This document shows positions 1 through 64,000 of a stretch of 64,000 bases of DNA, piece by piece. A program made the position numbers and the translations under genes. The notes beneath the pieces were generated by a model. That model searched no databases and was not told the DNA's origin. It was given only the letters and a program-made list of their open reading frames with translations. Source of the DNA: Candidatus Omnitrophota bacterium (GTDB lineage Bacteria; Omnitrophota; Gorgyraeia; Zapsychrales; JANLHA01); assembly GCA_038222225.1 (NCBI GenBank), contig JBBRHV010000007.1, forward strand, positions 27 through 64,026. Direction: 5' to 3'. Numbering within the stretch: position 1 is the stretch's first letter; each line of letters opens with the position of its first letter.

Positions 1-10600: not shown

Positions 10601-11674
10601 TTACACGATCTGTTCTGCGAACTGCAGAACCTGTTGAACGCTTAATTGTTTCAAGCAATGACGATGCTCACAGCTTGCCACTCGAGACCGTCGATAACAC
10701 GGCCGACAAAAAATTGAAGACGTCGCAACGACCTGCCCGTTTACCGGATACGGCCCATAGACGCGCTGGTCTACCGGTCCAAAAATCGATAAGGTCTGCG
10801 CTCCGGCAGCCACGGCCATATGCAACGGCCCGCCGTCATTGGTCACAACGCAACGGCATTGCGCAAAAAGCGCGGCGCTTTGTCCTAAGGTCGTTTGACC
10901 GGTGATATTGAACACCTTTCCCTGAAGCCGCTCTTCGATTCCTTGCGCCAGCTCCTGCTCCGCAACGCTTCCTACCAGTATAATTTGAGCTTTAAATTTT
11001 TCAACGAATTTATGCGCCAATTCCGCAAAATAGGCGGCCGGCCAGCGTTTTAAATCCGCCTCGCCCCCCCAGGACGCCCCTCCTCCGGGAACAAAGGCAA
11101 ACGCCGTTTGGCCCTGGATCCGATGCTCTTGAAAAAAATCTTTGGCCCAGCGGCGTTCATCCTCCGTCAAAGGAAAAACCATCGGCTTAGGCTCCGGTTC
11201 AATGCCTAAGAATTTTAAAAGATCCAGATAATGTTCCACCACATGTTTACCGCTAAAGCCCTTAAGCGGGATCTTCTGTGTCAAAAACCGCCCCCGTCCT
11301 TTAAAATCAAATCCGACCCGCTCAGGAATTCCGGCCAAGGACATGAACAGGCCCGACTGGCTGTTCAGCGACAGATCAATAACGCAATCGTATTTTTTCC
11401 CGCGGATATCTTCGATGAACTGAACGGCCTTCCTCCAAAATCCGATCTTAGAACGCCGATAGGCCTCTTTGAATTCATCCCGCTCATATACAAACACATC
11501 CGAAATATCCTGATGGTGACGCATGATCTCAGCGGTGCGGGCATTGGCAATAAACCCGATCTGACATTGCGGCATAGCCTGTTTGAGATTCGCGATCAAA
11601 GGCGTGGTGAACAGCACATCCCCGATGCCGAATGTGTTGATGATCAAAATATTCTGATATTGCTTGATGGACAT
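10601..11674 (-). CDS. GT9 family heptosyltransferase (ADP-heptose:LPS heptosyltransferase, RfaF/RfaC-like).
   Basis: Motifs NTFGIGDVLFTTP, FVPGGGASWGGEADLKRWP and TNDGGPLHMAVAAGAQTLSIFGP are typical of GT9. Confidence 0.8.
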   Translation of the reverse strand: MSIKQYQNILIINTFGIGDVLFTTPLIANLKQAMPQCQIGFIANARTAEIMRHHQDISDVFVYERDEFKEAYRRSKIGFWRKAVQFIEDIRGKKYDCVIDLSLNSQSGLFMSLAGIPERVGFDFKGRGRFLTQKIPLKGFSGKHVVEHYLDLLKFLGIEPEPKPMVFPLTEDERRWAKDFFQEHRIQGQTAFAFVPGGGASWGGEADLKRWPAAYFAELAHKFVEKFKAQIILVGSVAEQELAQGIEERLQGKVFNITGQTTLGQSAALFAQCRCVVTNDGGPLHMAVAAGAQTLSIFGPVDQRVYGPYPVNGQVVATSSIFCRPCYRRSRVASCEHRHCLKQLSVQQVLQFAEQIV

Positions 11675-11679
11675 TCGAA

Positions 11680-12471
11680 TCAGTTTCCTTCTTTAACCGA
11701 ACGCAGCAGATTATAATAACCGGAAAGCTTCAAAGCAAAATTGAACGGAATATCCAGGTCATTATTTTTAACTTTCACTCTCTTCAATGCAAAAAGATCC
11801 GTGTTCAACCGCTGAGCCCCCCGGTTCGTCGTAAAGGCCCCCCGATACCCGGCCTCCCGCGCAACGGCCTTGGCCTGTTCTGTGAATCCCCCGACCGGAT
11901 AACATAAAAACCGCACGGCCAGACCCAGATGTTCATCGAGGTCTTGTTTTGAACCGAAGATCTCATCCCGCAGCTGCGCCTCACTTAGATCCGGCAGATA
12001 GGCATGGGTCCGGGTATGGCTGCCGAATGAGATCCCTCCGGCGGCCATCTCCTGGGCCTGCGGCCATGACAAAAGATGCTTGTCCTTATAAACGCTATCC
12101 ATCTTTTGGGTCTGAATAAAAATCGTGACCGGAACCGCGTATTTTTTAAAAATCGGAAATCCCTCCGTATAATTGTCCTCGGTCCCGTCATCAAAGGTGA
12201 TCGCGACCGTTTTAGACGGAAACCCTTTTCCGTTCTCAATGCCGTGGGCCAATTCTTCCAACGAGATCACTTGATAATGGCGCTCTTTTAAATACGCCAT
12301 TTGCCGTTCAAAATGACCGGCTGAAACATACAAAGACCCTTGCCCATCGCCGAGGTAATGATACATCAGGACCGGAACCGTATAGCGGGGCCGAAGCCAT
12401 GCCTGATAAAATGCTCCCAGCCCAACGGCGATCAGCGTGATCGCGATCAAAAACGAACGTGATTTTCTCAT
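11680..12471 (-). CDS. Polysaccharide deacetylase (CE4 / NodB-homology) with an N-terminal TM anchor.
   Basis: The NodB motifs VPVLMYHYL and ITFDDGTEDNY are present. Confidence 0.75.
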   Translation of the reverse strand: MRKSRSFLIAITLIAVGLGAFYQAWLRPRYTVPVLMYHYLGDGQGSLYVSAGHFERQMAYLKERHYQVISLEELAHGIENGKGFPSKTVAITFDDGTEDNYTEGFPIFKKYAVPVTIFIQTQKMDSVYKDKHLLSWPQAQEMAAGGISFGSHTRTHAYLPDLSEAQLRDEIFGSKQDLDEHLGLAVRFLCYPVGGFTEQAKAVAREAGYRGAFTTNRGAQRLNTDLFALKRVKVKNNDLDIPFNFALKLSGYYNLLRSVKEGN

Positions 12472-12483
12472 CGAAGCAAACCC

Positions 12484-13650
12484 TTACAGATGTGTTTCCA
12501 GAAATTTCCCGACTGTCTCTGCGACATACTCCAGCTGAGGCAGTTCAATGTCCTGATGAATGCCGATATGCGTGCCGTGATCAGAACAGTATTCCGCTTC
12601 CGGAAAATCACCGAGTTGATGGCCGAGAAACGCATAGCTGGGGCATTGGGTCGGCATCGAATAAAAAAGGTTGCGGGAATCAACGCCCTGACCGTCCAAA
12701 TAACGGACGAACTGTTCTTTGGTGAATTTCAGGCCGGGCTTTAAAATGATCGAAAACGCGTGCGGTCCGATCTTTTCTCCTTCTTCTTCACGAATATAAA
12801 TAAAATATTCCTCGAACTTTTTGAACCGTTCGATCAGATACAATAAGTTGCGGCGGCGTTTTTCAAAGATCTGATGAAAGATATGGATGTTGCCTAAACC
12901 GACCGCGGCCTCGATCTCATTCATCTTGGAGGAAAACCCGATGCGCTTAAAATCAAATTTGTTCACCATCCCATGATTGCGCAACGACCTTAGCGCCTCT
13001 GCCTTCTGCGGGTCGTCGGTGATGACCATTCCTCCTTCAATGCTGGTAATGATGTGCGCCGCATACAGACTGAAGGCCGCCATATCTCCGATGGTTCCGG
13101 CTAAGCGGCCATGGTATTCTGCTCCGTGGGCTTCGGCCGTATCTTCAACGACCAACAGATGCTGCTTTCTTGCGATCGCCATGATCGCGTCCATCGCGGC
13201 AGGTTTCCCCATCAGATGAACCGGCATAATGGCGCGCGTGCGCTCCGTGATCGCGGCCTCAATTTTTTCAGGATCGATATTGAGCGTCTCGCGTTTGACA
13301 TCCACAAAGACCGGCGTCAGTCCGGCCTGAAAAACCGCATTACCGGTCGCGACAAACGATAACGCCGGAACGATCACCTCATCGCCGCGCCGAGCGCCGT
13401 AATCATAAACAACGGCCAGCGCCAGGGCGTCGGCATCGGTGCCACTGGAAACCGCAACCGCCTCCTTGACCTTAAACAGATCCGCAAAAGCCCGCTCGAA
13501 TTCACGCACGATCTTGCCGTTGGTGACAAAGGTTTCATCCAACGCGTTCTTGATCAGCGCTCGCGCTTCGTCGGTGATTGAAACTGTCCCGAAGGGAACC
13601 TTGTAGCCCGCCTTCGTTTCCACACTTTGATTGGCACGCGCGTCTTTCAT
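12484..13650 (-). CDS. DegT-family enzyme with the PLP lysine replaced by histidine (FSLYAAHIITSIEGG). It is predicted to be a ColD/E1-like PMP-dependent NDP-4-keto-6-deoxy-sugar 3-dehydratase rather than an aminotransferase.
   Basis: Aligned against the paralogue at 9482-10585, Lys in FSFYPTK aligns with His in FSLYAAH. The Lys-to-His change is the known signature of ColD and AscC-type 3-dehydratases. The protein has few Cys, so it is not an Fe-S E1 type. Confidence 0.7.
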   Translation of the reverse strand: MKDARANQSVETKAGYKVPFGTVSITDEARALIKNALDETFVTNGKIVREFERAFADLFKVKEAVAVSSGTDADALALAVVYDYGARRGDEVIVPALSFVATGNAVFQAGLTPVFVDVKRETLNIDPEKIEAAITERTRAIMPVHLMGKPAAMDAIMAIARKQHLLVVEDTAEAHGAEYHGRLAGTIGDMAAFSLYAAHIITSIEGGMVITDDPQKAEALRSLRNHGMVNKFDFKRIGFSSKMNEIEAAVGLGNIHIFHQIFEKRRRNLLYLIERFKKFEEYFIYIREEEGEKIGPHAFSIILKPGLKFTKEQFVRYLDGQGVDSRNLFYSMPTQCPSYAFLGHQLGDFPEAEYCSDHGTHIGIHQDIELPQLEYVAETVGKFLETHL

Positions 13651-14369
13651 GGCTGATCATCCTTTCGAAATTCCTGCCGCGCCTGCTGCAGGCGGTCAGG
13701 AGTGCCGATATCTAAAAATCCCGATTCAACCGGATAGGCGAACACCCCACTGTCTAAAATCTTTGGAAAAAACTGCGTTTCAACAGAAAACTTCTCCTCC
13801 GCCGGCATCAGCTCAAAAGCCCGCGGCTCAAAACAATATAGACCGACGCTGACAAATCCTGTGGTTAACGTTTTTTCTTTTTCGCGGAAAGAAACCACCC
13901 GCTGCTTTGCGTCAAATTCAACTGTGCCGTAATCCTGCGCGTCTTCTCTCGAACAGACCGCCAAGGTAACGATGCCCTTTTGGGAATCATGAAAGCGCAG
14001 CATATCAGCGATCGGTATATCAAAAAGGCAATCGCCGTTCATGATGATCCATTTCTTGGCCTGAGCGAATGATTGCGCGAACTTGATCGCGCCGCCCGTG
14101 CCTAACGGATACGGCTCGCGGGAAATCTCAATCTCCAATCCAAAGTCATGCTGACGCGCCACCTGCTCGATCTGTTCGGCGCCGAAGCCGGCGGCCAACA
14201 CCACATGCCTGGCCCCCTGGCGTTTTAAGCGTTCCAGCTGGATCGCCAAAAAAGGGCGGCCGCCGATGTCGACCGCAACTTTCTGCTTTTCTCCGATCGT
14301 CGAACGCAGCCGCGTGCCCAGCCCCCCGCACAAGATCAGCACATCAATATCTAAGACGTCTGTCGGCAT
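13647..14369 (-). CDS. hddC: Sugar-phosphate nucleotidyltransferase, HddC-like (D-glycero-alpha-D-manno-heptose-1-phosphate guanylyltransferase family).
   Basis: The motif LILCGGLGTRLRS (G-x-G-T-R) and a GlmU-N-like fold are present. It directly abuts the GHMP kinase. Confidence 0.65.
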   Translation of the reverse strand: MPTDVLDIDVLILCGGLGTRLRSTIGEKQKVAVDIGGRPFLAIQLERLKRQGARHVVLAAGFGAEQIEQVARQHDFGLEIEISREPYPLGTGGAIKFAQSFAQAKKWIIMNGDCLFDIPIADMLRFHDSQKGIVTLAVCSREDAQDYGTVEFDAKQRVVSFREKEKTLTTGFVSVGLYCFEPRAFELMPAEEKFSVETQFFPKILDSGVFAYPVESGFLDIGTPDRLQQARQEFRKDDQP

Positions 14370-15368
14370 CTAAACCACTTTCCCGGTATTGGGTTGATAA
14401 AAAATGATCTGCGACCCCGCATCCTCAAACTTGATCGGCACCTGCAAATATTTCTTGAGCGCCTGGCGCACCTGCGGCTGACGCTCCGGCGGAACGAAGA
14501 GAAGCACAAACCCTCCTCCGCCTGCGCCCAGCAGTTTCCCGCCTAAGGCCCCATTTTTCATCGCGGCTTCATACATGGCATCAATTTCAGGAGTGGCGAT
14601 CTTATCAGACAGCGACTTTTTCAGTTTCCAGCTTTCATCCAAAAGACGCCCAAAATCATTCAGCTCTCCATGATTAAGAATTTCCAGCGATTGAACAGCC
14701 ATCTCATACATCGTTTGCAATTCGGCTGTTCGGGCAGGAATATTACGAATTTGATGCTCGGCAATTTTAGAAGCCAGGCGCGAAAATCCGGTAAAAAATA
14801 TCATCAGATGATCCTGCAGGTTCTGGATCTTTTCTTTTCCAACAGTGACCTGCCTGACCTTCAAATGATTGTCGCCGCCGAATTCAATAAAATTAAAACC
14901 TCCGTGAGCGACCAGCGTCTGATCCTGACAACCGACAATATCCTTGCAAAGGTCCTGCTCAATATGAATGGCCTCGCGCGCCAACTGATCTTTGGTCGGC
15001 ATCGTGCCCAGAAGGGCATATAAAGAGTTGAGCAGTCCCACCGTGAAAGAAGAGCTGGAGCCCAATCCTGTGCGCGCCGGAAGGTCCCCGTCATGATGGA
15101 TCTCGATCCCCTCCTGAATCTTCAAGAACCGCAAAACCTCGCGCACGGCCGGATGGTCAATGTCGTCAATCGCCTGGACAAGTTCGATCTGTGAATACAT
15201 GATCCGTGATTTATGTTCAAAAAACGGCGGCAGGTAGCGGCAGGTGATATAACAATATTTATCGATGGTGGTGGCCAGAACCGCCCCTTTGTGATCTTGG
15301 AACCAATCCGGATAATCCGTTCCTCCACCGAAAAATGACACCCGAAATGGCGTGCGGCTAATAATCAT
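14370..15368 (-). CDS. hddA: GHMP kinase, HddA-like (D-glycero-alpha-D-manno-heptose 7-phosphate kinase).
   Basis: The N-terminus MIISRTPFRVSFFGGGTDYP is characteristic of heptose-7-P kinases. The GHMP ATP motif GLGSSSS is present. Confidence 0.65.
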   Translation of the reverse strand: MIISRTPFRVSFFGGGTDYPDWFQDHKGAVLATTIDKYCYITCRYLPPFFEHKSRIMYSQIELVQAIDDIDHPAVREVLRFLKIQEGIEIHHDGDLPARTGLGSSSSFTVGLLNSLYALLGTMPTKDQLAREAIHIEQDLCKDIVGCQDQTLVAHGGFNFIEFGGDNHLKVRQVTVGKEKIQNLQDHLMIFFTGFSRLASKIAEHQIRNIPARTAELQTMYEMAVQSLEILNHGELNDFGRLLDESWKLKKSLSDKIATPEIDAMYEAAMKNGALGGKLLGAGGGGFVLLFVPPERQPQVRQALKKYLQVPIKFEDAGSQIIFYQPNTGKVV

Positions 15369-16869
15369 ATCCTGCCTCCTCTAAAATCCTTCGTTTGAGT
15401 TTGATCTGAGTCGAACGCAATGTTTCATCCACGGCCAGCTGCCCGAATTTTTCTTTGAGCATCCCCAAAAATTTCGGATTCGTATGATAGATCATCCAGG
15501 CTTTGTCCCGAAACGCCAGAACCTCCTCGGCGCTCAGATGTTTGGTCGGCAACGGCTGCGCGTCATACGAATGCTGTGAAAATCCGGCATAGCTCCGGGG
15601 GAGTTTCCACCCTTCACGGATGGCCAAGCCATACAGCGGGCTTCCCGGATAAGCCATCGCGCAATAAAAATTCGCCATTTCTGTGTTTAACCTCATGGCC
15701 AGGTCCAGCGTCTCCTGCATACTCTGCCGATCATCTTCCGGCAGCCCAAAAATATAATTGGCGGCGACCGATATTCCGCTATTCCGGATCATCCGGACAA
15801 CGTCCTCGATGTCCACCTCTTCAAAGCGCCCCTTGGCGACACTGCGGCGGACGCGTGTATTTCCGCTTTCAATGCCCAGGGACAAAAAATTGATCCCGGC
15901 CCGTTTCATGATGTCCAAATATTCACCGCGGATCATATCCACCCGGGCGTAACACCAGATGTTGAAATCATATCCGCGCTCAATGATCAGTTCGCACAAT
16001 TTTAAAAAATGCTCTTTTTTAAAAACAAAAAGTTCATCGGCAATTTTGATATTCCTGATTCCCATTTTGGCGAAACGCTCGAAATCCCGGATAATGAATT
16101 CCGGGTCCCAGTGACGGAAAACCGCGCTTCCGTCCGAATAGATGTTTTCCTGACGGTTGATGATGTTGATCATACAGAACGAGCACTTCATGGGACACCC
16201 TAAACTCGTATAGATCGAAACAAACGGCTCACGCACACAGTCATTGGGGAGCGCGTGCCACAACGCCGTGCGGTAACGCTCCATCGGCAAAAGGTCCCAA
16301 GCCACGCCGGGCAGCTCACGCTCCAAATCCTGCTGCGCAACGATGGCAGACGGCGAATTAAGGATCATGCGCTCGCCGTCCCTCCAGCCTAAACCGCGGA
16401 CCTCCCCAAGGCTTAAAGAGAGGTCGGTTGCCAAAAGAGCGGAGATCGTATACACGCCCTCGTTTTGGCAGACAAAATCAATGCACCCGTGCTTCTCCAA
16501 GGTTTCATACGGTAAAGCCGCCACATGCGCGCCCACAAAAAGAATTTTTTGATCCAAAGCAGCGGAGCGCAATTTCTCCGCCAGGCGCAACGCGCCTTCC
16601 ATATTCTGCGTGGAAGCGCTGGGATGCTGCCCGTAAATCACAAAGGCCGCCAATCGAGGACGCGCTTCCATGATCCGCTGAATCGCTTCTTCGTCGCTTA
16701 GCTGCAGTGCTTCAGTATCCAGAATGTTTGTGACGAAGCCGTGCAAACGGACATGACCGGCAAGCATCCCGGCCCAAAGCGGCGGTTCGATCGCTGAATA
16801 GGCCTTATTTAAATCCTGATAAATAATTTCAGCGGCATTCGCATGTATGAAAAGAATATCTAACGGCAT
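15358..16869 (-). CDS. B12-binding radical SAM enzyme (class B rSAM; candidate C-methyltransferase or sugar-modifying rSAM).
   Basis: An N-terminal B12-binding domain is followed by the radical SAM core with CPMKCSFC (CX3CX2C). It is the first gene after intergenic repeat island 1. Confidence 0.75.
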   Translation of the reverse strand: MPLDILFIHANAAEIIYQDLNKAYSAIEPPLWAGMLAGHVRLHGFVTNILDTEALQLSDEEAIQRIMEARPRLAAFVIYGQHPSASTQNMEGALRLAEKLRSAALDQKILFVGAHVAALPYETLEKHGCIDFVCQNEGVYTISALLATDLSLSLGEVRGLGWRDGERMILNSPSAIVAQQDLERELPGVAWDLLPMERYRTALWHALPNDCVREPFVSIYTSLGCPMKCSFCMINIINRQENIYSDGSAVFRHWDPEFIIRDFERFAKMGIRNIKIADELFVFKKEHFLKLCELIIERGYDFNIWCYARVDMIRGEYLDIMKRAGINFLSLGIESGNTRVRRSVAKGRFEEVDIEDVVRMIRNSGISVAANYIFGLPEDDRQSMQETLDLAMRLNTEMANFYCAMAYPGSPLYGLAIREGWKLPRSYAGFSQHSYDAQPLPTKHLSAEEVLAFRDKAWMIYHTNPKFLGMLKEKFGQLAVDETLRSTQIKLKRRILEEAGYDY

Positions 16870-16924
16870 GATCCATTAACCTTCATAATGACACTAAGGC
16901 ACTAAAAAAATCAAAAAGAAATAA

Positions 16925-16966
16925 AATGTGTTTCAATGTGTTTCAATGTATTTCAATGTATTTCAG
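16925..16966. repeat. Tandem 10-bp repeats TTTCAATGTR, about 4 copies. On the minus strand this is the same unit (ACATTGAAAY) as in the 27891-27970 array.
   Basis: Read directly: gtgtttcaatgtgtttcaatgtatttcaatgtatttcag. Confidence 0.8.
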
Positions 16967-16995
16967 TTATATTTCGTTCATCTTTAGTTGTCTAT

Positions 16996-17030
16996 TGTTC
17001 TTTGTTTCTTGTTTCTTGTTTCTTGTTTCT
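16996..17030. repeat. Tandem heptamer TTGTTTC x5.
   Basis: Read directly: ttgttctttgtttcttgtttcttgtttcttgtttc. The island is flanked by the inverted repeats CACTAAGGCA (16892-16901) and TGCCTTAGTG (17044-17053). Confidence 0.7.
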
Positions 17031-17063
17031 CTAGTGTCTCAATGCCTTAGTGCCCTACAATTT

Positions 17064-17996
17064 TTATATATTCGCATACTGACTGCGCTTAATAATCTTA
17101 TACGCCTTGATCAATTCCGCAATGCCGGCCTGCAGCGAATGGTCCGGCTTAAATCCAGCAGCCTCGATCTTCGCGTTGGAAACAATATAATCCCGTTTGT
17201 CCGGATCTTCGTTGATGTCTGACTCAACAAAATAAAAATCCGGGATCACTTTTTTGATCTCTTCGCAAAGCTGCCACTTGCTTAAATTGGCGTCACTCAA
17301 ACCGACGTTATACGCTTCATTTTTCATCGCGTCAAAATGGTTCAGCCCATAAGAAAAAGCCTTGGCGACGTCGCGCACATGAATAAAATTCCGGCGGAAT
17401 TTCGCTTCAAAAATAACCAGGTAACGGTCATAGACAGCCCGGTAGGTAAAATCATTCACTAAAAGGTCCAGTCGCATGCGCGGGCTGACCCCAAACGCCG
17501 TTGCCAACCGCAATGTGATGGCGTTTCCGTCTTGAAGAATAGATTCTTCCGCCTCAACTTTCAGCTGACCATATAATGAGACCGGCCTCAATGGCGTCTG
17601 CTCCGTGCAAAGTTTGTCTCTCTCTCCTATGCCATAACCGCTATTGGTCGTTGGATAAATAATGATCTGGTTTTTACTGCGCAGTTTTAAGATCATCTGT
17701 ACTGCGCCAACGATCACGCCGCGCGCAGCATCCGGATCGGTCGCGCACAAAGGCGCCCCTGTTAGGCACGCCAGAGGAAAGACCGCGTCGGCCGTCTTCA
17801 TCAGGCGCTGCATCAACGAAGAATCCCTGGCATCTCCCCGCACAATATCCAAGTTGGGATTCACGCAGCAATCCAGCAACGAGCTCTGCTTATACATAAA
17901 ATTATCCACAACCGTAACGGTGTGGCCTTCCTCAAGAAAACGGGGAACCAGAACCGAACCAATATAACCGGCCCCGCCGGTGATCAAGATTTTCAT
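17064..17996 (-). CDS. NAD-dependent epimerase/dehydratase (extended SDR) with an intact GGAGYIGS, catalytic Ser and YGQLK.
   Basis: The Rossmann motif MKILITGGAGYIGS is present. TNSGYG and YGQLK form the S/YxxxK triad. Confidence 0.8.
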   Translation of the reverse strand: MKILITGGAGYIGSVLVPRFLEEGHTVTVVDNFMYKQSSLLDCCVNPNLDIVRGDARDSSLMQRLMKTADAVFPLACLTGAPLCATDPDAARGVIVGAVQMILKLRSKNQIIIYPTTNSGYGIGERDKLCTEQTPLRPVSLYGQLKVEAEESILQDGNAITLRLATAFGVSPRMRLDLLVNDFTYRAVYDRYLVIFEAKFRRNFIHVRDVAKAFSYGLNHFDAMKNEAYNVGLSDANLSKWQLCEEIKKVIPDFYFVESDINEDPDKRDYIVSNAKIEAAGFKPDHSLQAGIAELIKAYKIIKRSQYANI

Positions 17997-18928
17997 ATCA
18001 AAAGTCCTTTTTTAAGTGCTGCCTCCCAAAGACGGACCAGGCCTTCGCGCAGCACAGTCTTGGCCATCCATCCCCTCGTCTGTATCGGGCTGACCTCCAG
18101 CAATCTCTGGAAATCTTCATCCTGGATTTTTTCGTCATATTCGATCGTTCCTTCGAATCCGGAAATATCCCGGATCATTTCCGCTAAATCCCGGGTCGCA
18201 ATATCCACCCCGGATCCAATGTTGATCGGCTCCGCCTCCTCGTAGTGACGCATTAAAAACTCACAGGCACTGGCGAAATCCTCTGAGAACAAAAATTCCC
18301 TGCGGATATCAGGATTTTTTAAAACACGGACCTTCTCCCGTCGGTCAGCCGCCGCCTGAATAAAAAGCTCAACCAGATCAGACAAAAAACCACTTTGATC
18401 ATCACCCTCTTCTTTGCGCGGACCATAAATAGACGGCGCAATGGCAACCACCGCATTAAAGCGATACTGCAGACGGTAAGCCTCACACATCGCGATTCCG
18501 GCGATCTGACTGATCGCGCTGGATTGACTCTGTGGATCCAACGGTCCGGTGACAACATAATCTTCTCTCATCGGCTGAGGGCATTGGCGGGGATACACAT
18601 CAGAGTCCGCCAGATAAAGCAGCTTTTTTGAGCCTAAACGATAGGCCGCATCTATGATCTGCGTCTGGCTCATCATGTTCATAAGAAAATATTCTGCCGG
18701 ACGATGCGGCGGCTTAGCCGTGTCTTGAGAAGCCAACGAATCCAAGATCACGTACTCCGGCTGATAATCCTTAAAAAAATCATCCACGGCCTGGCGGTTT
18801 AACGTGTCCAGATCAACCGCCCCTGCCGTTAACAGGCGCCGATAACCTTCGGCTTCGAAATATTCAATGATCGCCTGTTCTTTAGCCTCCTGATGTCCGG
18901 CAATGAAAATAGTGGCTTCATGATCCAT
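17993..18928 (-). CDS. GDP-L-fucose synthase (Fcl/GMER) homologue with a degenerate active site. It lacks the GxxGxxG, the Ser/Tyr/Lys triad and the Cys. It is a probable pseudoenzyme or non-catalytic partner.
   Basis: It aligns with E. coli Fcl along its whole length (IFIAGH, AVDDFF, FLMNMMSQTQIIDAA, QPMRED, QIAGIAMCEAYRLQY, NIGSGVDIATRDLAEMI, RLLEVSPIQTRGW). However GHRGMVGSA is replaced by GHQEAKEQA, LGSSC by LADSD, and PYAIAK by SSAISQ. It has a 4-nt overlap with the downstream SDR gene. Confidence 0.7.
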   Translation of the reverse strand: MDHEATIFIAGHQEAKEQAIIEYFEAEGYRRLLTAGAVDLDTLNRQAVDDFFKDYQPEYVILDSLASQDTAKPPHRPAEYFLMNMMSQTQIIDAAYRLGSKKLLYLADSDVYPRQCPQPMREDYVVTGPLDPQSQSSAISQIAGIAMCEAYRLQYRFNAVVAIAPSIYGPRKEEGDDQSGFLSDLVELFIQAAADRREKVRVLKNPDIRREFLFSEDFASACEFLMRHYEEAEPINIGSGVDIATRDLAEMIRDISGFEGTIEYDEKIQDEDFQRLLEVSPIQTRGWMAKTVLREGLVRLWEAALKKGLLI

Positions 18929-18932
18929 ATTC

Positions 18933-19988
18933 TTAACTCACCTTTTTTGTTCTAATCACCTCTAAGACCGCTTCTTTAATATCTTTCGCGCCCAGATAAA
19001 ACGCCTGTTCCAGCGTATAGCCCGCCGGTGTTGGAAGATCCGGCAGCGCGACCCGTTTGGGCGCGCATGTCAGATCATGAAAAGCGCGTTCGGTCACCTG
19101 GGCAATGACCTCAGCCGCGAACCCGCCGGTTGTCCAGGCCAGATCCGCCACAATCAGCCGTCCGGTTTTTTTAACCGAAGCCAAGATCGTTTCGATATCC
19201 AATGGTCGGATCGTTCTGGGATCGATCACCTCGACTTCAATTCCGTCAGCAGCCAGTTCATCCGCCGCCCGCAACGATTCGATCACCATATGCGAAACCG
19301 CCACAATCGTCACATCACTCCCTTCGCGCTTCACCGCGGCTTCTCCAAACGGGATCGCGTACATATGTTCAGGAACGCAGCTTTGATGTTTATACAGCCA
19401 TCGGTGTTCAAAAAATAAAACTGGATTGTTATCAGCAACACCGGAAATAAACAGTCCTTTGGCATCATAAGCCGTCGCTGGAAGAGCGATCTTTAGACCG
19501 GGAACATGGTGAAACAAGCCGTGCAGGGCTTGGGAATGCTGCGCGGCAGACCCCCATCCTCTGCATACACAGGCACGGATCATGACAGGCAACGGCACTT
19601 GCCCGGCAAACATATAACTCCATTTTGCGGCGTGATTCACGATCTGATCCATGGCCATCAAAAGAAAGTCTGGGCGGTTGTGAATCACAATCGGCCGCAT
19701 GCCGGCCATGGCCGCCCCCAAAGCAATACCGATGGCAGCCTCTTCGTTTAACGGCGTATCAAAAACCCGCTCTAACCCGTATTTCTTGAACAACCCCGTT
19801 GTGGTACCGAACATCCCCTGAGGATCATTGATTCCCTGCCCCATCGCAAACACCCGCGGATCATACTCCAGCGACTGATCGAGCGCCTCAAACAACGCCT
19901 TTTCAAAATCCAGCTTACGCGCGTTATCCCCGGCGTTCTCATCGAATTCAGGCTCTTCACTCTCAACTTGTAGTTTTGTCCAAGGCAT
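18933..19988 (-). CDS. TPP-dependent dehydrogenase E1 component beta subunit (transketolase-like C-terminal/pyrimidine-binding).
   Basis: The motifs DPRVFAMGQGINDPQGMFGTTTGLFKKYG...RVFDTPLNEEAAIGIALGAAMAGMRPI are typical of E1beta. Confidence 0.8.
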   Translation of the reverse strand: MPWTKLQVESEEPEFDENAGDNARKLDFEKALFEALDQSLEYDPRVFAMGQGINDPQGMFGTTTGLFKKYGLERVFDTPLNEEAAIGIALGAAMAGMRPIVIHNRPDFLLMAMDQIVNHAAKWSYMFAGQVPLPVMIRACVCRGWGSAAQHSQALHGLFHHVPGLKIALPATAYDAKGLFISGVADNNPVLFFEHRWLYKHQSCVPEHMYAIPFGEAAVKREGSDVTIVAVSHMVIESLRAADELAADGIEVEVIDPRTIRPLDIETILASVKKTGRLIVADLAWTTGGFAAEVIAQVTERAFHDLTCAPKRVALPDLPTPAGYTLEQAFYLGAKDIKEAVLEVIRTKKVS

Positions 19989-20008
19989 AATTCACGGTTT
20001 CCTTTAAT

Positions 20009-21013
20009 CTATTCAACAAACAGATATTTCGTAAGATCGCGCGCATCAGGCAAAGGGCTGTTTTGCGCGAACACGAACGCCTCTCCGACATCCCGATCAA
20101 CTCGCGTTCTGATCTCTTGAACGCGGCTTGAATCAAGAAGCCCTTCCTTTAGAACGTGTGCAATAAACTCTTCGATCGGATCCCTCCGATACCCTTTTGT
20201 AAATTCCTCCGGCATTCGATACAATTGCGCACTCGCGTCCCCCGGTCCGACATGCATCCTCCATCGCTGAACAACATATTCCAAAACAAACGGACCCTTG
20301 CCTGAACGCGCGTGGCTGACGGCCTGAGCGGCTGAGGCATACACATCCAGCGGATTCATCCCGTCAACACGGCATGACGGGATATCAAAAGCCCGTGCGC
20401 GCTTGTATAAATATTCGTTGGCCTCCCGGACCGAAAGGTGGGAATTGACCGAATAGAAATTGTTTTCGATCACAAAAACGACCGGCACTTTTTTAAGCGC
20501 AGCCCAGCCCATGCTTTCATAAAAAACACCCTGCTGGCATGCCCCGTCGCCGAGAAAAACAACGGCGATCGAATCTTTCTTCTGCATCTGAAATGCCAAT
20601 GCGGCTCCCACCGCATGCGGTGTGGCTCCCGCGACAATGGCTGAAGAGCCCCAATGACCGACCTCTTTAGCGACCAAGTGCATCGAGCCGCCGCGCCCGC
20701 TCGAACAGCCGGTTTCGCGACAGTAGAGCTCTGCGATCATCGCGCCTAAGTTCCCGCCCTTCGCCAAATAATGAGCGTGGCTGCGATGATTGCTGAAGAC
20801 CGCATCCTCTGTTCTTAAATGCATACACACGCCGGCTGAAACCGCTTCCTCACCCAAACTCAAATGGACCGGGGTCTTCATCTCATCCAAGTGATAAAGT
20901 TCTTCAATCTTGAGCTCCGTGACCCGGATCAGCAGCATCTTTCGCAAAAATTCAGCGGTCTGCTCGCCAGTCAGGTTCGGTACGGAAAACTGTGCGCAAT
21001 CGTTTTTGGCCAT
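20009..21013 (-). CDS. TPP-dependent dehydrogenase E1 component alpha subunit.
   Basis: The TPP motif GDGA...x27...ENN is present (VFLGDGACQQG...VIENNFYS). The start is taken at the internal Met (MAKNDC) 2 nt after the upstream stop. No E2 or E3 lies nearby. Confidence 0.8.
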   Translation of the reverse strand: MAKNDCAQFSVPNLTGEQTAEFLRKMLLIRVTELKIEELYHLDEMKTPVHLSLGEEAVSAGVCMHLRTEDAVFSNHRSHAHYLAKGGNLGAMIAELYCRETGCSSGRGGSMHLVAKEVGHWGSSAIVAGATPHAVGAALAFQMQKKDSIAVVFLGDGACQQGVFYESMGWAALKKVPVVFVIENNFYSVNSHLSVREANEYLYKRARAFDIPSCRVDGMNPLDVYASAAQAVSHARSGKGPFVLEYVVQRWRMHVGPGDASAQLYRMPEEFTKGYRRDPIEEFIAHVLKEGLLDSSRVQEIRTRVDRDVGEAFVFAQNSPLPDARDLTKYLFVE

Positions 21014-21015
21014 CT

Positions 21016-21966
21016 CTAAAAACACCCTTTCTCCTGAAACCATGTAATGGTCTCACGCAATCCTTCTTGCAACGGCACCATCGGCTCCCACTTCAGCAGG
21101 CGTTTGGCAAGCGAAATGTCCGGACGCCGTCGTTTCGGATCATCCGTCGGAAGCGGTTCGAACTTCATTTCACTTTTTGAGCCCGAAAGCTTTAACACAA
21201 GCTTGGCAAACTGGATCATGGTAAATTCCATCGGATTGCCGATATTGACCGGACCGACATAATCTGAACGCAACAATCTATAAATTCCCTCGATCAGGTC
21301 ATAGTAATAACAGAATGACCGCGTTTGCCGCCCTGATCCGTAAACGGTCAAGGGCTTCCCATGCAGCGCCTGATAAATAAAATTAGGAACAACACGACCG
21401 TCGTCAATGCGCATCCGCGGCCCGTAGGTATTAAAGATCCGCACAATACGGACATCGACCTTATGATAACGGTGATAGGCCAGCGTGATCGCTTCGGCAA
21501 ACCGCTTGGCTTCATCATAAACCCCGCGCGGGCCCGTCGGATTAACATGGCCCCAATAGGTTTCCTTCTGCGGATGTTCCAAAGGATCCCCATACACCTC
21601 CGAGGTCGAGGCTAAAAGAAAACGCGCCTTTTTGCCTTTTGCCAGTCCCAAAGCATTGTGCGTTCCCAACGACCCCACCTTAAGCGTCTGGATCGGATAC
21701 ATCAGATAATCGACCGGGCTTGCGGGAGAGGCGAAATGCAGCACATGATCCACCGGCGCTGAGATTTTGATCGGCTTGGAAATGTCATGCTTGATAAATT
21801 CAAAATATTTCTGTTTCTTCAGATGAGCAATATTTTTCAGGCTTCCGGTGATCAAATTATCAATACAGAACACCCGGTGCCCTTCTGACAAAAGAAGGTC
21901 GCATAAATGGCTCCCCAAAAATCCCGCTCCTCCTGTGATCACGGCATGTCTTTTACGTCCCATCAC
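21016..21966 (-). CDS. UDP-glucuronate decarboxylase (UDP-xylose synthase-like) SDR.
   Basis: Motifs [18 protein letters not shown] and [23 protein letters not shown] are highly characteristic of UXS/ArnA-decarboxylase enzymes. Confidence 0.8.
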
Positions 21967-21974
21967 TCTTCTCC

Positions 21975-23279
21975 TTATAAACGAACCACTTTTACGTTAC
22001 GGCTGGATTTGTACACATTGCGGGTATCAAAGATCAGCTGCGCGTGCTTGAGCACCGCCGGATAATTCACGCGGGAATGATCCGTCGCGATCACAACGCA
22101 ATCGTACTGCCGTAACGTTTTCGGTGAAAGTTTGACCGACTCCTTTTGATGAATATTGAAGATCTCCAAATACGGGATCAGCGGATCAAAGTAATCCACT
22201 CTCGCCGCCTGCTCCTGAAAGAGCCCGATCAGATTCAACGGCGGAGACTTGCGCAAATCCCGCACATCTTTTTTATAGGTAACCCCCATGACCAGGATCC
22301 TGGACTCCTTCAATGTCTTTCCTCTGTCCTGAAGAACTTGCGCAATGCGCCCGACGACATAAGCCGGCATCTGCGCGTTGGTATCGGCCGAGAGCTTAAT
22401 GTATTTTGAATCAAATCCATAGCGCCGCGCCTTCCAATATAAATAGAGCGGGTCATCCGGAATACAATGACCTCCGACGCCAAGCCCGGGATAAAAAGGC
22501 ATAAAGCCGAACGGTTTTGTTTTGGCGGCTTCAATGACTTCCCAAATATCGATCCCCATCTTTTCGCACATCATGGCCACTTCATTGATCCACCCGATAT
22601 TGATGATCCGAAACGAATTCTCCAGCAATTTGGTCATCTCCGCCGCGTCCGCGGAAGAAACCACATGAATGACTTTGATGATCTTGGAATACAGCTCTTT
22701 GGTTAAGGCGGTGCTCTTGGCATCCAGGCCGCCAACGACTTTCGGAATACGCGTGACATCATACGTCTTGTTGCCCGGATCAATGCGCTCCGGCGAAAAC
22801 GCCAGAAAGAAATCTTTCCCTGCTTTCAGCCCGGACTTTTCCAATTCCGGCCGAATCATTTCCCGTGTGGTGCCCGGATAGGTCGTACTCTCCAGCACAA
22901 CCAGAACGTCCCGCTTTAAATATTTCCGAAGCGTCCTGACCGCGCCCATGATGAACGAAACATCCGGCGTATATTTGCTTTTTAAAGGAGTCGGCACGCA
23001 GATGATCACGACATCCGTTTCCGCCAAATGTTCAAAATCCGTGGATGCCGAAAGATGGCCGCTGCGCACAACACTCGCCAGTTCCTTCTGCGGAATATCG
23101 GCGATATAACTTTTATGCGCTGAAACTCTGTTGACACGATCCTCATCCGTATCCAGCCCATAGACCTTAAATCCCACTTTCGCGAAATTGACGGCCAACG
23201 GCAATCCGACATACCCTAAGCCCAGGACAGAAATAACCGCCTTTTTCGTTCTAAGCTTTCTTAAAAGCTGCGTGCTCAT
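21975..23279 (-). CDS. NDP-sugar dehydrogenase (UDP-N-acetyl-hexosamine/mannosamine dehydrogenase, WecC/TviB-like).
   Basis: The UDPG_MGDP_dh family N-terminus [16 protein letters not shown] is present. The start is taken at the Met of MSTQLL, ahead of the Rossmann motif. Confidence 0.8.
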
Positions 23280-23298
23280 CCCTCCGCCCTCCCTTTCT

Positions 23299-24639
23299 CT
23301 AAACAGACCCCTTCGCGCCGTTCTGGCCGCGGCCGATCCCATAATATTCGAACCCCAACCGTTCCAGATTTTGATGGCTATAAAAATTCCGCCCATCAAA
23401 AAGAATCGGCTGTTTCATTAATTTCACGATCCGCGCGAAATCCAAGCGGCTGAATTCCTCCCATTCGGTTAACAGCACCAGACAATCGCACCCTTTAACC
23501 ATCGTGTAGACATCTTTAGAATAAACCACCTTTTTCAAAACCTTTTTCGCGTTCTCCATAGCCTGCGGATCATACACCCGGACCTGGGCCCCTTCGGCCA
23601 AAAACATCTGAATAATGTCCGTCGACGGAGCTTGACGCATATCATCCGTGTCCGGCTTAAAAGCCAGCCCCAGCACCCCGATCGTCTTGCCTTTCAGAAT
23701 CCACAGTTTATCCTCGATCAAATGCACAAAAGCTTTTTTCTGCGCCTCATTGATATTACGGACTTCTTTCAATAATTCAAATTCATAACCGCTGCGCTGA
23801 CTTAAACGGATAAAAGCATCCACGTCCTTTGGGAAACAGCTCCCGCCATAACCGACCCCGGCGTTGAGAAAGGCCCGGCCGATCCGCTTGTCATGCCCCA
23901 TGCCTTCGGCGACTTTGAGCACATCCGCCCCGACCCGGTCGCAGATTTGCGCGAGGGCGTTGGCAAATGAGATCTTTGTGGCCAAAAATGAATTGGAGGC
24001 GTGTTTGATGATCTCCGCCGAATTGATATTGGTCACCACCATTTTCGGTTTCAACGGCTTATAAATTTCCCGCAATAATTCCTCGGCGCGCTTGGACTCT
24101 ACGCCGACCACCACCCGATCCGGCTTCATAAAATCTTCAATGGCCGAACCCTCCCTCAAAAATTCGGGATTCGAAGCCACATCAAAGACAATGGCCTGCT
24201 TTGCGCCTTTACGGTGTTTCTGCGGAAGATTGAGCATGATCGTGCGCTTGACTCTCTGGCCGGTCTCCGCCGGAACCGTGGACTTTTCAACGATCAGCTT
24301 ATAGCAATCCATGTTTTCGGCGATCTGTCGGGCCACATTCTCAACATAGGTCAGATCCGCATCGCCGTTCTTCTTGGAAGGTGTTCCGACCGCGATAAAG
24401 ATCACGTCCGATTTTTGTGTGGCCTGACGGATAGAGGTGGTAAACGTCAGCCGCTTCTTCTTGCACAAATGCGCCATCATGTCTGCAAGGCCGGGCTCAT
24501 AAATCGGACATACGCCCTGATTCAGGCCTTTGATCTTTTTCTCATCGTTGTCAATACAGATCACCTGGTGGCCGATCTCCGCCAAACACACGCCGGTAAC
24601 CAACCCTACATATCCTGCGCCGATCACTGCTATATTCAT
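23299..24639 (-). CDS. ugd: UDP-glucose 6-dehydrogenase.
   Basis: The N-terminus MNIAVIGAGYVGLVTGVCLAEIGHQV and IYEPGL are present, as is the catalytic Cys region GGSCFPKD. Confidence 0.8.
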   Translation of the reverse strand: MNIAVIGAGYVGLVTGVCLAEIGHQVICIDNDEKKIKGLNQGVCPIYEPGLADMMAHLCKKKRLTFTTSIRQATQKSDVIFIAVGTPSKKNGDADLTYVENVARQIAENMDCYKLIVEKSTVPAETGQRVKRTIMLNLPQKHRKGAKQAIVFDVASNPEFLREGSAIEDFMKPDRVVVGVESKRAEELLREIYKPLKPKMVVTNINSAEIIKHASNSFLATKISFANALAQICDRVGADVLKVAEGMGHDKRIGRAFLNAGVGYGGSCFPKDVDAFIRLSQRSGYEFELLKEVRNINEAQKKAFVHLIEDKLWILKGKTIGVLGLAFKPDTDDMRQAPSTDIIQMFLAEGAQVRVYDPQAMENAKKVLKKVVYSKDVYTMVKGCDCLVLLTEWEEFSRLDFARIVKLMKQPILFDGRNFYSHQNLERLGFEYYGIGRGQNGAKGSV

Positions 24640-24671
24640 ACACCCCATCCTTTCGGTCGAAAATCGATGCT

Positions 24672-26783
24672 TTATTGTGTGCCTGGACGCTCAGCCCCGC
24701 CGCTCCATCCGCGATTGATGCCGAGTTTCATATCCGGAAATTCTTTTAATGAAAATATCAGCCAAACTTCTTCACCGTTAAATTCTCTCTTATTGAATGT
24801 CAACTCCATCAGCCACGTATGAAGATCCCTCACAAAACTGTATTCCTGTTCTTTGCTTTGCCCGGCCTTAAGATCATAACGCTGACGAACGCGAAAATCC
24901 CATTTCGGGTTCAGCTTCAGGCCAAGCTCAGTATCGATCTGATTATCAAGTTGTCTCTGGTAACGATCAGAGATGCGGACATGCCACAACTTGCCGGGAT
25001 CATTGATATACACTTCAAAATTGGCGGTTTTGACATCTTTAAGATCAACATCATATTCGCTGTCCGCATAAAATCCCAGCCAATCATACGGAGTGACCTC
25101 GACATCCAGAAACAAATTATCCCATTTGTCATTACGCGGGCCCTCTTCCCTGAACAGATAATGGGTATAGACCGTGCTGCGGATCAGGTCCACGCTCTGC
25201 TCATCCCGTTTTGTTTGGAACTTGTTTTCCACAGACAGCTTGACCCGGTCTTGATGCGTAAGCGCGTCAATCCCGTCGTATTGATCAAGTTCCCTGACCG
25301 AAATCGTAGGATCATGCCTGTACAGATAGGCCAACGACGGCGTGATGATATGCCGCAGCTGATGAATATCCAGGCCGAACATATTGGTTTGGGCATTATA
25401 GACACGATAAAATTTGGTGCTGGCATCCATCCCTGTCTCAAAAATACCGCGCACCGTGTTATAATCATCCTGGTTGACCGCGCGGCTGTAATAGGTCTGA
25501 CGCATTCCAGCAAAGGGACGTGTTTCAATAAATCCGATCTTCCATGGCCGGGAAAGTTCATTGGCAAAATCCGCGCGCTGCGTCCGGCGGTCATTGAAAT
25601 CGCTGGGCTTGGCTTGCTTTTTGACCAAATTGGAATACGAGCTGCTGTTCTTCAAATAGAACTCTGAATCGAAAACCTCCATGCTCGGCAAAGAATAACT
25701 GACCTCCGGAAGCCTCTCAACGGCTGCCGTAAACGGATTCACCCGGTAATCGGTACGCGCGGCCACCGTTCCGTAAGAGAGCGCTTTTGTCGCCACCACA
25801 TAGCTCTTCGGCGTGGAATTCTGGTCAAATTCCGGCTCGAAATAATCCTTTAAAAAATCACCGTCACTCAGCCGGTAATACTGGGACGTCACGGTTGTCT
25901 GCTCATCCACATTCCACTTGTGCTGCCATTCCACCTTATACCGTTCTTTTTCCACGGCCAGTTTATTCTCATCCCAGATCCGGACATTGCCGATATCCCG
26001 CTCATGAGTGTAATATGTTCGTAAAATGCCGGTCCCGAAATTTTGCGTTTGATACGCATCATCCACGCCCCAGGCAAATCCTTTGCGTTCGCGCGTATCC
26101 GCATGAAAAACCAGTTGATGATTTTTCAGACTATTATTGTGATAACGGCCGAGCACAAACCCTCCCCACTCGCCGGAATATCCGGGTGTCAGGATGATCG
26201 TGGGCTTGCGTCTGGCAAGATCAACGGTATAGCGCGGCAGATAAAACACCGGCACTTTGCCGATCTTAAATTTTACACTACGCGCGACAGCCTTGTCTCC
26301 CGGATACACATCAATGGTGCGCGCCTTCAGCCGTGTTTCAGGATTATCGAAATCCGACGTGGTCACATAACCGTCATCGATCCGGAAATGCTCATCCTCT
26401 AACCGCATAATACGCTTCCCCTTGCCGAACAACGGCGGGGCAACCATTTCCGGCTCCTCAAAACCACCGGTCATGGTTTTAAAGTTAAAGGTCATCTGAT
26501 TGCCTTCGACACGCTGTCCGTTGCGTTCAAGAATAACATTGCCCATGGCCTCGGCTTCCTGCGAATCCCGATCATATTCGATCCGGTCTGCCGTCAGAAG
26601 AACATCACCCCGGGATACCGTGACGTTCCCGCTGGCGATGACCTTATTCTCTTCAACCGAATATTCCATTTGATCGCCGTTGATCTCAACCGAGGACAGT
26701 TCCTGCTGGGCATATCCGTTCAAAGGGCTCATCAGAAGCATACAGAACATCACACCCGCGCACCGAATAAGAATTTTTCTCAT
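24672..26783 (-). CDS. lptD: LPS-assembly outer-membrane protein LptD/OstA family, with signal peptide.
   Basis: An OstA-like N-domain (EINGDQMEYSVEENKVIASGNVTVSRGDVLLTADRIEY) precedes a long beta-barrel region rich in aromatic and alternating residues. The start is taken at MRKILIRCAGVMFCMLLM. Confidence 0.75.
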   Translation of the reverse strand: MRKILIRCAGVMFCMLLMSPLNGYAQQELSSVEINGDQMEYSVEENKVIASGNVTVSRGDVLLTADRIEYDRDSQEAEAMGNVILERNGQRVEGNQMTFNFKTMTGGFEEPEMVAPPLFGKGKRIMRLEDEHFRIDDGYVTTSDFDNPETRLKARTIDVYPGDKAVARSVKFKIGKVPVFYLPRYTVDLARRKPTIILTPGYSGEWGGFVLGRYHNNSLKNHQLVFHADTRERKGFAWGVDDAYQTQNFGTGILRTYYTHERDIGNVRIWDENKLAVEKERYKVEWQHKWNVDEQTTVTSQYYRLSDGDFLKDYFEPEFDQNSTPKSYVVATKALSYGTVAARTDYRVNPFTAAVERLPEVSYSLPSMEVFDSEFYLKNSSSYSNLVKKQAKPSDFNDRRTQRADFANELSRPWKIGFIETRPFAGMRQTYYSRAVNQDDYNTVRGIFETGMDASTKFYRVYNAQTNMFGLDIHQLRHIITPSLAYLYRHDPTISVRELDQYDGIDALTHQDRVKLSVENKFQTKRDEQSVDLIRSTVYTHYLFREEGPRNDKWDNLFLDVEVTPYDWLGFYADSEYDVDLKDVKTANFEVYINDPGKLWHVRISDRYQRQLDNQIDTELGLKLNPKWDFRVRQRYDLKAGQSKEQEYSFVRDLHTWLMELTFNKREFNGEEVWLIFSLKEFPDMKLGINRGWSGGAERPGTQ

Positions 26784-26784
26784 A

Positions 26785-27717
26785 TTATTTGACCTGCTGT
26801 TCTTGGTTAACCAGAATTTGAGCCCCGATAATACCGGCGTCATCACCCAGACGGGCGCGTACGATCCGGACCATGTTCCCCTGAACGGCCATGGCCCGCG
26901 CCTTAATGGCCCGTCGAACCGCCGGAAATAAAAATTGATGGCTGCGCGATACGCCGCCGCCGATCACAATATGTGTTGGATTCAGCAGATTGACCATGCC
27001 GATCAAGCCGGTCCCGATCAGCTCACCCGCTTCTTGCCAAAACCGCAGCGCCTGAGCATCCCCGGATTTCGCCAATCGAAAAACATCTTCCAGGGCTATG
27101 CCTTTACGTTTGAAGATCGCTTCGGCACGCTTTTGCAGCCGGGTGTTGCCGACAAACGTTTCAAAGCAGGCAAACGATCCGCAGTTGCATTTGGGCCCTT
27201 TGAAATTGATCGGCATATGACCGAGCTCACCGGCGGCAAACCCCGCACCCCGATACAGTTTCCCATCCAGGATGAGTCCGGCGCCGACACCTGTTCCCAA
27301 AGTCATCCCCACCATGTTGCGGCATCCATGCCCTGCGCCAAACCCCCACTCACCAAGAGTGATGAGATTGACATCATTCTCCAGGTACACCGGCAAACCT
27401 AAACACTTTTCCAGTTTTGCTTTTAAGGGAACATTACGCCAGCCCGGAATATTCGGAAGGAAAATAACGATACCGTCTTTGGGATTGATCAAACCCGGCA
27501 ACCCAATACCAACCCCTTGAACTTGTTTCTTAGAAATTCCGCTTTCTGAAATAAGCGTTAAGACCGCCTCAGCCAATACCTTGATCAGCCGCTGCTTATC
27601 AGAACCATAAGTTTTTGTGATTAAACGGGTTCGGTGAAAAACCGAGCCCTTTGGATCAATGAGACCGATCTTGATATTTGTCCCGCCAACATCCACGCCT
27701 ACGGTATATTTTTTCAT
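26785..27717 (-). CDS. ROK-family sugar kinase (glucokinase/N-acetylhexosamine kinase) with a zinc motif.
   Basis: VGVDVGGTNIK and the ROK motif GHMPINFKGPKCNCGSFACFE are present. Confidence 0.85.
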   Translation of the reverse strand: MKKYTVGVDVGGTNIKIGLIDPKGSVFHRTRLITKTYGSDKQRLIKVLAEAVLTLISESGISKKQVQGVGIGLPGLINPKDGIVIFLPNIPGWRNVPLKAKLEKCLGLPVYLENDVNLITLGEWGFGAGHGCRNMVGMTLGTGVGAGLILDGKLYRGAGFAAGELGHMPINFKGPKCNCGSFACFETFVGNTRLQKRAEAIFKRKGIALEDVFRLAKSGDAQALRFWQEAGELIGTGLIGMVNLLNPTHIVIGGGVSRSHQFLFPAVRRAIKARAMAVQGNMVRIVRARLGDDAGIIGAQILVNQEQQVK

Positions 27718-27890
27718 AGTTTTAATATTTATATTGATATTAAAGAAGCGGAATTATTCTAATGGAAAAATGGTTTTGTTGCAAGACGGAATTCAACTAA
27801 TCACGTGCAGCGAGTAGCGTACAATGCGACCAAAGGAAGCCCTGAATTTGGCGAAGGATGGAGTAAAAAATCCTGAAAAATATCGAAAAA

Positions 27891-27970
27891 CACATTGAAA
27901 TACATTAAAACATGATTGAAATATATTGAAATATATTGAAATACATTGAAACACATTGAAATATATTGAG
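27891..27970. repeat. Eight perfectly phased 10-bp tandem repeats, consensus AYAYATTGAA (one helical turn per unit). An inverted copy TTTCAATGTGTTTCC lies at 28130-28144, and TTGTTTC-like and CTTCTTCC repeats lie at 28116-28186.
   Basis: Read directly: cacattgaaa tacattaaaa catgattgaa atatattgaa atatattgaa atacattgaa acacattgaa atatattgag. Confidence 0.85.
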
Positions 27971-28206
27971 ATAAGTAGAAACCGGAGGAAAATGGGGACT
28001 GAACAAATTATTGCGTGGTCGGTTTTTTATTCTTGATGTGCTTATTTCACTTCAAAATATTTCAAATTTTTTTATTTGTCGGCTTTGATTTTCCTGAAAT
28101 TTGTGTATTGTTTTTTTTGTTTCCGTCTATTTCAATGTGTTTCCATTTGTTTCATCCATCACGCTTCTTCCTTCTTCCTTCTTGCATCCCGTGTCCCATT
28201 TACGTT

Positions 28207-29223
28207 TTATTCCTCGTATACCCCAAACGCGCAGACCCGATTGCGGCCGAGCTTTTTGGCCCGGTACAATGCCCAGTCGGATTTATCGATCAATTCAGCC
28301 ATTTTCCTGCCGTCATTGGGAAATGCAGTTGAGCCAACGCTTACGGTCACATGAATATCCTTGTCATAGGCATGAATCATACGGACCTCAACCGCAGCTC
28401 GCACACGTTCGGCAACATAATGAGCCCCTTCACGGTTGGTGTCCGGTAAAATCACCGAAAATTCCTCCCCGCCGAAACGCCCCACAATATCGATTTCGCG
28501 CACGGTTTCCTTAATGACCTTCGCCACCTCTCTCAACACATGGTCCCCGGCCAAATGCCCATAATTGTCGTTGATACCTTTAAAATGATCAATATCCAGC
28601 ATTAAAAACGCCAGATTGACATTCTTGGCCTTGGCGCGGTTCATTTCCTCGGCAAACCGGTCCATCAAATAACGCCGGGTAAACACTTGTGTTAAGCCGT
28701 CGGTGATCGCGAGCCGTTCGATTTCCTTGTACAAATGAATGCGTCGAAGGGCAAGGGCGAACTGATTGGTCAAGATCTCAATCGTATCTTTCTCCTCCTC
28801 CCGTCCTCCCTTAATGGCCAAATATCCCAGAAGCTCCTTCTTCCCCTTAACCGGAAAAATAAAATGATCCGAGGCCTTCTTCAGGGCGGCCAATTCATTG
28901 GATAACGGGCTCAGCAGAAGACAATACTCATATTGGGCCTGATCACGCAGCCGCTGCTGAAAAATTTGAAAGGCCTCATCATCATCAGATGTTTTTGTGA
29001 TCTCTTTGGTGATGTCATAAAGCGTATAGACTCTGCTGACCTTGTCCTCCAGTTCCTGCCTTTCTTTCAGAATACTGTCTTCCTGCAGGATATATTTCTG
29101 AAAATGCTCCTTGGCTTTTAAAACCTCCAGTTCGGAGTCTTCCCGGCGGAGAATGACATAGTAGCCCATCGCAACGGCTGTTGCCACGCAGTACAGCAAA
29201 AGTAAAATACCGGCCACGATCAT
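28207..29223 (-). CDS. Membrane-anchored coiled-coil GGDEF diguanylate cyclase (GGEEF active site, RxxD I-site present).
   Basis: The motif REIDIVGRFGGEEF is present. The N-terminus is hydrophobic. Confidence 0.85.
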   Translation of the reverse strand: MIVAGILLLLYCVATAVAMGYYVILRREDSELEVLKAKEHFQKYILQEDSILKERQELEDKVSRVYTLYDITKEITKTSDDDEAFQIFQQRLRDQAQYEYCLLLSPLSNELAALKKASDHFIFPVKGKKELLGYLAIKGGREEEKDTIEILTNQFALALRRIHLYKEIERLAITDGLTQVFTRRYLMDRFAEEMNRAKAKNVNLAFLMLDIDHFKGINDNYGHLAGDHVLREVAKVIKETVREIDIVGRFGGEEFSVILPDTNREGAHYVAERVRAAVEVRMIHAYDKDIHVTVSVGSTAFPNDGRKMAELIDKSDWALYRAKKLGRNRVCAFGVYEE

Positions 29224-29241
29224 AACGCTCCCTTTTCCCCT

Positions 29242-30537
29242 TTAAGAAGCACAGACACGGTTACGCCCTTCCTGTTTGGCCCGATACAAAGCCCGATCAG
29301 CCGCCTCAATGAGCTGCTCCCGCAAAATTCCATCTTGAGGCAAGGAGGCGACGCCGATCGAAACAGTGATCTGCGCCATTTGCCGACGGAGATAAAATGT
29401 CTGTTCCGCCGCTTTCTCCCGGAACTTTTCCGCCAACTGCGCCGCTCGCTCCTTGGAACAGTCCGGCAAAAATATGGCAAACTCCTCCCCGCCGTAACGG
29501 CAAATCAGACTGCCCGGGATATTGAACATCTCCATCAACAGCAGGCTGACGCTTTTTAAAACGATATCTCCGGCCATATGCCCGAACTGATCATTGTGTT
29601 TTTTAAAATAATCCAGATCCACCATGATAAAGGACAACTCTTTCTTCTGCCGGATCTCACGGTTGATTTCATAAGCCAGCCGCTGCAGAAAGTGACGGCG
29701 CAAATACAGTTCCGTTAAACTGTCGCGAATGGCAAGTTCTTCGATTTTTTCATAAAGCTGCGCGTTCTCAATGGCGACCGCTCCCAGATCACCGACCGTC
29801 GACAAGAGGCGGATATTTTCTGTCTGGAAATAATTTTCAACCGGGGTGTCAATGCGGAGAATGCCGATCGCCTTATTGCCGATCATCATCGGAACGCTCA
29901 TCAGCGAACAGATCGCCCGATCATCTTCCACTTTGATTTTTTCCGCATCAAAACGGAAATCACACGCAATATCCTCGATCAATAACGGCTGCATGTTCTT
30001 GGCGACCCACTGATCGTAGACATCCCCCTTTTTGGCTTTTATGTTCACTTCGATCTGCCCCCTATGAGAGGCAGAAATCCCCAGCTCGCCGGTCTTCGAG
30101 TGAAAAATATAGAGAATGACGGTCAAATCTTTATGCCCGAAAAGCTTGCTGACTTCGGTCGATAAAATATGGGAGGTTTCGGAGAGAGAAAAACTTTGAT
30201 TTAATTTCTCAGCAAGCGTCTTAAGTTCAAAATAATCGACGAGCTTTTTTCGCGCGGATTTCAGCGCGATCCATTGCCGCTCGATCTGGGACTCCAGCAG
30301 ATTGGCTTTCTCTTGAAAATCCTGACGCTTGAGTTCGGTTTCGGCGCGCAGCCAGACTAGACGGAAATGCAGATAAACAAAAACAATCAATAAAAATAAG
30401 CACGCCAAACATAAGGGAAGAAGAAAAGAAGGCTCTGAGAAACGGACATAAAAACAAAACCCGGCTAAGGGAAGACTCAAAACAAATCCCAAAGCCCGCC
30501 GGGAATTAAATAATTGTCTGGTCTGTATCTTTATCAA
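29242..30537 (-). CDS. Membrane-anchored GAF-GGDEF diguanylate cyclase (GGEEF; no I-site).
   Basis: A GAF-like segment (GILRIDTPVENYF...AVAIENAQLYE) is present, and the motif RYGGEEF. It overlaps the next gene by 32 nt. Confidence 0.8.
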   Translation of the reverse strand: MIKIQTRQLFNSRRALGFVLSLPLAGFCFYVRFSEPSFLLPLCLACLFLLIVFVYLHFRLVWLRAETELKRQDFQEKANLLESQIERQWIALKSARKKLVDYFELKTLAEKLNQSFSLSETSHILSTEVSKLFGHKDLTVILYIFHSKTGELGISASHRGQIEVNIKAKKGDVYDQWVAKNMQPLLIEDIACDFRFDAEKIKVEDDRAICSLMSVPMMIGNKAIGILRIDTPVENYFQTENIRLLSTVGDLGAVAIENAQLYEKIEELAIRDSLTELYLRRHFLQRLAYEINREIRQKKELSFIMVDLDYFKKHNDQFGHMAGDIVLKSVSLLLMEMFNIPGSLICRYGGEEFAIFLPDCSKERAAQLAEKFREKAAEQTFYLRRQMAQITVSIGVASLPQDGILREQLIEAADRALYRAKQEGRNRVCAS

Positions 30538-31612
30538 AGAAATGCACCTTATTCATGTCGAATACCATATCCATATCCCGATTGATATCCGGACGATTAT
30601 GCGCTCCGACACGAGCAATAAAAGTGTTTTTCCCCGAGTTTAAGTATAAGTATACCTCGGCACCCATCGGTTCAACAACTTCACAGATCGCTTTAACCGT
30701 ATTATCCGGTGATGCCTCAGATGTAAACAGCTTGTCATAGACATCTTCCGCCCGGATCCCGAAGGTGACGTCTTTTCCTTCATAAGGCGCGATCTTAACA
30801 TGCATGGCTTGAACAATTTCAACCTTAAAACGCCCCTCATCAAAATAATATTTACGGTCTTTCTTGATGATCCGGCCGTCCATCAGATTGATGGGCGGCA
30901 AACCGATAAAACTGGCCACGAATTTATTGACCGGTTTATCATAAAGAGTCATCGGATCCGCGCATTGATGAAGCGTTCCGTCACGCATGACCGCAATGCG
31001 GTCCCCGAGCGTCATCGCCTCCGTCTGATCATGGGTCACATACACAAAGGTGGTCTGCAGCCGGATCCGCAATTTATGAATCTCGGTCCGCATCTGCACG
31101 CGCATTTTAGCATCGAGATTACTCAGCGGCTCATCAAGAAGAAAGGCCTGCGGTTTACGGACAATCGCCCGCCCTAACGCCACACGCTGCCTCTCCCCGC
31201 CGGAAAGCTGTTTCGGCCTTCGTTCCAAATACCGCTTGATCCCCAAGATTTCAGACGCCTCAACCACGCGCCGCTCGATTTCCTTTTTCGGGTATTTGCG
31301 CAGCTTTAAACCAAACGCCATATTCTCAAACACGGTCATGTGCGGATAAAGCGCATAATTCTGAAAGACCATCGCAATATTCCGATCTTTGACCGGAACA
31401 TCATTGATTTTTCGATCCCCGATCCAGATATCTCCCTCGGAAATTTCCTCAAGGCCAGCGATCATCCGCAATGTCGTGGACTTTCCGCAGCCGGAGGGGC
31501 CCACCAAAACCAGGAATTCTTTATTCTCAATCCCCAGATTGACACGATCCACCGCACGGACCGTACCGCCCTTGTAAAGCTTGCTCACGTTTTTTAAGCT
31601 GATCTGCGACAT
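30506..31612 (-). CDS. Sugar ABC-transporter ATPase of the MalK/UgpC/MsmX type (orphan; no permease or SBP adjacent).
   Basis: Walker A GPSGCGKST, the signature LSGGERQRV, Walker B LLDEPLSNLD and a C-terminal TOBE-like domain are present. Confidence 0.85.
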   Translation of the reverse strand: MSQISLKNVSKLYKGGTVRAVDRVNLGIENKEFLVLVGPSGCGKSTTLRMIAGLEEISEGDIWIGDRKINDVPVKDRNIAMVFQNYALYPHMTVFENMAFGLKLRKYPKKEIERRVVEASEILGIKRYLERRPKQLSGGERQRVALGRAIVRKPQAFLLDEPLSNLDAKMRVQMRTEIHKLRIRLQTTFVYVTHDQTEAMTLGDRIAVMRDGTLHQCADPMTLYDKPVNKFVASFIGLPPINLMDGRIIKKDRKYYFDEGRFKVEIVQAMHVKIAPYEGKDVTFGIRAEDVYDKLFTSEASPDNTVKAICEVVEPMGAEVYLYLNSGKNTFIARVGAHNRPDINRDMDMVFDMNKVHFFDKDTDQTII

Positions 31613-31682
31613 GACGGCTTCCCGCTTCTCTAGATTTGAAGAATGGAGTGCTTCTGAAAAAATCCTGCGCCGCGCAATGAAT

Positions 31683-32528
31683 TCATTGCGTCTTTGAATA
31701 TTCGATAATGCCGGCCAACGTCTTCTTGAGATCCTTACGCTCTACGATCATATCAATCAATCCGTGAGCCAATAAAAATTCTGAACGCTGAAACCCTGCC
31801 GGCAAACGTTGCCGGGTCGTCTGTTCAATAACCCGGGGGCCGGCAAAACCGATAAGCGCCTTCGGTTCTGCGATGATCACATCCCCCACGCCGGCGAAAG
31901 ACGCCATAACCCCACCCATCGTCGGGTTGGCCAAGACCGAAATATAAAGCCCTCCGGCCTCATGATGCCGCCGTAACGCCGCGCAGGTTTTGGCCATCTG
32001 CATCAGTGAAAACATCCCCTCATACATGCGGGCCCCGCCGCCTGAACCCGAAACAATGATCACCGGTTTTTGATGTTCAGTGGCCTTCTCAATCATGCGC
32101 GTCACACGTTCCCCCACAACAGAACCCATCGAACCCATAATGAACTGCGAATCCGTCACACCCAAATAACTTTCATATCCGCGGATCTTGCCTTTTCCCG
32201 TGATGACGGCATCTTCCAAACCGGTGTGCTTCTGATCTGCCAACAGTTTCGCCTCATAGGTTTTCGGACCTTTAAATTTGAGAGGATCTTTGGATCTCAA
32301 TTGCGTGTCGAGCTCCTCAAAAGAACCCTCATCAATTAACAGAACAATGCGTTCCCGGGCTGTCAGTGTGAAATGATATTTACAGTTCAAACAGACACTG
32401 AAATTGTCTTTGAGATTTTTGACATAAATGGGCGCTTCGCATTCCGGGCACTTGGACCAAATGCCTTCGGGAATGTTTTTCTTCTTGACCTTGACCAGCG
32501 TATATTTCTGCCGACCGAACAAAGACAT
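31683..32528 (-). CDS. accD: Acetyl-CoA carboxylase carboxyltransferase beta subunit.
   Basis: An N-terminal Zn ribbon CPECEAPIY...CLNCKYHF and a carboxyltransferase core are present. Confidence 0.9.
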   Translation of the reverse strand: MSLFGRQKYTLVKVKKKNIPEGIWSKCPECEAPIYVKNLKDNFSVCLNCKYHFTLTARERIVLLIDEGSFEELDTQLRSKDPLKFKGPKTYEAKLLADQKHTGLEDAVITGKGKIRGYESYLGVTDSQFIMGSMGSVVGERVTRMIEKATEHQKPVIIVSGSGGGARMYEGMFSLMQMAKTCAALRRHHEAGGLYISVLANPTMGGVMASFAGVGDVIIAEPKALIGFAGPRVIEQTTRQRLPAGFQRSEFLLAHGLIDMIVERKDLKKTLAGIIEYSKTQ

Positions 32529-32559
32529 GACGTCTCCTTAAAAATTCCGCCTAATAAAA

Positions 32560-32625
32560 ATTCTAATATCAAAAATCCAAACCCTGATCGTATCAACCGA
32601 ATCAGTCAGACGCTGATATTAGAAT
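32560..32625 (-). terminator. Long hairpin formed by a 12-bp inverted repeat ATTCTAATATCA (32560-32571) and TGATATTAGAAT (32614-32625), followed on the minus strand by TTTTTATT. It is a possible terminator or RNA element downstream of DUF1015.
   Basis: Exact 12/12 inverted repeats with a nested CTGAT/ATCAG pair. A U-run follows on the minus-strand transcript. Confidence 0.35.
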
Positions 32626-32630
32626 CCCTG

Positions 32631-33899
32631 TTACGAATCAAATTTATAAACTGTTAAACCGGACAACAATTTCGGATAAAAATATGTTGTCTTCGGAGGC
32701 ATTTTCTCGCCGTTGAGCGCAATATTCTTGAGCTGCTGAATACGGACCGGATTCATGACAAATCCCGCCTTTGCCTCACCGCCGTCCACCATCCGGATAA
32801 TATCGCTCATATCTTTTGTATACGTGATATCTTCGGACGGAACGCCAATCTGATCAAAAATAAACGCCTTTAAAATAGCGGCATCTAAATGCTTATACTC
32901 CGGCGATCCCTCTTTGACCATTTTATCGATCAGAATTTTGTTCTTTAAGCGCAAAAGCCACATGCCGTTCTTCATATACAAACCAAACGTATGCTCATTC
33001 TGGCCGGCCTTCGCCGCCATGACCAGAAGCTCCTCCGGCTTTTTAACGCGATCCACCCTGAAAAACTCATCTAAGAGCGCAAAATCATCCGGAAACGTCT
33101 TAACAATTCTATGCATCGGGAAAATCTGAAGGTCCTTGGAATCCATATTTGTGAAATAGGTCATCAAATAATTGTACGCTTCCTTGCCGTTCTTCTTTCC
33201 GCCCTGGGCAATACGCGTATTCCTGATTTGACGGGCAACTTCATAACGATGATGACCATCGGCAATAAACACCGGCTGGTCATGCAAAGCCCCCACAATA
33301 TGTGCGATCAAGGCCTCATCTGCCACGCGCCACATAATGTGGTGAACCCCATCCTGATCCAGGATATCCCTGAACGGAGCGGTTCTTGAGACTTCATGCG
33401 CAAAAATCTTTTCCACTTTCTTTTCTCGATCCGCAAAACACACAAAAATCGGGCTCAAACAGGCGTTCAAAGAATCCCAAAGCTTAAAACGGTCTTCCTT
33501 CGCAGCGGCGTGTGTTTTCTCATGAGGATAGACCTTGGCCCCTTCTTCATCCTGAATCCGCATCAGAGAAATAAACCCGAGACGGCTGTGACGCGTGCCC
33601 AAGACTTTATATTCCTGCCGGTAAAAATAAATGCACGGACGGTCATCCTGAATCAAAACTCCATCCTCAAGCCACTTCTGATAAATTATTTTAGACCGCG
33701 TGTAGCGATTCTCCTTTTCCGTGTCCGAGGCTTTTTGCTCGGCCAGCATGATCCTGATAAAATTCTTATCCGAAAGCTTATGATACGCCTTCTGCTGCTC
33801 CGGAGAGATCACATCATAAGGCGGACACATCACGAGGTTTAAATCATCGATCTTCTTCTCGTTGTAAAATACAGCTGAAAATGGTTTTATTTCTGTCAT
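32631..33899 (-). CDS. DUF1015 family protein.
   Basis: The N-terminus MTEIKPFSAVFYNEKK...CPPYDVIS is typical of DUF1015. Confidence 0.7.
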   Translation of the reverse strand: MTEIKPFSAVFYNEKKIDDLNLVMCPPYDVISPEQQKAYHKLSDKNFIRIMLAEQKASDTEKENRYTRSKIIYQKWLEDGVLIQDDRPCIYFYRQEYKVLGTRHSRLGFISLMRIQDEEGAKVYPHEKTHAAAKEDRFKLWDSLNACLSPIFVCFADREKKVEKIFAHEVSRTAPFRDILDQDGVHHIMWRVADEALIAHIVGALHDQPVFIADGHHRYEVARQIRNTRIAQGGKKNGKEAYNYLMTYFTNMDSKDLQIFPMHRIVKTFPDDFALLDEFFRVDRVKKPEELLVMAAKAGQNEHTFGLYMKNGMWLLRLKNKILIDKMVKEGSPEYKHLDAAILKAFIFDQIGVPSEDITYTKDMSDIIRMVDGGEAKAGFVMNPVRIQQLKNIALNGEKMPPKTTYFYPKLLSGLTVYKFDS

Positions 33900-34058
33900 A
33901 AGAGATCCCGCGGGGAGACACACCCTTTTTGTTCAAATGAACGATAAAATTATAATTATATGGCTAAAAAATAATAACAGAATACTATTATTAATAGTAA
34001 TGAATTCTTCAAAAAAACCAACCAATGCATAACTTATTTATTTCCAACACATAAGAAC

Positions 34059-34089
34059 GCCCAGGAACAAAATCTCTTTTTTCCTGGGC
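34059..34089 (-). terminator. Putative terminator hairpin after the dnaK-operon genes (CCCAGGAA ... TTCCTGGG).
   Basis: An 8-bp stem with a 13-nt loop. The downstream U content is only modest, so the call is weak. Confidence 0.3.
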
Positions 34090-34106
34090 ATGATTCAAAA
34101 AAGCTT

Positions 34107-34373
34107 TTACCCTTGGCAATTTCCCGCAACCGGGCATCCCCCGCCTGACCCGCTGGCCTGAGCAGGACATGTCTTTTGAGGACACGGCTTATTTTTGTAA
34201 TCCGTCTGATAAAACCCACTTCCCTTAAAAATCAAACCTGATCCGCTCCCGATCAAGCGGTGCAGCGTTTTCTTCTTGCAGACAGGGCATGTTATAAGCT
34301 TCGCCTCGGTCATAGACTGCATCTGCTCAAAAGCATGATCACAGCCGCTGCACTCGTATTGATATGTAGGCAT
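34107..34373 (-). CDS. FmdB-family zinc-ribbon protein with a Cys/Gly-rich tail.
   Basis: MPTYQYECSGCDHAFE...CPVCKK (CxxC-x20-CxxC) is present. Start taken at the internal Met 34373. Confidence 0.6.
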   Translation of the reverse strand: MPTYQYECSGCDHAFEQMQSMTEAKLITCPVCKKKTLHRLIGSGSGLIFKGSGFYQTDYKNKPCPQKTCPAQASGSGGGCPVAGNCQG

Positions 34374-34415
34374 CCTTCCCTCCCTGATAAATGAACGACA
34401 CAATCCGCACACTGC

Positions 34416-35570
34416 TTATTTAAAGATCTTTTTTACTCTTTCCATGGCAGACTCTTTGCCTTGTTCCACCGAAACCCCTGCCAGCCGCGCCAGCTCTTCA
34501 AGATGCTCGCGTTCCACTGCTGATAAACGTTTCGGCACTTCGATCATCACCCGAACATATTGATCCCCAAAGGCATTCCCCCGTAAAATCGGCATGCCTC
34601 TGCCTTTCAGACGAAAAACCTTCCCGCTTTGCGTGCCGGCCGGTATTTTCATTTTGACCTCACCGCTTAAAGTCGGAACCGCCATCTCTCCACCGAGAGC
34701 TGCCAGAATATAACTGATCCCCAAATCCATTTCAATATCCACATTGACTCTGCGAAAAATCGGGTGCTTTTTTAAAAGAATATACAAATACAGATCACCG
34801 GCTCCTCCGGCCCCGACCTCGCCCTCACCTCTGACGCGCATGCGGCTGTCATTATCAACCCCTGCCGGTACCGTGACCTCAATATGGCGCGTCACCTTGA
34901 CCATGCCGCGACCGACGCATTTTGGGCAATGCTCGGTCACAACCCGTCCTTGGCCGCCGCAAGCAGAACAGGTTTGCGCCATACGGAAAAACCCGCTGGA
35001 CATCACAACCTGTCCCGAACCGCCACAGGTTGAACATGTTTTGATCGTATCCTTACTCTTAGCCCCGGAACCGTTACAATCCACGCAATGTTCATAACGG
35101 GGAACCGTGATTTTTTTCGTGGCTCCGGCGAACGCCTCGTCTAATGTGACTTCCATTTCATACTGAATATCCCGTCCTTTGCGCGGCCGGGCCTGCCTTG
35201 CCCCATCGCTCGAGCCTCCTCCAAAAAAATCAAATCCACCACCGCCGCCGCCACCGCCGAAAAACTGACTGAAAATATCTCCCAGATCTCCAAAGCCGCT
35301 GAAATCAGCTCCCCTGAAAATGTCTTCAGAGGTAAAATTCCGGTCAATGCCGGCATGTCCATGCTGATCATACATCTTGCGCTTCTCAGCATCAGATAAA
35401 ACGCCATAGGCCTCAGAAATTTCCTTAAATTTTTCTTCCGCCTCCTTTTTCTGATCTTGAGGCACGCGGTCCGGATGATACTTGAGCGCTAAGGAACGGT
35501 ATTTCTTCTTAATGTCCTGCGCGCTGACATCACGGTTTAAGCCTAAAATTTCGTAGTAGTCTTTTTTCAT
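34416..35570 (-). CDS. dnaJ: Chaperone DnaJ.
   Basis: J-domain with HPD (YHPDR), a G/F region, and four CxxCxGxG zinc motifs. Confidence 0.95.
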
Positions 35571-35630
35571 GTATTTTTTAAAGGCACTGGGACACTAGTT
35601 GATTTTTAGTGTCATCGTGCCGTAGTGTCT

Positions 35631-37547
35631 TTATTCACTTTTAAAATCCGCGTCAATGACATCATCTTTATTGTCATTACCGCCGGATTGTTTTTGAGAA
35701 TCTCCCGCAGCTCCCGCTTCAGGCTGAGGCTGAGCATCTGCTCCCTGCCCCTGCGCCGCCTGCTGTGAGGCTGTCGCCTTATAAACCTCTTCAGCCAACT
35801 TATGGCTTGCCTTCTGAAGCGACTCCATGCCCGTTTTGATGGCTGCGTTGTCTTTCTTCTCGATCGCTTCTTTGAGAGTCTTAACTTCCTTCTCAATGTT
35901 TTCCTTCTCTGAAGCGGAAACTTTATCTCCGTAATCTTTTAACGATTTCTCAGTCGCATACACAATCGTGTTGGCTTGATTGAGAATTTCGGCGTCTTCC
36001 TTACGTTTTTTATCTTCCTCGGCATACTGCTCAGATTCTTTGACCATTTTATTGATCTCTTCTTCTGACAGTTTATGCGGCGAGGTGATCTTAATGCTCT
36101 GCTCCTTGCCGGTTCCCTTATCTTTAGCTGAAACATGAACGATCCCGTCCGTGTCGATATCAAAAGACACTTCGATCTGCGGAACACCCCGCGGTGCTGG
36201 CGGAATCCCCACCAGATCAAAACGTCCCAATTCCGTATTATCATTAGCCATTTGGCGTTCGCCCTGAAGCGCCCGAATCGTCACCGCCGGCTGATTGTCC
36301 TCGGCTGTCGAGAAGATCTGACTTCTTTTCGCGGGGATCGTTGTATTGCGCTCAATAAGTTTTGTAAAGATCCCACCCATGGTTTCAATCCCCAAAGACA
36401 ACGGCGTCACATCCAGCAGCAGAACTTCTTTTGCTTCGCCTTTAATAATGCCGCTCTGAATCGCGGCGCCCAATGCCACGCACTCCATCGGATCGATCCC
36501 ACCCTCAATCGTTTGGCCGACTTCGCGCTCAACAAACGCCTGAACGCAAGGCATGCGTGTCGGACCTCCAACCATGATCACCCGGTCCACTTTGATCTGC
36601 TCGCCAATTTTATCAGAAGAATCCTTAAGCGCACGAATGATCGGCTGACGGCAGCGATCCACGATCGGACCGACCAAAGACTCCAGTTTCGAGCGCTCAA
36701 TGGTCATGGCCAAATGTTTTGGGCCGCTGGCATCCGCTGTAATAAAGGGGAGATTGACCTCTGTTGAGATCGTGCTTGAAAGCTCCACCTTGGCCTTCTC
36801 CGCAGCTTCCCGCAGACGCTGAAACGCCATCTTGTCGTTCTTCAGATCAATGCCGCTTGTTTTTTTGAACTCTTCACAAATATGATTGATCAGCACATTG
36901 TCCATATCTGTCCCACCGAGTTCATTGTCGCCGCTTGTCGATAAAACTTCAAACGTGGCTGCTTTATGTCCTTCATCCCATCCCATTTCCATGATCGTAA
37001 CATCCAGCGTTCCGCCGCCGAAATCAAAAACCATGATCTTCTGGTCTTTGCCGGCCTTGTCCAAACCATAAGCCAAACAAGCCGCTGTCGGCTCATTAAT
37101 AATCCGCAGCACTTTAAGCCCGGCAATCTCCCCGGCATCCCGGGTCGCCTGCCGCTGATTATCATTGAAATAGGCAGGAACCGTGATAACGGCCTCATCC
37201 ACGGTTTCTCCCAAATACTTTTCCGCGTCCGCTTTGATCTTTTGCAGAATGAACGAGCTCACCTGCTGCGGAGTAAATTCCTTATCAAAAACTTTAAATT
37301 TATAATCTGTTCCCATTTTCCGCTTTGCTGCATAGATGGTCCCTTCAGAGTTAATGGGAGCCTGCCGGCGAGCCGGTTCTCCGACTAAACGCTGACCATC
37401 TTTGGTAAATGCCACAAAAGACGGGAACGCCTTTCCCGAAGCCACACCAGCCCCTTCAGCGGAAGGCAAAATAACCGCGCGTCCGCCTTCCATCGCTGCA
37501 GCGGCAGAGTTTGATGTTCCTAAATCAATTCCAATTGCTTTTGCCAT
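35631..37547 (-). CDS. dnaK: Chaperone DnaK (Hsp70), lacking the roughly 23-aa Gram-negative-type insert.
   Basis: [18 protein letters not shown]-like and the rest of the Hsp70 signatures are present. The insert region reads [28 protein letters not shown], which is the short form seen in B. subtilis. Confidence 0.95.
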
Positions 37548-37598
37548 GATTCTCCTCCTAGCTAAAAACTTTTTACAACGTTACCTTTGAATTAAAAT

Positions 37599-38258
37599 TT
37601 ATTCCTGAACCGAGCCTTCTTCCGGCTCAACTGAATTTTGATCAAGCTCCGCGCTGTTTCCTGATTCATCCGGAGAAACATTCACGACAACGCCCACTTT
37701 AGCCGTCCGCAGAACTCTGTCTCCGATCCGATAGCCTTTTTGCAGCTCCTGAATCACCATTCCATTTTCCTGCTCTTGACTGGGAGTCTGCATCAAAATC
37801 TCATGCATATGCGGATCAAACATCTTTCCGACTGCTTCAATCGGTTCAGCGCCCTGTTTTTTGAGCAGCGCATAGACCCTTTTCATCACCATCTCTACGC
37901 CGTGAATAAAGGAATCATAGTCCTGATGTTTCGCGCGGGCCGTTTCAACGGAACGCTCCAGGTCGTCAAGAACATACAAAAATTCGCTGATCAAACCTTC
38001 ATTGGCATACTTGACGAATTCCATTCTGTCCCGCTCATTGCGTTTGCGGACATTCTCAAACTCTGCCAAAATTCTCAAGTATTTATCTTTGCTGTCCTTT
38101 GCCTGCTCCTGAAGGGCTTGATACTCAGACAGCCTCACTTCGATGGTTGTATCCGGTTCTGACGCCGCAGACTCTACCGGCGCCTTTTCCTCACCACAGC
38201 AGCAAGGATCATTCTTCTGCCCTTTACAATGTTCTTTCTTGCTCATAAACGACCTCAT
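37599..38258 (-). CDS. grpE: Nucleotide exchange factor GrpE.
   Basis: The GrpE C-terminal motif GYRIGDRVLRTAKVGV is present. Confidence 0.9.
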   Translation of the reverse strand: MRSFMSKKEHCKGQKNDPCCCGEEKAPVESAASEPDTTIEVRLSEYQALQEQAKDSKDKYLRILAEFENVRKRNERDRMEFVKYANEGLISEFLYVLDDLERSVETARAKHQDYDSFIHGVEMVMKRVYALLKKQGAEPIEAVGKMFDPHMHEILMQTPSQEQENGMVIQELQKGYRIGDRVLRTAKVGVVVNVSPDESGNSAELDQNSVEPEEGSVQE

Positions 38259-38989
38259 AGTTCATTCATCAAATTTGATAAATACCCCAAGGTGGAAACC
38301 ACTTTTTCATAATTCATTCTGGAAGGACCTAGAACCGCCAAACGGCCAGTCCGTCCGTCATGCAGAGAATACTGTGAAATCGCCACCGCGCATTCACTCA
38401 TTTCCTTACAGGCAAGTTCCTGCCCGATAAAAACCTGAACCCGCTTTTGCAATTCACAATTGATCAGCAAGATCAGCTGTTCTTTCTCCTCAAGAACCGA
38501 CAAAATACTACGAATTTTTTGAATGTCTTGATAATCGGGATATTCCACGACAAAACGCCGCCCGCTGCAGAAAACCAAATCATGACTTCCATCCACGCTT
38601 ACGATGCTCGTATACTGAGTCAAATCCGAGATCATCTGTGTCGTTTTTTCCAGCATCCGTTCAAGATTCCGGGTTTCTTCCTCATATTCTTTTTTTATAG
38701 TTTCCTTCTGCTCTTCCAGCAGGGAAATTTCATTCATGATGTTATCCACATAAAAACGATACCCGTCCTGTGTCGGCAACCGGCCAGCGGACGTGTGCGG
38801 ATGAGTCAAAAACCCCTCAACTTCAAGCTCCGCGAGAATATTACGGATCGTGGCCGGACTCACATCTAGAAAATAACTCTTGGCAATATAAGACGAACTC
38901 ACTGGAGTCGCAGCACGGATGTATTCATTGACCACAATGCCCAAGACCCGCTCTTTGCGTTCTTGATAGATCGATTGCTTTGTTGTCAT
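38255..38989 (-). CDS. hrcA: Heat-inducible transcription repressor HrcA.
   Basis: The HrcA N-terminus ERKERVLGIVVNEYIRAATPVSSSYIA is present. The start is taken at MTTKQS, downstream of an AGGAG RBS. Confidence 0.85.
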   Translation of the reverse strand: MTTKQSIYQERKERVLGIVVNEYIRAATPVSSSYIAKSYFLDVSPATIRNILAELEVEGFLTHPHTSAGRLPTQDGYRFYVDNIMNEISLLEEQKETIKKEYEEETRNLERMLEKTTQMISDLTQYTSIVSVDGSHDLVFCSGRRFVVEYPDYQDIQKIRSILSVLEEKEQLILLINCELQKRVQVFIGQELACKEMSECAVAISQYSLHDGRTGRLAVLGPSRMNYEKVVSTLGYLSNLMNEL

Positions 38990-39042
38990 ACCCCCCCAAC
39001 TCCTCTTAAATATTTCGCCCCTGACGTTTCTTTTGAAAATTT

Positions 39043-39069
39043 TAGCACTCAAATAATGAGATTGCTAAA
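39043..39069. promoter_or_regulatory. CIRCE operator (TTAGCACTC-N9-GATTGCTAA) for HrcA.
   Basis: It matches the consensus TTAGCACTC-N9-GAGTGCTAA with one mismatch. It lies 7 bp downstream of the -10 box and 54 bp upstream of the hrcA start. Confidence 0.8.
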
Positions 39070-39075
39070 GCGCTA

Positions 39076-39103
39076 TTATAACAAAAAAGTTCTGCTTGTC
39101 AAT
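39076..39103 (-). promoter_or_regulatory. Consensus sigma-A promoter of the hrcA-grpE-dnaK-dnaJ operon (TTGACA-N16-TATAAT).
   Basis: The minus strand carries -35 TTGACA (39103-39098), a 16-nt spacer, and -10 TATAAT (39081-39076). It lies immediately upstream of the CIRCE site. Confidence 0.6.
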
Positions 39104-39157
39104 CTCTGACAGGCGGGCTCTATCAAAAACATAACCTACTCAAATTAAATGGGTTAA

Positions 39158-39844
39158 CTATTTCTGGTCTTCTTTGAGGCGAGACACACAAGCACTCACG
39201 ATCAGCATATCTTCCAAAAAATTTTCGATCAAAGGCACATTATTGCGTAAATCTGAAATAGACGGATTCAGATCTCCTGGCGGATAAAAACGCAAAAAAA
39301 TGATTCCATCAACAATTTCCAAAGACAAAGAGGGCTTGCCCCGCTGATCCCGATTTTTATACTTCCCGAAAATACGAGCTACCGCCTCATCTGCGAAAAG
39401 CCGACTTGCCAGATCCGGCATATTAGAGAATGCACTAAACTCTTTCAGACTTGCCGGAAGCTGAACTATGCTGGCCCGCCAACTGTCCTCTTCATGCGCG
39501 ACATCTCCAAATGCCGGCGAATTAGAACGGATTTGAGTGCGCAGGCGCTCAGTAATACTCAATGTCAAATCAAGCGGAGTTTGAAGCTTGAGATACCCTC
39601 GATACTGCGCCTTATCTGAAATTTTATCCTCAATATCTTCATAGCTGAATTGCTGATGCCGATATTCAAATTCCAAACAATAACAATTCGGACGCGCCTC
39701 GATCTGTGAGATCTTTGCATCCAAAAGCTTGACCAAGGCCTCCAGATGCCTTTTTCGCTGATCTTTGTTGGTCAAAAAATCACTGCTTAAAAATGCGATT
39801 CCTCCAACACACGCCAAAACAATCATAATAATAATAGGACTCAT
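39158..39844 (-). CDS. Hypothetical membrane-anchored protein located between clpB and hrcA.
   Basis: An N-terminal TM helix (MSPIIIMIVLACVGGIAFL) and a GGGAG RBS are present. No recognisable domain was found. Confidence 0.5.
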   Translation of the reverse strand: MSPIIIMIVLACVGGIAFLSSDFLTNKDQRKRHLEALVKLLDAKISQIEARPNCYCLEFEYRHQQFSYEDIEDKISDKAQYRGYLKLQTPLDLTLSITERLRTQIRSNSPAFGDVAHEEDSWRASIVQLPASLKEFSAFSNMPDLASRLFADEAVARIFGKYKNRDQRGKPSLSLEIVDGIIFLRFYPPGDLNPSISDLRNNVPLIENFLEDMLIVSACVSRLKEDQK

Positions 39845-39956
39845 AATTTCTCCCTATTGTAACCGATGTGCCAAAAGTATAACCCCATTTTTAAATTTTT
39901 AAAAGAGTTTTTTACAAATCCTTTTTGTCAAAGAACGATTTTTCCCTTCCTCCCGA

Positions 39957-42530
39957 TTAAACAGAAACCAGTTCCAAGCCTGCCTTGCCACAACTGACCG
40001 AAACCCGCTGATGATCCTGAATCGCGCCCTTTAACAATGCCAGGGCAATTCTGTCTTGCACGTTTTTTTGAATAACGCGCTTCAGCGGACGGGCTCCATA
40101 AGCCGGGTCAAATCCATGTTCCACCAGCCATTCCTTTGCCGCCGGCAAAACCTCTAGCTCAATATGACGGCCCTTCAAACGTTCCTGCACTTCTGCCAGC
40201 TGAATATCCACAATGTGAATGAGATCTGTTTTCTGAAGACGGTTGAAAATGATCGTTTCATCCACACGATTCAGAAACTCCGGACGAAAACAGCCCTTCA
40301 ATGAATCCTGAATATGCTTATGGATCTGCGCACGGTCTTCCAAATTCGCGATCTCTTCAGAGCCAATATTGGATGTCATAATAATGATCGTGTTTTTAAA
40401 ATTCACAATGCGCCCCTGACCGTCGGTCAGGCGCCCGTCATCCAGGATCTGCAAAAGAACATTGAAGACATCCGGATGCGCTTTCTCGATTTCATCCAAA
40501 AGGACGACTGAATACGGCCGACGGCGAACCGCCTCGGTCAACTGCCCGCCTTCATCATACCCGACATATCCCGGCGGCGCCCCTATTAAGCGCGATACAG
40601 AATGTTTCTCCATGTATTCGGTCATATCGATCCGCACCATGGCCTCCGAATCATCAAACAGAAACCATGCCAGCGAGCGAGCCAACTCCGTCTTCCCCAC
40701 ACCCGTTGGGCCGACAAAAATAAACGAACCAATCGGGCGCTTGGGATCACTTAAACCTGTGCGAGACCGGCGGATACTGGCTGAAACCAATTCAATGGCC
40801 TCCTCTTGCCCGACAACCTTAGACCGCAGGCCTTCTTCAATATGGATCAGTTTTTCCGTTTCGCCTTCCATCAATTTTGAAAGCGGGATTTTTGTCCACT
40901 TCGAAACGATCTGCGCAATATCCTCCTCATCCACTTCTTCCTTTAAAAGTGAACCCGCCTGCTGAATCCGCAGAAGCTTTTCATTCTGAGCCTTCATTTG
41001 TTTCTCTAATTCGATCAGCTTTCCGTAACGGATTTCCGCCACGCGGCCCAATTCGCCCTGTTTTTCAAATTGAGCAGCCTTATGCTTAAGCTCTTCCTCC
41101 TCAGCCTTAATCTTTTGAATCCGCTCAATGACATCCTTCTCTCCCTGCCATCGCAAGCGTAACGCCTGATAACCTTCTTTTAACTGAACCACCTCAGCAT
41201 CCAGCTTTTCCAGACGCTCCTTGGACGCGGCGTCTTTTTCTTTCTTTAATGCTTGTCGCTCAATCTCCAATTGCCGTATCCGGCGTTCAGCGGCATCTAA
41301 TTCCTGCGGCATAGAGTCAATTTCAATCCTCAAGCGGGAAGCCGCCTCGTCGATCAAATCAATGGCCTTATCCGGCAAAAACCGTTCCGTAATATAACGG
41401 TCCGACATGGTGGCCGCAGCGATCAACGCCGCGTCCTGTATGCGCACTCCATGATGCACCTCATAACGCTCTTTAAGCCCGCGCAAAATAGCGATCGTAT
41501 CCTCCACGCTGGGCTGGCTCACAATGACCGGCTGAAACCTTCGTTCCAAAGCCGCATCTTTTTCAATATACTGACGGTATTCATCCAGAGTAGTCGCGCC
41601 GATACAACGCAAGAGCCCCCGGGCCAAAGCCGGTTTCAAAAGATTGCCCGCATCGATGGCGCCGTCCGCTTTCCCGGTTCCGACGATGGTATGCAATTCA
41701 TCAATGAAAAGAACAATCTCTCCATCCTTGGATTCCACCTCTTTCAAAACAGCCTTCAGCCGCTCTTCAAATTCTCCCCGGAATTTAGCCCCGGCAATCA
41801 GCGCGCCCATATCAAGGACCATTAATTTCTTGTTCTTCAATCCTTCCGGCACATCCCCTTCAAAAATGCGCTGGGCCAGCCCTTCCACAATGGCGGTTTT
41901 TCCGACGCCAGGCTCACCGATCAGCACCGGATTATTTTTTGTCCGCCGGGAAAGAACTTGGATCAGCCGGCGTATTTCCTCATCCCGACCGATCACAGGA
42001 TCCAATTTTCCCTGGCTGGCAAGTTCCGTGAGATCACGGGCATATTTTTCAAGCGCCTGATATCTCTCTTCGGAATTCTGATCTGTGACTTTTTGTCCGC
42101 CGCGAACACCCTTAAGGATCGAAAGGATATCGTTCTCCCGAATGCCGTGTCTGCGCAAAAATTGCGACACCGCATTGGACTCTTCCTTAAACAGCGCCAG
42201 CAGCACGTGCTCCTGAGTGACATACTCATCCTGCATGCGGCTGGCCTGATTTTGCGCCTCCAGTAACACGCCGTTCAAGCGCTGTGATAAAAAAGGCGCC
42301 GTCCCTTCCACTTTCGGCCGACGGGAAATCTCTTCCTGGCATATCCGTTGAACTTCAGCAAGATCAACTCCCAAACGGGACAAGATCGTCGCCGCCACGC
42401 CCTTGGGTTCTTGCAAAAAGGCTATCATCAGATGCTCGATGTCGACCTGCTGCTGACTGTGTCCTTGAGCGATCTGGATCGCCTGCTGAAGACTTTCCTG
42501 ACTTTTCATTGTGAACTTATCAAATTGCAT
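39957..42530 (-). CDS. clpB: Chaperone disaggregase ClpB.
   Basis: A Clp N-domain, two AAA+ modules ([16 protein letters not shown]) and a long coiled-coil M-domain are present. Confidence 0.95.
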
Positions 42531-42569
42531 AACGGGTCCTTATTACGCGGTTTAATGATCAACGGTTTT

Positions 42570-42596
42570 CTGGCACTCTAGCCACTCGAGTGCCAA
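42570..42596. promoter_or_regulatory. CIRCE-like inverted repeat (CTGGCACTC-N9-GAGTGCCAA) upstream of clpB.
   Basis: The core GCACTC-N9-GAGTGC is identical to CIRCE. It lies 40 bp upstream of the clpB start. Confidence 0.6.
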
Positions 42597-42614
42597 ATCA
42601 CATCCAAAAAATTT

Positions 42615-42893
42615 TTACCCCTTGTCTTCTATCGTCAAAATAATCTTAATTCCGCTCAAATTCACTCTCTTTTCACCCATCAAATAATGAACATAATTTA
42701 AAACCTTAATCTGTTCCTTCGAATAACACCGGGTACATTTGCCAATCCGTTTCGGTGAAACAATGCCCATATCATCCAGTTTCCGCAACGTCCAAATCGG
42801 AATATCCACGATGCGACTCACAACCCCGATAATAAAAACCGGTTCATTTGGGTCCAGCTCAATATCAAATTGTTCAACATCAAAGTCTTCCAT
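42615..42893 (-). CDS. MerR-family HTH regulator, HspR-like.
   Basis: PVFIIGVVSRIVDIPIWTLRKLDDMGIVSPKR ... VNLSGIKIIL resembles HspR (VNLAGVKRIL). The start is taken at Met 42893 with an AGGAG RBS 7 nt upstream. Confidence 0.65.
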   Translation of the reverse strand: MEDFDVEQFDIELDPNEPVFIIGVVSRIVDIPIWTLRKLDDMGIVSPKRIGKCTRCYSKEQIKVLNYVHYLMGEKRVNLSGIKIILTIEDKG

Positions 42894-43142
42894 AAGCAAT
42901 CTCCTGAGCTCACTAGAAATATAACACAAGCTAACTATAATGTCAAGGTTATCTACCAAAAATATTTAGATAAGCTAACTATTAGACATTTGCGCCCCGC
43001 GTTCCTTACATTCTTTTAAGCCATCTCGCCCGCCTCCTTCTTAAGCGCTGCCTTCTCTAAAATAATAACGACAAGTCACGGAATGCATTCCCGAATATTT
43101 ATATTGATAAAATCTTATATTCAGATATAACTAAGATAAATA

Positions 43143-44297
43143 TTGCCGTTTAAAACTATGAATCAATCAAACCCCCAACTCAGCATTATCTTGCCCTGCC
43201 TCAATGAAGAATCTGGCCTGAAGTCTTCTTTAGACCATATTCTCACGGTCATTGAACGGCACCGGCTCTCGGTAGAAATCCTTGTTGTCGACAACGGCTC
43301 AACCGATAACAGCCGCGCGATCGCAAAACAATTCCCCTCGGTTAAACTTCTGGAGGAAAGCGAACGCGGATACGGGGCCGCCTGCCGGGCCGGCCTCAAA
43401 GCATCCGGCGGAACATTTTTACTGATTGCTGACTGTGACGGAAGTTATGATTTTGACCACCTCCCCCTCTTTCTCGACAACCTCTCTCAAGGATATGATT
43501 TTGTCATCGGCAACCGTTTTGCCGGCCACATGCATAAAAACGCCATGCCCTGGGCTCATCGCTACATCGGAAACCCCATCCTGTCCGGACTGCTGCGGCT
43601 TTTTTTTCGCTCCTCAATTCAGGACTCTCACTGCGGACTGCGCGGCATCACGCGTACGGCGCTTGACCGTCTTAATCTGCGTACCGTCGGCATGGAATTC
43701 GCCTCTGAAATGGTAATCAAAGCTGAAAAACTAAAATTAAAAATCGCCCAAGTCCCGGTGAATTACAATCAACGCTTAGGCCGTTCCAAGCTGAAATCAC
43801 TGAGTGACGGTTGGCGCCATTTGCGTTTTATGCTCCTCTACAGCCCGCTTTTTCTTTTTTTTCTGCCCGGAGCAGGAATGTTCTGTATCGGCATACTGGG
43901 ATTTTTCTTAAGTTATTTTGAGCTTATTCAAATCGGCACTATCCGTTTTCAAGAACACCCCCTTTTTGTCTTTGCCCTTTTCATCATCATTGGTTATCAG
44001 CTGATCATTTTTTCTCTCTTTGCAAAAACATATGCTATCACCCACTTTGATGAACCCCCCATTTTTGAAAAATTTTATCATTATATCACCATTGAACACG
44101 TCGGGATTTTTGGGATTCTTTTTACCGTATTCGGCGCCGGAATTTATTGGGGAATTCTTCAGAAATGGCTCCATATGCATTTCGGCCCTCTGAATGAAAT
44201 TAAAAATGCGATTCTCGCGCTGCTGCTCATGACCGTCGGGATGCAGACCCTGTTTTCATCCTTTATGCTCAGCATCTTGGGGATTAAAGAAAAATGA
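43143..44297 (+). CDS. Polyprenyl-phosphate sugar synthase, GT2 (GtrB/ArnC/DPM1-like) with C-terminal TM helices.
   Basis: LSIILPCLNEE, VVDNGSTD and IADCDGS (DxD) are present, with 3-4 C-terminal TM segments. Confidence 0.8.
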   Translation: MPFKTMNQSNPQLSIILPCLNEESGLKSSLDHILTVIERHRLSVEILVVDNGSTDNSRAIAKQFPSVKLLEESERGYGAACRAGLKASGGTFLLIADCDGSYDFDHLPLFLDNLSQGYDFVIGNRFAGHMHKNAMPWAHRYIGNPILSGLLRLFFRSSIQDSHCGLRGITRTALDRLNLRTVGMEFASEMVIKAEKLKLKIAQVPVNYNQRLGRSKLKSLSDGWRHLRFMLLYSPLFLFFLPGAGMFCIGILGFFLSYFELIQIGTIRFQEHPLFVFALFIIIGYQLIIFSLFAKTYAITHFDEPPIFEKFYHYITIEHVGIFGILFTVFGAGIYWGILQKWLHMHFGPLNEIKNAILALLLMTVGMQTLFSSFMLSILGIKEK

Positions 44298-44319
44298 CAT
44301 TTTATACATCGGCCTCTTT

Positions 44320-45408
44320 ATGAACATCGCGATCTTTCATAATTTCATGGATAATATCGGCGGGGCAGAAATCGTCACGCTGATCCTGTCCCGAGAGCTC
44401 CAAGCCGATATCTACACGACCACTATTGATCGCGACAAAATCCGCAAGATGGGATTTTCCTCTGACAACATTTACTCCATCGGAAACGTCCCGATCAATG
44501 CCCCGTTCCGTCAGCAAATCGCTCTCTGGCATTTTCGCCGTCTCAACCTGACAAACTGCTATGATTTTTTTATTATTGCCGGCGATTGGGCGATGTCTGC
44601 GGCCGTTCACAATAAACCCAATCTCTGGTACGTCCATTCTCCGATTCGGGAGATCTGGGACCTCTGCGCCTATATACGGAAAAACTTGGTCCATCCTTTC
44701 AAGCGTCCCCTGTTTGACCTGTGGGCGTCCTATAACCGAACCCTCAATCGATCCTATGTCCGTCATGTCGATCAATTGGCCTGCAACTCGCATAATACCG
44801 CTGCCCGCGTCAAAAAATATCTTAACCGCGAGGCAAAAGTCATCCACCCCCCCGTTGAGACAAAACGCTACCAATGTCTTGCGCCTGAAAACTATTGGCT
44901 TTCCGTCAACCGCCTCATTGGCCATAAACGCGTCAACCTCCAGATGGACGCCTTTCGAAAACTACCGGATGAAAAACTCATCATTGTCGGAAGTTACGAA
45001 CAATCCCAGCATTTCCGATCTTATGCCGAAATGATACAGGCGCAAAAACCCGAAAATGTCACGGTCACCAGCTGGGTTGATTCTGACGAGCTGATCCGGC
45101 TCTATGCTCACTGCAAGGGCTTTATCGCCACCGCCGCCGATGAAGACTTCGGAATGACACTCGTTGAAGCCATGGCGTCAGGCAAGCCGGTGATCGCAGC
45201 CAACGAAGGCGGGTACCGTGAAACCGTGACACCGCAAACAGGCGTTCTGATCGATTCGATCGATGCCGGACAATTGGCCTCGGAAATTCAAAAAATGAAC
45301 GTCCTACTTAAAAAAGACCCCCATCATTATCAGCAGGCCTGTTTGGCTCAGACGAAAAAATTTGATACCAGTGAATTTATAAACAAGATCGGAAGTTTGC
45401 TGCCTTGA
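44320..45408 (+). CDS. Glycosyltransferase family 4 (GT-B fold).
   Basis: The C-terminal motif EDFGMTLVEAMASGKPVIA (the EX7E region) is present. Confidence 0.75.
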   Translation: MNIAIFHNFMDNIGGAEIVTLILSRELQADIYTTTIDRDKIRKMGFSSDNIYSIGNVPINAPFRQQIALWHFRRLNLTNCYDFFIIAGDWAMSAAVHNKPNLWYVHSPIREIWDLCAYIRKNLVHPFKRPLFDLWASYNRTLNRSYVRHVDQLACNSHNTAARVKKYLNREAKVIHPPVETKRYQCLAPENYWLSVNRLIGHKRVNLQMDAFRKLPDEKLIIVGSYEQSQHFRSYAEMIQAQKPENVTVTSWVDSDELIRLYAHCKGFIATAADEDFGMTLVEAMASGKPVIAANEGGYRETVTPQTGVLIDSIDAGQLASEIQKMNVLLKKDPHHYQQACLAQTKKFDTSEFINKIGSLLP

Positions 45409-45486
45409 GCGCTGTCTGCTGTGATGATACGAAGAAACAGTCGACTCGCGTGACCTGTTTTACAAATGCATCCCGCACGCGTTTTT

Positions 45487-47712
45487 TCATGGAACGTCTG
45501 GAGTTTTCTCTAAATTGTTGATGCGTTCAGCGCTGACCGGAGCCCCCAACTGCTGCGCCTTCAAGACGTCTTCAGAGGCGCTGGAATTATTCCCGAGAAT
45601 CTCATAACAGATCGCGCGTTGCAGATAGACATCAGCACGTCGAGGTTCCAAATTTAAAATATGAGTAAAATCAGCAATCGCGTTTTCGCATTGCCCTTGG
45701 GTCCTATAAATCAGGCCTCGATTAAGATACGCCTCCGGAGTCCCCTCTAGCTCGATCGCCCTGGTATAACTTTCAATAGCCTCCGTCCATTTCTCAAACG
45801 ACGCAAAAAGATTCCCGCGATTATAATACAAAAGGGCAAACTGTGGATTCAGTTGAATGGCATACGAAAAATCCGACAACGCCAAATCATACTGCCTTGT
45901 CGCGTTATATAACGTGGCGCGATTATTATATGCCTCAACGAGATCGGGCTTTACCTCGATAGCCTTTGAATAATAAACGATCGCCTCATCATAACGTCCC
46001 TCTTCTTTGTAAGCATTCGCAAGATTATTACAGATCTCTGCCCGCGGTCCTCCCGAATCCAACGCGGTCTTATACGCCTCTCTGGCCTCTTCATATCGCC
46101 GCTGAGCCTTCAGCGCATTTCCTTTTCCAAAATAGGCCAAGGCATAATGCGGCTGAAGATTCGCCGCCTTATTATAAAATTGCTCCGCAAGGTGAAACTG
46201 ACGCTCTTCAAAATATAAGTTGCCCCAGTTGTAGTAGGTCGGCCCATACTGGCTGTTTAATTTTCTCGCCATATGATAATCCAAATAGGCCTTGGGATGG
46301 TCTTTTAACGCCCTATAGACATTCGCCCGATTTAAAATGGCCAACGAATTTTGCGGACTGATCTCAACTGCCCGATTCAAAACCTCCAATGCTCGCTCGT
46401 ATTCCTTTTGATCATAATACGCCATGCCTAAATTAATATAAGGCCGGTCTTTCAAAGGCGACTTTTGCACCGCATCTTCCCACAATGACACAGGGCTCCG
46501 CCAAACCGCATTACGCTGATAAGCCAGCCATGACAAAACACCGATCACAACAGCGCTTAACGCAATCAAATATTTTTTGTCCGTGCAGACATTCCCGAGC
46601 CCCACAACCCCGAATATGATAAGCCCGACTGACGGCAAATAAAGCCGATGCTCAAAAATGACATCCAGCAAAGGAATAAAGCTGGATTCAACCGCAATCG
46701 TAATAAAAAACCAGACGATCCCAAACGAGAGCAAACGGTTCTTTTTAAATAAACCGATGGCCATGATCCATAACATGACCAAAGCCAAAAAACTCAGTGC
46801 CGTCGGGATTTCAAACAAACTATGCGATAAAGGATAATCATAATCCAGATTCTGGTGAACCGGCAGGATCATCAACCGAAGATAGGTCATCAGCACTCGA
46901 AACTGCGTTAGCAAATAACTCTTCCACCCCGGCCCCCGGCCGATAAGCTGCATTTCAGAAATTTGCTGAATGCTTTGCGGATAAACCGCATACGCCAATG
47001 CGATTACGGCTGCCACCGCCGTCATTCCGAGCATCAATCCTTTTCTGTTCAGCTTCGGCTGAAAATAGACCTCAAGCAATAACAGCATCACCGGAAGCGT
47101 AACAATATTTTCTTTTGTGAAATATCCCAGAATGCCGCAAAGCAAAATTCCAAACATATAAAACGCCTTACGGACTTGGCCGATCTGGTCTTTTTGAATG
47201 CGCACCTTCCAATATAGACAAACGGCCAACATATAAAAGAATGTCACCATTGCTGCCAGACGTTGAGAGATAAACGTGACCGCTTGCGTTTGAACCGGAT
47301 GGACCAAAAAAAGAGCGGCTGCCAAAAAAGCAACCATCTCTTTGTTCTGCCTCCAGCGTCCGTTCTGACAGGCCGAAGACTGCGGGCAAGACAACAGCAA
47401 TAACATAAACCAATAGACCAAAAACACGTTGAAAAGGTGGATGCAGAAATTCACAACATGATATCCCAGCACAGCCTCGCCGCCCATGGCATAACTCAAA
47501 GCAAAGGATAAGAACCCCACCCATCGTTTTGCCGTGTTGGGATCTTGCCATAACTCCTGAACGGTCTTCAGGCTCTTTACAACATAATTGTCATTGATAT
47601 AAATTTGATCATCAAACTGAAAAGGAACCTGAAATGTATTTGAATACACCGCAAAACCTAAACCGCACAAAAGCAAGAGACCCAAGATCTGTGAATGTAT
47701 TTTAAATTTCAT
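45487..47712 (-). CDS. Polytopic GT-C-fold membrane protein with a C-terminal TPR array (TMTC/PMT-like, DUF1736-type candidate polyprenyl-P-sugar-dependent glycosyltransferase).
   Basis: About 11 predicted TM helices, an FDDQIYINDN acidic motif in the first loop, and at least 8 TPR repeats (AYYNRGN..., AYFGKGN...) are present. Confidence 0.7.
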   Translation of the reverse strand: MKFKIHSQILGLLLLCGLGFAVYSNTFQVPFQFDDQIYINDNYVVKSLKTVQELWQDPNTAKRWVGFLSFALSYAMGGEAVLGYHVVNFCIHLFNVFLVYWFMLLLLSCPQSSACQNGRWRQNKEMVAFLAAALFLVHPVQTQAVTFISQRLAAMVTFFYMLAVCLYWKVRIQKDQIGQVRKAFYMFGILLCGILGYFTKENIVTLPVMLLLLEVYFQPKLNRKGLMLGMTAVAAVIALAYAVYPQSIQQISEMQLIGRGPGWKSYLLTQFRVLMTYLRLMILPVHQNLDYDYPLSHSLFEIPTALSFLALVMLWIMAIGLFKKNRLLSFGIVWFFITIAVESSFIPLLDVIFEHRLYLPSVGLIIFGVVGLGNVCTDKKYLIALSAVVIGVLSWLAYQRNAVWRSPVSLWEDAVQKSPLKDRPYINLGMAYYDQKEYERALEVLNRAVEISPQNSLAILNRANVYRALKDHPKAYLDYHMARKLNSQYGPTYYNWGNLYFEERQFHLAEQFYNKAANLQPHYALAYFGKGNALKAQRRYEEAREAYKTALDSGGPRAEICNNLANAYKEEGRYDEAIVYYSKAIEVKPDLVEAYNNRATLYNATRQYDLALSDFSYAIQLNPQFALLYYNRGNLFASFEKWTEAIESYTRAIELEGTPEAYLNRGLIYRTQGQCENAIADFTHILNLEPRRADVYLQRAICYEILGNNSSASEDVLKAQQLGAPVSAERINNLEKTPDVP

Positions 47713-47724
47713 GATATTAAAAGA

Positions 47725-49023
47725 CTATTTATTGTCGAGTGAGGCCTTTTTAAACAACCCTTCTCTTCGTTTGGGAAGCGTCGCCCTCAAGTGGATCTTA
47801 TCATTATAATATTTTACTGAAAGGACCTCTCCTTCCCGATGGGCAAGACTGACCAGATCCATGCGGGCGATGGGGATCATGACATCCACTTCAGCGATCA
47901 TATATAACAGGTCTTCCAGGATCTTATGCGCCAGCACATCTAAATTTTCACCGGTCTTAGCCGAGATTACCACCGGATTATGAATGCGGCCATAAATCCC
48001 CTCAAACCAGCTTTTGTCTTCAATGAGGTCAATTTTATTTAAAACAGTAATGGTCGGCTTCTCTAACGCGCCCAGCTCTTGTAAGACTTCATTCACGGCA
48101 TCATAAAGACTGCGAAACTTTGGATTGCTCACATCTAACACATGTATCAAAAGATCAGCCTCCACGACTTCTTCCAGTGTTGCTTTAAATGCTTCAATCA
48201 AATCATGCGGAAGCTGCTGCATAAATCCGACCGTATCCGAAACCACCACGGTCTGATGATTCGGTAAAACATATTGACGGGCAAGTGAATCCAATGTTGT
48301 AAATAGCCCGTCGTGTGTCACCTGATGAGCATCGGTCAAGGCGTTTAGCAAAGTTGATTTTCCGGCGTTCGTATATCCGACCAGTGAAATCAACGGGAGG
48401 GAACTGTCCTGCCTTTTCTTCCGCTTAACTGCGCGGCTGAATCCAACCTCGGACAGTTTTTCCTTCAATTTTGTGATCCGGATGTCAATTTTACGCCTGT
48501 CTGTTTCCAGCTGTGTTTCTCCCGGACCCAGAGATCCAATACCGCCTCCCAAGCGAGACATTTCCACCCCGTGACCGCTCAACCGCGGAAGGGCATAGTT
48601 CAGCTGCGCCAATTCAACTTGCATCTTTCCTTCAAGACTTAATGCGTGACGGGCAAAAATATCTAAGATCAGCTGCGTGCGGTCAATCACTTTAACTTTG
48701 AGATCCTCTTCCAAATTGCGCTGCTGCGATCCCTTCAGATCATAACTCATGATGACTGTATCGATATCTCCGGCAGCGCAACGCACATAAATTTCATTCA
48801 CTTTTCCCTTCCCGATCAAATGCGAAGGGGAAAATTTATCGATCGAACAAAAAATAACGTCTTTAACCTCTCCTCCGCAGGTCAAAACAAGCTCTGACAT
48901 TTCCTGCGCGATGTCTTGCGGAGTCCAATCATTCGGCATCTTGACGGTGACCACGACGACTAAAATGCGCTCTTTCTTTTCCTTTGTCTGGATATCATGA
49001 GTCATAAGCCCTGCTTTCATCAA
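47725..49023 (-). CDS. hflX: GTPase HflX.
   Basis: An HflX N-domain, G1 GYTNAGKSTLLNALT, and DTVGF are present. Confidence 0.9.
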   Translation of the reverse strand: MMKAGLMTHDIQTKEKKERILVVVVTVKMPNDWTPQDIAQEMSELVLTCGGEVKDVIFCSIDKFSPSHLIGKGKVNEIYVRCAAGDIDTVIMSYDLKGSQQRNLEEDLKVKVIDRTQLILDIFARHALSLEGKMQVELAQLNYALPRLSGHGVEMSRLGGGIGSLGPGETQLETDRRKIDIRITKLKEKLSEVGFSRAVKRKKRQDSSLPLISLVGYTNAGKSTLLNALTDAHQVTHDGLFTTLDSLARQYVLPNHQTVVVSDTVGFMQQLPHDLIEAFKATLEEVVEADLLIHVLDVSNPKFRSLYDAVNEVLQELGALEKPTITVLNKIDLIEDKSWFEGIYGRIHNPVVISAKTGENLDVLAHKILEDLLYMIAEVDVMIPIARMDLVSLAHREGEVLSVKYYNDKIHLRATLPKRREGLFKKASLDNK

Positions 49024-49945
49024 TCCGTTGAATAATATGCTCTGCTACACTCTGTATTGTAGCGTGTTTTTCCACATCAATCCATTGCAACCTTTTTTCA
49101 GCACGAAACCACGTCAGCTGCCGCTTTGCAAGTCGCCGGGTATTCTGTTTCATGGCGCCTTTAGCCTCTTCTAACGGACAATCTCCCTTTAGATACGACA
49201 TCATCTCTTGTATGCCGATGATGGCTTGAGCGGTCCGGCTCAAAGGAACGTCTGCCAGCCCGTGCATCTCATCTAAAAGTCCCGACTCCACCATCTGTTC
49301 AACGCGTTCATCAATACGCCGGTACAACCGTTCCCGGTCCATCGTTAAACCGAAAATAAAAATTTTATAACGCGCCCAAAGACCGCTGGTATTCTTCTGC
49401 AATTGAGAAATCGGCTCACCCGTGATCTGATGCACCTCTAATGCGCGGATGATCCGCCGCAGATCATTGGGATGAATTCGTTCCGCCGCCACCGGATCAA
49501 CTGTTTTAAGTCTTGCATGCATCGCCGCTGTCCCAAGGTCCTCCGCCTCTTTTAAAAGCCCTCTTCGAACATTCTCGTTGGTCTCCGCCCCTTCAAAAAT
49601 CCCGTCAAGCAAGGCCTTCAGATACATTCCGGTCCCCCCCACAATAATGGGAACACCGCCACGGGCTAAAATATCTTCAACGGCCAGACAGGCCTGTTTC
49701 TGATACTGCGCAACATCAAACTCTTCTGTTAATGAAATACAATCGATCAGATGATGCGGGATACGTAATTCTTCCGCGGAAGGCTTATTGCTAGCGATCG
49801 CACTTCCCTGATAAACCTGCATGGAATCGCAGGATACAATTTCTCCCCGATACCTCCGGGCCAATTCGACCCCGACGGCTGTCTTGCCGACCGCCGTAGG
49901 ACCGACGATACAAAGGACTGTCTGTTTTGGAAAGGGATGAGTCAT
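48995..49945 (-). CDS. miaA: tRNA dimethylallyltransferase.
   Basis: The P-loop VGPTAVGKTAVGVELA and CDSMQVYQG are present. The start is taken at MTHPFPK. Confidence 0.9.
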   Translation of the reverse strand: MTHPFPKQTVLCIVGPTAVGKTAVGVELARRYRGEIVSCDSMQVYQGSAIASNKPSAEELRIPHHLIDCISLTEEFDVAQYQKQACLAVEDILARGGVPIIVGGTGMYLKALLDGIFEGAETNENVRRGLLKEAEDLGTAAMHARLKTVDPVAAERIHPNDLRRIIRALEVHQITGEPISQLQKNTSGLWARYKIFIFGLTMDRERLYRRIDERVEQMVESGLLDEMHGLADVPLSRTAQAIIGIQEMMSYLKGDCPLEEAKGAMKQNTRRLAKRQLTWFRAEKRLQWIDVEKHATIQSVAEHIIQRIDESRAYDS

Positions 49946-49950
49946 TACTC

Positions 49951-50472
49951 TCAAAAATTCTGTGATTTTTGATCCGAACGATATTTTTGACGGATTTTCC
50001 GGCGCCAACGCTGACGTTCTTCCGGGGAGAACTTCTTCCACAAACGGCGATGCTCCCGCAACTGCCGCCGTTCTTCATCGGTCATATTCTTGAAACGGCG
50101 CTGCCGTTCTTTGACCTGCTGCTGTTCTTCAGGGGAAAGGTTCTTCCACTCTTCCATCTTTTCCTGCAGTTTTTTCTTCCTCTCATCAGAAAGCCCCTCA
50201 ATCCGCCGCCAATTATTCTTGAGTTTTTCCTGCTCCTCTTTGGGGAGGCTTCGAAAATGCCGATATTTTCCCAACAATTCATGCTTCTGCTCATCAGTTA
50301 AATTACGATATTTGTTAGCCTTTTGCGCTGAAAGAACCGGATCACTATCAATATCAAAATCATAATTCACGATCTCATTTTGCCCTTCCTGCTCTTCAGC
50401 AGCCAAACCAAAAGGCACAATGCTTCCCATCAAATATGCCGCAAACAGAATTATGAGATGCTTTTTAAACAC
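49951..50472 (-). CDS. Secreted DUF3106-like repeat protein (repeated xxEEQ...W motifs), probably GTG-initiated and translationally coupled to the anti-sigma gene.
   Basis: A signal peptide KKHLIILFAAYLMGSIVPFGLAA is present. The repeats are LTDEQKHELLGKYRHF, LSDERKKKLQEKMEEW, LSPEEQQQVKERQRRF and FSPEERQRWRRKIRQ. A GTG at 50472 overlaps the upstream stop. Confidence 0.55.
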   Translation of the reverse strand: MFKKHLIILFAAYLMGSIVPFGLAAEEQEGQNEIVNYDFDIDSDPVLSAQKANKYRNLTDEQKHELLGKYRHFRSLPKEEQEKLKNNWRRIEGLSDERKKKLQEKMEEWKNLSPEEQQQVKERQRRFKNMTDEERRQLREHRRLWKKFSPEERQRWRRKIRQKYRSDQKSQNF

Positions 50473-50998
50473 CGCTCTGCACTCCGATTTTGGCCTTCGC
50501 CTCCGGCAAAACAAGTTCTTTGAGCACGTCCATATCTTCAAACATATCAAGATCTTCCAATACATCCAGCTGTTCAACCAGTTCAATGTTCTGAATAAAA
50601 TCGATCTCTTCAGCACTTAGAGCCGTAACCAGCGACTCCTCCTGATGGACCTGCCAGCTATAACGCAAGGTGGCTGATCCTACGATCACCACAAAAACGA
50701 AGCTTGCCAAAACCGGAATCAGCCGCTTATCGCCAAAAATAACCCCGAACGGCTCAAGTACCCGCTGATACCACGGTATTCTTTCTTCCAAACGCGTCCA
50801 AAATCGCGATATATAGGCAGGATCCGGATCTTCATCTTCCCAATCTTTTAAACTATTCCAGGACAATTTATAACTCTCCAGCTCCCGCTGACAGGCCTCA
50901 CAATGGATTAAATGCTCATGGATCAACGTGTTGTCCTGTTCATTGAGGCCGCCGCTTAAGAAAACCGGCATCTGATTTTGAATGTCTTTACAATCCAT
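50465..50998 (-). CDS. Anti-sigma factor with an N-terminal zf-HC2 zinc finger and one TM helix.
   Basis: MDCKDIQNQMPVFLSGGL...HEHLIHCEACQ (H-x3-C-x2-C) is present, with the TM helix LIPVLASFVFVVIVG. Confidence 0.65.
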   Translation of the reverse strand: MDCKDIQNQMPVFLSGGLNEQDNTLIHEHLIHCEACQRELESYKLSWNSLKDWEDEDPDPAYISRFWTRLEERIPWYQRVLEPFGVIFGDKRLIPVLASFVFVVIVGSATLRYSWQVHQEESLVTALSAEEIDFIQNIELVEQLDVLEDLDMFEDMDVLKELVLPEAKAKIGVQSGV

Positions 50999-51046
50999 CA
51001 TGATCACCTGTATCTGTTATAACATAAAAGTCTTTAAAAAGTTTCG

Positions 51047-51646
51047 CTAAATCTCTTTCTTAAGCCCGGCCAGCCTGATCTTCAAATTTTGACGTGCCCG
51101 GCTCAACAGCGATTTCACCGCTGAAACGGAAAGGCCAAGGGTTTCAGAAATTTCCTCATAGGAGAACCGTTCAAAACGATAGAGCACAACCACCATACCT
51201 TGCTGTTGCGGCAAACTTTCAATCGCTGCACGCACCGTTCTAGCCCTTTCAGCTGAGACCAGCTTGTCCAAAGGATGCGTCAAATTGGTGTCTTCGAATT
51301 GGCGAGGCATCGCCCCTTCCTCGCCTTGCTGAGATTCATCTATTGAAAAAGAAAAACGCTTGTTTTTCTTTAACTCGTTTAATATCAAATTCTTAGCGAT
51401 CATATAAAGCCATGTGCGAAAACTGGCTTTCGGCTGATAGTTCTTTCCTGACTGATAGACCCGAATAAAGGATTCCTGGACAATGTCCTCAGCCGCCTCC
51501 CGGCTTCTTAAAATACGCAAGGCAAAATTAAAGATCCGCTTATAGTACTTGCGCATCAAATTTTCAAAGGAAACCCGATTGCCCCTCTGAAAATCCAGCA
51601 TAAGGAGAACATCTGGATCAGAAATATAGGAATTTAAATCATTCAT
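51047..51646 (-). CDS. ECF-family RNA polymerase sigma factor (sigma-E-like).
   Basis: The sigma-70 region 2 motif FNFALRILRSREAAEDIVQESFIRVY and a region 4 HTH (EISETLGLSVSAVKSLLSRAR) are present. The start is re-assigned to MNDLNSY because the predicted promoter overlaps the longest ORF start. Confidence 0.85.
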   Translation of the reverse strand: MNDLNSYISDPDVLLMLDFQRGNRVSFENLMRKYYKRIFNFALRILRSREAAEDIVQESFIRVYQSGKNYQPKASFRTWLYMIAKNLILNELKKNKRFSFSIDESQQGEEGAMPRQFEDTNLTHPLDKLVSAERARTVRAAIESLPQQQGMVVVLYRFERFSYEEISETLGLSVSAVKSLLSRARQNLKIRLAGLKKEI

Positions 51647-51671
51647 CAATAGCCTTTGGAGTCTTTGCCTC

Positions 51672-51699
51672 AATTATATCTTGTTCCTCATGCTTAGCA
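51672..51699 (-). promoter_or_regulatory. Putative sigma-70-type promoter for the sigE operon (TTGCTA-N16-TATAAT).
   Basis: The minus strand carries -35 TTGCTA (51699-51694), a 16-nt spacer, and -10 TATAAT (51677-51672). This is about 25 nt upstream of the proposed start at 51646. Confidence 0.4.
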
Positions 51700-51716
51700 A
51701 CCTTAAACCCGGATAT

Positions 51717-51752
51717 TAAAAAGGGGCAGAATACGCATCCGTATTCTGCCCC
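51717..51752 (-). terminator. Rho-independent terminator of the SPFH/NfeD unit (13-bp perfect stem GGGGCAGAATACG/CGTATTCTGCCCC followed by a U6 run).
   Basis: Stems at 51723-51735 and 51740-51752 with a 4-nt loop. The plus strand has AAAAAA at 51717-51722, so a U-run follows on the minus transcript. Confidence 0.7.
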
Positions 51753-51779
51753 GAAACCGCGCCCTCTTGATCTGCGGCT

Positions 51780-52721
51780 TTAAACGTCTTCACCGCGCTT
51801 CTTGCTCACCGTTTCATCCACCACTCTCTTAGCCATCGCGACAACTCCGGCAATATCCGAAAGGTTTGAAGGGATGATCATGGTATTATTTTTGCTGGCA
51901 AGTTTTCCGAACTGCTGCAGATATTCCTCAGCAATACGTAAATTCACTGCTTCTTTTCCACCAGGTTGATTAATAGCCGTTGCAATGCTCTGAATTCCTT
52001 GAGCCGTTGCCTTAGCCACATTTTCGATCTCAAAAGACAAACCTTCTGCCTCATTGATCCTTTTCTGTTTTTCACCCTCAGAATACGCGATCGTCTCCTG
52101 CTTTTGACCCTCGGCACGATTGATCTTCGCCTGCTTATCCCCTTCCGATTCTGCGATCAAGGCACGCTTTTCGCGTTCTGCGCGCATTTGTTTTTCCATC
52201 GCGTCTTTAATGCTTTGCGGAGGGATGATGTTCTTAACCTCATATCGAGTAACCTTTACACCCCAAGGATCCGACGCTTTATCAACCGCTTGAACAATAG
52301 AAAAATTGATTGTTTCCCGCTCTTCAAAGGTCTTATCCAGTTCCATTTTACCGATAATACTTCGCATCGTCGTTTGTGCGATCTGCGTGGAGGCAAACTG
52401 ATAATCATTAATCCCGTAAGAAGCCCGGCTTGCATCCATGACCTGAAGATATAAAATCCCGTCGACAGTCACGGAAATATTGTCTCTGGTAATACACGTT
52501 TGCGGCGCCACATCCAGCGCCTGCTCCTTTAGCGTATGCCGGTAAGCGATACTATCGGCCAAAGGAATCAAAAGATGAATCCCCGCCTCCAGGGTCTTGT
52601 GATATTTTCCGAAGCGTTGCACGATATACGCGCTTTTTTGCGGAACCACCACGCAAAAATTAAATGCCAGATAGATAATAAACCCGATGAATCCGAACAA
52701 CATCATTGTTTGAAAACCCAT
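51780..52721 (-). CDS. SPFH/Band-7 (stomatin/prohibitin-like) membrane protein.
   Basis: An N-terminal TM helix, an SPFH core (VVVPQKSAYIVQRFGKY), and a charged coiled-coil tail are present. Confidence 0.85.
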   Translation of the reverse strand: MGFQTMMLFGFIGFIIYLAFNFCVVVPQKSAYIVQRFGKYHKTLEAGIHLLIPLADSIAYRHTLKEQALDVAPQTCITRDNISVTVDGILYLQVMDASRASYGINDYQFASTQIAQTTMRSIIGKMELDKTFEERETINFSIVQAVDKASDPWGVKVTRYEVKNIIPPQSIKDAMEKQMRAEREKRALIAESEGDKQAKINRAEGQKQETIAYSEGEKQKRINEAEGLSFEIENVAKATAQGIQSIATAINQPGGKEAVNLRIAEEYLQQFGKLASKNNTMIIPSNLSDIAGVVAMAKRVVDETVSKKRGEDV

Positions 52722-52753
52722 ACCATCCTCCTTTTATTAATTCCTATGCCAAT

Positions 52754-53203
52754 TTATAACTTCTTCACCTTTAACGTTAAATTCTCCTTGCGGATGACCT
52801 GAACCATCTCCCCAACCGCAACATCTTCATCGGCCTCAGCGGTCCAAAGAGTTCCGTTGAGTTCCACCTTGCCCGCTCGGTTCACCGCGATCGCCTCTTT
52901 GACAACCACTTTTTCGCCCGGAATATCATCAAGATTCTGTTCCGGATTCTGCTCATGTCCGGTGTATCCGAAAAAGATCTTTCTAAATACTCTTCTTAAA
53001 AGCACCAAGGACAAAACCGAAGAGACAATAAAAACCATCAACTGAGCATTGATGGAAACCGGAACGACCAACAGCAAAATACTGACCACCCAGGCTCCGA
53101 TCCCGAAAAACAGAATGACAAAAGCCGGCGTCATCATTTCCAAAAGAAACAACCCAATCCCCGCAAAAAACCAAATTAACGCAGGTTGCATTAAATTTTC
53201 CAC
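52754..53203 (-). CDS. NfeD-family short membrane protein (stomatin operon partner).
   Basis: Three N-terminal TM helices and a C-terminal OB-fold-like segment (GEKVVVKEAIAVNRAGKVELNGTLWTAE) are present. Confidence 0.75.
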   Translation of the reverse strand: MENLMQPALIWFFAGIGLFLLEMMTPAFVILFFGIGAWVVSILLLVVPVSINAQLMVFIVSSVLSLVLLRRVFRKIFFGYTGHEQNPEQNLDDIPGEKVVVKEAIAVNRAGKVELNGTLWTAEADEDVAVGEMVQVIRKENLTLKVKKL

Positions 53204-53222
53204 GCTCCTCCTCCTTTTTCAA

Positions 53223-53696
53223 TTACGAACGTTTATCATATTGCCCGGCTTCACAGGCCCGGACAAAACTTTCACCAATACGCTTAAGGTCATTCCACTC
53301 TTTGCGGATCCGCTTCGACTCCTCAATGGTGATCCGATGACCATTTTCATAAGATCTGGAAATCGCGTCCAAGGCTTCAGAAAACTCTTTGATCAGACAC
53401 TGAATCTGAAAAAACATCTGCGCTTCCCCATTACCCTTATCCGGCAAATCCTTCACCAGATATCCACCGGCACAACCGCACATCCAATCAACAATCCCTT
53501 CATCCCCGGTGAGCTCATAAATCAATCTCAAACGATCCAGTGGGTTGGCCGCTCCGCTGGCTAAAAAGTCCTCATCATCCGGCGGCTTCTGGCACCACTT
53601 ATAAATCAACGACATTGATAACCCCAAATTCGCCGCAACCTTTTTAGCGCCGACGCGCTCAATAGCGCTTCTTAAGACTTCATGGGACGCATTCAT
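53223..53696 (-). CDS. Putative phage CII/Cro-like HTH DNA-binding protein.
   Basis: KKVAANLGLSMSLIYKWCQ resembles the lambda CII HTH (TAEAVGVDKSQISRWKRD). The start is taken at MNASHEV. No other phage genes lie nearby. Confidence 0.45.
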   Translation of the reverse strand: MNASHEVLRSAIERVGAKKVAANLGLSMSLIYKWCQKPPDDEDFLASGAANPLDRLRLIYELTGDEGIVDWMCGCAGGYLVKDLPDKGNGEAQMFFQIQCLIKEFSEALDAISRSYENGHRITIEESKRIRKEWNDLKRIGESFVRACEAGQYDKRS

Positions 53697-53793
53697 GGTT
53701 TTTTTCCTTAAGTTACTCCAAGTATATCCGAGGATGCATGATTTGAGAATTATAAAAGGCTTTCTTCTTTGTAACGAAACCGCCTTTTTGAGG

Positions 53794-54258
53794 TCACGGT
53801 TGCCCGATGATTTTATTAAATCGCTTGAGAAGCTCTTCAAACATTTCATCTCCCTTACGGACGCCTAACTTCCGGGGCGCTCCCTTTTCAGCCATCTCAT
53901 CCAGCTCACGGATAATCCGTTCGTAAGGACCGACAATTCTATTGGAAACATAAAACATGATCAAAGAAACCACGAATAGAATAAAAGCGCTCGTGGGCAG
54001 CAAAAATAGGATCAGATACTTAAACTGCCGATATTCATATCGATTCAGGAAAGCCCCGTAATCATAATATAAATAATCTAAAGAAAGAAGAATGATGATG
54101 CATCCAATGAAACATGGAATCAGGACAGAATAAAGGAGGGCCTTCTGGTATCGATTGATGTGTGTAAAAAAGTTCCTTTTATACGGTTTGACCACACCTG
54201 CCCCTTTGGCTGTTTTGGAAATCAGAATAAGTATAACAAACCAAGTATCACAGGGCAA
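53794..54258 (-). CDS. Small membrane protein with 2 TM helices and a HAMP domain but no output domain.
   Basis: Two TM helices are followed by VGPYERIIRELDEMAEKGAPRKLGVRKGDEMFEELLKRFNKII, which is a HAMP-like AS1-connector-AS2 pattern. Confidence 0.5.
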   Translation of the reverse strand: MPCDTWFVILILISKTAKGAGVVKPYKRNFFTHINRYQKALLYSVLIPCFIGCIIILLSLDYLYYDYGAFLNRYEYRQFKYLILFLLPTSAFILFVVSLIMFYVSNRIVGPYERIIRELDEMAEKGAPRKLGVRKGDEMFEELLKRFNKIIGQP

Positions 54259-54284
54259 TATTTTCTTAAATCTTTAAAAACCGC

Positions 54285-55205
54285 CTAAAATCCGTACTCT
54301 AGCGCATAAATGATACGATAATCATTTTTTTTCGTATTTCCGGAAACGGCCGCGCTATATTCATCTATCAGGCTCAGGCGCCAAGAAACTTTATTTGTTA
54401 AGGAGTGCTCAACGGAATTTTCCGAGCGCAGTCGGTATTGATCATAACTCTCGACCGGAACATACATCATAAAATCCGCTTCAAACCGGAAATTCTTAAA
54501 CAGCAGTTTCTGGCAAAAGGCATGTGGCGTTATAACGGCCTGATTAGAACTTGGAGAACCGTCGCGGTAGGATGTATGCTCATGCCCAACGGCAAGTTCC
54601 CCCATCAGCTTATAGTCATCCGCATCGGATACCCAATAGCCTAAACCTGTCGAAGGGAGCAAACGATAATCAATATTGGCAAAACGGTCGTGGTCAGCCT
54701 CCAATTTATAAAAATGATACCACTGTTTTCCTTCTCCGAAAGAATACGCATACCGCAGAGAACCATAACTTTTCTGCGCATCCATCTTCTCTTCTGACTC
54801 AGAATAATAAAGGCTTGTTTTTGCGGTCCACTCATCTGTTTCTGTCTTTCTGTTGATATGAAGTCCGGTATTGCCTTGAGCGCCCTTCGTGTTTCCGCCG
54901 GATTGTTGATATCCGACCGATACTTTGCGCGCCCACTCAACGATGTCCTTCTTTTGCCCTTCATCCAGCTGCTGTGCCGATTGAAAATCTTGTTGCGCAT
55001 ACGCCGGGGATTGAACAAAAACGCGGTCAACGGTCAATGTCCCCAAAGCCTCACTCTGCACAATCAACACGGAAGCACTATCAGAAAGAATGGCTCCGGT
55101 AATCCGGTCGCCGTTCTTTAAAATAATTTCTTCAGCGTGCACGTCAAAAGCTGCCGCAATAAGCATCATCCCGATCCCGATTGCACCCGCTATTCCCTGT
55201 CTCAT
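54285..55205 (-). CDS. Putative outer-membrane beta-barrel protein (DUF481-like), with signal peptide.
   Basis: A signal peptide MRQGIAGAIGIGMMLIAAAFDVHA is present. The sequence shows alternating amphipathic strands and a C-terminal aromatic residue (YALEYGF). Confidence 0.5.
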   Translation of the reverse strand: MRQGIAGAIGIGMMLIAAAFDVHAEEIILKNGDRITGAILSDSASVLIVQSEALGTLTVDRVFVQSPAYAQQDFQSAQQLDEGQKKDIVEWARKVSVGYQQSGGNTKGAQGNTGLHINRKTETDEWTAKTSLYYSESEEKMDAQKSYGSLRYAYSFGEGKQWYHFYKLEADHDRFANIDYRLLPSTGLGYWVSDADDYKLMGELAVGHEHTSYRDGSPSSNQAVITPHAFCQKLLFKNFRFEADFMMYVPVESYDQYRLRSENSVEHSLTNKVSWRLSLIDEYSAAVSGNTKKNDYRIIYALEYGF

Positions 55206-55206
55206 T

Positions 55207-55704
55207 TCAGTGCACCTTTCTGATAATCTGTTCAACAACATCATCCACTTCATAATCCGACTTCACGTCAACCGTCAGATCCGCATACTGCTCATAAAGG
55301 CGCGCTCGCTCCAGAAAGAGTTCTTCAAAAGTCTTCTCCTTTAAATGAACAATACCGCGGCTCTGAACATTGACGATCCACTTCTGAATATCTTCCAATT
55401 TAGCTTTCAGCTGAATGACGACGCCCTCTTCCTGCAAAAATTCCATAGCCTTCTCGGAATAGACCACACTTCCTCCCGGCGCAATGACTGACGGTTCACT
55501 TAAATCAAGATTTAAAACCGTGTCCTCTTCAATCAACAAAAAATCCGACTCCCCGATATCATTGATGATGGACTGCAATTTCAGCCCGATCTTTTTCTCA
55601 ATGATCCGGTCCGTATCATAAAACTGCACCCCTAATTTTCGAGCTAAGGCCTTTCCGATTGTGGTTTTCCCGACACCGGCCATGCCGATCAGTGAAATAT
55701 TCAT
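55207..55704 (-). CDS. aroK: Shikimate kinase.
   Basis: MNISLIGMAGVGKTTIGKALARKLGVQFYDTD is present. Confidence 0.9.
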   Translation of the reverse strand: MNISLIGMAGVGKTTIGKALARKLGVQFYDTDRIIEKKIGLKLQSIINDIGESDFLLIEEDTVLNLDLSEPSVIAPGGSVVYSEKAMEFLQEEGVVIQLKAKLEDIQKWIVNVQSRGIVHLKEKTFEELFLERARLYEQYADLTVDVKSDYEVDDVVEQIIRKVH

Positions 55705-55764
55705 AGTTGTTCCTTTCCGAAAAGATGTCTCATATTATCATAAACCTCAGCCTTTTCAAGACAG

Positions 55765-55791
55765 CAAAAAAGCCCGCTTTTAAAAGCGGGC
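55765..55791 (-). terminator. Rho-independent terminator (palindrome GCCCGCTTTTAAAAGCGGGC followed by a U6 run on the minus strand) after the coiled-coil lipoprotein gene.
   Basis: A perfect 20-bp palindrome lies at 55772-55791. The plus strand has AAAAAA at 55766-55771. Confidence 0.7.
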
Positions 55792-55915
55792 TTCTGCAAT
55801 ACTCATTTTCTTGAAGACTTTGTGCTACCTTCCCTGACACAGATTGGGATCAATAGCATTCAATATGTCGTTAAAACGATCTATAAAACTCTGCCGAATT
55901 CCTCGCATCACGACC

Positions 55916-56503
55916 TCACTCAAGCGGAGCTTGTTCCTCGCCGTTTGCCTCTTGCGCCTGAACAGAATCGCCGGGTAAAGAAGTCTCTTCCATTTCTTTA
56001 ATTTTCTTTTCTAGCTCTTCCTGGCGGGCCTGAAGAGGAATCAAATGCTCAGAAAGCACCTTACTTTCTTCCTTATAAGAATCCAATAATCTTTGCTGAA
56101 GATCCAGCCTATTATTTTTAAATTCGTCTTTGAGCCGGACATTCTCTTTCTGCTGTTCTGCAAGCAACGCCTCTAGACTTTCATACTGCGCTTGCAATTC
56201 CGTCTGATTCTTGCGTAACTTTTCATTTAATCCCGTTAAACTTTTAATGCTTGTCTTCGTATCTTTCGTCTCTGTTTCAATGACATCATATTCTTCAAGC
56301 AATACATTTTGTTCCTGCCTTAATTTTTCCACAACTGCTTGACGCTCTGCCAGCTCTTTTCCTTTTTGTTCCGCATACTCTTTATGAAAAGTGGAATACT
56401 GACTTAACTGCTTTTCATACACTTCCGTATCTCCCTGCGCCCCGGCAGAACCGACCAAACACGCGCTGATCACACACAAACACCCCAAAATCCGTAAGCC
56501 CAT
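55916..56503 (-). CDS. Hypothetical coiled-coil (lipo)protein with signal peptide.
   Basis: A signal peptide with a lipobox-like VISAC is present. The remainder is predicted coiled coil rich in E/K/Q/L. Confidence 0.5.
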   Translation of the reverse strand: MGLRILGCLCVISACLVGSAGAQGDTEVYEKQLSQYSTFHKEYAEQKGKELAERQAVVEKLRQEQNVLLEEYDVIETETKDTKTSIKSLTGLNEKLRKNQTELQAQYESLEALLAEQQKENVRLKDEFKNNRLDLQQRLLDSYKEESKVLSEHLIPLQARQEELEKKIKEMEETSLPGDSVQAQEANGEEQAPLE

Positions 56504-56521
56504 AAACGTCTCCTTTCTTAA

Positions 56522-56731
56522 TTAAAGATGATGTCGTTCCTGCCATACACGAATAAAATTTTCGATTGAGCGGTCATATCCGCGCTCAATATCATCTGGA
56601 AAATAACACGCCGGAAGCGCGCCTTTTACCCGATGATAATGCAGGCATTGGCAACAAATCCCTTTTTTAGAACAACTATAGGAACAATTGCAAAAATTTA
56701 AATTCTGTTCTTTCAAACACTCCATCCTCAA
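56522..56731 (-). CDS. Small cysteine-rich protein (zf-like Cys-rich small domain; 9 Cys in 69 aa).
   Basis: [29 protein letters not shown] is present. Confidence 0.5.
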
Positions 56732-56740
56732 CTCCTTATT

Positions 56741-57595
56741 CTATCTGCATCTTGCCAAATAATCTTCTAAAACTTTTTTATGATCAAAGGCGTATTCCCT
56801 GTCCAACAATTCCGGCAGGGGGACGATGCTTAAATTCTTTGCGTCATCCGCGGCCTTAGCTTCCCCTTCTCCCCGACCGATAAAGACCGTTGAAACCGTA
56901 TGAAACCGCGGATCCCGGTCAGGGTCCGAATAGACTTTCATTTGCTGAAAATCCACAAAGATCAGGCTTGTTTCTTCGCGGACTTCCCGCGCCACGGCCT
57001 GTTCCAGGCTTTCGCCATAATCCACAAATCCTCCCGGCAAAGCCCAACCATAAGGTGGATTGGACCGCTCGATAATAACAATCCCCGTTGGGAGCTCAAT
57101 GATCGCGTCAACCGTCACATACGGCCCCAACCCCAAGGTGTCCCGAACATGCCCAATGTATCCGCTCAAATTCTGCCTGAAAATTTCAAAATGGTCTCCA
57201 TCTGTCACGCAAACGAAGACCTGTTCAAATTCATGTTTTCCAAAACGGATAAATCGCAAAAGCTCCTGCGCCAAAACCTTGGCCGAAGCGCTTGCCGAGA
57301 TGACCCCCCGTTCACATCCGAACGGGATCAAGATCAATCTCTTGACGCCGAGTTCAGCCGCCTTATTCAAAACATCCCTGTATCCTTTTCGAACGCACTC
57401 CGCGTCCGCAAATGTCCCCGTAAACGAAAAACTGGCCATGATCGTATCATGATGCCCGTTCTCCATTTTCTGAACGATCACGTTCTGCCCGCCCTGCGGC
57501 TGATCGTCCTCAACCGATTCCAGCGCAACCGCGTCTGCAATGATCCCCTCTCCATCACCGTCAATAATTGTTATCTCCGTGTCTTGAATCAGCAT
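56741..57595 (-). CDS. Two-domain protein with an N-terminal macro-like domain and a C-terminal NUDIX hydrolase.
   Basis: Macro-like elements ADAVAL...QGGQNV and RLILIPFGCERGVIS are present. The Nudix box GWALPGGFVDYGESLEQAVAREVREETSL is present. Confidence 0.65.
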   Translation of the reverse strand: MLIQDTEITIIDGDGEGIIADAVALESVEDDQPQGGQNVIVQKMENGHHDTIMASFSFTGTFADAECVRKGYRDVLNKAAELGVKRLILIPFGCERGVISASASAKVLAQELLRFIRFGKHEFEQVFVCVTDGDHFEIFRQNLSGYIGHVRDTLGLGPYVTVDAIIELPTGIVIIERSNPPYGWALPGGFVDYGESLEQAVAREVREETSLIFVDFQQMKVYSDPDRDPRFHTVSTVFIGRGEGEAKAADDAKNLSIVPLPELLDREYAFDHKKVLEDYLARCR

Positions 57596-57598
57596 CTC

Positions 57599-59047
57599 TT
57601 AGGCGGCCTTCCCTTCATTAAACTGAATGACCAGTTTCTGGGCATACTCCAAAGCCTGTTTGGCAGTCGTCAGTTTTCCCAAACCCTGCTCCTCTTCAAC
57701 CTTTAATAAAATTTTCCCGAAAAGAGGCGACGGTTCTAATTCTAAACTGTTTACCAGGTCATGTCCATTAATCAATGGAACAAATGGCGCTTGATCCTCC
57801 TTCGAAAAAAAACGCTCAATAATCTCAAAACACATGTTTTGATGATGGATCTGATCTTCTTCGGTGGTCATCGGGCCGCGTGTCGAGCGCTGATCGGCCA
57901 AAGATAAGAGCGCGATACTCACGGCCTCCTCTGCGGTGTCCCGAAAATACCGGAAAAACGCCCGTTCGCTCGGACGTTTAAAATTTGAAAGATAGCCCGG
58001 CCTTAAATGCCAACGCACCATATTACAAACCACTCCCTTTTCGCGCGTTGAAAGTTTAAGCTCTTTCGCGACATGTTCGGAGATCTCCCGCCCCACATGC
58101 TCATGCCCATGAAAACAGATCCGTTCACCCTGACGCCGGCGGGTATCTGGTTTTCCGATATCATGAAGCAGACCAGCCAGTTTCAAAAGAGCCGCCCGGC
58201 TGCGGTTTCCAGCAATTTTTTCGTTCAGATACTCCGAAACTCTGGGATTTTTTTGAAACATGCGGATCACCCCATCGCACTGTTTAACAACCTCAAGAGA
58301 ATGCGGCCAAACGTTTAAATGATGATAGGTCCCCTGCTCGACTCCGAACATCAGACGCAGCTGAGGAATAACCCTGTCCAACAGACCCATCCGGTCCATG
58401 GCCTTAAAAACAACTCCGGCGGATGGCGACTCCAGGATCTTAAAAATCTCGTCGCGGATGCGTTCTGCCGAAACACTGCTGATCAGGTCGCGATCCTTTT
58501 TGATCTGGACCAGCGTCGCCTTCTCAATCCGGAATTTCAGCTGAGCCTGCGAAGAAAAAGCGCGCAGAAGTCTCAACGGGTCTTCAACGAATGCGCGCGG
58601 AGATGCCATGCGAATCAAACCGTCCTTCAGGTCCCGAAGCCCTTTGCCGAAATTCAATACCGCGGATGTCAATTCGACTTGATCTGCCAGGGAAGAAATG
58701 TCAATGCTCAGGGTATTAACGATAAAATCGCGTCGCTTTAAATCTTCCTTCAGGGTGTCCCCTCGGAAATCCGCGAAATCAAATGTGAGAATATTCCCTT
58801 TTTCTTTTTTGGCGACACGGCCGCAGCCATGTTCCTTATCCAGCAGAATAAACGCTCCGTGAATGGACTTCGCAAATGCCTTCGCAAATCCGATCGCATT
58901 GCGTTCTACCGCAAAATCAAAATCCGTAGATTGACGGTTGAGAATGAGATCGCGCACAAATCCCCCCACCAAGTACACGCCGACCTTGCGGCGTTTAGCG
59001 AACTTGCGCACCTCACACAAATATGGACAATCACTGATAAAAGGCAT
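57599..59047 (-). CDS. cca: CCA-adding tRNA nucleotidyltransferase (poly(A) polymerase head domain + HD domain).
   Basis: GGFVRDLILNR...DFDFAV and the HD motif LLHDIGKP are present. Confidence 0.85.
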   Translation of the reverse strand: MPFISDCPYLCEVRKFAKRRKVGVYLVGGFVRDLILNRQSTDFDFAVERNAIGFAKAFAKSIHGAFILLDKEHGCGRVAKKEKGNILTFDFADFRGDTLKEDLKRRDFIVNTLSIDISSLADQVELTSAVLNFGKGLRDLKDGLIRMASPRAFVEDPLRLLRAFSSQAQLKFRIEKATLVQIKKDRDLISSVSAERIRDEIFKILESPSAGVVFKAMDRMGLLDRVIPQLRLMFGVEQGTYHHLNVWPHSLEVVKQCDGVIRMFQKNPRVSEYLNEKIAGNRSRAALLKLAGLLHDIGKPDTRRRQGERICFHGHEHVGREISEHVAKELKLSTREKGVVCNMVRWHLRPGYLSNFKRPSERAFFRYFRDTAEEAVSIALLSLADQRSTRGPMTTEEDQIHHQNMCFEIIERFFSKEDQAPFVPLINGHDLVNSLELEPSPLFGKILLKVEEEQGLGKLTTAKQALEYAQKLVIQFNEGKAA

Positions 59048-59052
59048 ATCGT

Positions 59053-59460
59053 TTATTCTATGTTTGAAATAGAGGCGCTGCCGAGCACATCCTCTGCAAC
59101 GAAGATAGGCGCGCCGGCCCGAACAGCCAACGCGATACCATCTGAAGGGCGAGCATCAATTGAGCTCTCTTTTTCATCCTGAGTCTTGAGGATGATTTTT
59201 GCATAAAACGTCCCTTCAACCAAATCATCAATCAACACGCGCTCAACCCGGGCGCCCAGTCCTTCAATCGTTGCCAGAAGAAGATCATGGGTCAACGGGC
59301 GAGGCATTTGAACGTCGGTCACCTTCATCTTAATGCTTGAGGCCTCTAAGATCCCGATCATGATCGGGAAACTCCTTGTCCCGCTGGTCTCTTTGAGAAC
59401 AATAATCTGATCCTGCCTGCGCTCATCAATCACAATCCGGCTTAATTCTACACGGATCAT
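59053..59460 (-). CDS. Bifunctional nuclease (BFN/DUF151) family protein.
   Basis: The conserved ERVLIDDLVEGTFYAKIIL and ARPSDGIALAVRAGAPIFV are present. Confidence 0.7.
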   Translation of the reverse strand: MIRVELSRIVIDERRQDQIIVLKETSGTRSFPIMIGILEASSIKMKVTDVQMPRPLTHDLLLATIEGLGARVERVLIDDLVEGTFYAKIILKTQDEKESSIDARPSDGIALAVRAGAPIFVAEDVLGSASISNIE

Positions 59461-59461
59461 A

Positions 59462-59935
59462 TCATTTCCTTTTTTCCGCTTTTTCCCGTTCTAAAATATG
59501 CTGCAACTCACTCATGAATTGATTGACATCCCGGAACTGACGGTAGACACTGGCAAAACGGACATACGCCACCTCATCCATCTGCACCAGCTTTTTCATA
59601 ATCTCTTCACCGATGATACTAGAGTCCACTTCCCGGTCAAATTTTTTCTGAATAATGCGCTCAATATCTAATGTCACCTCTTCAATCTTGGCGATGGAAA
59701 CCGGCCGTTTCTCACAGGCCTTAACCAAACCACTGATGATCTTCGTGCGGTCAAAGGCCTGCCGGCGGCCGTCCTTTTTGACAACCATCAAGGGAACGCT
59801 CTCAACATATTCATAGGTCGTAAAGCGCTTCACGCACTTTAAACATTCCCTCCGGCGGCGAATAGACCCGCCGTCTCCGCAAATGCGGGAATCAATCACT
59901 TTGGTCTCTTTATAATCGCAAAACGGACATTTCAT
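59462..59935 (-). CDS. nrdR: Transcriptional repressor NrdR.
   Basis: A zinc ribbon MKCPFCDY...CLKC and an ATP-cone are present. Confidence 0.9.
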
Positions 59936-59947
59936 ATTCAGCCTTTG

Positions 59948-61201
59948 CTAGCTCATCTTCAGATCAGAGTAAATCGGAAATTCCCGTGTTAATGCCAAAA
60001 CATCTTTGCGAACGCCTTCCAGCATTTTAGGCTCATCACGATGAACAATCGCCCGGTCAATGCAATCCGCAACCTGCGCCATCTCAGCCTCCTTCATGCC
60101 GCGCGTGGTCAAAGCCGGCGTTCCGATGCGGATACCGCTTGTCACCATCGGGCTTTCGGGATCAAAGGGAATTAAATTCTTATTCACGGTTATATGAACC
60201 TCATCTAAAACCGCTGAAGCATCTTTTCCGGTGATCTTCTTTGAACGCAGATCCACCATAAAAAGATGATTATCGGTTCCACCGGAAACAATGCGAAAGC
60301 CCTTGCCTTTCAAGGCCTCGCTCAAAGCTTTAGAATTTTTAACGATCTGCCTTTGATACAATTTAAATTCCTCTGATAACGATTCTTTAAAAGATACCGC
60401 TTTAGCGGCGATCACATGCATTAATGGCCCGCCCTGAATGCCCGGAAAAACATTGGCGTCTATGCGCTTTGCAAACTCGCTGCGGCATAAAATCATTCCA
60501 CCTCTGGGACCCCGCAATGTCTTGTGGGTTGTGGTCGTCACAAATTCCGCATAAGGAACCGGGTTGGGATGAATTCCGGCAGCCACCAATCCGGCAATGT
60601 GCGCCATATCCACAAACAGCACAGCGTTAACTTCGTCGCAAATTCCGCGAAACCTCTCAAAATCAATCGTTCTCGGATAAGCAGACGCCCCTGCTAAAAT
60701 CAGCTGCGGTTTATGCTCATGCGCCAGCGCCCGGATCTCATCGAAATCAAACATCTCGGTCTCTCGACTGACACCGTAATGCACGACATTATACATTTTT
60801 CCTGAAAAATTCATTTTATGGCCATGCGTTAAATGCCCGCCACAGGCCAAGTCCAGGGTCAAAATCGTGTCGCCCGGCTTAATGGCCACATTATACACCG
60901 CATTATTCGCCTGCGAACCCGAATGCGGCTGGACATTCACGTGATCCGCCCCAAAGAGCTGCTTGGCCCGCTCAATCGCCAATTCCTCAACCACATCCAC
61001 GTGTTCGCAGCCCCCATACCACCTGCGATGAGGATAGCCTTCGGCATATTTATTGGTCATCACACTGCCCTGGGCCTCCAGCACGGCTTCAGAAACAATA
61101 TTCTCCGAAGCGATCAGCTCCAGATTATTTCTTTGACGTTCCACTTCATCCGCGATCGCTTTAAAAACCTCTGGGTCTGTTTTCTTCAAATGATGATGCA
61201 T
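59948..61201 (-). CDS. glyA: Serine hydroxymethyltransferase.
   Basis: SHMT signatures are present throughout ([15 protein letters not shown]). The start is taken at [13 protein letters not shown]. Confidence 0.95.
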
Positions 61202-61220
61202 GCGAATCTTCTCCTTCAAT

Positions 61221-61682
61221 CTAAAAATCATTCTTCATCATTGTACGTTCGATCATTTGTATTTTTTTGAAACGGCGCAAATGCCGCCCCCCTTCAAACT
61301 TCGTGGTCAGCCAAACTTCAACAATCTCCTGCAGCTGCGCTTTCGACACAAATTCTGCACCCAAAACCAGAATATTCGCATTATTATGTTCGCGGGACAT
61401 TTTTGCGCTTTCTTTATTGTAACACAACGCCGCATAAGCACCCGGGACTTTATTGGCCGCAATACTCAAACCCACGCCGCTCATGCACACCAGGATCCCG
61501 CGGCTGCCGCGGGTCTTAGAAACATGTTTTGCGACCTCAAAGGCGATCAACGGATAATCACACGGCTTTTCTTCAGAATACGCCCCCACATCAACGATCG
61601 CGTGTCCCAGCTTCTCTAACAGCTGAACGATTTCCGATTTGAGCCGAACACCTCGATGATCAGCCCCTACAAAAACAGTCAT
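61221..61682 (-). CDS. rpiB: Ribose-5-phosphate isomerase B.
   Basis: [11 protein letters not shown] and [24 protein letters not shown] are present. The start is taken at the internal Met. Confidence 0.85.
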
Positions 61683-61734
61683 ACCGGTTCCTTCTCTCAT
61701 GCCGAACACTTCCCTTTCATTATCCTGAACATAT

Positions 61735-62799
61735 TTAAAATAGCGCTGCCAGCTTTTGTACCGCCGCATCGATGACCGATACACACTCTTCATAGGCCGA
61801 TAAGGGCTGCCCCATAGGATCCGGAATTTCAATGCTTGCCCCGGCCCCTTCTTTAAGAAATTCCCTTAAAAGATAAACCCGGTCATAAACCTCTGGGGCA
61901 TGTTTCAAAACAACCTGACGATGCGCCTCGGTCATTACCAAAATCATGTCGGATTTATAAAGCATCGTGGAGCTTACGGACTGTGATAAATGCTGCGATG
62001 CATCAACCCCGCGTTTCTTAAGGACCTCCAACGATCCCCCGCTGGCTGCGGTGCTTAAAAAAACACCGGTCCCTGCTGAATAGACCTCCACATTCTGCTC
62101 TGGCCTTAAATACTTCTTCAATAAATATTCCGCCATAACCGAACGGCAGCTGTTCCCAGTACAAACCATCAAAATATTTTTCTGGTTACAAACCTCAACA
62201 ACATCCTGCTGTGAAATAAGGCCTTTTCTTAAGACAAGCGGCGGGTTCTGCGTGCAATCTACAACCGTCGAAGACGCGCCGTATTCCGACATGCCGGCAT
62301 CAATGGCGATATCAACCAGACCATTGAGCTCACGCAATGCCTCAGAACAGGTTGCCGGAGCCGGATGGCCTTCAAAATTTGCCGAAGGCGCCACAACCGT
62401 ACACTGAGCTTCGTTCAACAAAAGGGTGGCCACCGGATGCGCCGGCATACGAACTCCAATGGTCTTGCCGTCTTCCATGGCCGGCACAACAATGGTCAGC
62501 GGCCCAGGCCAAAACCGGTCAACGACCTTAAACAAGGCCGCACTGCGTAACGGAGTATACTTCAAAAGCAAACTGCGCTTAGGGATTAAAATCGAAAATG
62601 GTTTGTCCTCTGACCGCCTCTTCACTTCCTTGAGACGTTTGATCGCGCCCGGATGATCGGCATTGGCGGCGATGCCGTAAACGGTTTCCGTAGGAAAAAT
62701 GACAAGGCCGCCCTTTTCAATAACCTGTGCGCACCGGGCAATTTTGTCCCTCTCAGGAAAATACGGATGAACTTCAACCAATCGCGTATCACCGTTCAC
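61735..62799 (-). CDS. Fusion protein of an L-threonylcarbamoyladenylate synthase (TsaC/Sua5/YrdC domain) and a low-molecular-weight protein tyrosine/arginine phosphatase.
   Basis: YrdC motifs (IFPTETVYGIAANA, KRLKEVKRRSEDKPFSIL) occupy the N-terminal 200 aa. The C-terminus carries the LMW-PTP P-loop MVCTGNSCRS. Confidence 0.8.
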   Translation of the reverse strand: MNGDTRLVEVHPYFPERDKIARCAQVIEKGGLVIFPTETVYGIAANADHPGAIKRLKEVKRRSEDKPFSILIPKRSLLLKYTPLRSAALFKVVDRFWPGPLTIVVPAMEDGKTIGVRMPAHPVATLLLNEAQCTVVAPSANFEGHPAPATCSEALRELNGLVDIAIDAGMSEYGASSTVVDCTQNPPLVLRKGLISQQDVVEVCNQKNILMVCTGNSCRSVMAEYLLKKYLRPEQNVEVYSAGTGVFLSTAASGGSLEVLKKRGVDASQHLSQSVSSTMLYKSDMILVMTEAHRQVVLKHAPEVYDRVYLLREFLKEGAGASIEIPDPMGQPLSAYEECVSVIDAAVQKLAALF

Positions 62800-62801
62800 G
62801 C

Positions 62802-63281
62802 CTATGCTCCTCCTAAAATCTTCTTGCGTTCCTGTTCACGGTAATCCATCAGCTTCGCTTCAACGCCTGAATCCGATAACGCCAAAATACGCAATGCCAA
62901 GAAGGCCGCATTTTTGGCTCCGGCTTTTCCGACGGCCACACAGGCCACAGGAACCCCCGGCGGCATCTGAACCGTTGATAACAAAGCATCTAATCCGTCA
63001 AGATCCGAGGCATTCAAAGGCACCCCGATGACCGGCAAGCTGGTGTGCGCCGCGACTACTCCTGACAAGGCCGCCGACATTCCTGCTCCGCAGATGACAA
63101 CCTGGATGCCCCGCTCCTTTAATTGTTCAGCATATTCCGAAGTTTCCTTAGGCGTGCGGTGCGCCGAAAGAACTCTAAGCTCAAACCCGACCCCGAATCC
63201 TTCCAAGACCTGACCTGACAATTCCATGACCGGCATATCAGACTTGCTCCCCATCATAATCGCGACCTTAACATTTGCCAT
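62802..63281 (-). CDS. purE: N5-carboxyaminoimidazole ribonucleotide mutase.
   Basis: VAIMMGSKSD and the PurE class I core are present. Confidence 0.9.
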   Translation of the reverse strand: MANVKVAIMMGSKSDMPVMELSGQVLEGFGVGFELRVLSAHRTPKETSEYAEQLKERGIQVVICGAGMSAALSGVVAAHTSLPVIGVPLNASDLDGLDALLSTVQMPPGVPVACVAVGKAGAKNAAFLALRILALSDSGVEAKLMDYREQERKKILGGA

Positions 63282-63305
63282 GATTTTCTCCTTTCAGACG
63301 AACCC

Positions 63306-64000
63306 TTAAACCGTTTCCTGCTGAATATGCTTCAACGCCTTAGCCCCAATATCCCGGCGAAAAAAGCAATGATCAAAATGAACCATATCCACAATCTTAT
63401 AGGTATTCTCAATAGCGCCTTCAATTCCTTCTCCCAGCGCTGTCACGCCCAACACGCGCCCCCCAGAAGTGACGGTCACATTGCCCTGCCGTTTTGTCCC
63501 GGCATGAAACACGATGCCTTCCTGAGAGACGGCTGCCTTTTCTAAACCTTGGATGACCATTCCCTTATCATAAGAGCCCGGATAACCCCCAGAACTCATC
63601 ACCACGCAGACACACGCGCGACGGTCCCAATCCAGATCAATTTGATCGATCCGCCGGTCACAGGCGGCCAAAATCACATCCATCAGGTCTGTCTTCAAAC
63701 GAGGCAGAACCGCCTGCGCTTCCGGATCCCCGAAACGCGCATTGAATTCCAAAACCATCGGCCCTTCATCCGTAATCATGAGGCCCGCATATAAAACGCC
63801 CTGAAACGGCATCTTATCCATCACCATACCGCGGATCACCGGTTCAATCACTTGAGTTTCAATTTTGGCCAGCATCAGGTCATTGACGAGCGGAGCCGGT
63901 GAATACGCACCCATTCCACCGGTATTGGGCCCCAGATCATCATCAAAAATCCTCTTGTGATCCTGAGAGCTCTCCAAAACAACATACCGTTCTCCGTCGG
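63306..64000 (-). CDS. purD: Phosphoribosylamine-glycine ligase, C-terminal part (the start lies beyond the window).
   Basis: The ATP-grasp C-domain (GPNTGGMGAYSP, VLEFNARFGDPE) is present. Confidence 0.85.
   Translation of the reverse strand, partial: DGERYVVLESSQDHKRIFDDDLGPNTGGMGAYSPAPLVNDLMLAKIETQVIEPVIRGMVMDKMPFQGVLYAGLMITDEGPMVLEFNARFGDPEAQAVLPRLKTDLMDVILAACDRRIDQIDLDWDRRACVCVVMSSGGYPGSYDKGMVIQGLEKAAVSQEGIVFHAGTKRQGNVTVTSGGRVLGVTALGEGIEGAIENTYKIVDMVHFDHCFFRRDIGAKALKHIQQETV

Follow-up and report, generated by a model that had tools for sequence, protein, structure and literature searches.

Animal TMTC1-4 (CAZy GT105) are ER protein O-mannosyltransferases for cadherins and protocadherins, in which a TPR array, facing away from the cytoplasm, comes after a GT-C domain with 11 transmembrane (TM) helices, and for which a lipid-phosphate-sugar donor is expected. 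TfpW of P. aeruginosa, a pilin O-arabinofuranosyltransferase, has 11 TM helices and a periplasmic TPR domain; a DDX motif in its periplasmic loop 1 is essential, and loop 4 has the PL4 motif YX6PFX7P. Its sugar comes from a polyprenyl phosphate donor made by neighbouring genes and its acceptor is a protein. A polyprenyl-P-mannose synthase is combined with a GT-C enzyme for the O-glycosylation of secreted proteins in actinobacterial Ppm1 with PMT (GT39) and in the fungal and animal PMT/POMT systems. Three-component systems (GtrA/B/C, ArnC/ArnT, GacI/GacL, CsbB/YfhO, streptococcal GtrB with PgtC2, and Pgf) combine a GT2 synthase with an extracytoplasmic GT-C enzyme; the streptococcal GtrB-PgtC2 and Pgf systems glycosylate Ser/Thr-rich protein regions, the former by O-glucosylation. 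In Haloferax, the lipid-P-Man synthase AglD and the GT-C enzyme AglS add a sugar outside the cell.

Here, three neighbouring genes of a Candidatus Omnitrophota bacterium, located in a window of 64,000 nucleotides (the whole stretch of DNA that was analysed), were compared with these systems. With a probability of roughly 0.5, the trio is an extracytoplasmic glycosylation module with proteins as the most likely sugar acceptors. The original prediction had called bacterial systems of this kind essentially uncharacterised, which was slightly overstated, since TfpW has the same architecture and is a characterised pilin O-glycosyltransferase.

Results

The three open reading frames of the original prediction were present between positions 43143 and 47712. 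The first, encoding a GT2 polyprenyl-phosphate glycosyltransferase of the DPMS/AglJ type by homology (43143..44297, plus strand), has its longest frame of 384 aa from TTG 43143; public gene calls begin at ATG 43158 (379 aa), which is the probable true start. The second, encoding a GT4 glycosyltransferase with a GT-B fold (44320..45408, plus strand, 362 aa), starts 22 bp downstream of the GT2 stop, and the two are probably co-transcribed. As predicted, they are the only credible plus-strand genes, all other long frames being on the minus strand, and the GC skew is negative across the entire window. The third gene, encoding a TMTC-like GT-C glycosyltransferase (45487..47712, minus strand, 741 aa), is convergent with the GT4 gene across a spacer of 78 bp (45409..45486), read directly from the sequence, in which a consensus scan found no terminator-like hairpin. 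Its start lies 12 bp past the hflX stop, hflX-miaA being the upstream genes on the same strand. Because the TMTC-like gene is on the strand opposite to the two GT genes and 12 bp downstream of hflX-miaA, it is not co-transcribed with them here.

The TMTC-like protein consists of an N-terminal GT-C domain with 11 TM helices (residues 1-419; 46456..47712, minus strand), recognized by AF2, Foldseek, hhalign and hmmsearch, and a C-terminal TPR array that is predicted to be periplasmic (residues 420-741; 45490..46455, minus strand; Pfam TPR_1, 3.2e-57). Eight significant TPR_1 stretches were detected, in line with the at least 8 repeats predicted, and residues 420-741 fit about 9. The helices of the AF2 model of residues 1-419 (pLDDT 88.9, pTM 0.91) are consistent with the roughly 11 TM segments predicted, and the GT-C fold was borne out by Foldseek matches to ArnT, STT3, Pmt4, PglB and Emb (probability 0.8-1.0), with ArnT as the top match (E=1.5e-3) and a TM-score of 0.52 to Pmt4 (9i5k). 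Lys and Arg account for 6 of the 33 predicted cytoplasmic-loop residues versus 10 of the 144 outer-loop ones. Owing to this positive-inside charge bias and the odd number of TM helices (11), the topology is predicted to be N-in/C-out, which would place the TPRs in the periplasm.

For the determination of homology, a profile of the bacterial homologues was compared with the N-domains of 12 animal TMTCs (TMTC1-4). The hhalign alignment to TMTC1-4 was end-to-end (Prob 100, E=7e-40, 378 columns, 21% identity), and hmmsearch with the bacterial profile gave 104-148 bits against the 12 TMTCs. In single-sequence controls, TMTCs matched at 6e-19 to 1e-22, whereas ArnT, Pmt1 and PglB did not match the profile. 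The membrane domain matched no Pfam model and no PDB sequence, and the TMTC-like protein was matched neither by Pfam DUF1736 nor by PMT, PMT_2 or MIR. Judged by sequence, it is clearly a membrane enzyme homologous to the animal TMTC protein O-mannosyltransferases; of the predicted label "TMTC/PMT-like", the first half is thus upheld and the second has no support in the sequence. Since TMTC is matched by sequence and ArnT and Pmt1 are not, the GT-C protein is neither ArnT nor a PMT, and the ArnT identity named beforehand as one of two outcomes that would count against the original prediction did not occur. A lipid A modification of the ArnC/ArnT type, conferring cationic-peptide resistance, is therefore highly improbable and already fails the sequence test: ArnT heads the Foldseek matches and ArnC is among the best GT2 matches, but the sequence relationship is to TMTC and not to ArnT, ArnT carries no TPR domain, arnA/B/D/E/F genes were not found nearby, and the GT2 scores 44.6 bits with the NCBIfam ArnC model against a cut-off of 529.

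Motifs were assigned according to the TMTC definitions of PMC7801869, in which motif M4 provides phosphate and metal contacts in TMTC models. D34-D35 in the first periplasmic loop (47608..47613, minus strand) aligns with TMTC FV(F/Y)DD and corresponds to motif M1 "DD", the GT-C catalytic/metal site; together with F33 it constitutes the acidic FDD loop motif noticed in the original prediction. D34 is invariant (58/58 and 38/38 homologues), and the conservation of D35 is 90% or more. K200-E201-N-I-V-T205 (47098..47115, minus strand) aligns with TMTC "KE(T/Q)GIT" and corresponds to M4, KE(T/Q)xxT, with K200, E201 and T205 each at least 90% conserved. In loop EL4, D292-Y293 (46834..46839, minus strand), lying within Y277-x6-P284-x9-P294, aligns with the "DW" of M5, and D292 is invariant among the homologues. 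In loop EL5, E354-H-R356-L-Y358 (46639..46653, minus strand) corresponds to M7, ERxxY: E and Y align, and R is one residue out of register. Neither E354 nor Y358 varies in alignments A1 and A2; R356 does not vary in A1 and reaches at least 90% conservation in A2. TMTC "RVLYxPSMG" has its counterpart in the flanking "(V/L)LYxPSxG". Two TMTC motifs are absent from the bacterial homologues: SHKSY (M2), which contacts mannose, and PxxP (M6).

The GT2 was matched by the Pfam GT2 family (E=1.8e-26) and is listed under the precomputed Pfam family PF26629 (GT2_TM_C), which also occurs, at 53-61% identity, in archaea of the DPANN and Bathyarchaeia groups. Its NCBIfam matches, AglJ (1.3e-39, the best curated one), Dol-P-hexose transferase (5e-26) and PpgS (1.7e-18), are all under the equivalog cut-offs. 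Among PDB sequences the best match was the P. furiosus Dol-P-Man synthase (PfDPMS; 5mlz, 3.9e-15), along with ArnC (9.4e-10, aligned through residues 12-294) and GtrB (2e-5). The top 19 PDB matches in a fold search with the AF2 model (pLDDT 86) were all polyprenyl-phosphate glycosyltransferases (DPMS, ArnC, GtrB), and the fold aligned over its full length with the 4-TM PfDPMS (375 columns). The DXD motif, D97-C98-D99 in 384-aa numbering (43431..43439, plus strand), aligns to the PfDPMS catalytic region, and neither D93 nor D95 (A3 numbering) varies among 44 homologues. The C-terminal membrane domain (about residues 229-381; 43827..44285, plus strand) contains four hydrophobic helices, according to hydropathy (229-265, 271-297, 314-339 and 355-381) and to AF2 (231-254, 268-298, 313-340 and 349-377 in A3 numbering), respectively. 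The description "GtrB-like" was thus right in kind, the fold and membrane anchoring being those of polyprenyl-phosphate glycosyltransferases, and wrong in detail, since four TM helices are present as in DPMS/AglJ versus two in GtrB. The other outcome named beforehand as counting against the prediction, a GT2 lacking the membrane topology of this kind of enzyme, likewise did not occur. Family membership suggests that the GT2 acts as a polyprenyl-phosphate glycosyltransferase.

The GT4 assignment was confirmed by Pfam (Glycos_transf_1, E=5.1e-27; Glyco_transf_4, 1.5e-8), and the match among PDB sequences was 2f9f, "WbaZ-1 mannosyltransferase" (E=4.7e-42). Chance is far from sufficient to explain the E-values of these matches. 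At loci L083-L087, GT4 orthologues (494-620 bits) are separated from GT2_TM_C genes by 1 bp to 2 kb, and in Patescibacteria and one DPANN archaeon GT4 genes also adjoin GT2_TM_C; GT4 and GT2 are conserved partners. This linkage, seen in all lineages examined, would suit two enzymes acting in turn on a single lipid carrier and raises the reading that a short lipid-linked oligosaccharide serves as donor, started by the AglJ-like GT2 and extended in the cytoplasm by the GT4, which after flipping would be transferred en bloc or polymerised by the TMTC-like enzyme. It would resemble archaeal Dol-P-based glycosylation, as AglJ, the best NCBIfam match, attaches to Dol-P the hexose with which the Haloferax N-glycan begins, or the role of oligosaccharyltransferase/polymerase proposed for TfpW, for which both glycosyltransferase and oligosaccharyltransferase functions have been put forward. 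We regard it as unlikely: the AglJ score of 136 bits is far under the cut-off of 325, the solved structures nearest to the GT2 (DPMS, ArnC and GtrB) are all of enzymes that produce monosaccharide donors, and TMTCs attach single mannoses (PMC11292533).

The adjacency of the three genes, on which the predicted module was based, is kept in other Omnitrophota. The same order was found in relatives with 74% (GT2) or 84% (HflX) identity; in two other lineages (L086/L091) an operon of TMTC-like gene, GT4 and GT2b is convergent on a GT2_TM_C gene; in L085 the arrangement is divergent and the TMTC-like gene is broken; and in L094 the whole block is missing between hflX and hrcA. The trio are thus neighbours in three gene orders across Omnitrophota and are gained or lost as a block. 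Beyond these, 11 polyprenyl-P-type GT2 genes, resembling PgfS, PpgS, ArnC and AglJ, were found within 10 kb at 78 unrelated loci of the TMTC-like family, 6 of them within 1.5 kb (permutation P=0.0245, a modest statistic). The module reading is opposed by the about 85% of family loci with no polyprenyl-P GT2 within 10 kb, by a neighbour-joining tree in which the TMTC-like proteins linked to a GT2 are not grouped in a clade of their own, and by the GT2-GT4 pairs of Patescibacteria and the DPANN archaeon, which occur without a TMTC-like gene.

These observations bear on the explanation that the adjacency is meaningless, the TMTC-like gene belonging to the hflX-miaA unit and receiving its donor from elsewhere while GT2-GT4 serve an unrelated surface glycan or glycolipid. 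It would account for the position of the TMTC-like gene immediately behind hflX and convergent with the GT genes, for homologues at about 42% identity that are surrounded by unrelated housekeeping genes, and for GT2-GT4 pairs without a TMTC-like gene in other phyla; the abundance of the family in Omnitrophota, including tandem arrays, would also make chance neighbours expected. It is nevertheless quite improbable, as the trio persists through three gene orders and block insertion/deletion, the TMTC-like gene shares an operon with the GT4 orthologue in L086/L091, and several polyprenyl-P GT2 subtypes lie directly beside family members in unrelated genomes.

The TMTC-like family is very large, with some 24,000 clusters at E<=1e-10, and its members occur in tandem arrays in which as many as ten paralogues follow one another. 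In one array of ten, of which nine are complete, the TPR tails (169-422 aa) share 32-50% identity and the catalytic domains 49-69%.

Discussion

Like the animal TMTCs, the Omnitrophota protein carries an 11-TM GT-C domain and then a TPR array on the predicted non-cytoplasmic side, would be expected to use a lipid-phosphate-sugar donor, and shares the motifs FxxDD, RP/R..LN(Y), (Y/F)HxxNxxxH, LLF(A/V)xHPxxT(E/Q)AV, xR, KExxxT, D-aromatic, E..Y..PSxG and RN. It differs in being bacterial and presumptively periplasmic rather than in the ER, in the replacement of W by Y in "DW", in the shifted Arg of ERxxY, in the missing SHKSY, PxxP and DUF1736 match, and in having a dedicated donor-synthase gene alongside and tandem paralogues within its family. 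The D34-D35 pair of loop 1 and the Y277-x6-P284-x9-P294 stretch of loop 4 resemble the motifs described for TfpW; tfpW, unlike the gene studied here, lies directly downstream of pilA, and its D-Araf donor comes from DprE1/E2-type genes and not from a GT2. PMT/POMT enzymes have the GT-C fold and 11 TM helices, but bear a MIR beta-trefoil in a loop instead of a C-terminal TPR array. The GT-C enzymes of three-component systems belong to the GtrC, ArnT, YfhO and PgfM families, without a TPR domain, and normally come with a gene for a small flippase of the GtrA type, whereas no flippase (GtrA or similar) and no pilin were found within about 10 kb of the trio; the trio's GT2 spans the membrane with four helices rather than two. 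Archaeal Dol-P pathways provide the closest solved relative of the GT2 (the 4-TM P. furiosus DPMS) and its best curated family (Haloferax AglJ), although the host here is a bacterium and the scores lie under the equivalog cut-offs.

The same chemistry could be directed to a glycan or lipid, with side-chain sugars added to envelope polysaccharide, LPS or a lipid-linked polymer as by GtrABC, ArnC/ArnT and streptococcal GacI/GacL, and with the GT4 building the polymer, elsewhere together with GT2b, RgpF and an ABC exporter. This is a possible though tentative alternative. Three-component glycan-decoration systems are widespread, and the GT2_TM_C-GT4 clusters of Patescibacteria and the DPANN archaeon adjoin Wzm/Wzt-type ABC exporters and further GTs and look like clusters for glycan-polymer synthesis. 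Within Omnitrophota, L086/L091 add GT2b, RgpF or CTP_transf_3 and a fused ABC exporter, the RgpF-like gene and exporter at two loci speaking against a module for protein acceptors, and the extra genes of L085 encode a methyltransferase, GT2b, UDP-galactopyranose mutase and DUF707. Ser/Thr-rich secreted proteins had been suggested as neighbours to look for, and no obvious one lies within about 10 kb. However, both characterised GT-C+TPR architectures (TMTC and TfpW) modify proteins, and to our knowledge a TPR array is present in no characterised glycan-decorating GT-C enzyme. Most TMTC-like family members lie outside polysaccharide clusters, no polymer-synthesis or export genes stand beside the trio in this window, and many protein acceptors would more readily account for the way in which TPR tails have diversified in tandem arrays.

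For the protein-glycosylating module we infer the following donor, chemistry, topology and acceptor. At the cytoplasmic face, the GT2 would transfer a sugar, which may not be mannose, from a nucleotide sugar to polyprenyl phosphate, and a putative flippase would bring the lipid-linked sugar to the periplasmic face. The 741-aa TMTC-like enzyme, as its homology and conserved catalytic motifs suggest, would use this lipid-phosphate-linked donor at a proposed donor/metal site composed of D34/D35, K200/E201, D292 and E354/R356, and the GT4 may lengthen the sugar on its lipid or make an acceptor. The sugar would then be transferred to acceptors recruited by the periplasmic TPR array; animal TMTCs and TfpW suggest by analogy that these are most probably Ser/Thr residues in proteins that reside in the periplasm or outer membrane or are secreted. 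The divergence of TPR tails beside conserved catalytic domains within the family fits acceptor-specific paralogues.

Organization of the locus

The locus consists of a GT2 ORF (43143-44297, plus strand; 384 aa counted from a TTG, or 379 aa from the ATG at 43158 in public gene calls), a GT4 ORF (44320-45408, plus strand; 362 aa) starting 22 bp past the end of the GT2 ORF, and an ORF for a transmembrane protein with TPR repeats (the TM+TPR protein; 45487-47712, minus strand; 741 aa), which is convergent with the GT4 ORF across a 78-bp spacer. The GT2 and GT4 genes were indeed the only plus-strand genes, as originally predicted; every other credible gene of the 64-kb window was located on the minus strand, and the GC skew was negative throughout. 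This trio is surrounded by housekeeping genes on both sides, with hrcA-grpE-dnaK-dnaJ, a gene for a 228-aa unknown protein, clpB and a gene for an HspR-like MerR regulator on one flank, and hflX, miaA and the genes for a DUF3106 protein, an anti-sigma factor and an ECF sigma factor on the other. The start of the 741-aa gene lies 12 bp from the hflX stop. HflX of the window was 84% identical to a Candidatus Omnitrophota protein, and all but one of its other named relatives came from the same phylum. When the region was scanned for terminators and promoters, the outcome was not decisive overall, and the 78-bp spacer between the convergent genes gave no terminator. Both heat-shock repressors, HrcA and the HspR-like MerR regulator, are encoded in the window, with the putative glycosylation genes inside this chaperone neighbourhood. 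Elsewhere in the window, two neighbouring diguanylate cyclase (GGDEF) genes, one of them with a GAF domain, were found upstream of an ABC ATPase gene (28207-30537, minus strand).

Domain structure and TMTC relationship of the TM+TPR protein

The C-terminal TPR array, expected to hold at least 8 repeats, was recovered at residues 420-741 with 8 significant TPR_1 matches (3.2e-57; stretches spanning residues about 420-725). The membrane domain (residues 1-419) gave no Pfam, NCBIfam or PDB sequence match in direct searches, which were run both with the single sequence and with a 38-sequence profile. Pfam DUF1736 (PF08409), which occurs in all animal TMTCs, matched neither the window protein nor any of the 38 homologues at E<=10. 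The AlphaFold model of residues 1-419 (pLDDT 88.9, pTM 0.91) contained helices compatible with 11 TM segments, and its meaningful Foldseek matches in the PDB were all GT-C enzymes (ArnT, STT3, Pmt4, PglB and Emb; probability 0.8-1.0, with weak E-values), in agreement with the predicted GT-C fold of roughly 11 TM segments. Lys and Arg residues were distributed as 6 per 33 cytoplasmic-loop residues versus 10 per 144 outer-loop residues, a bias that supports an N-in, C-out orientation and therefore a periplasmic TPR array. The 741-aa protein is thus predicted to have 11 TM segments, a cytoplasmic N-terminus and a non-cytoplasmic C-terminus.

The relationship to TMTC emerged only because the published TMTC1-4 N-domain alignment (supplement of PMC7801869) was compared locally, by hhalign and hmmsearch, with an alignment of 38 bacterial N-domains; it did not emerge from the direct database searches. 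Against 12 TMTCs, hhalign returned a probability of 100 and an E-value of 7e-40 over 378 aligned columns (query 7-403, template 3-432), which is nearly the whole domain. Single-sequence templates were also matched (human TMTC3, 1.3e-22; fly TMTC1, 1e-20; fly TMTC4, 6e-19), and a plain HMM of the bacterial family scored 12/12 TMTCs at 104-148 bits. ArnT (5EZM), Pmt1 (6P25) and PglB (5OGL), treated in the same way as templates, each gave a probability of 0.2.

Motifs M1 to M7, as defined for TMTC in PMC7801869, were checked column by column. The DD of the first luminal loop (M1) aligned with D34/D35, of which D34 is invariant and D35 at least 90% conserved, and KE(T/Q)xxT of EL3 (M4) was in register with K200-E201-x3-T205, each at least 90% conserved. 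In the DW of EL4 (M5), D292 is invariant and Y293 takes the place of Trp; in the ERxxY of EL5 (M7), E354 and Y358 are invariant and the Arg is at 356 rather than 355. Only R63 (the Arg of 'YRP') is left of SHKSYRP (M2, the proposed mannose contacts), in which SHKSY is absent, and only the Arg, R151, is left of RxD (M3), in which the Asp is absent; both prolines of the PxxP in TM9 (M6) are absent. Further blocks, (Y/F)HxxNxxxH, LLFxxHPxxT(E/Q)AV and LYxPSxG, are strikingly common to the bacterial family and TMTC.

The profile comparisons and shared motifs argue that the TM+TPR protein is a genuine, divergent bacterial relative of TMTC and neither an ArnT nor a PMT. A reading as an ArnT with lipid A as substrate was rejected, since hhalign against ArnT 5EZM gave a probability of 0.2 and the profile found no PDB sequence; no arn genes were found near the trio in the window. 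A PMT/POMT (GT39) reading was likewise rejected, given no Pfam PMT, PMT_2 or MIR match and a Pmt1 hhalign probability of 0.2, with the likeness confined to the level of fold. Of the 'TMTC/PMT-like' label first given to the protein, the TMTC part therefore stood over the full length of the domain (E=7e-40), whereas the PMT part held for fold similarity only.

According to its published description, TfpW of P. aeruginosa (AAM52060.1), which has been reconstituted in E. coli, combines 11 TM helices with a TPR domain in the periplasm; the DDX of its loop 1 is essential, and its loop 4 carries YX6PFX7P. The window protein shares this architecture (11 TM segments, a predicted periplasmic TPR array and DD in loop 1) and carries Y277-x6-P284-x9-P294 in the same loop 4. 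[quoted passage not shown]

Size, distribution and tandem arrays of the family

More than 4,000 homologues were found among the 8,000 candidates scored. An exhaustive scan of clusters at 50% identity recovered 46,837 clusters at E<=1e-3, 24,275 at E<=1e-10 and 5,984 at E<=1e-30. The main sources were Omnitrophota, Nitrospirota, Thermodesulfovibrionia, Bacteroidales, Planctomycetes and Desulfobacterota, and Geomonas paludis Red736 (locus L057) is a cultured carrier, with Marinifilum or Bacteroidales isolates as further culturable candidates. No Pfam model was found for the membrane domain of roughly 410 residues. The names that members bear at present ('TPR repeat protein', 'PilW', 'PilF', 'TadD') reflect the TPR part alone and are misleading. 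A single JGI entry bears the name 'protein O-mannosyl-transferase'.

Head-to-tail tandem arrays of family members were observed at loci L004, L011, L064, L027 and L030, with ten paralogues in 21 kb in an Omnitrophota genome (L004; JAJDCA010000018.1, OFTM38, 1-21233), six at L011 and four in a Bacteroidales MAG. In the ten-paralogue array (nine complete), the catalytic domains were 49-69% identical and the TPR tails, of 169-422 aa, were 32-50% identical.

The GT2 and GT4 enzymes

The GT2 matched Pfam GT2 at E=1.8e-26, and its top curated families were all lipid-phosphate sugar synthases, namely AglJ (1.3e-39), Dol-P-hexose transferase (5e-26), PpgS (1.7e-18) and ArnC (9.4e-12). The NCBIfam bit scores were all far under the equivalog cut-offs (AglJ 136/325, Dol-P-hexose 91/375, PpgS 67/370, ArnC 45/529), so that no sugar can be assigned to the GT2 and it could not be placed in one curated NCBIfam subfamily. 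Among solved structures, the best sequence matches were to the P. furiosus Dol-P-Man synthase (3.9e-15), ArnC (9.4e-10, with the alignment reaching the membrane region) and GtrB (2e-5). The catalytic domain is followed by four hydrophobic helices. In the AlphaFold model (pLDDT 86.1; input of 44 homologues), the best 19 Foldseek matches were all DPMS, ArnC or GtrB, with the 4-TM DPMS matched over 375 columns. The DXD motif was invariant in the alignment of 44 homologues, and the protein has the plan of a polyprenyl-phosphate glycosyltransferase, with a GT-A domain carrying DXD, interface helices and C-terminal TM helices. The membrane topology postulated for the GT2 was thus present, although not as the GtrB type proper: the nearest type is DPMS/AglJ, with four helices versus the two of GtrB. 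The GT2 family is highly conserved (53-76% identity) and common to Omnitrophota, Patescibacteria, Ratteibacteria and DPANN/Bathyarchaeia archaea.

The GT4 is a standard GT-B enzyme (Glycos_transf_1, 5.1e-27; PDB 2f9f, 'WbaZ-1 mannosyltransferase', 4.7e-42) without a membrane segment, and its sequence does not point to a particular role.

Conservation of the gene neighbourhood

Around 78 genome loci of the TMTC-like family, 11 polyprenyl-phosphate-type GT2 genes were found within 10 kb, 6 of them within 1.5 kb, a proximity of modest significance (permutation P=0.0245). The best curated match of all 11 was AglJ, PpgS or Dol-P-hexose transferase, and many also matched ArnC or PgfS; a twelfth GT2 (locus L072), just past the E-value cut-off, was PgfS/ArnC-like and located 4 bp from its TMTC-like gene. 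Homologues sharing about 42% identity sit amid unrelated housekeeping genes. A neighbour-joining tree was used to see if the TMTC-like proteins linked to a GT2 make up one orthologous group; they fell inside a 29/112 clade, but not exclusively.

Stronger evidence for linkage came from look-ups centred on the GT2 and HflX. Relatives with 74% GT2 or 84% HflX identity had the identical order clpB, hsp20, merR, GT2, GT4, convergent TMTC-like gene, hflX and miaA. Two other Omnitrophota lineages (53-55% GT2 identity) carried an operon of TMTC-like gene, GT4 orthologue (494 bits) and a second GT2, converging on a gene of the GT2_TM_C family (Pfam PF26629, listed for the GT2 of the trio), and RgpF or a CTP transferase, as well as a fused ABC exporter, were encoded close by. 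At locus L085, GT2-GT4 was followed by genes for a methyltransferase, a second, different GT2, UDP-galactopyranose mutase and DUF707, and a broken TMTC-like gene was located upstream and divergently (5068-6713, minus strand) as a 146-aa N-terminal piece (family profile E=4.7e-28) and a 207-aa TPR piece; the break points to a pseudogene or else to an assembly/frameshift artefact. In L094 (67% HflX identity), the block of TMTC-like, GT4, GT2, hspR and clpB genes was missing between hflX and hrcA. These three arrangements, together with the presence or absence of the block, constitute a classical signature of functional coupling. When window 37599-42959 was compared with L094 3602-4489, the block appeared as an insertion/deletion between hflX and the gene for the 223/228-aa protein followed by hrcA-grpE-dnaK-dnaJ.

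Two results count against such coupling, namely the non-exclusive placement in the tree and the occurrence of the GT2-GT4 pair without any TMTC-like gene in Patescibacteria and one DPANN archaeon. In these genomes (L088/L089, Patescibacteria, 5607-12058; L090, DPANN archaeon, 7001-14856), the GT2_TM_C-GT4 pair was kept at 53-59% identity and adjoined Wzm/Wzt-type ABC exporters and further glycosyltransferases. The patescibacterial pair was flanked by two unannotated polytopic proteins (465 and 608 aa; 10-11 hydrophobic segments), for which hhalign found no relation to the TMTC-like family and which might be other GT-C-type enzymes. In another Omnitrophota genome (L086/L087, 1-6753, minus strand), the GT2_TM_C gene has as neighbours the genes of an autotransporter with PATR repeats (1,200 aa) and of a protein that exceeds 2,126 aa and gives Ig-like/HYR and glycoside-hydrolase matches; both are further large surface proteins near the module.

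Proposed pathway and nature of the acceptor

An extracytoplasmic glycosylation pathway is the best-supported reading of the trio. The GT2 would load a sugar onto polyprenyl phosphate, the lipid-linked sugar would be flipped across the membrane, and on the periplasmic side the TMTC-like GT-C enzyme would pass it on to acceptors that the TPR array recruits. That the GT2 supplies the donor to the adjacent GT-C enzyme was given a probability of about 0.7-0.75. The missing mannose-contact motif and the varied GT2 subtypes beside other family members argue against presuming mannose as the sugar. In terms of a three-component (GtrABC-type) plan, the synthase and the GT-C enzyme are adjacent in the window, and the neighbours of the trio that were scanned included no candidate flippase, whether GtrA, MATE or another type. 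As a third possibility, the GT2 and GT4 would together assemble a short glycan on the lipid, to be transferred en bloc.

For the pathway with proteins as acceptors, the chances were judged to be even. A protein acceptor is favoured by the two characterised GT-C+TPR architectures (TMTC and TfpW), both of which act on proteins, by the location of most family members outside glycan clusters, and by the tandem arrays, in which the catalytic domains stay alike while the TPR tails diverge. It is also favoured by streptococcal GtrB+PgtC2, in which the same two-enzyme logic as that proposed for the trio glycosylates bacterial proteins. In other genomes, GT2-GT4 is surrounded by genes for polymer synthesis and export, which keeps a glycan or lipid acceptor as a serious rival to the protein one. 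A Ser/Thr-rich secreted protein, sought as a nearby acceptor, was not found within about 10 kb of the trio, and the sole notable candidate was 38 kb away. This candidate is a giant ORF running off the window start (2-6766, minus strand; at least 2,255 aa), with at least 6 fibronectin type III domains, a TcdB-like region, and both FG-GAP and RHS repeats; its local Ser/Thr content reaches 42% (40-aa window). It is possibly a surface protein and, speculatively, could be a beta-sandwich acceptor of the kind that TMTCs glycosylate.

Novelty and implications

The pairing of a lipid-phosphate-sugar synthase with a GT-C transferase is a known kind of system. A brief mention of prokaryotic TMTC homologues exists (PMC7801869), and full-text literature searches found, beyond TfpW, no paper characterising a bacterial member. 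What is new is the demonstration of a TMTC type for a very large, Pfam-less bacterial TM+TPR family, together with the repeated association of its genes with those of a GT4 and a DPMS-type GT2 with 4 TM helices, and its growth into tandem arrays.

A wider proposal is held only tentatively and is more doubtful than the protein-acceptor pathway itself. According to it, the TM+TPR proteins would represent the TMTC O-glycosyltransferases' bacterial branch, possibly even the one from which the others evolved, and would form a very large unannotated protein O-glycosylation system of diderm bacteria; the TPR array of each paralogue would pick its own set of protein domains in the periplasm or at the surface, tandem arrays with as many as ten paralogues would constitute a domain-specific 'glyco-code', and the locus would represent a tractable minimal set of donor synthase and transferase.

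TMTCs, credited with moving mannose from Dol-P-Man to Ser/Thr of folded beta-sandwich domains, are disease-linked human enzymes. Their own transferase activity lacked direct demonstration as of 2021 (PMC7801869), and no solved TMTC structure was among the results of the PDB searches by fold and sequence. A bacterial homologue whose gene adjoins that of a donor synthase would offer a simpler system for TMTC reconstitution, structure determination and substrate discovery. Lipid-phosphate-sugar-dependent protein O-glycosylation has so far been described in Actinobacteria, in streptococci and for Pseudomonas pilin; should the acceptors prove to be proteins, its range would grow to include Omnitrophota, Nitrospirota, Bacteroidota, Planctomycetota and Desulfobacterota. 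Thousands of genes would receive a new annotation once the family is recognised as GT-C glycosyltransferases, and, if protein O-glycosylation were shown, this re-annotation would be accompanied by a tractable model for the TMTC mechanism.
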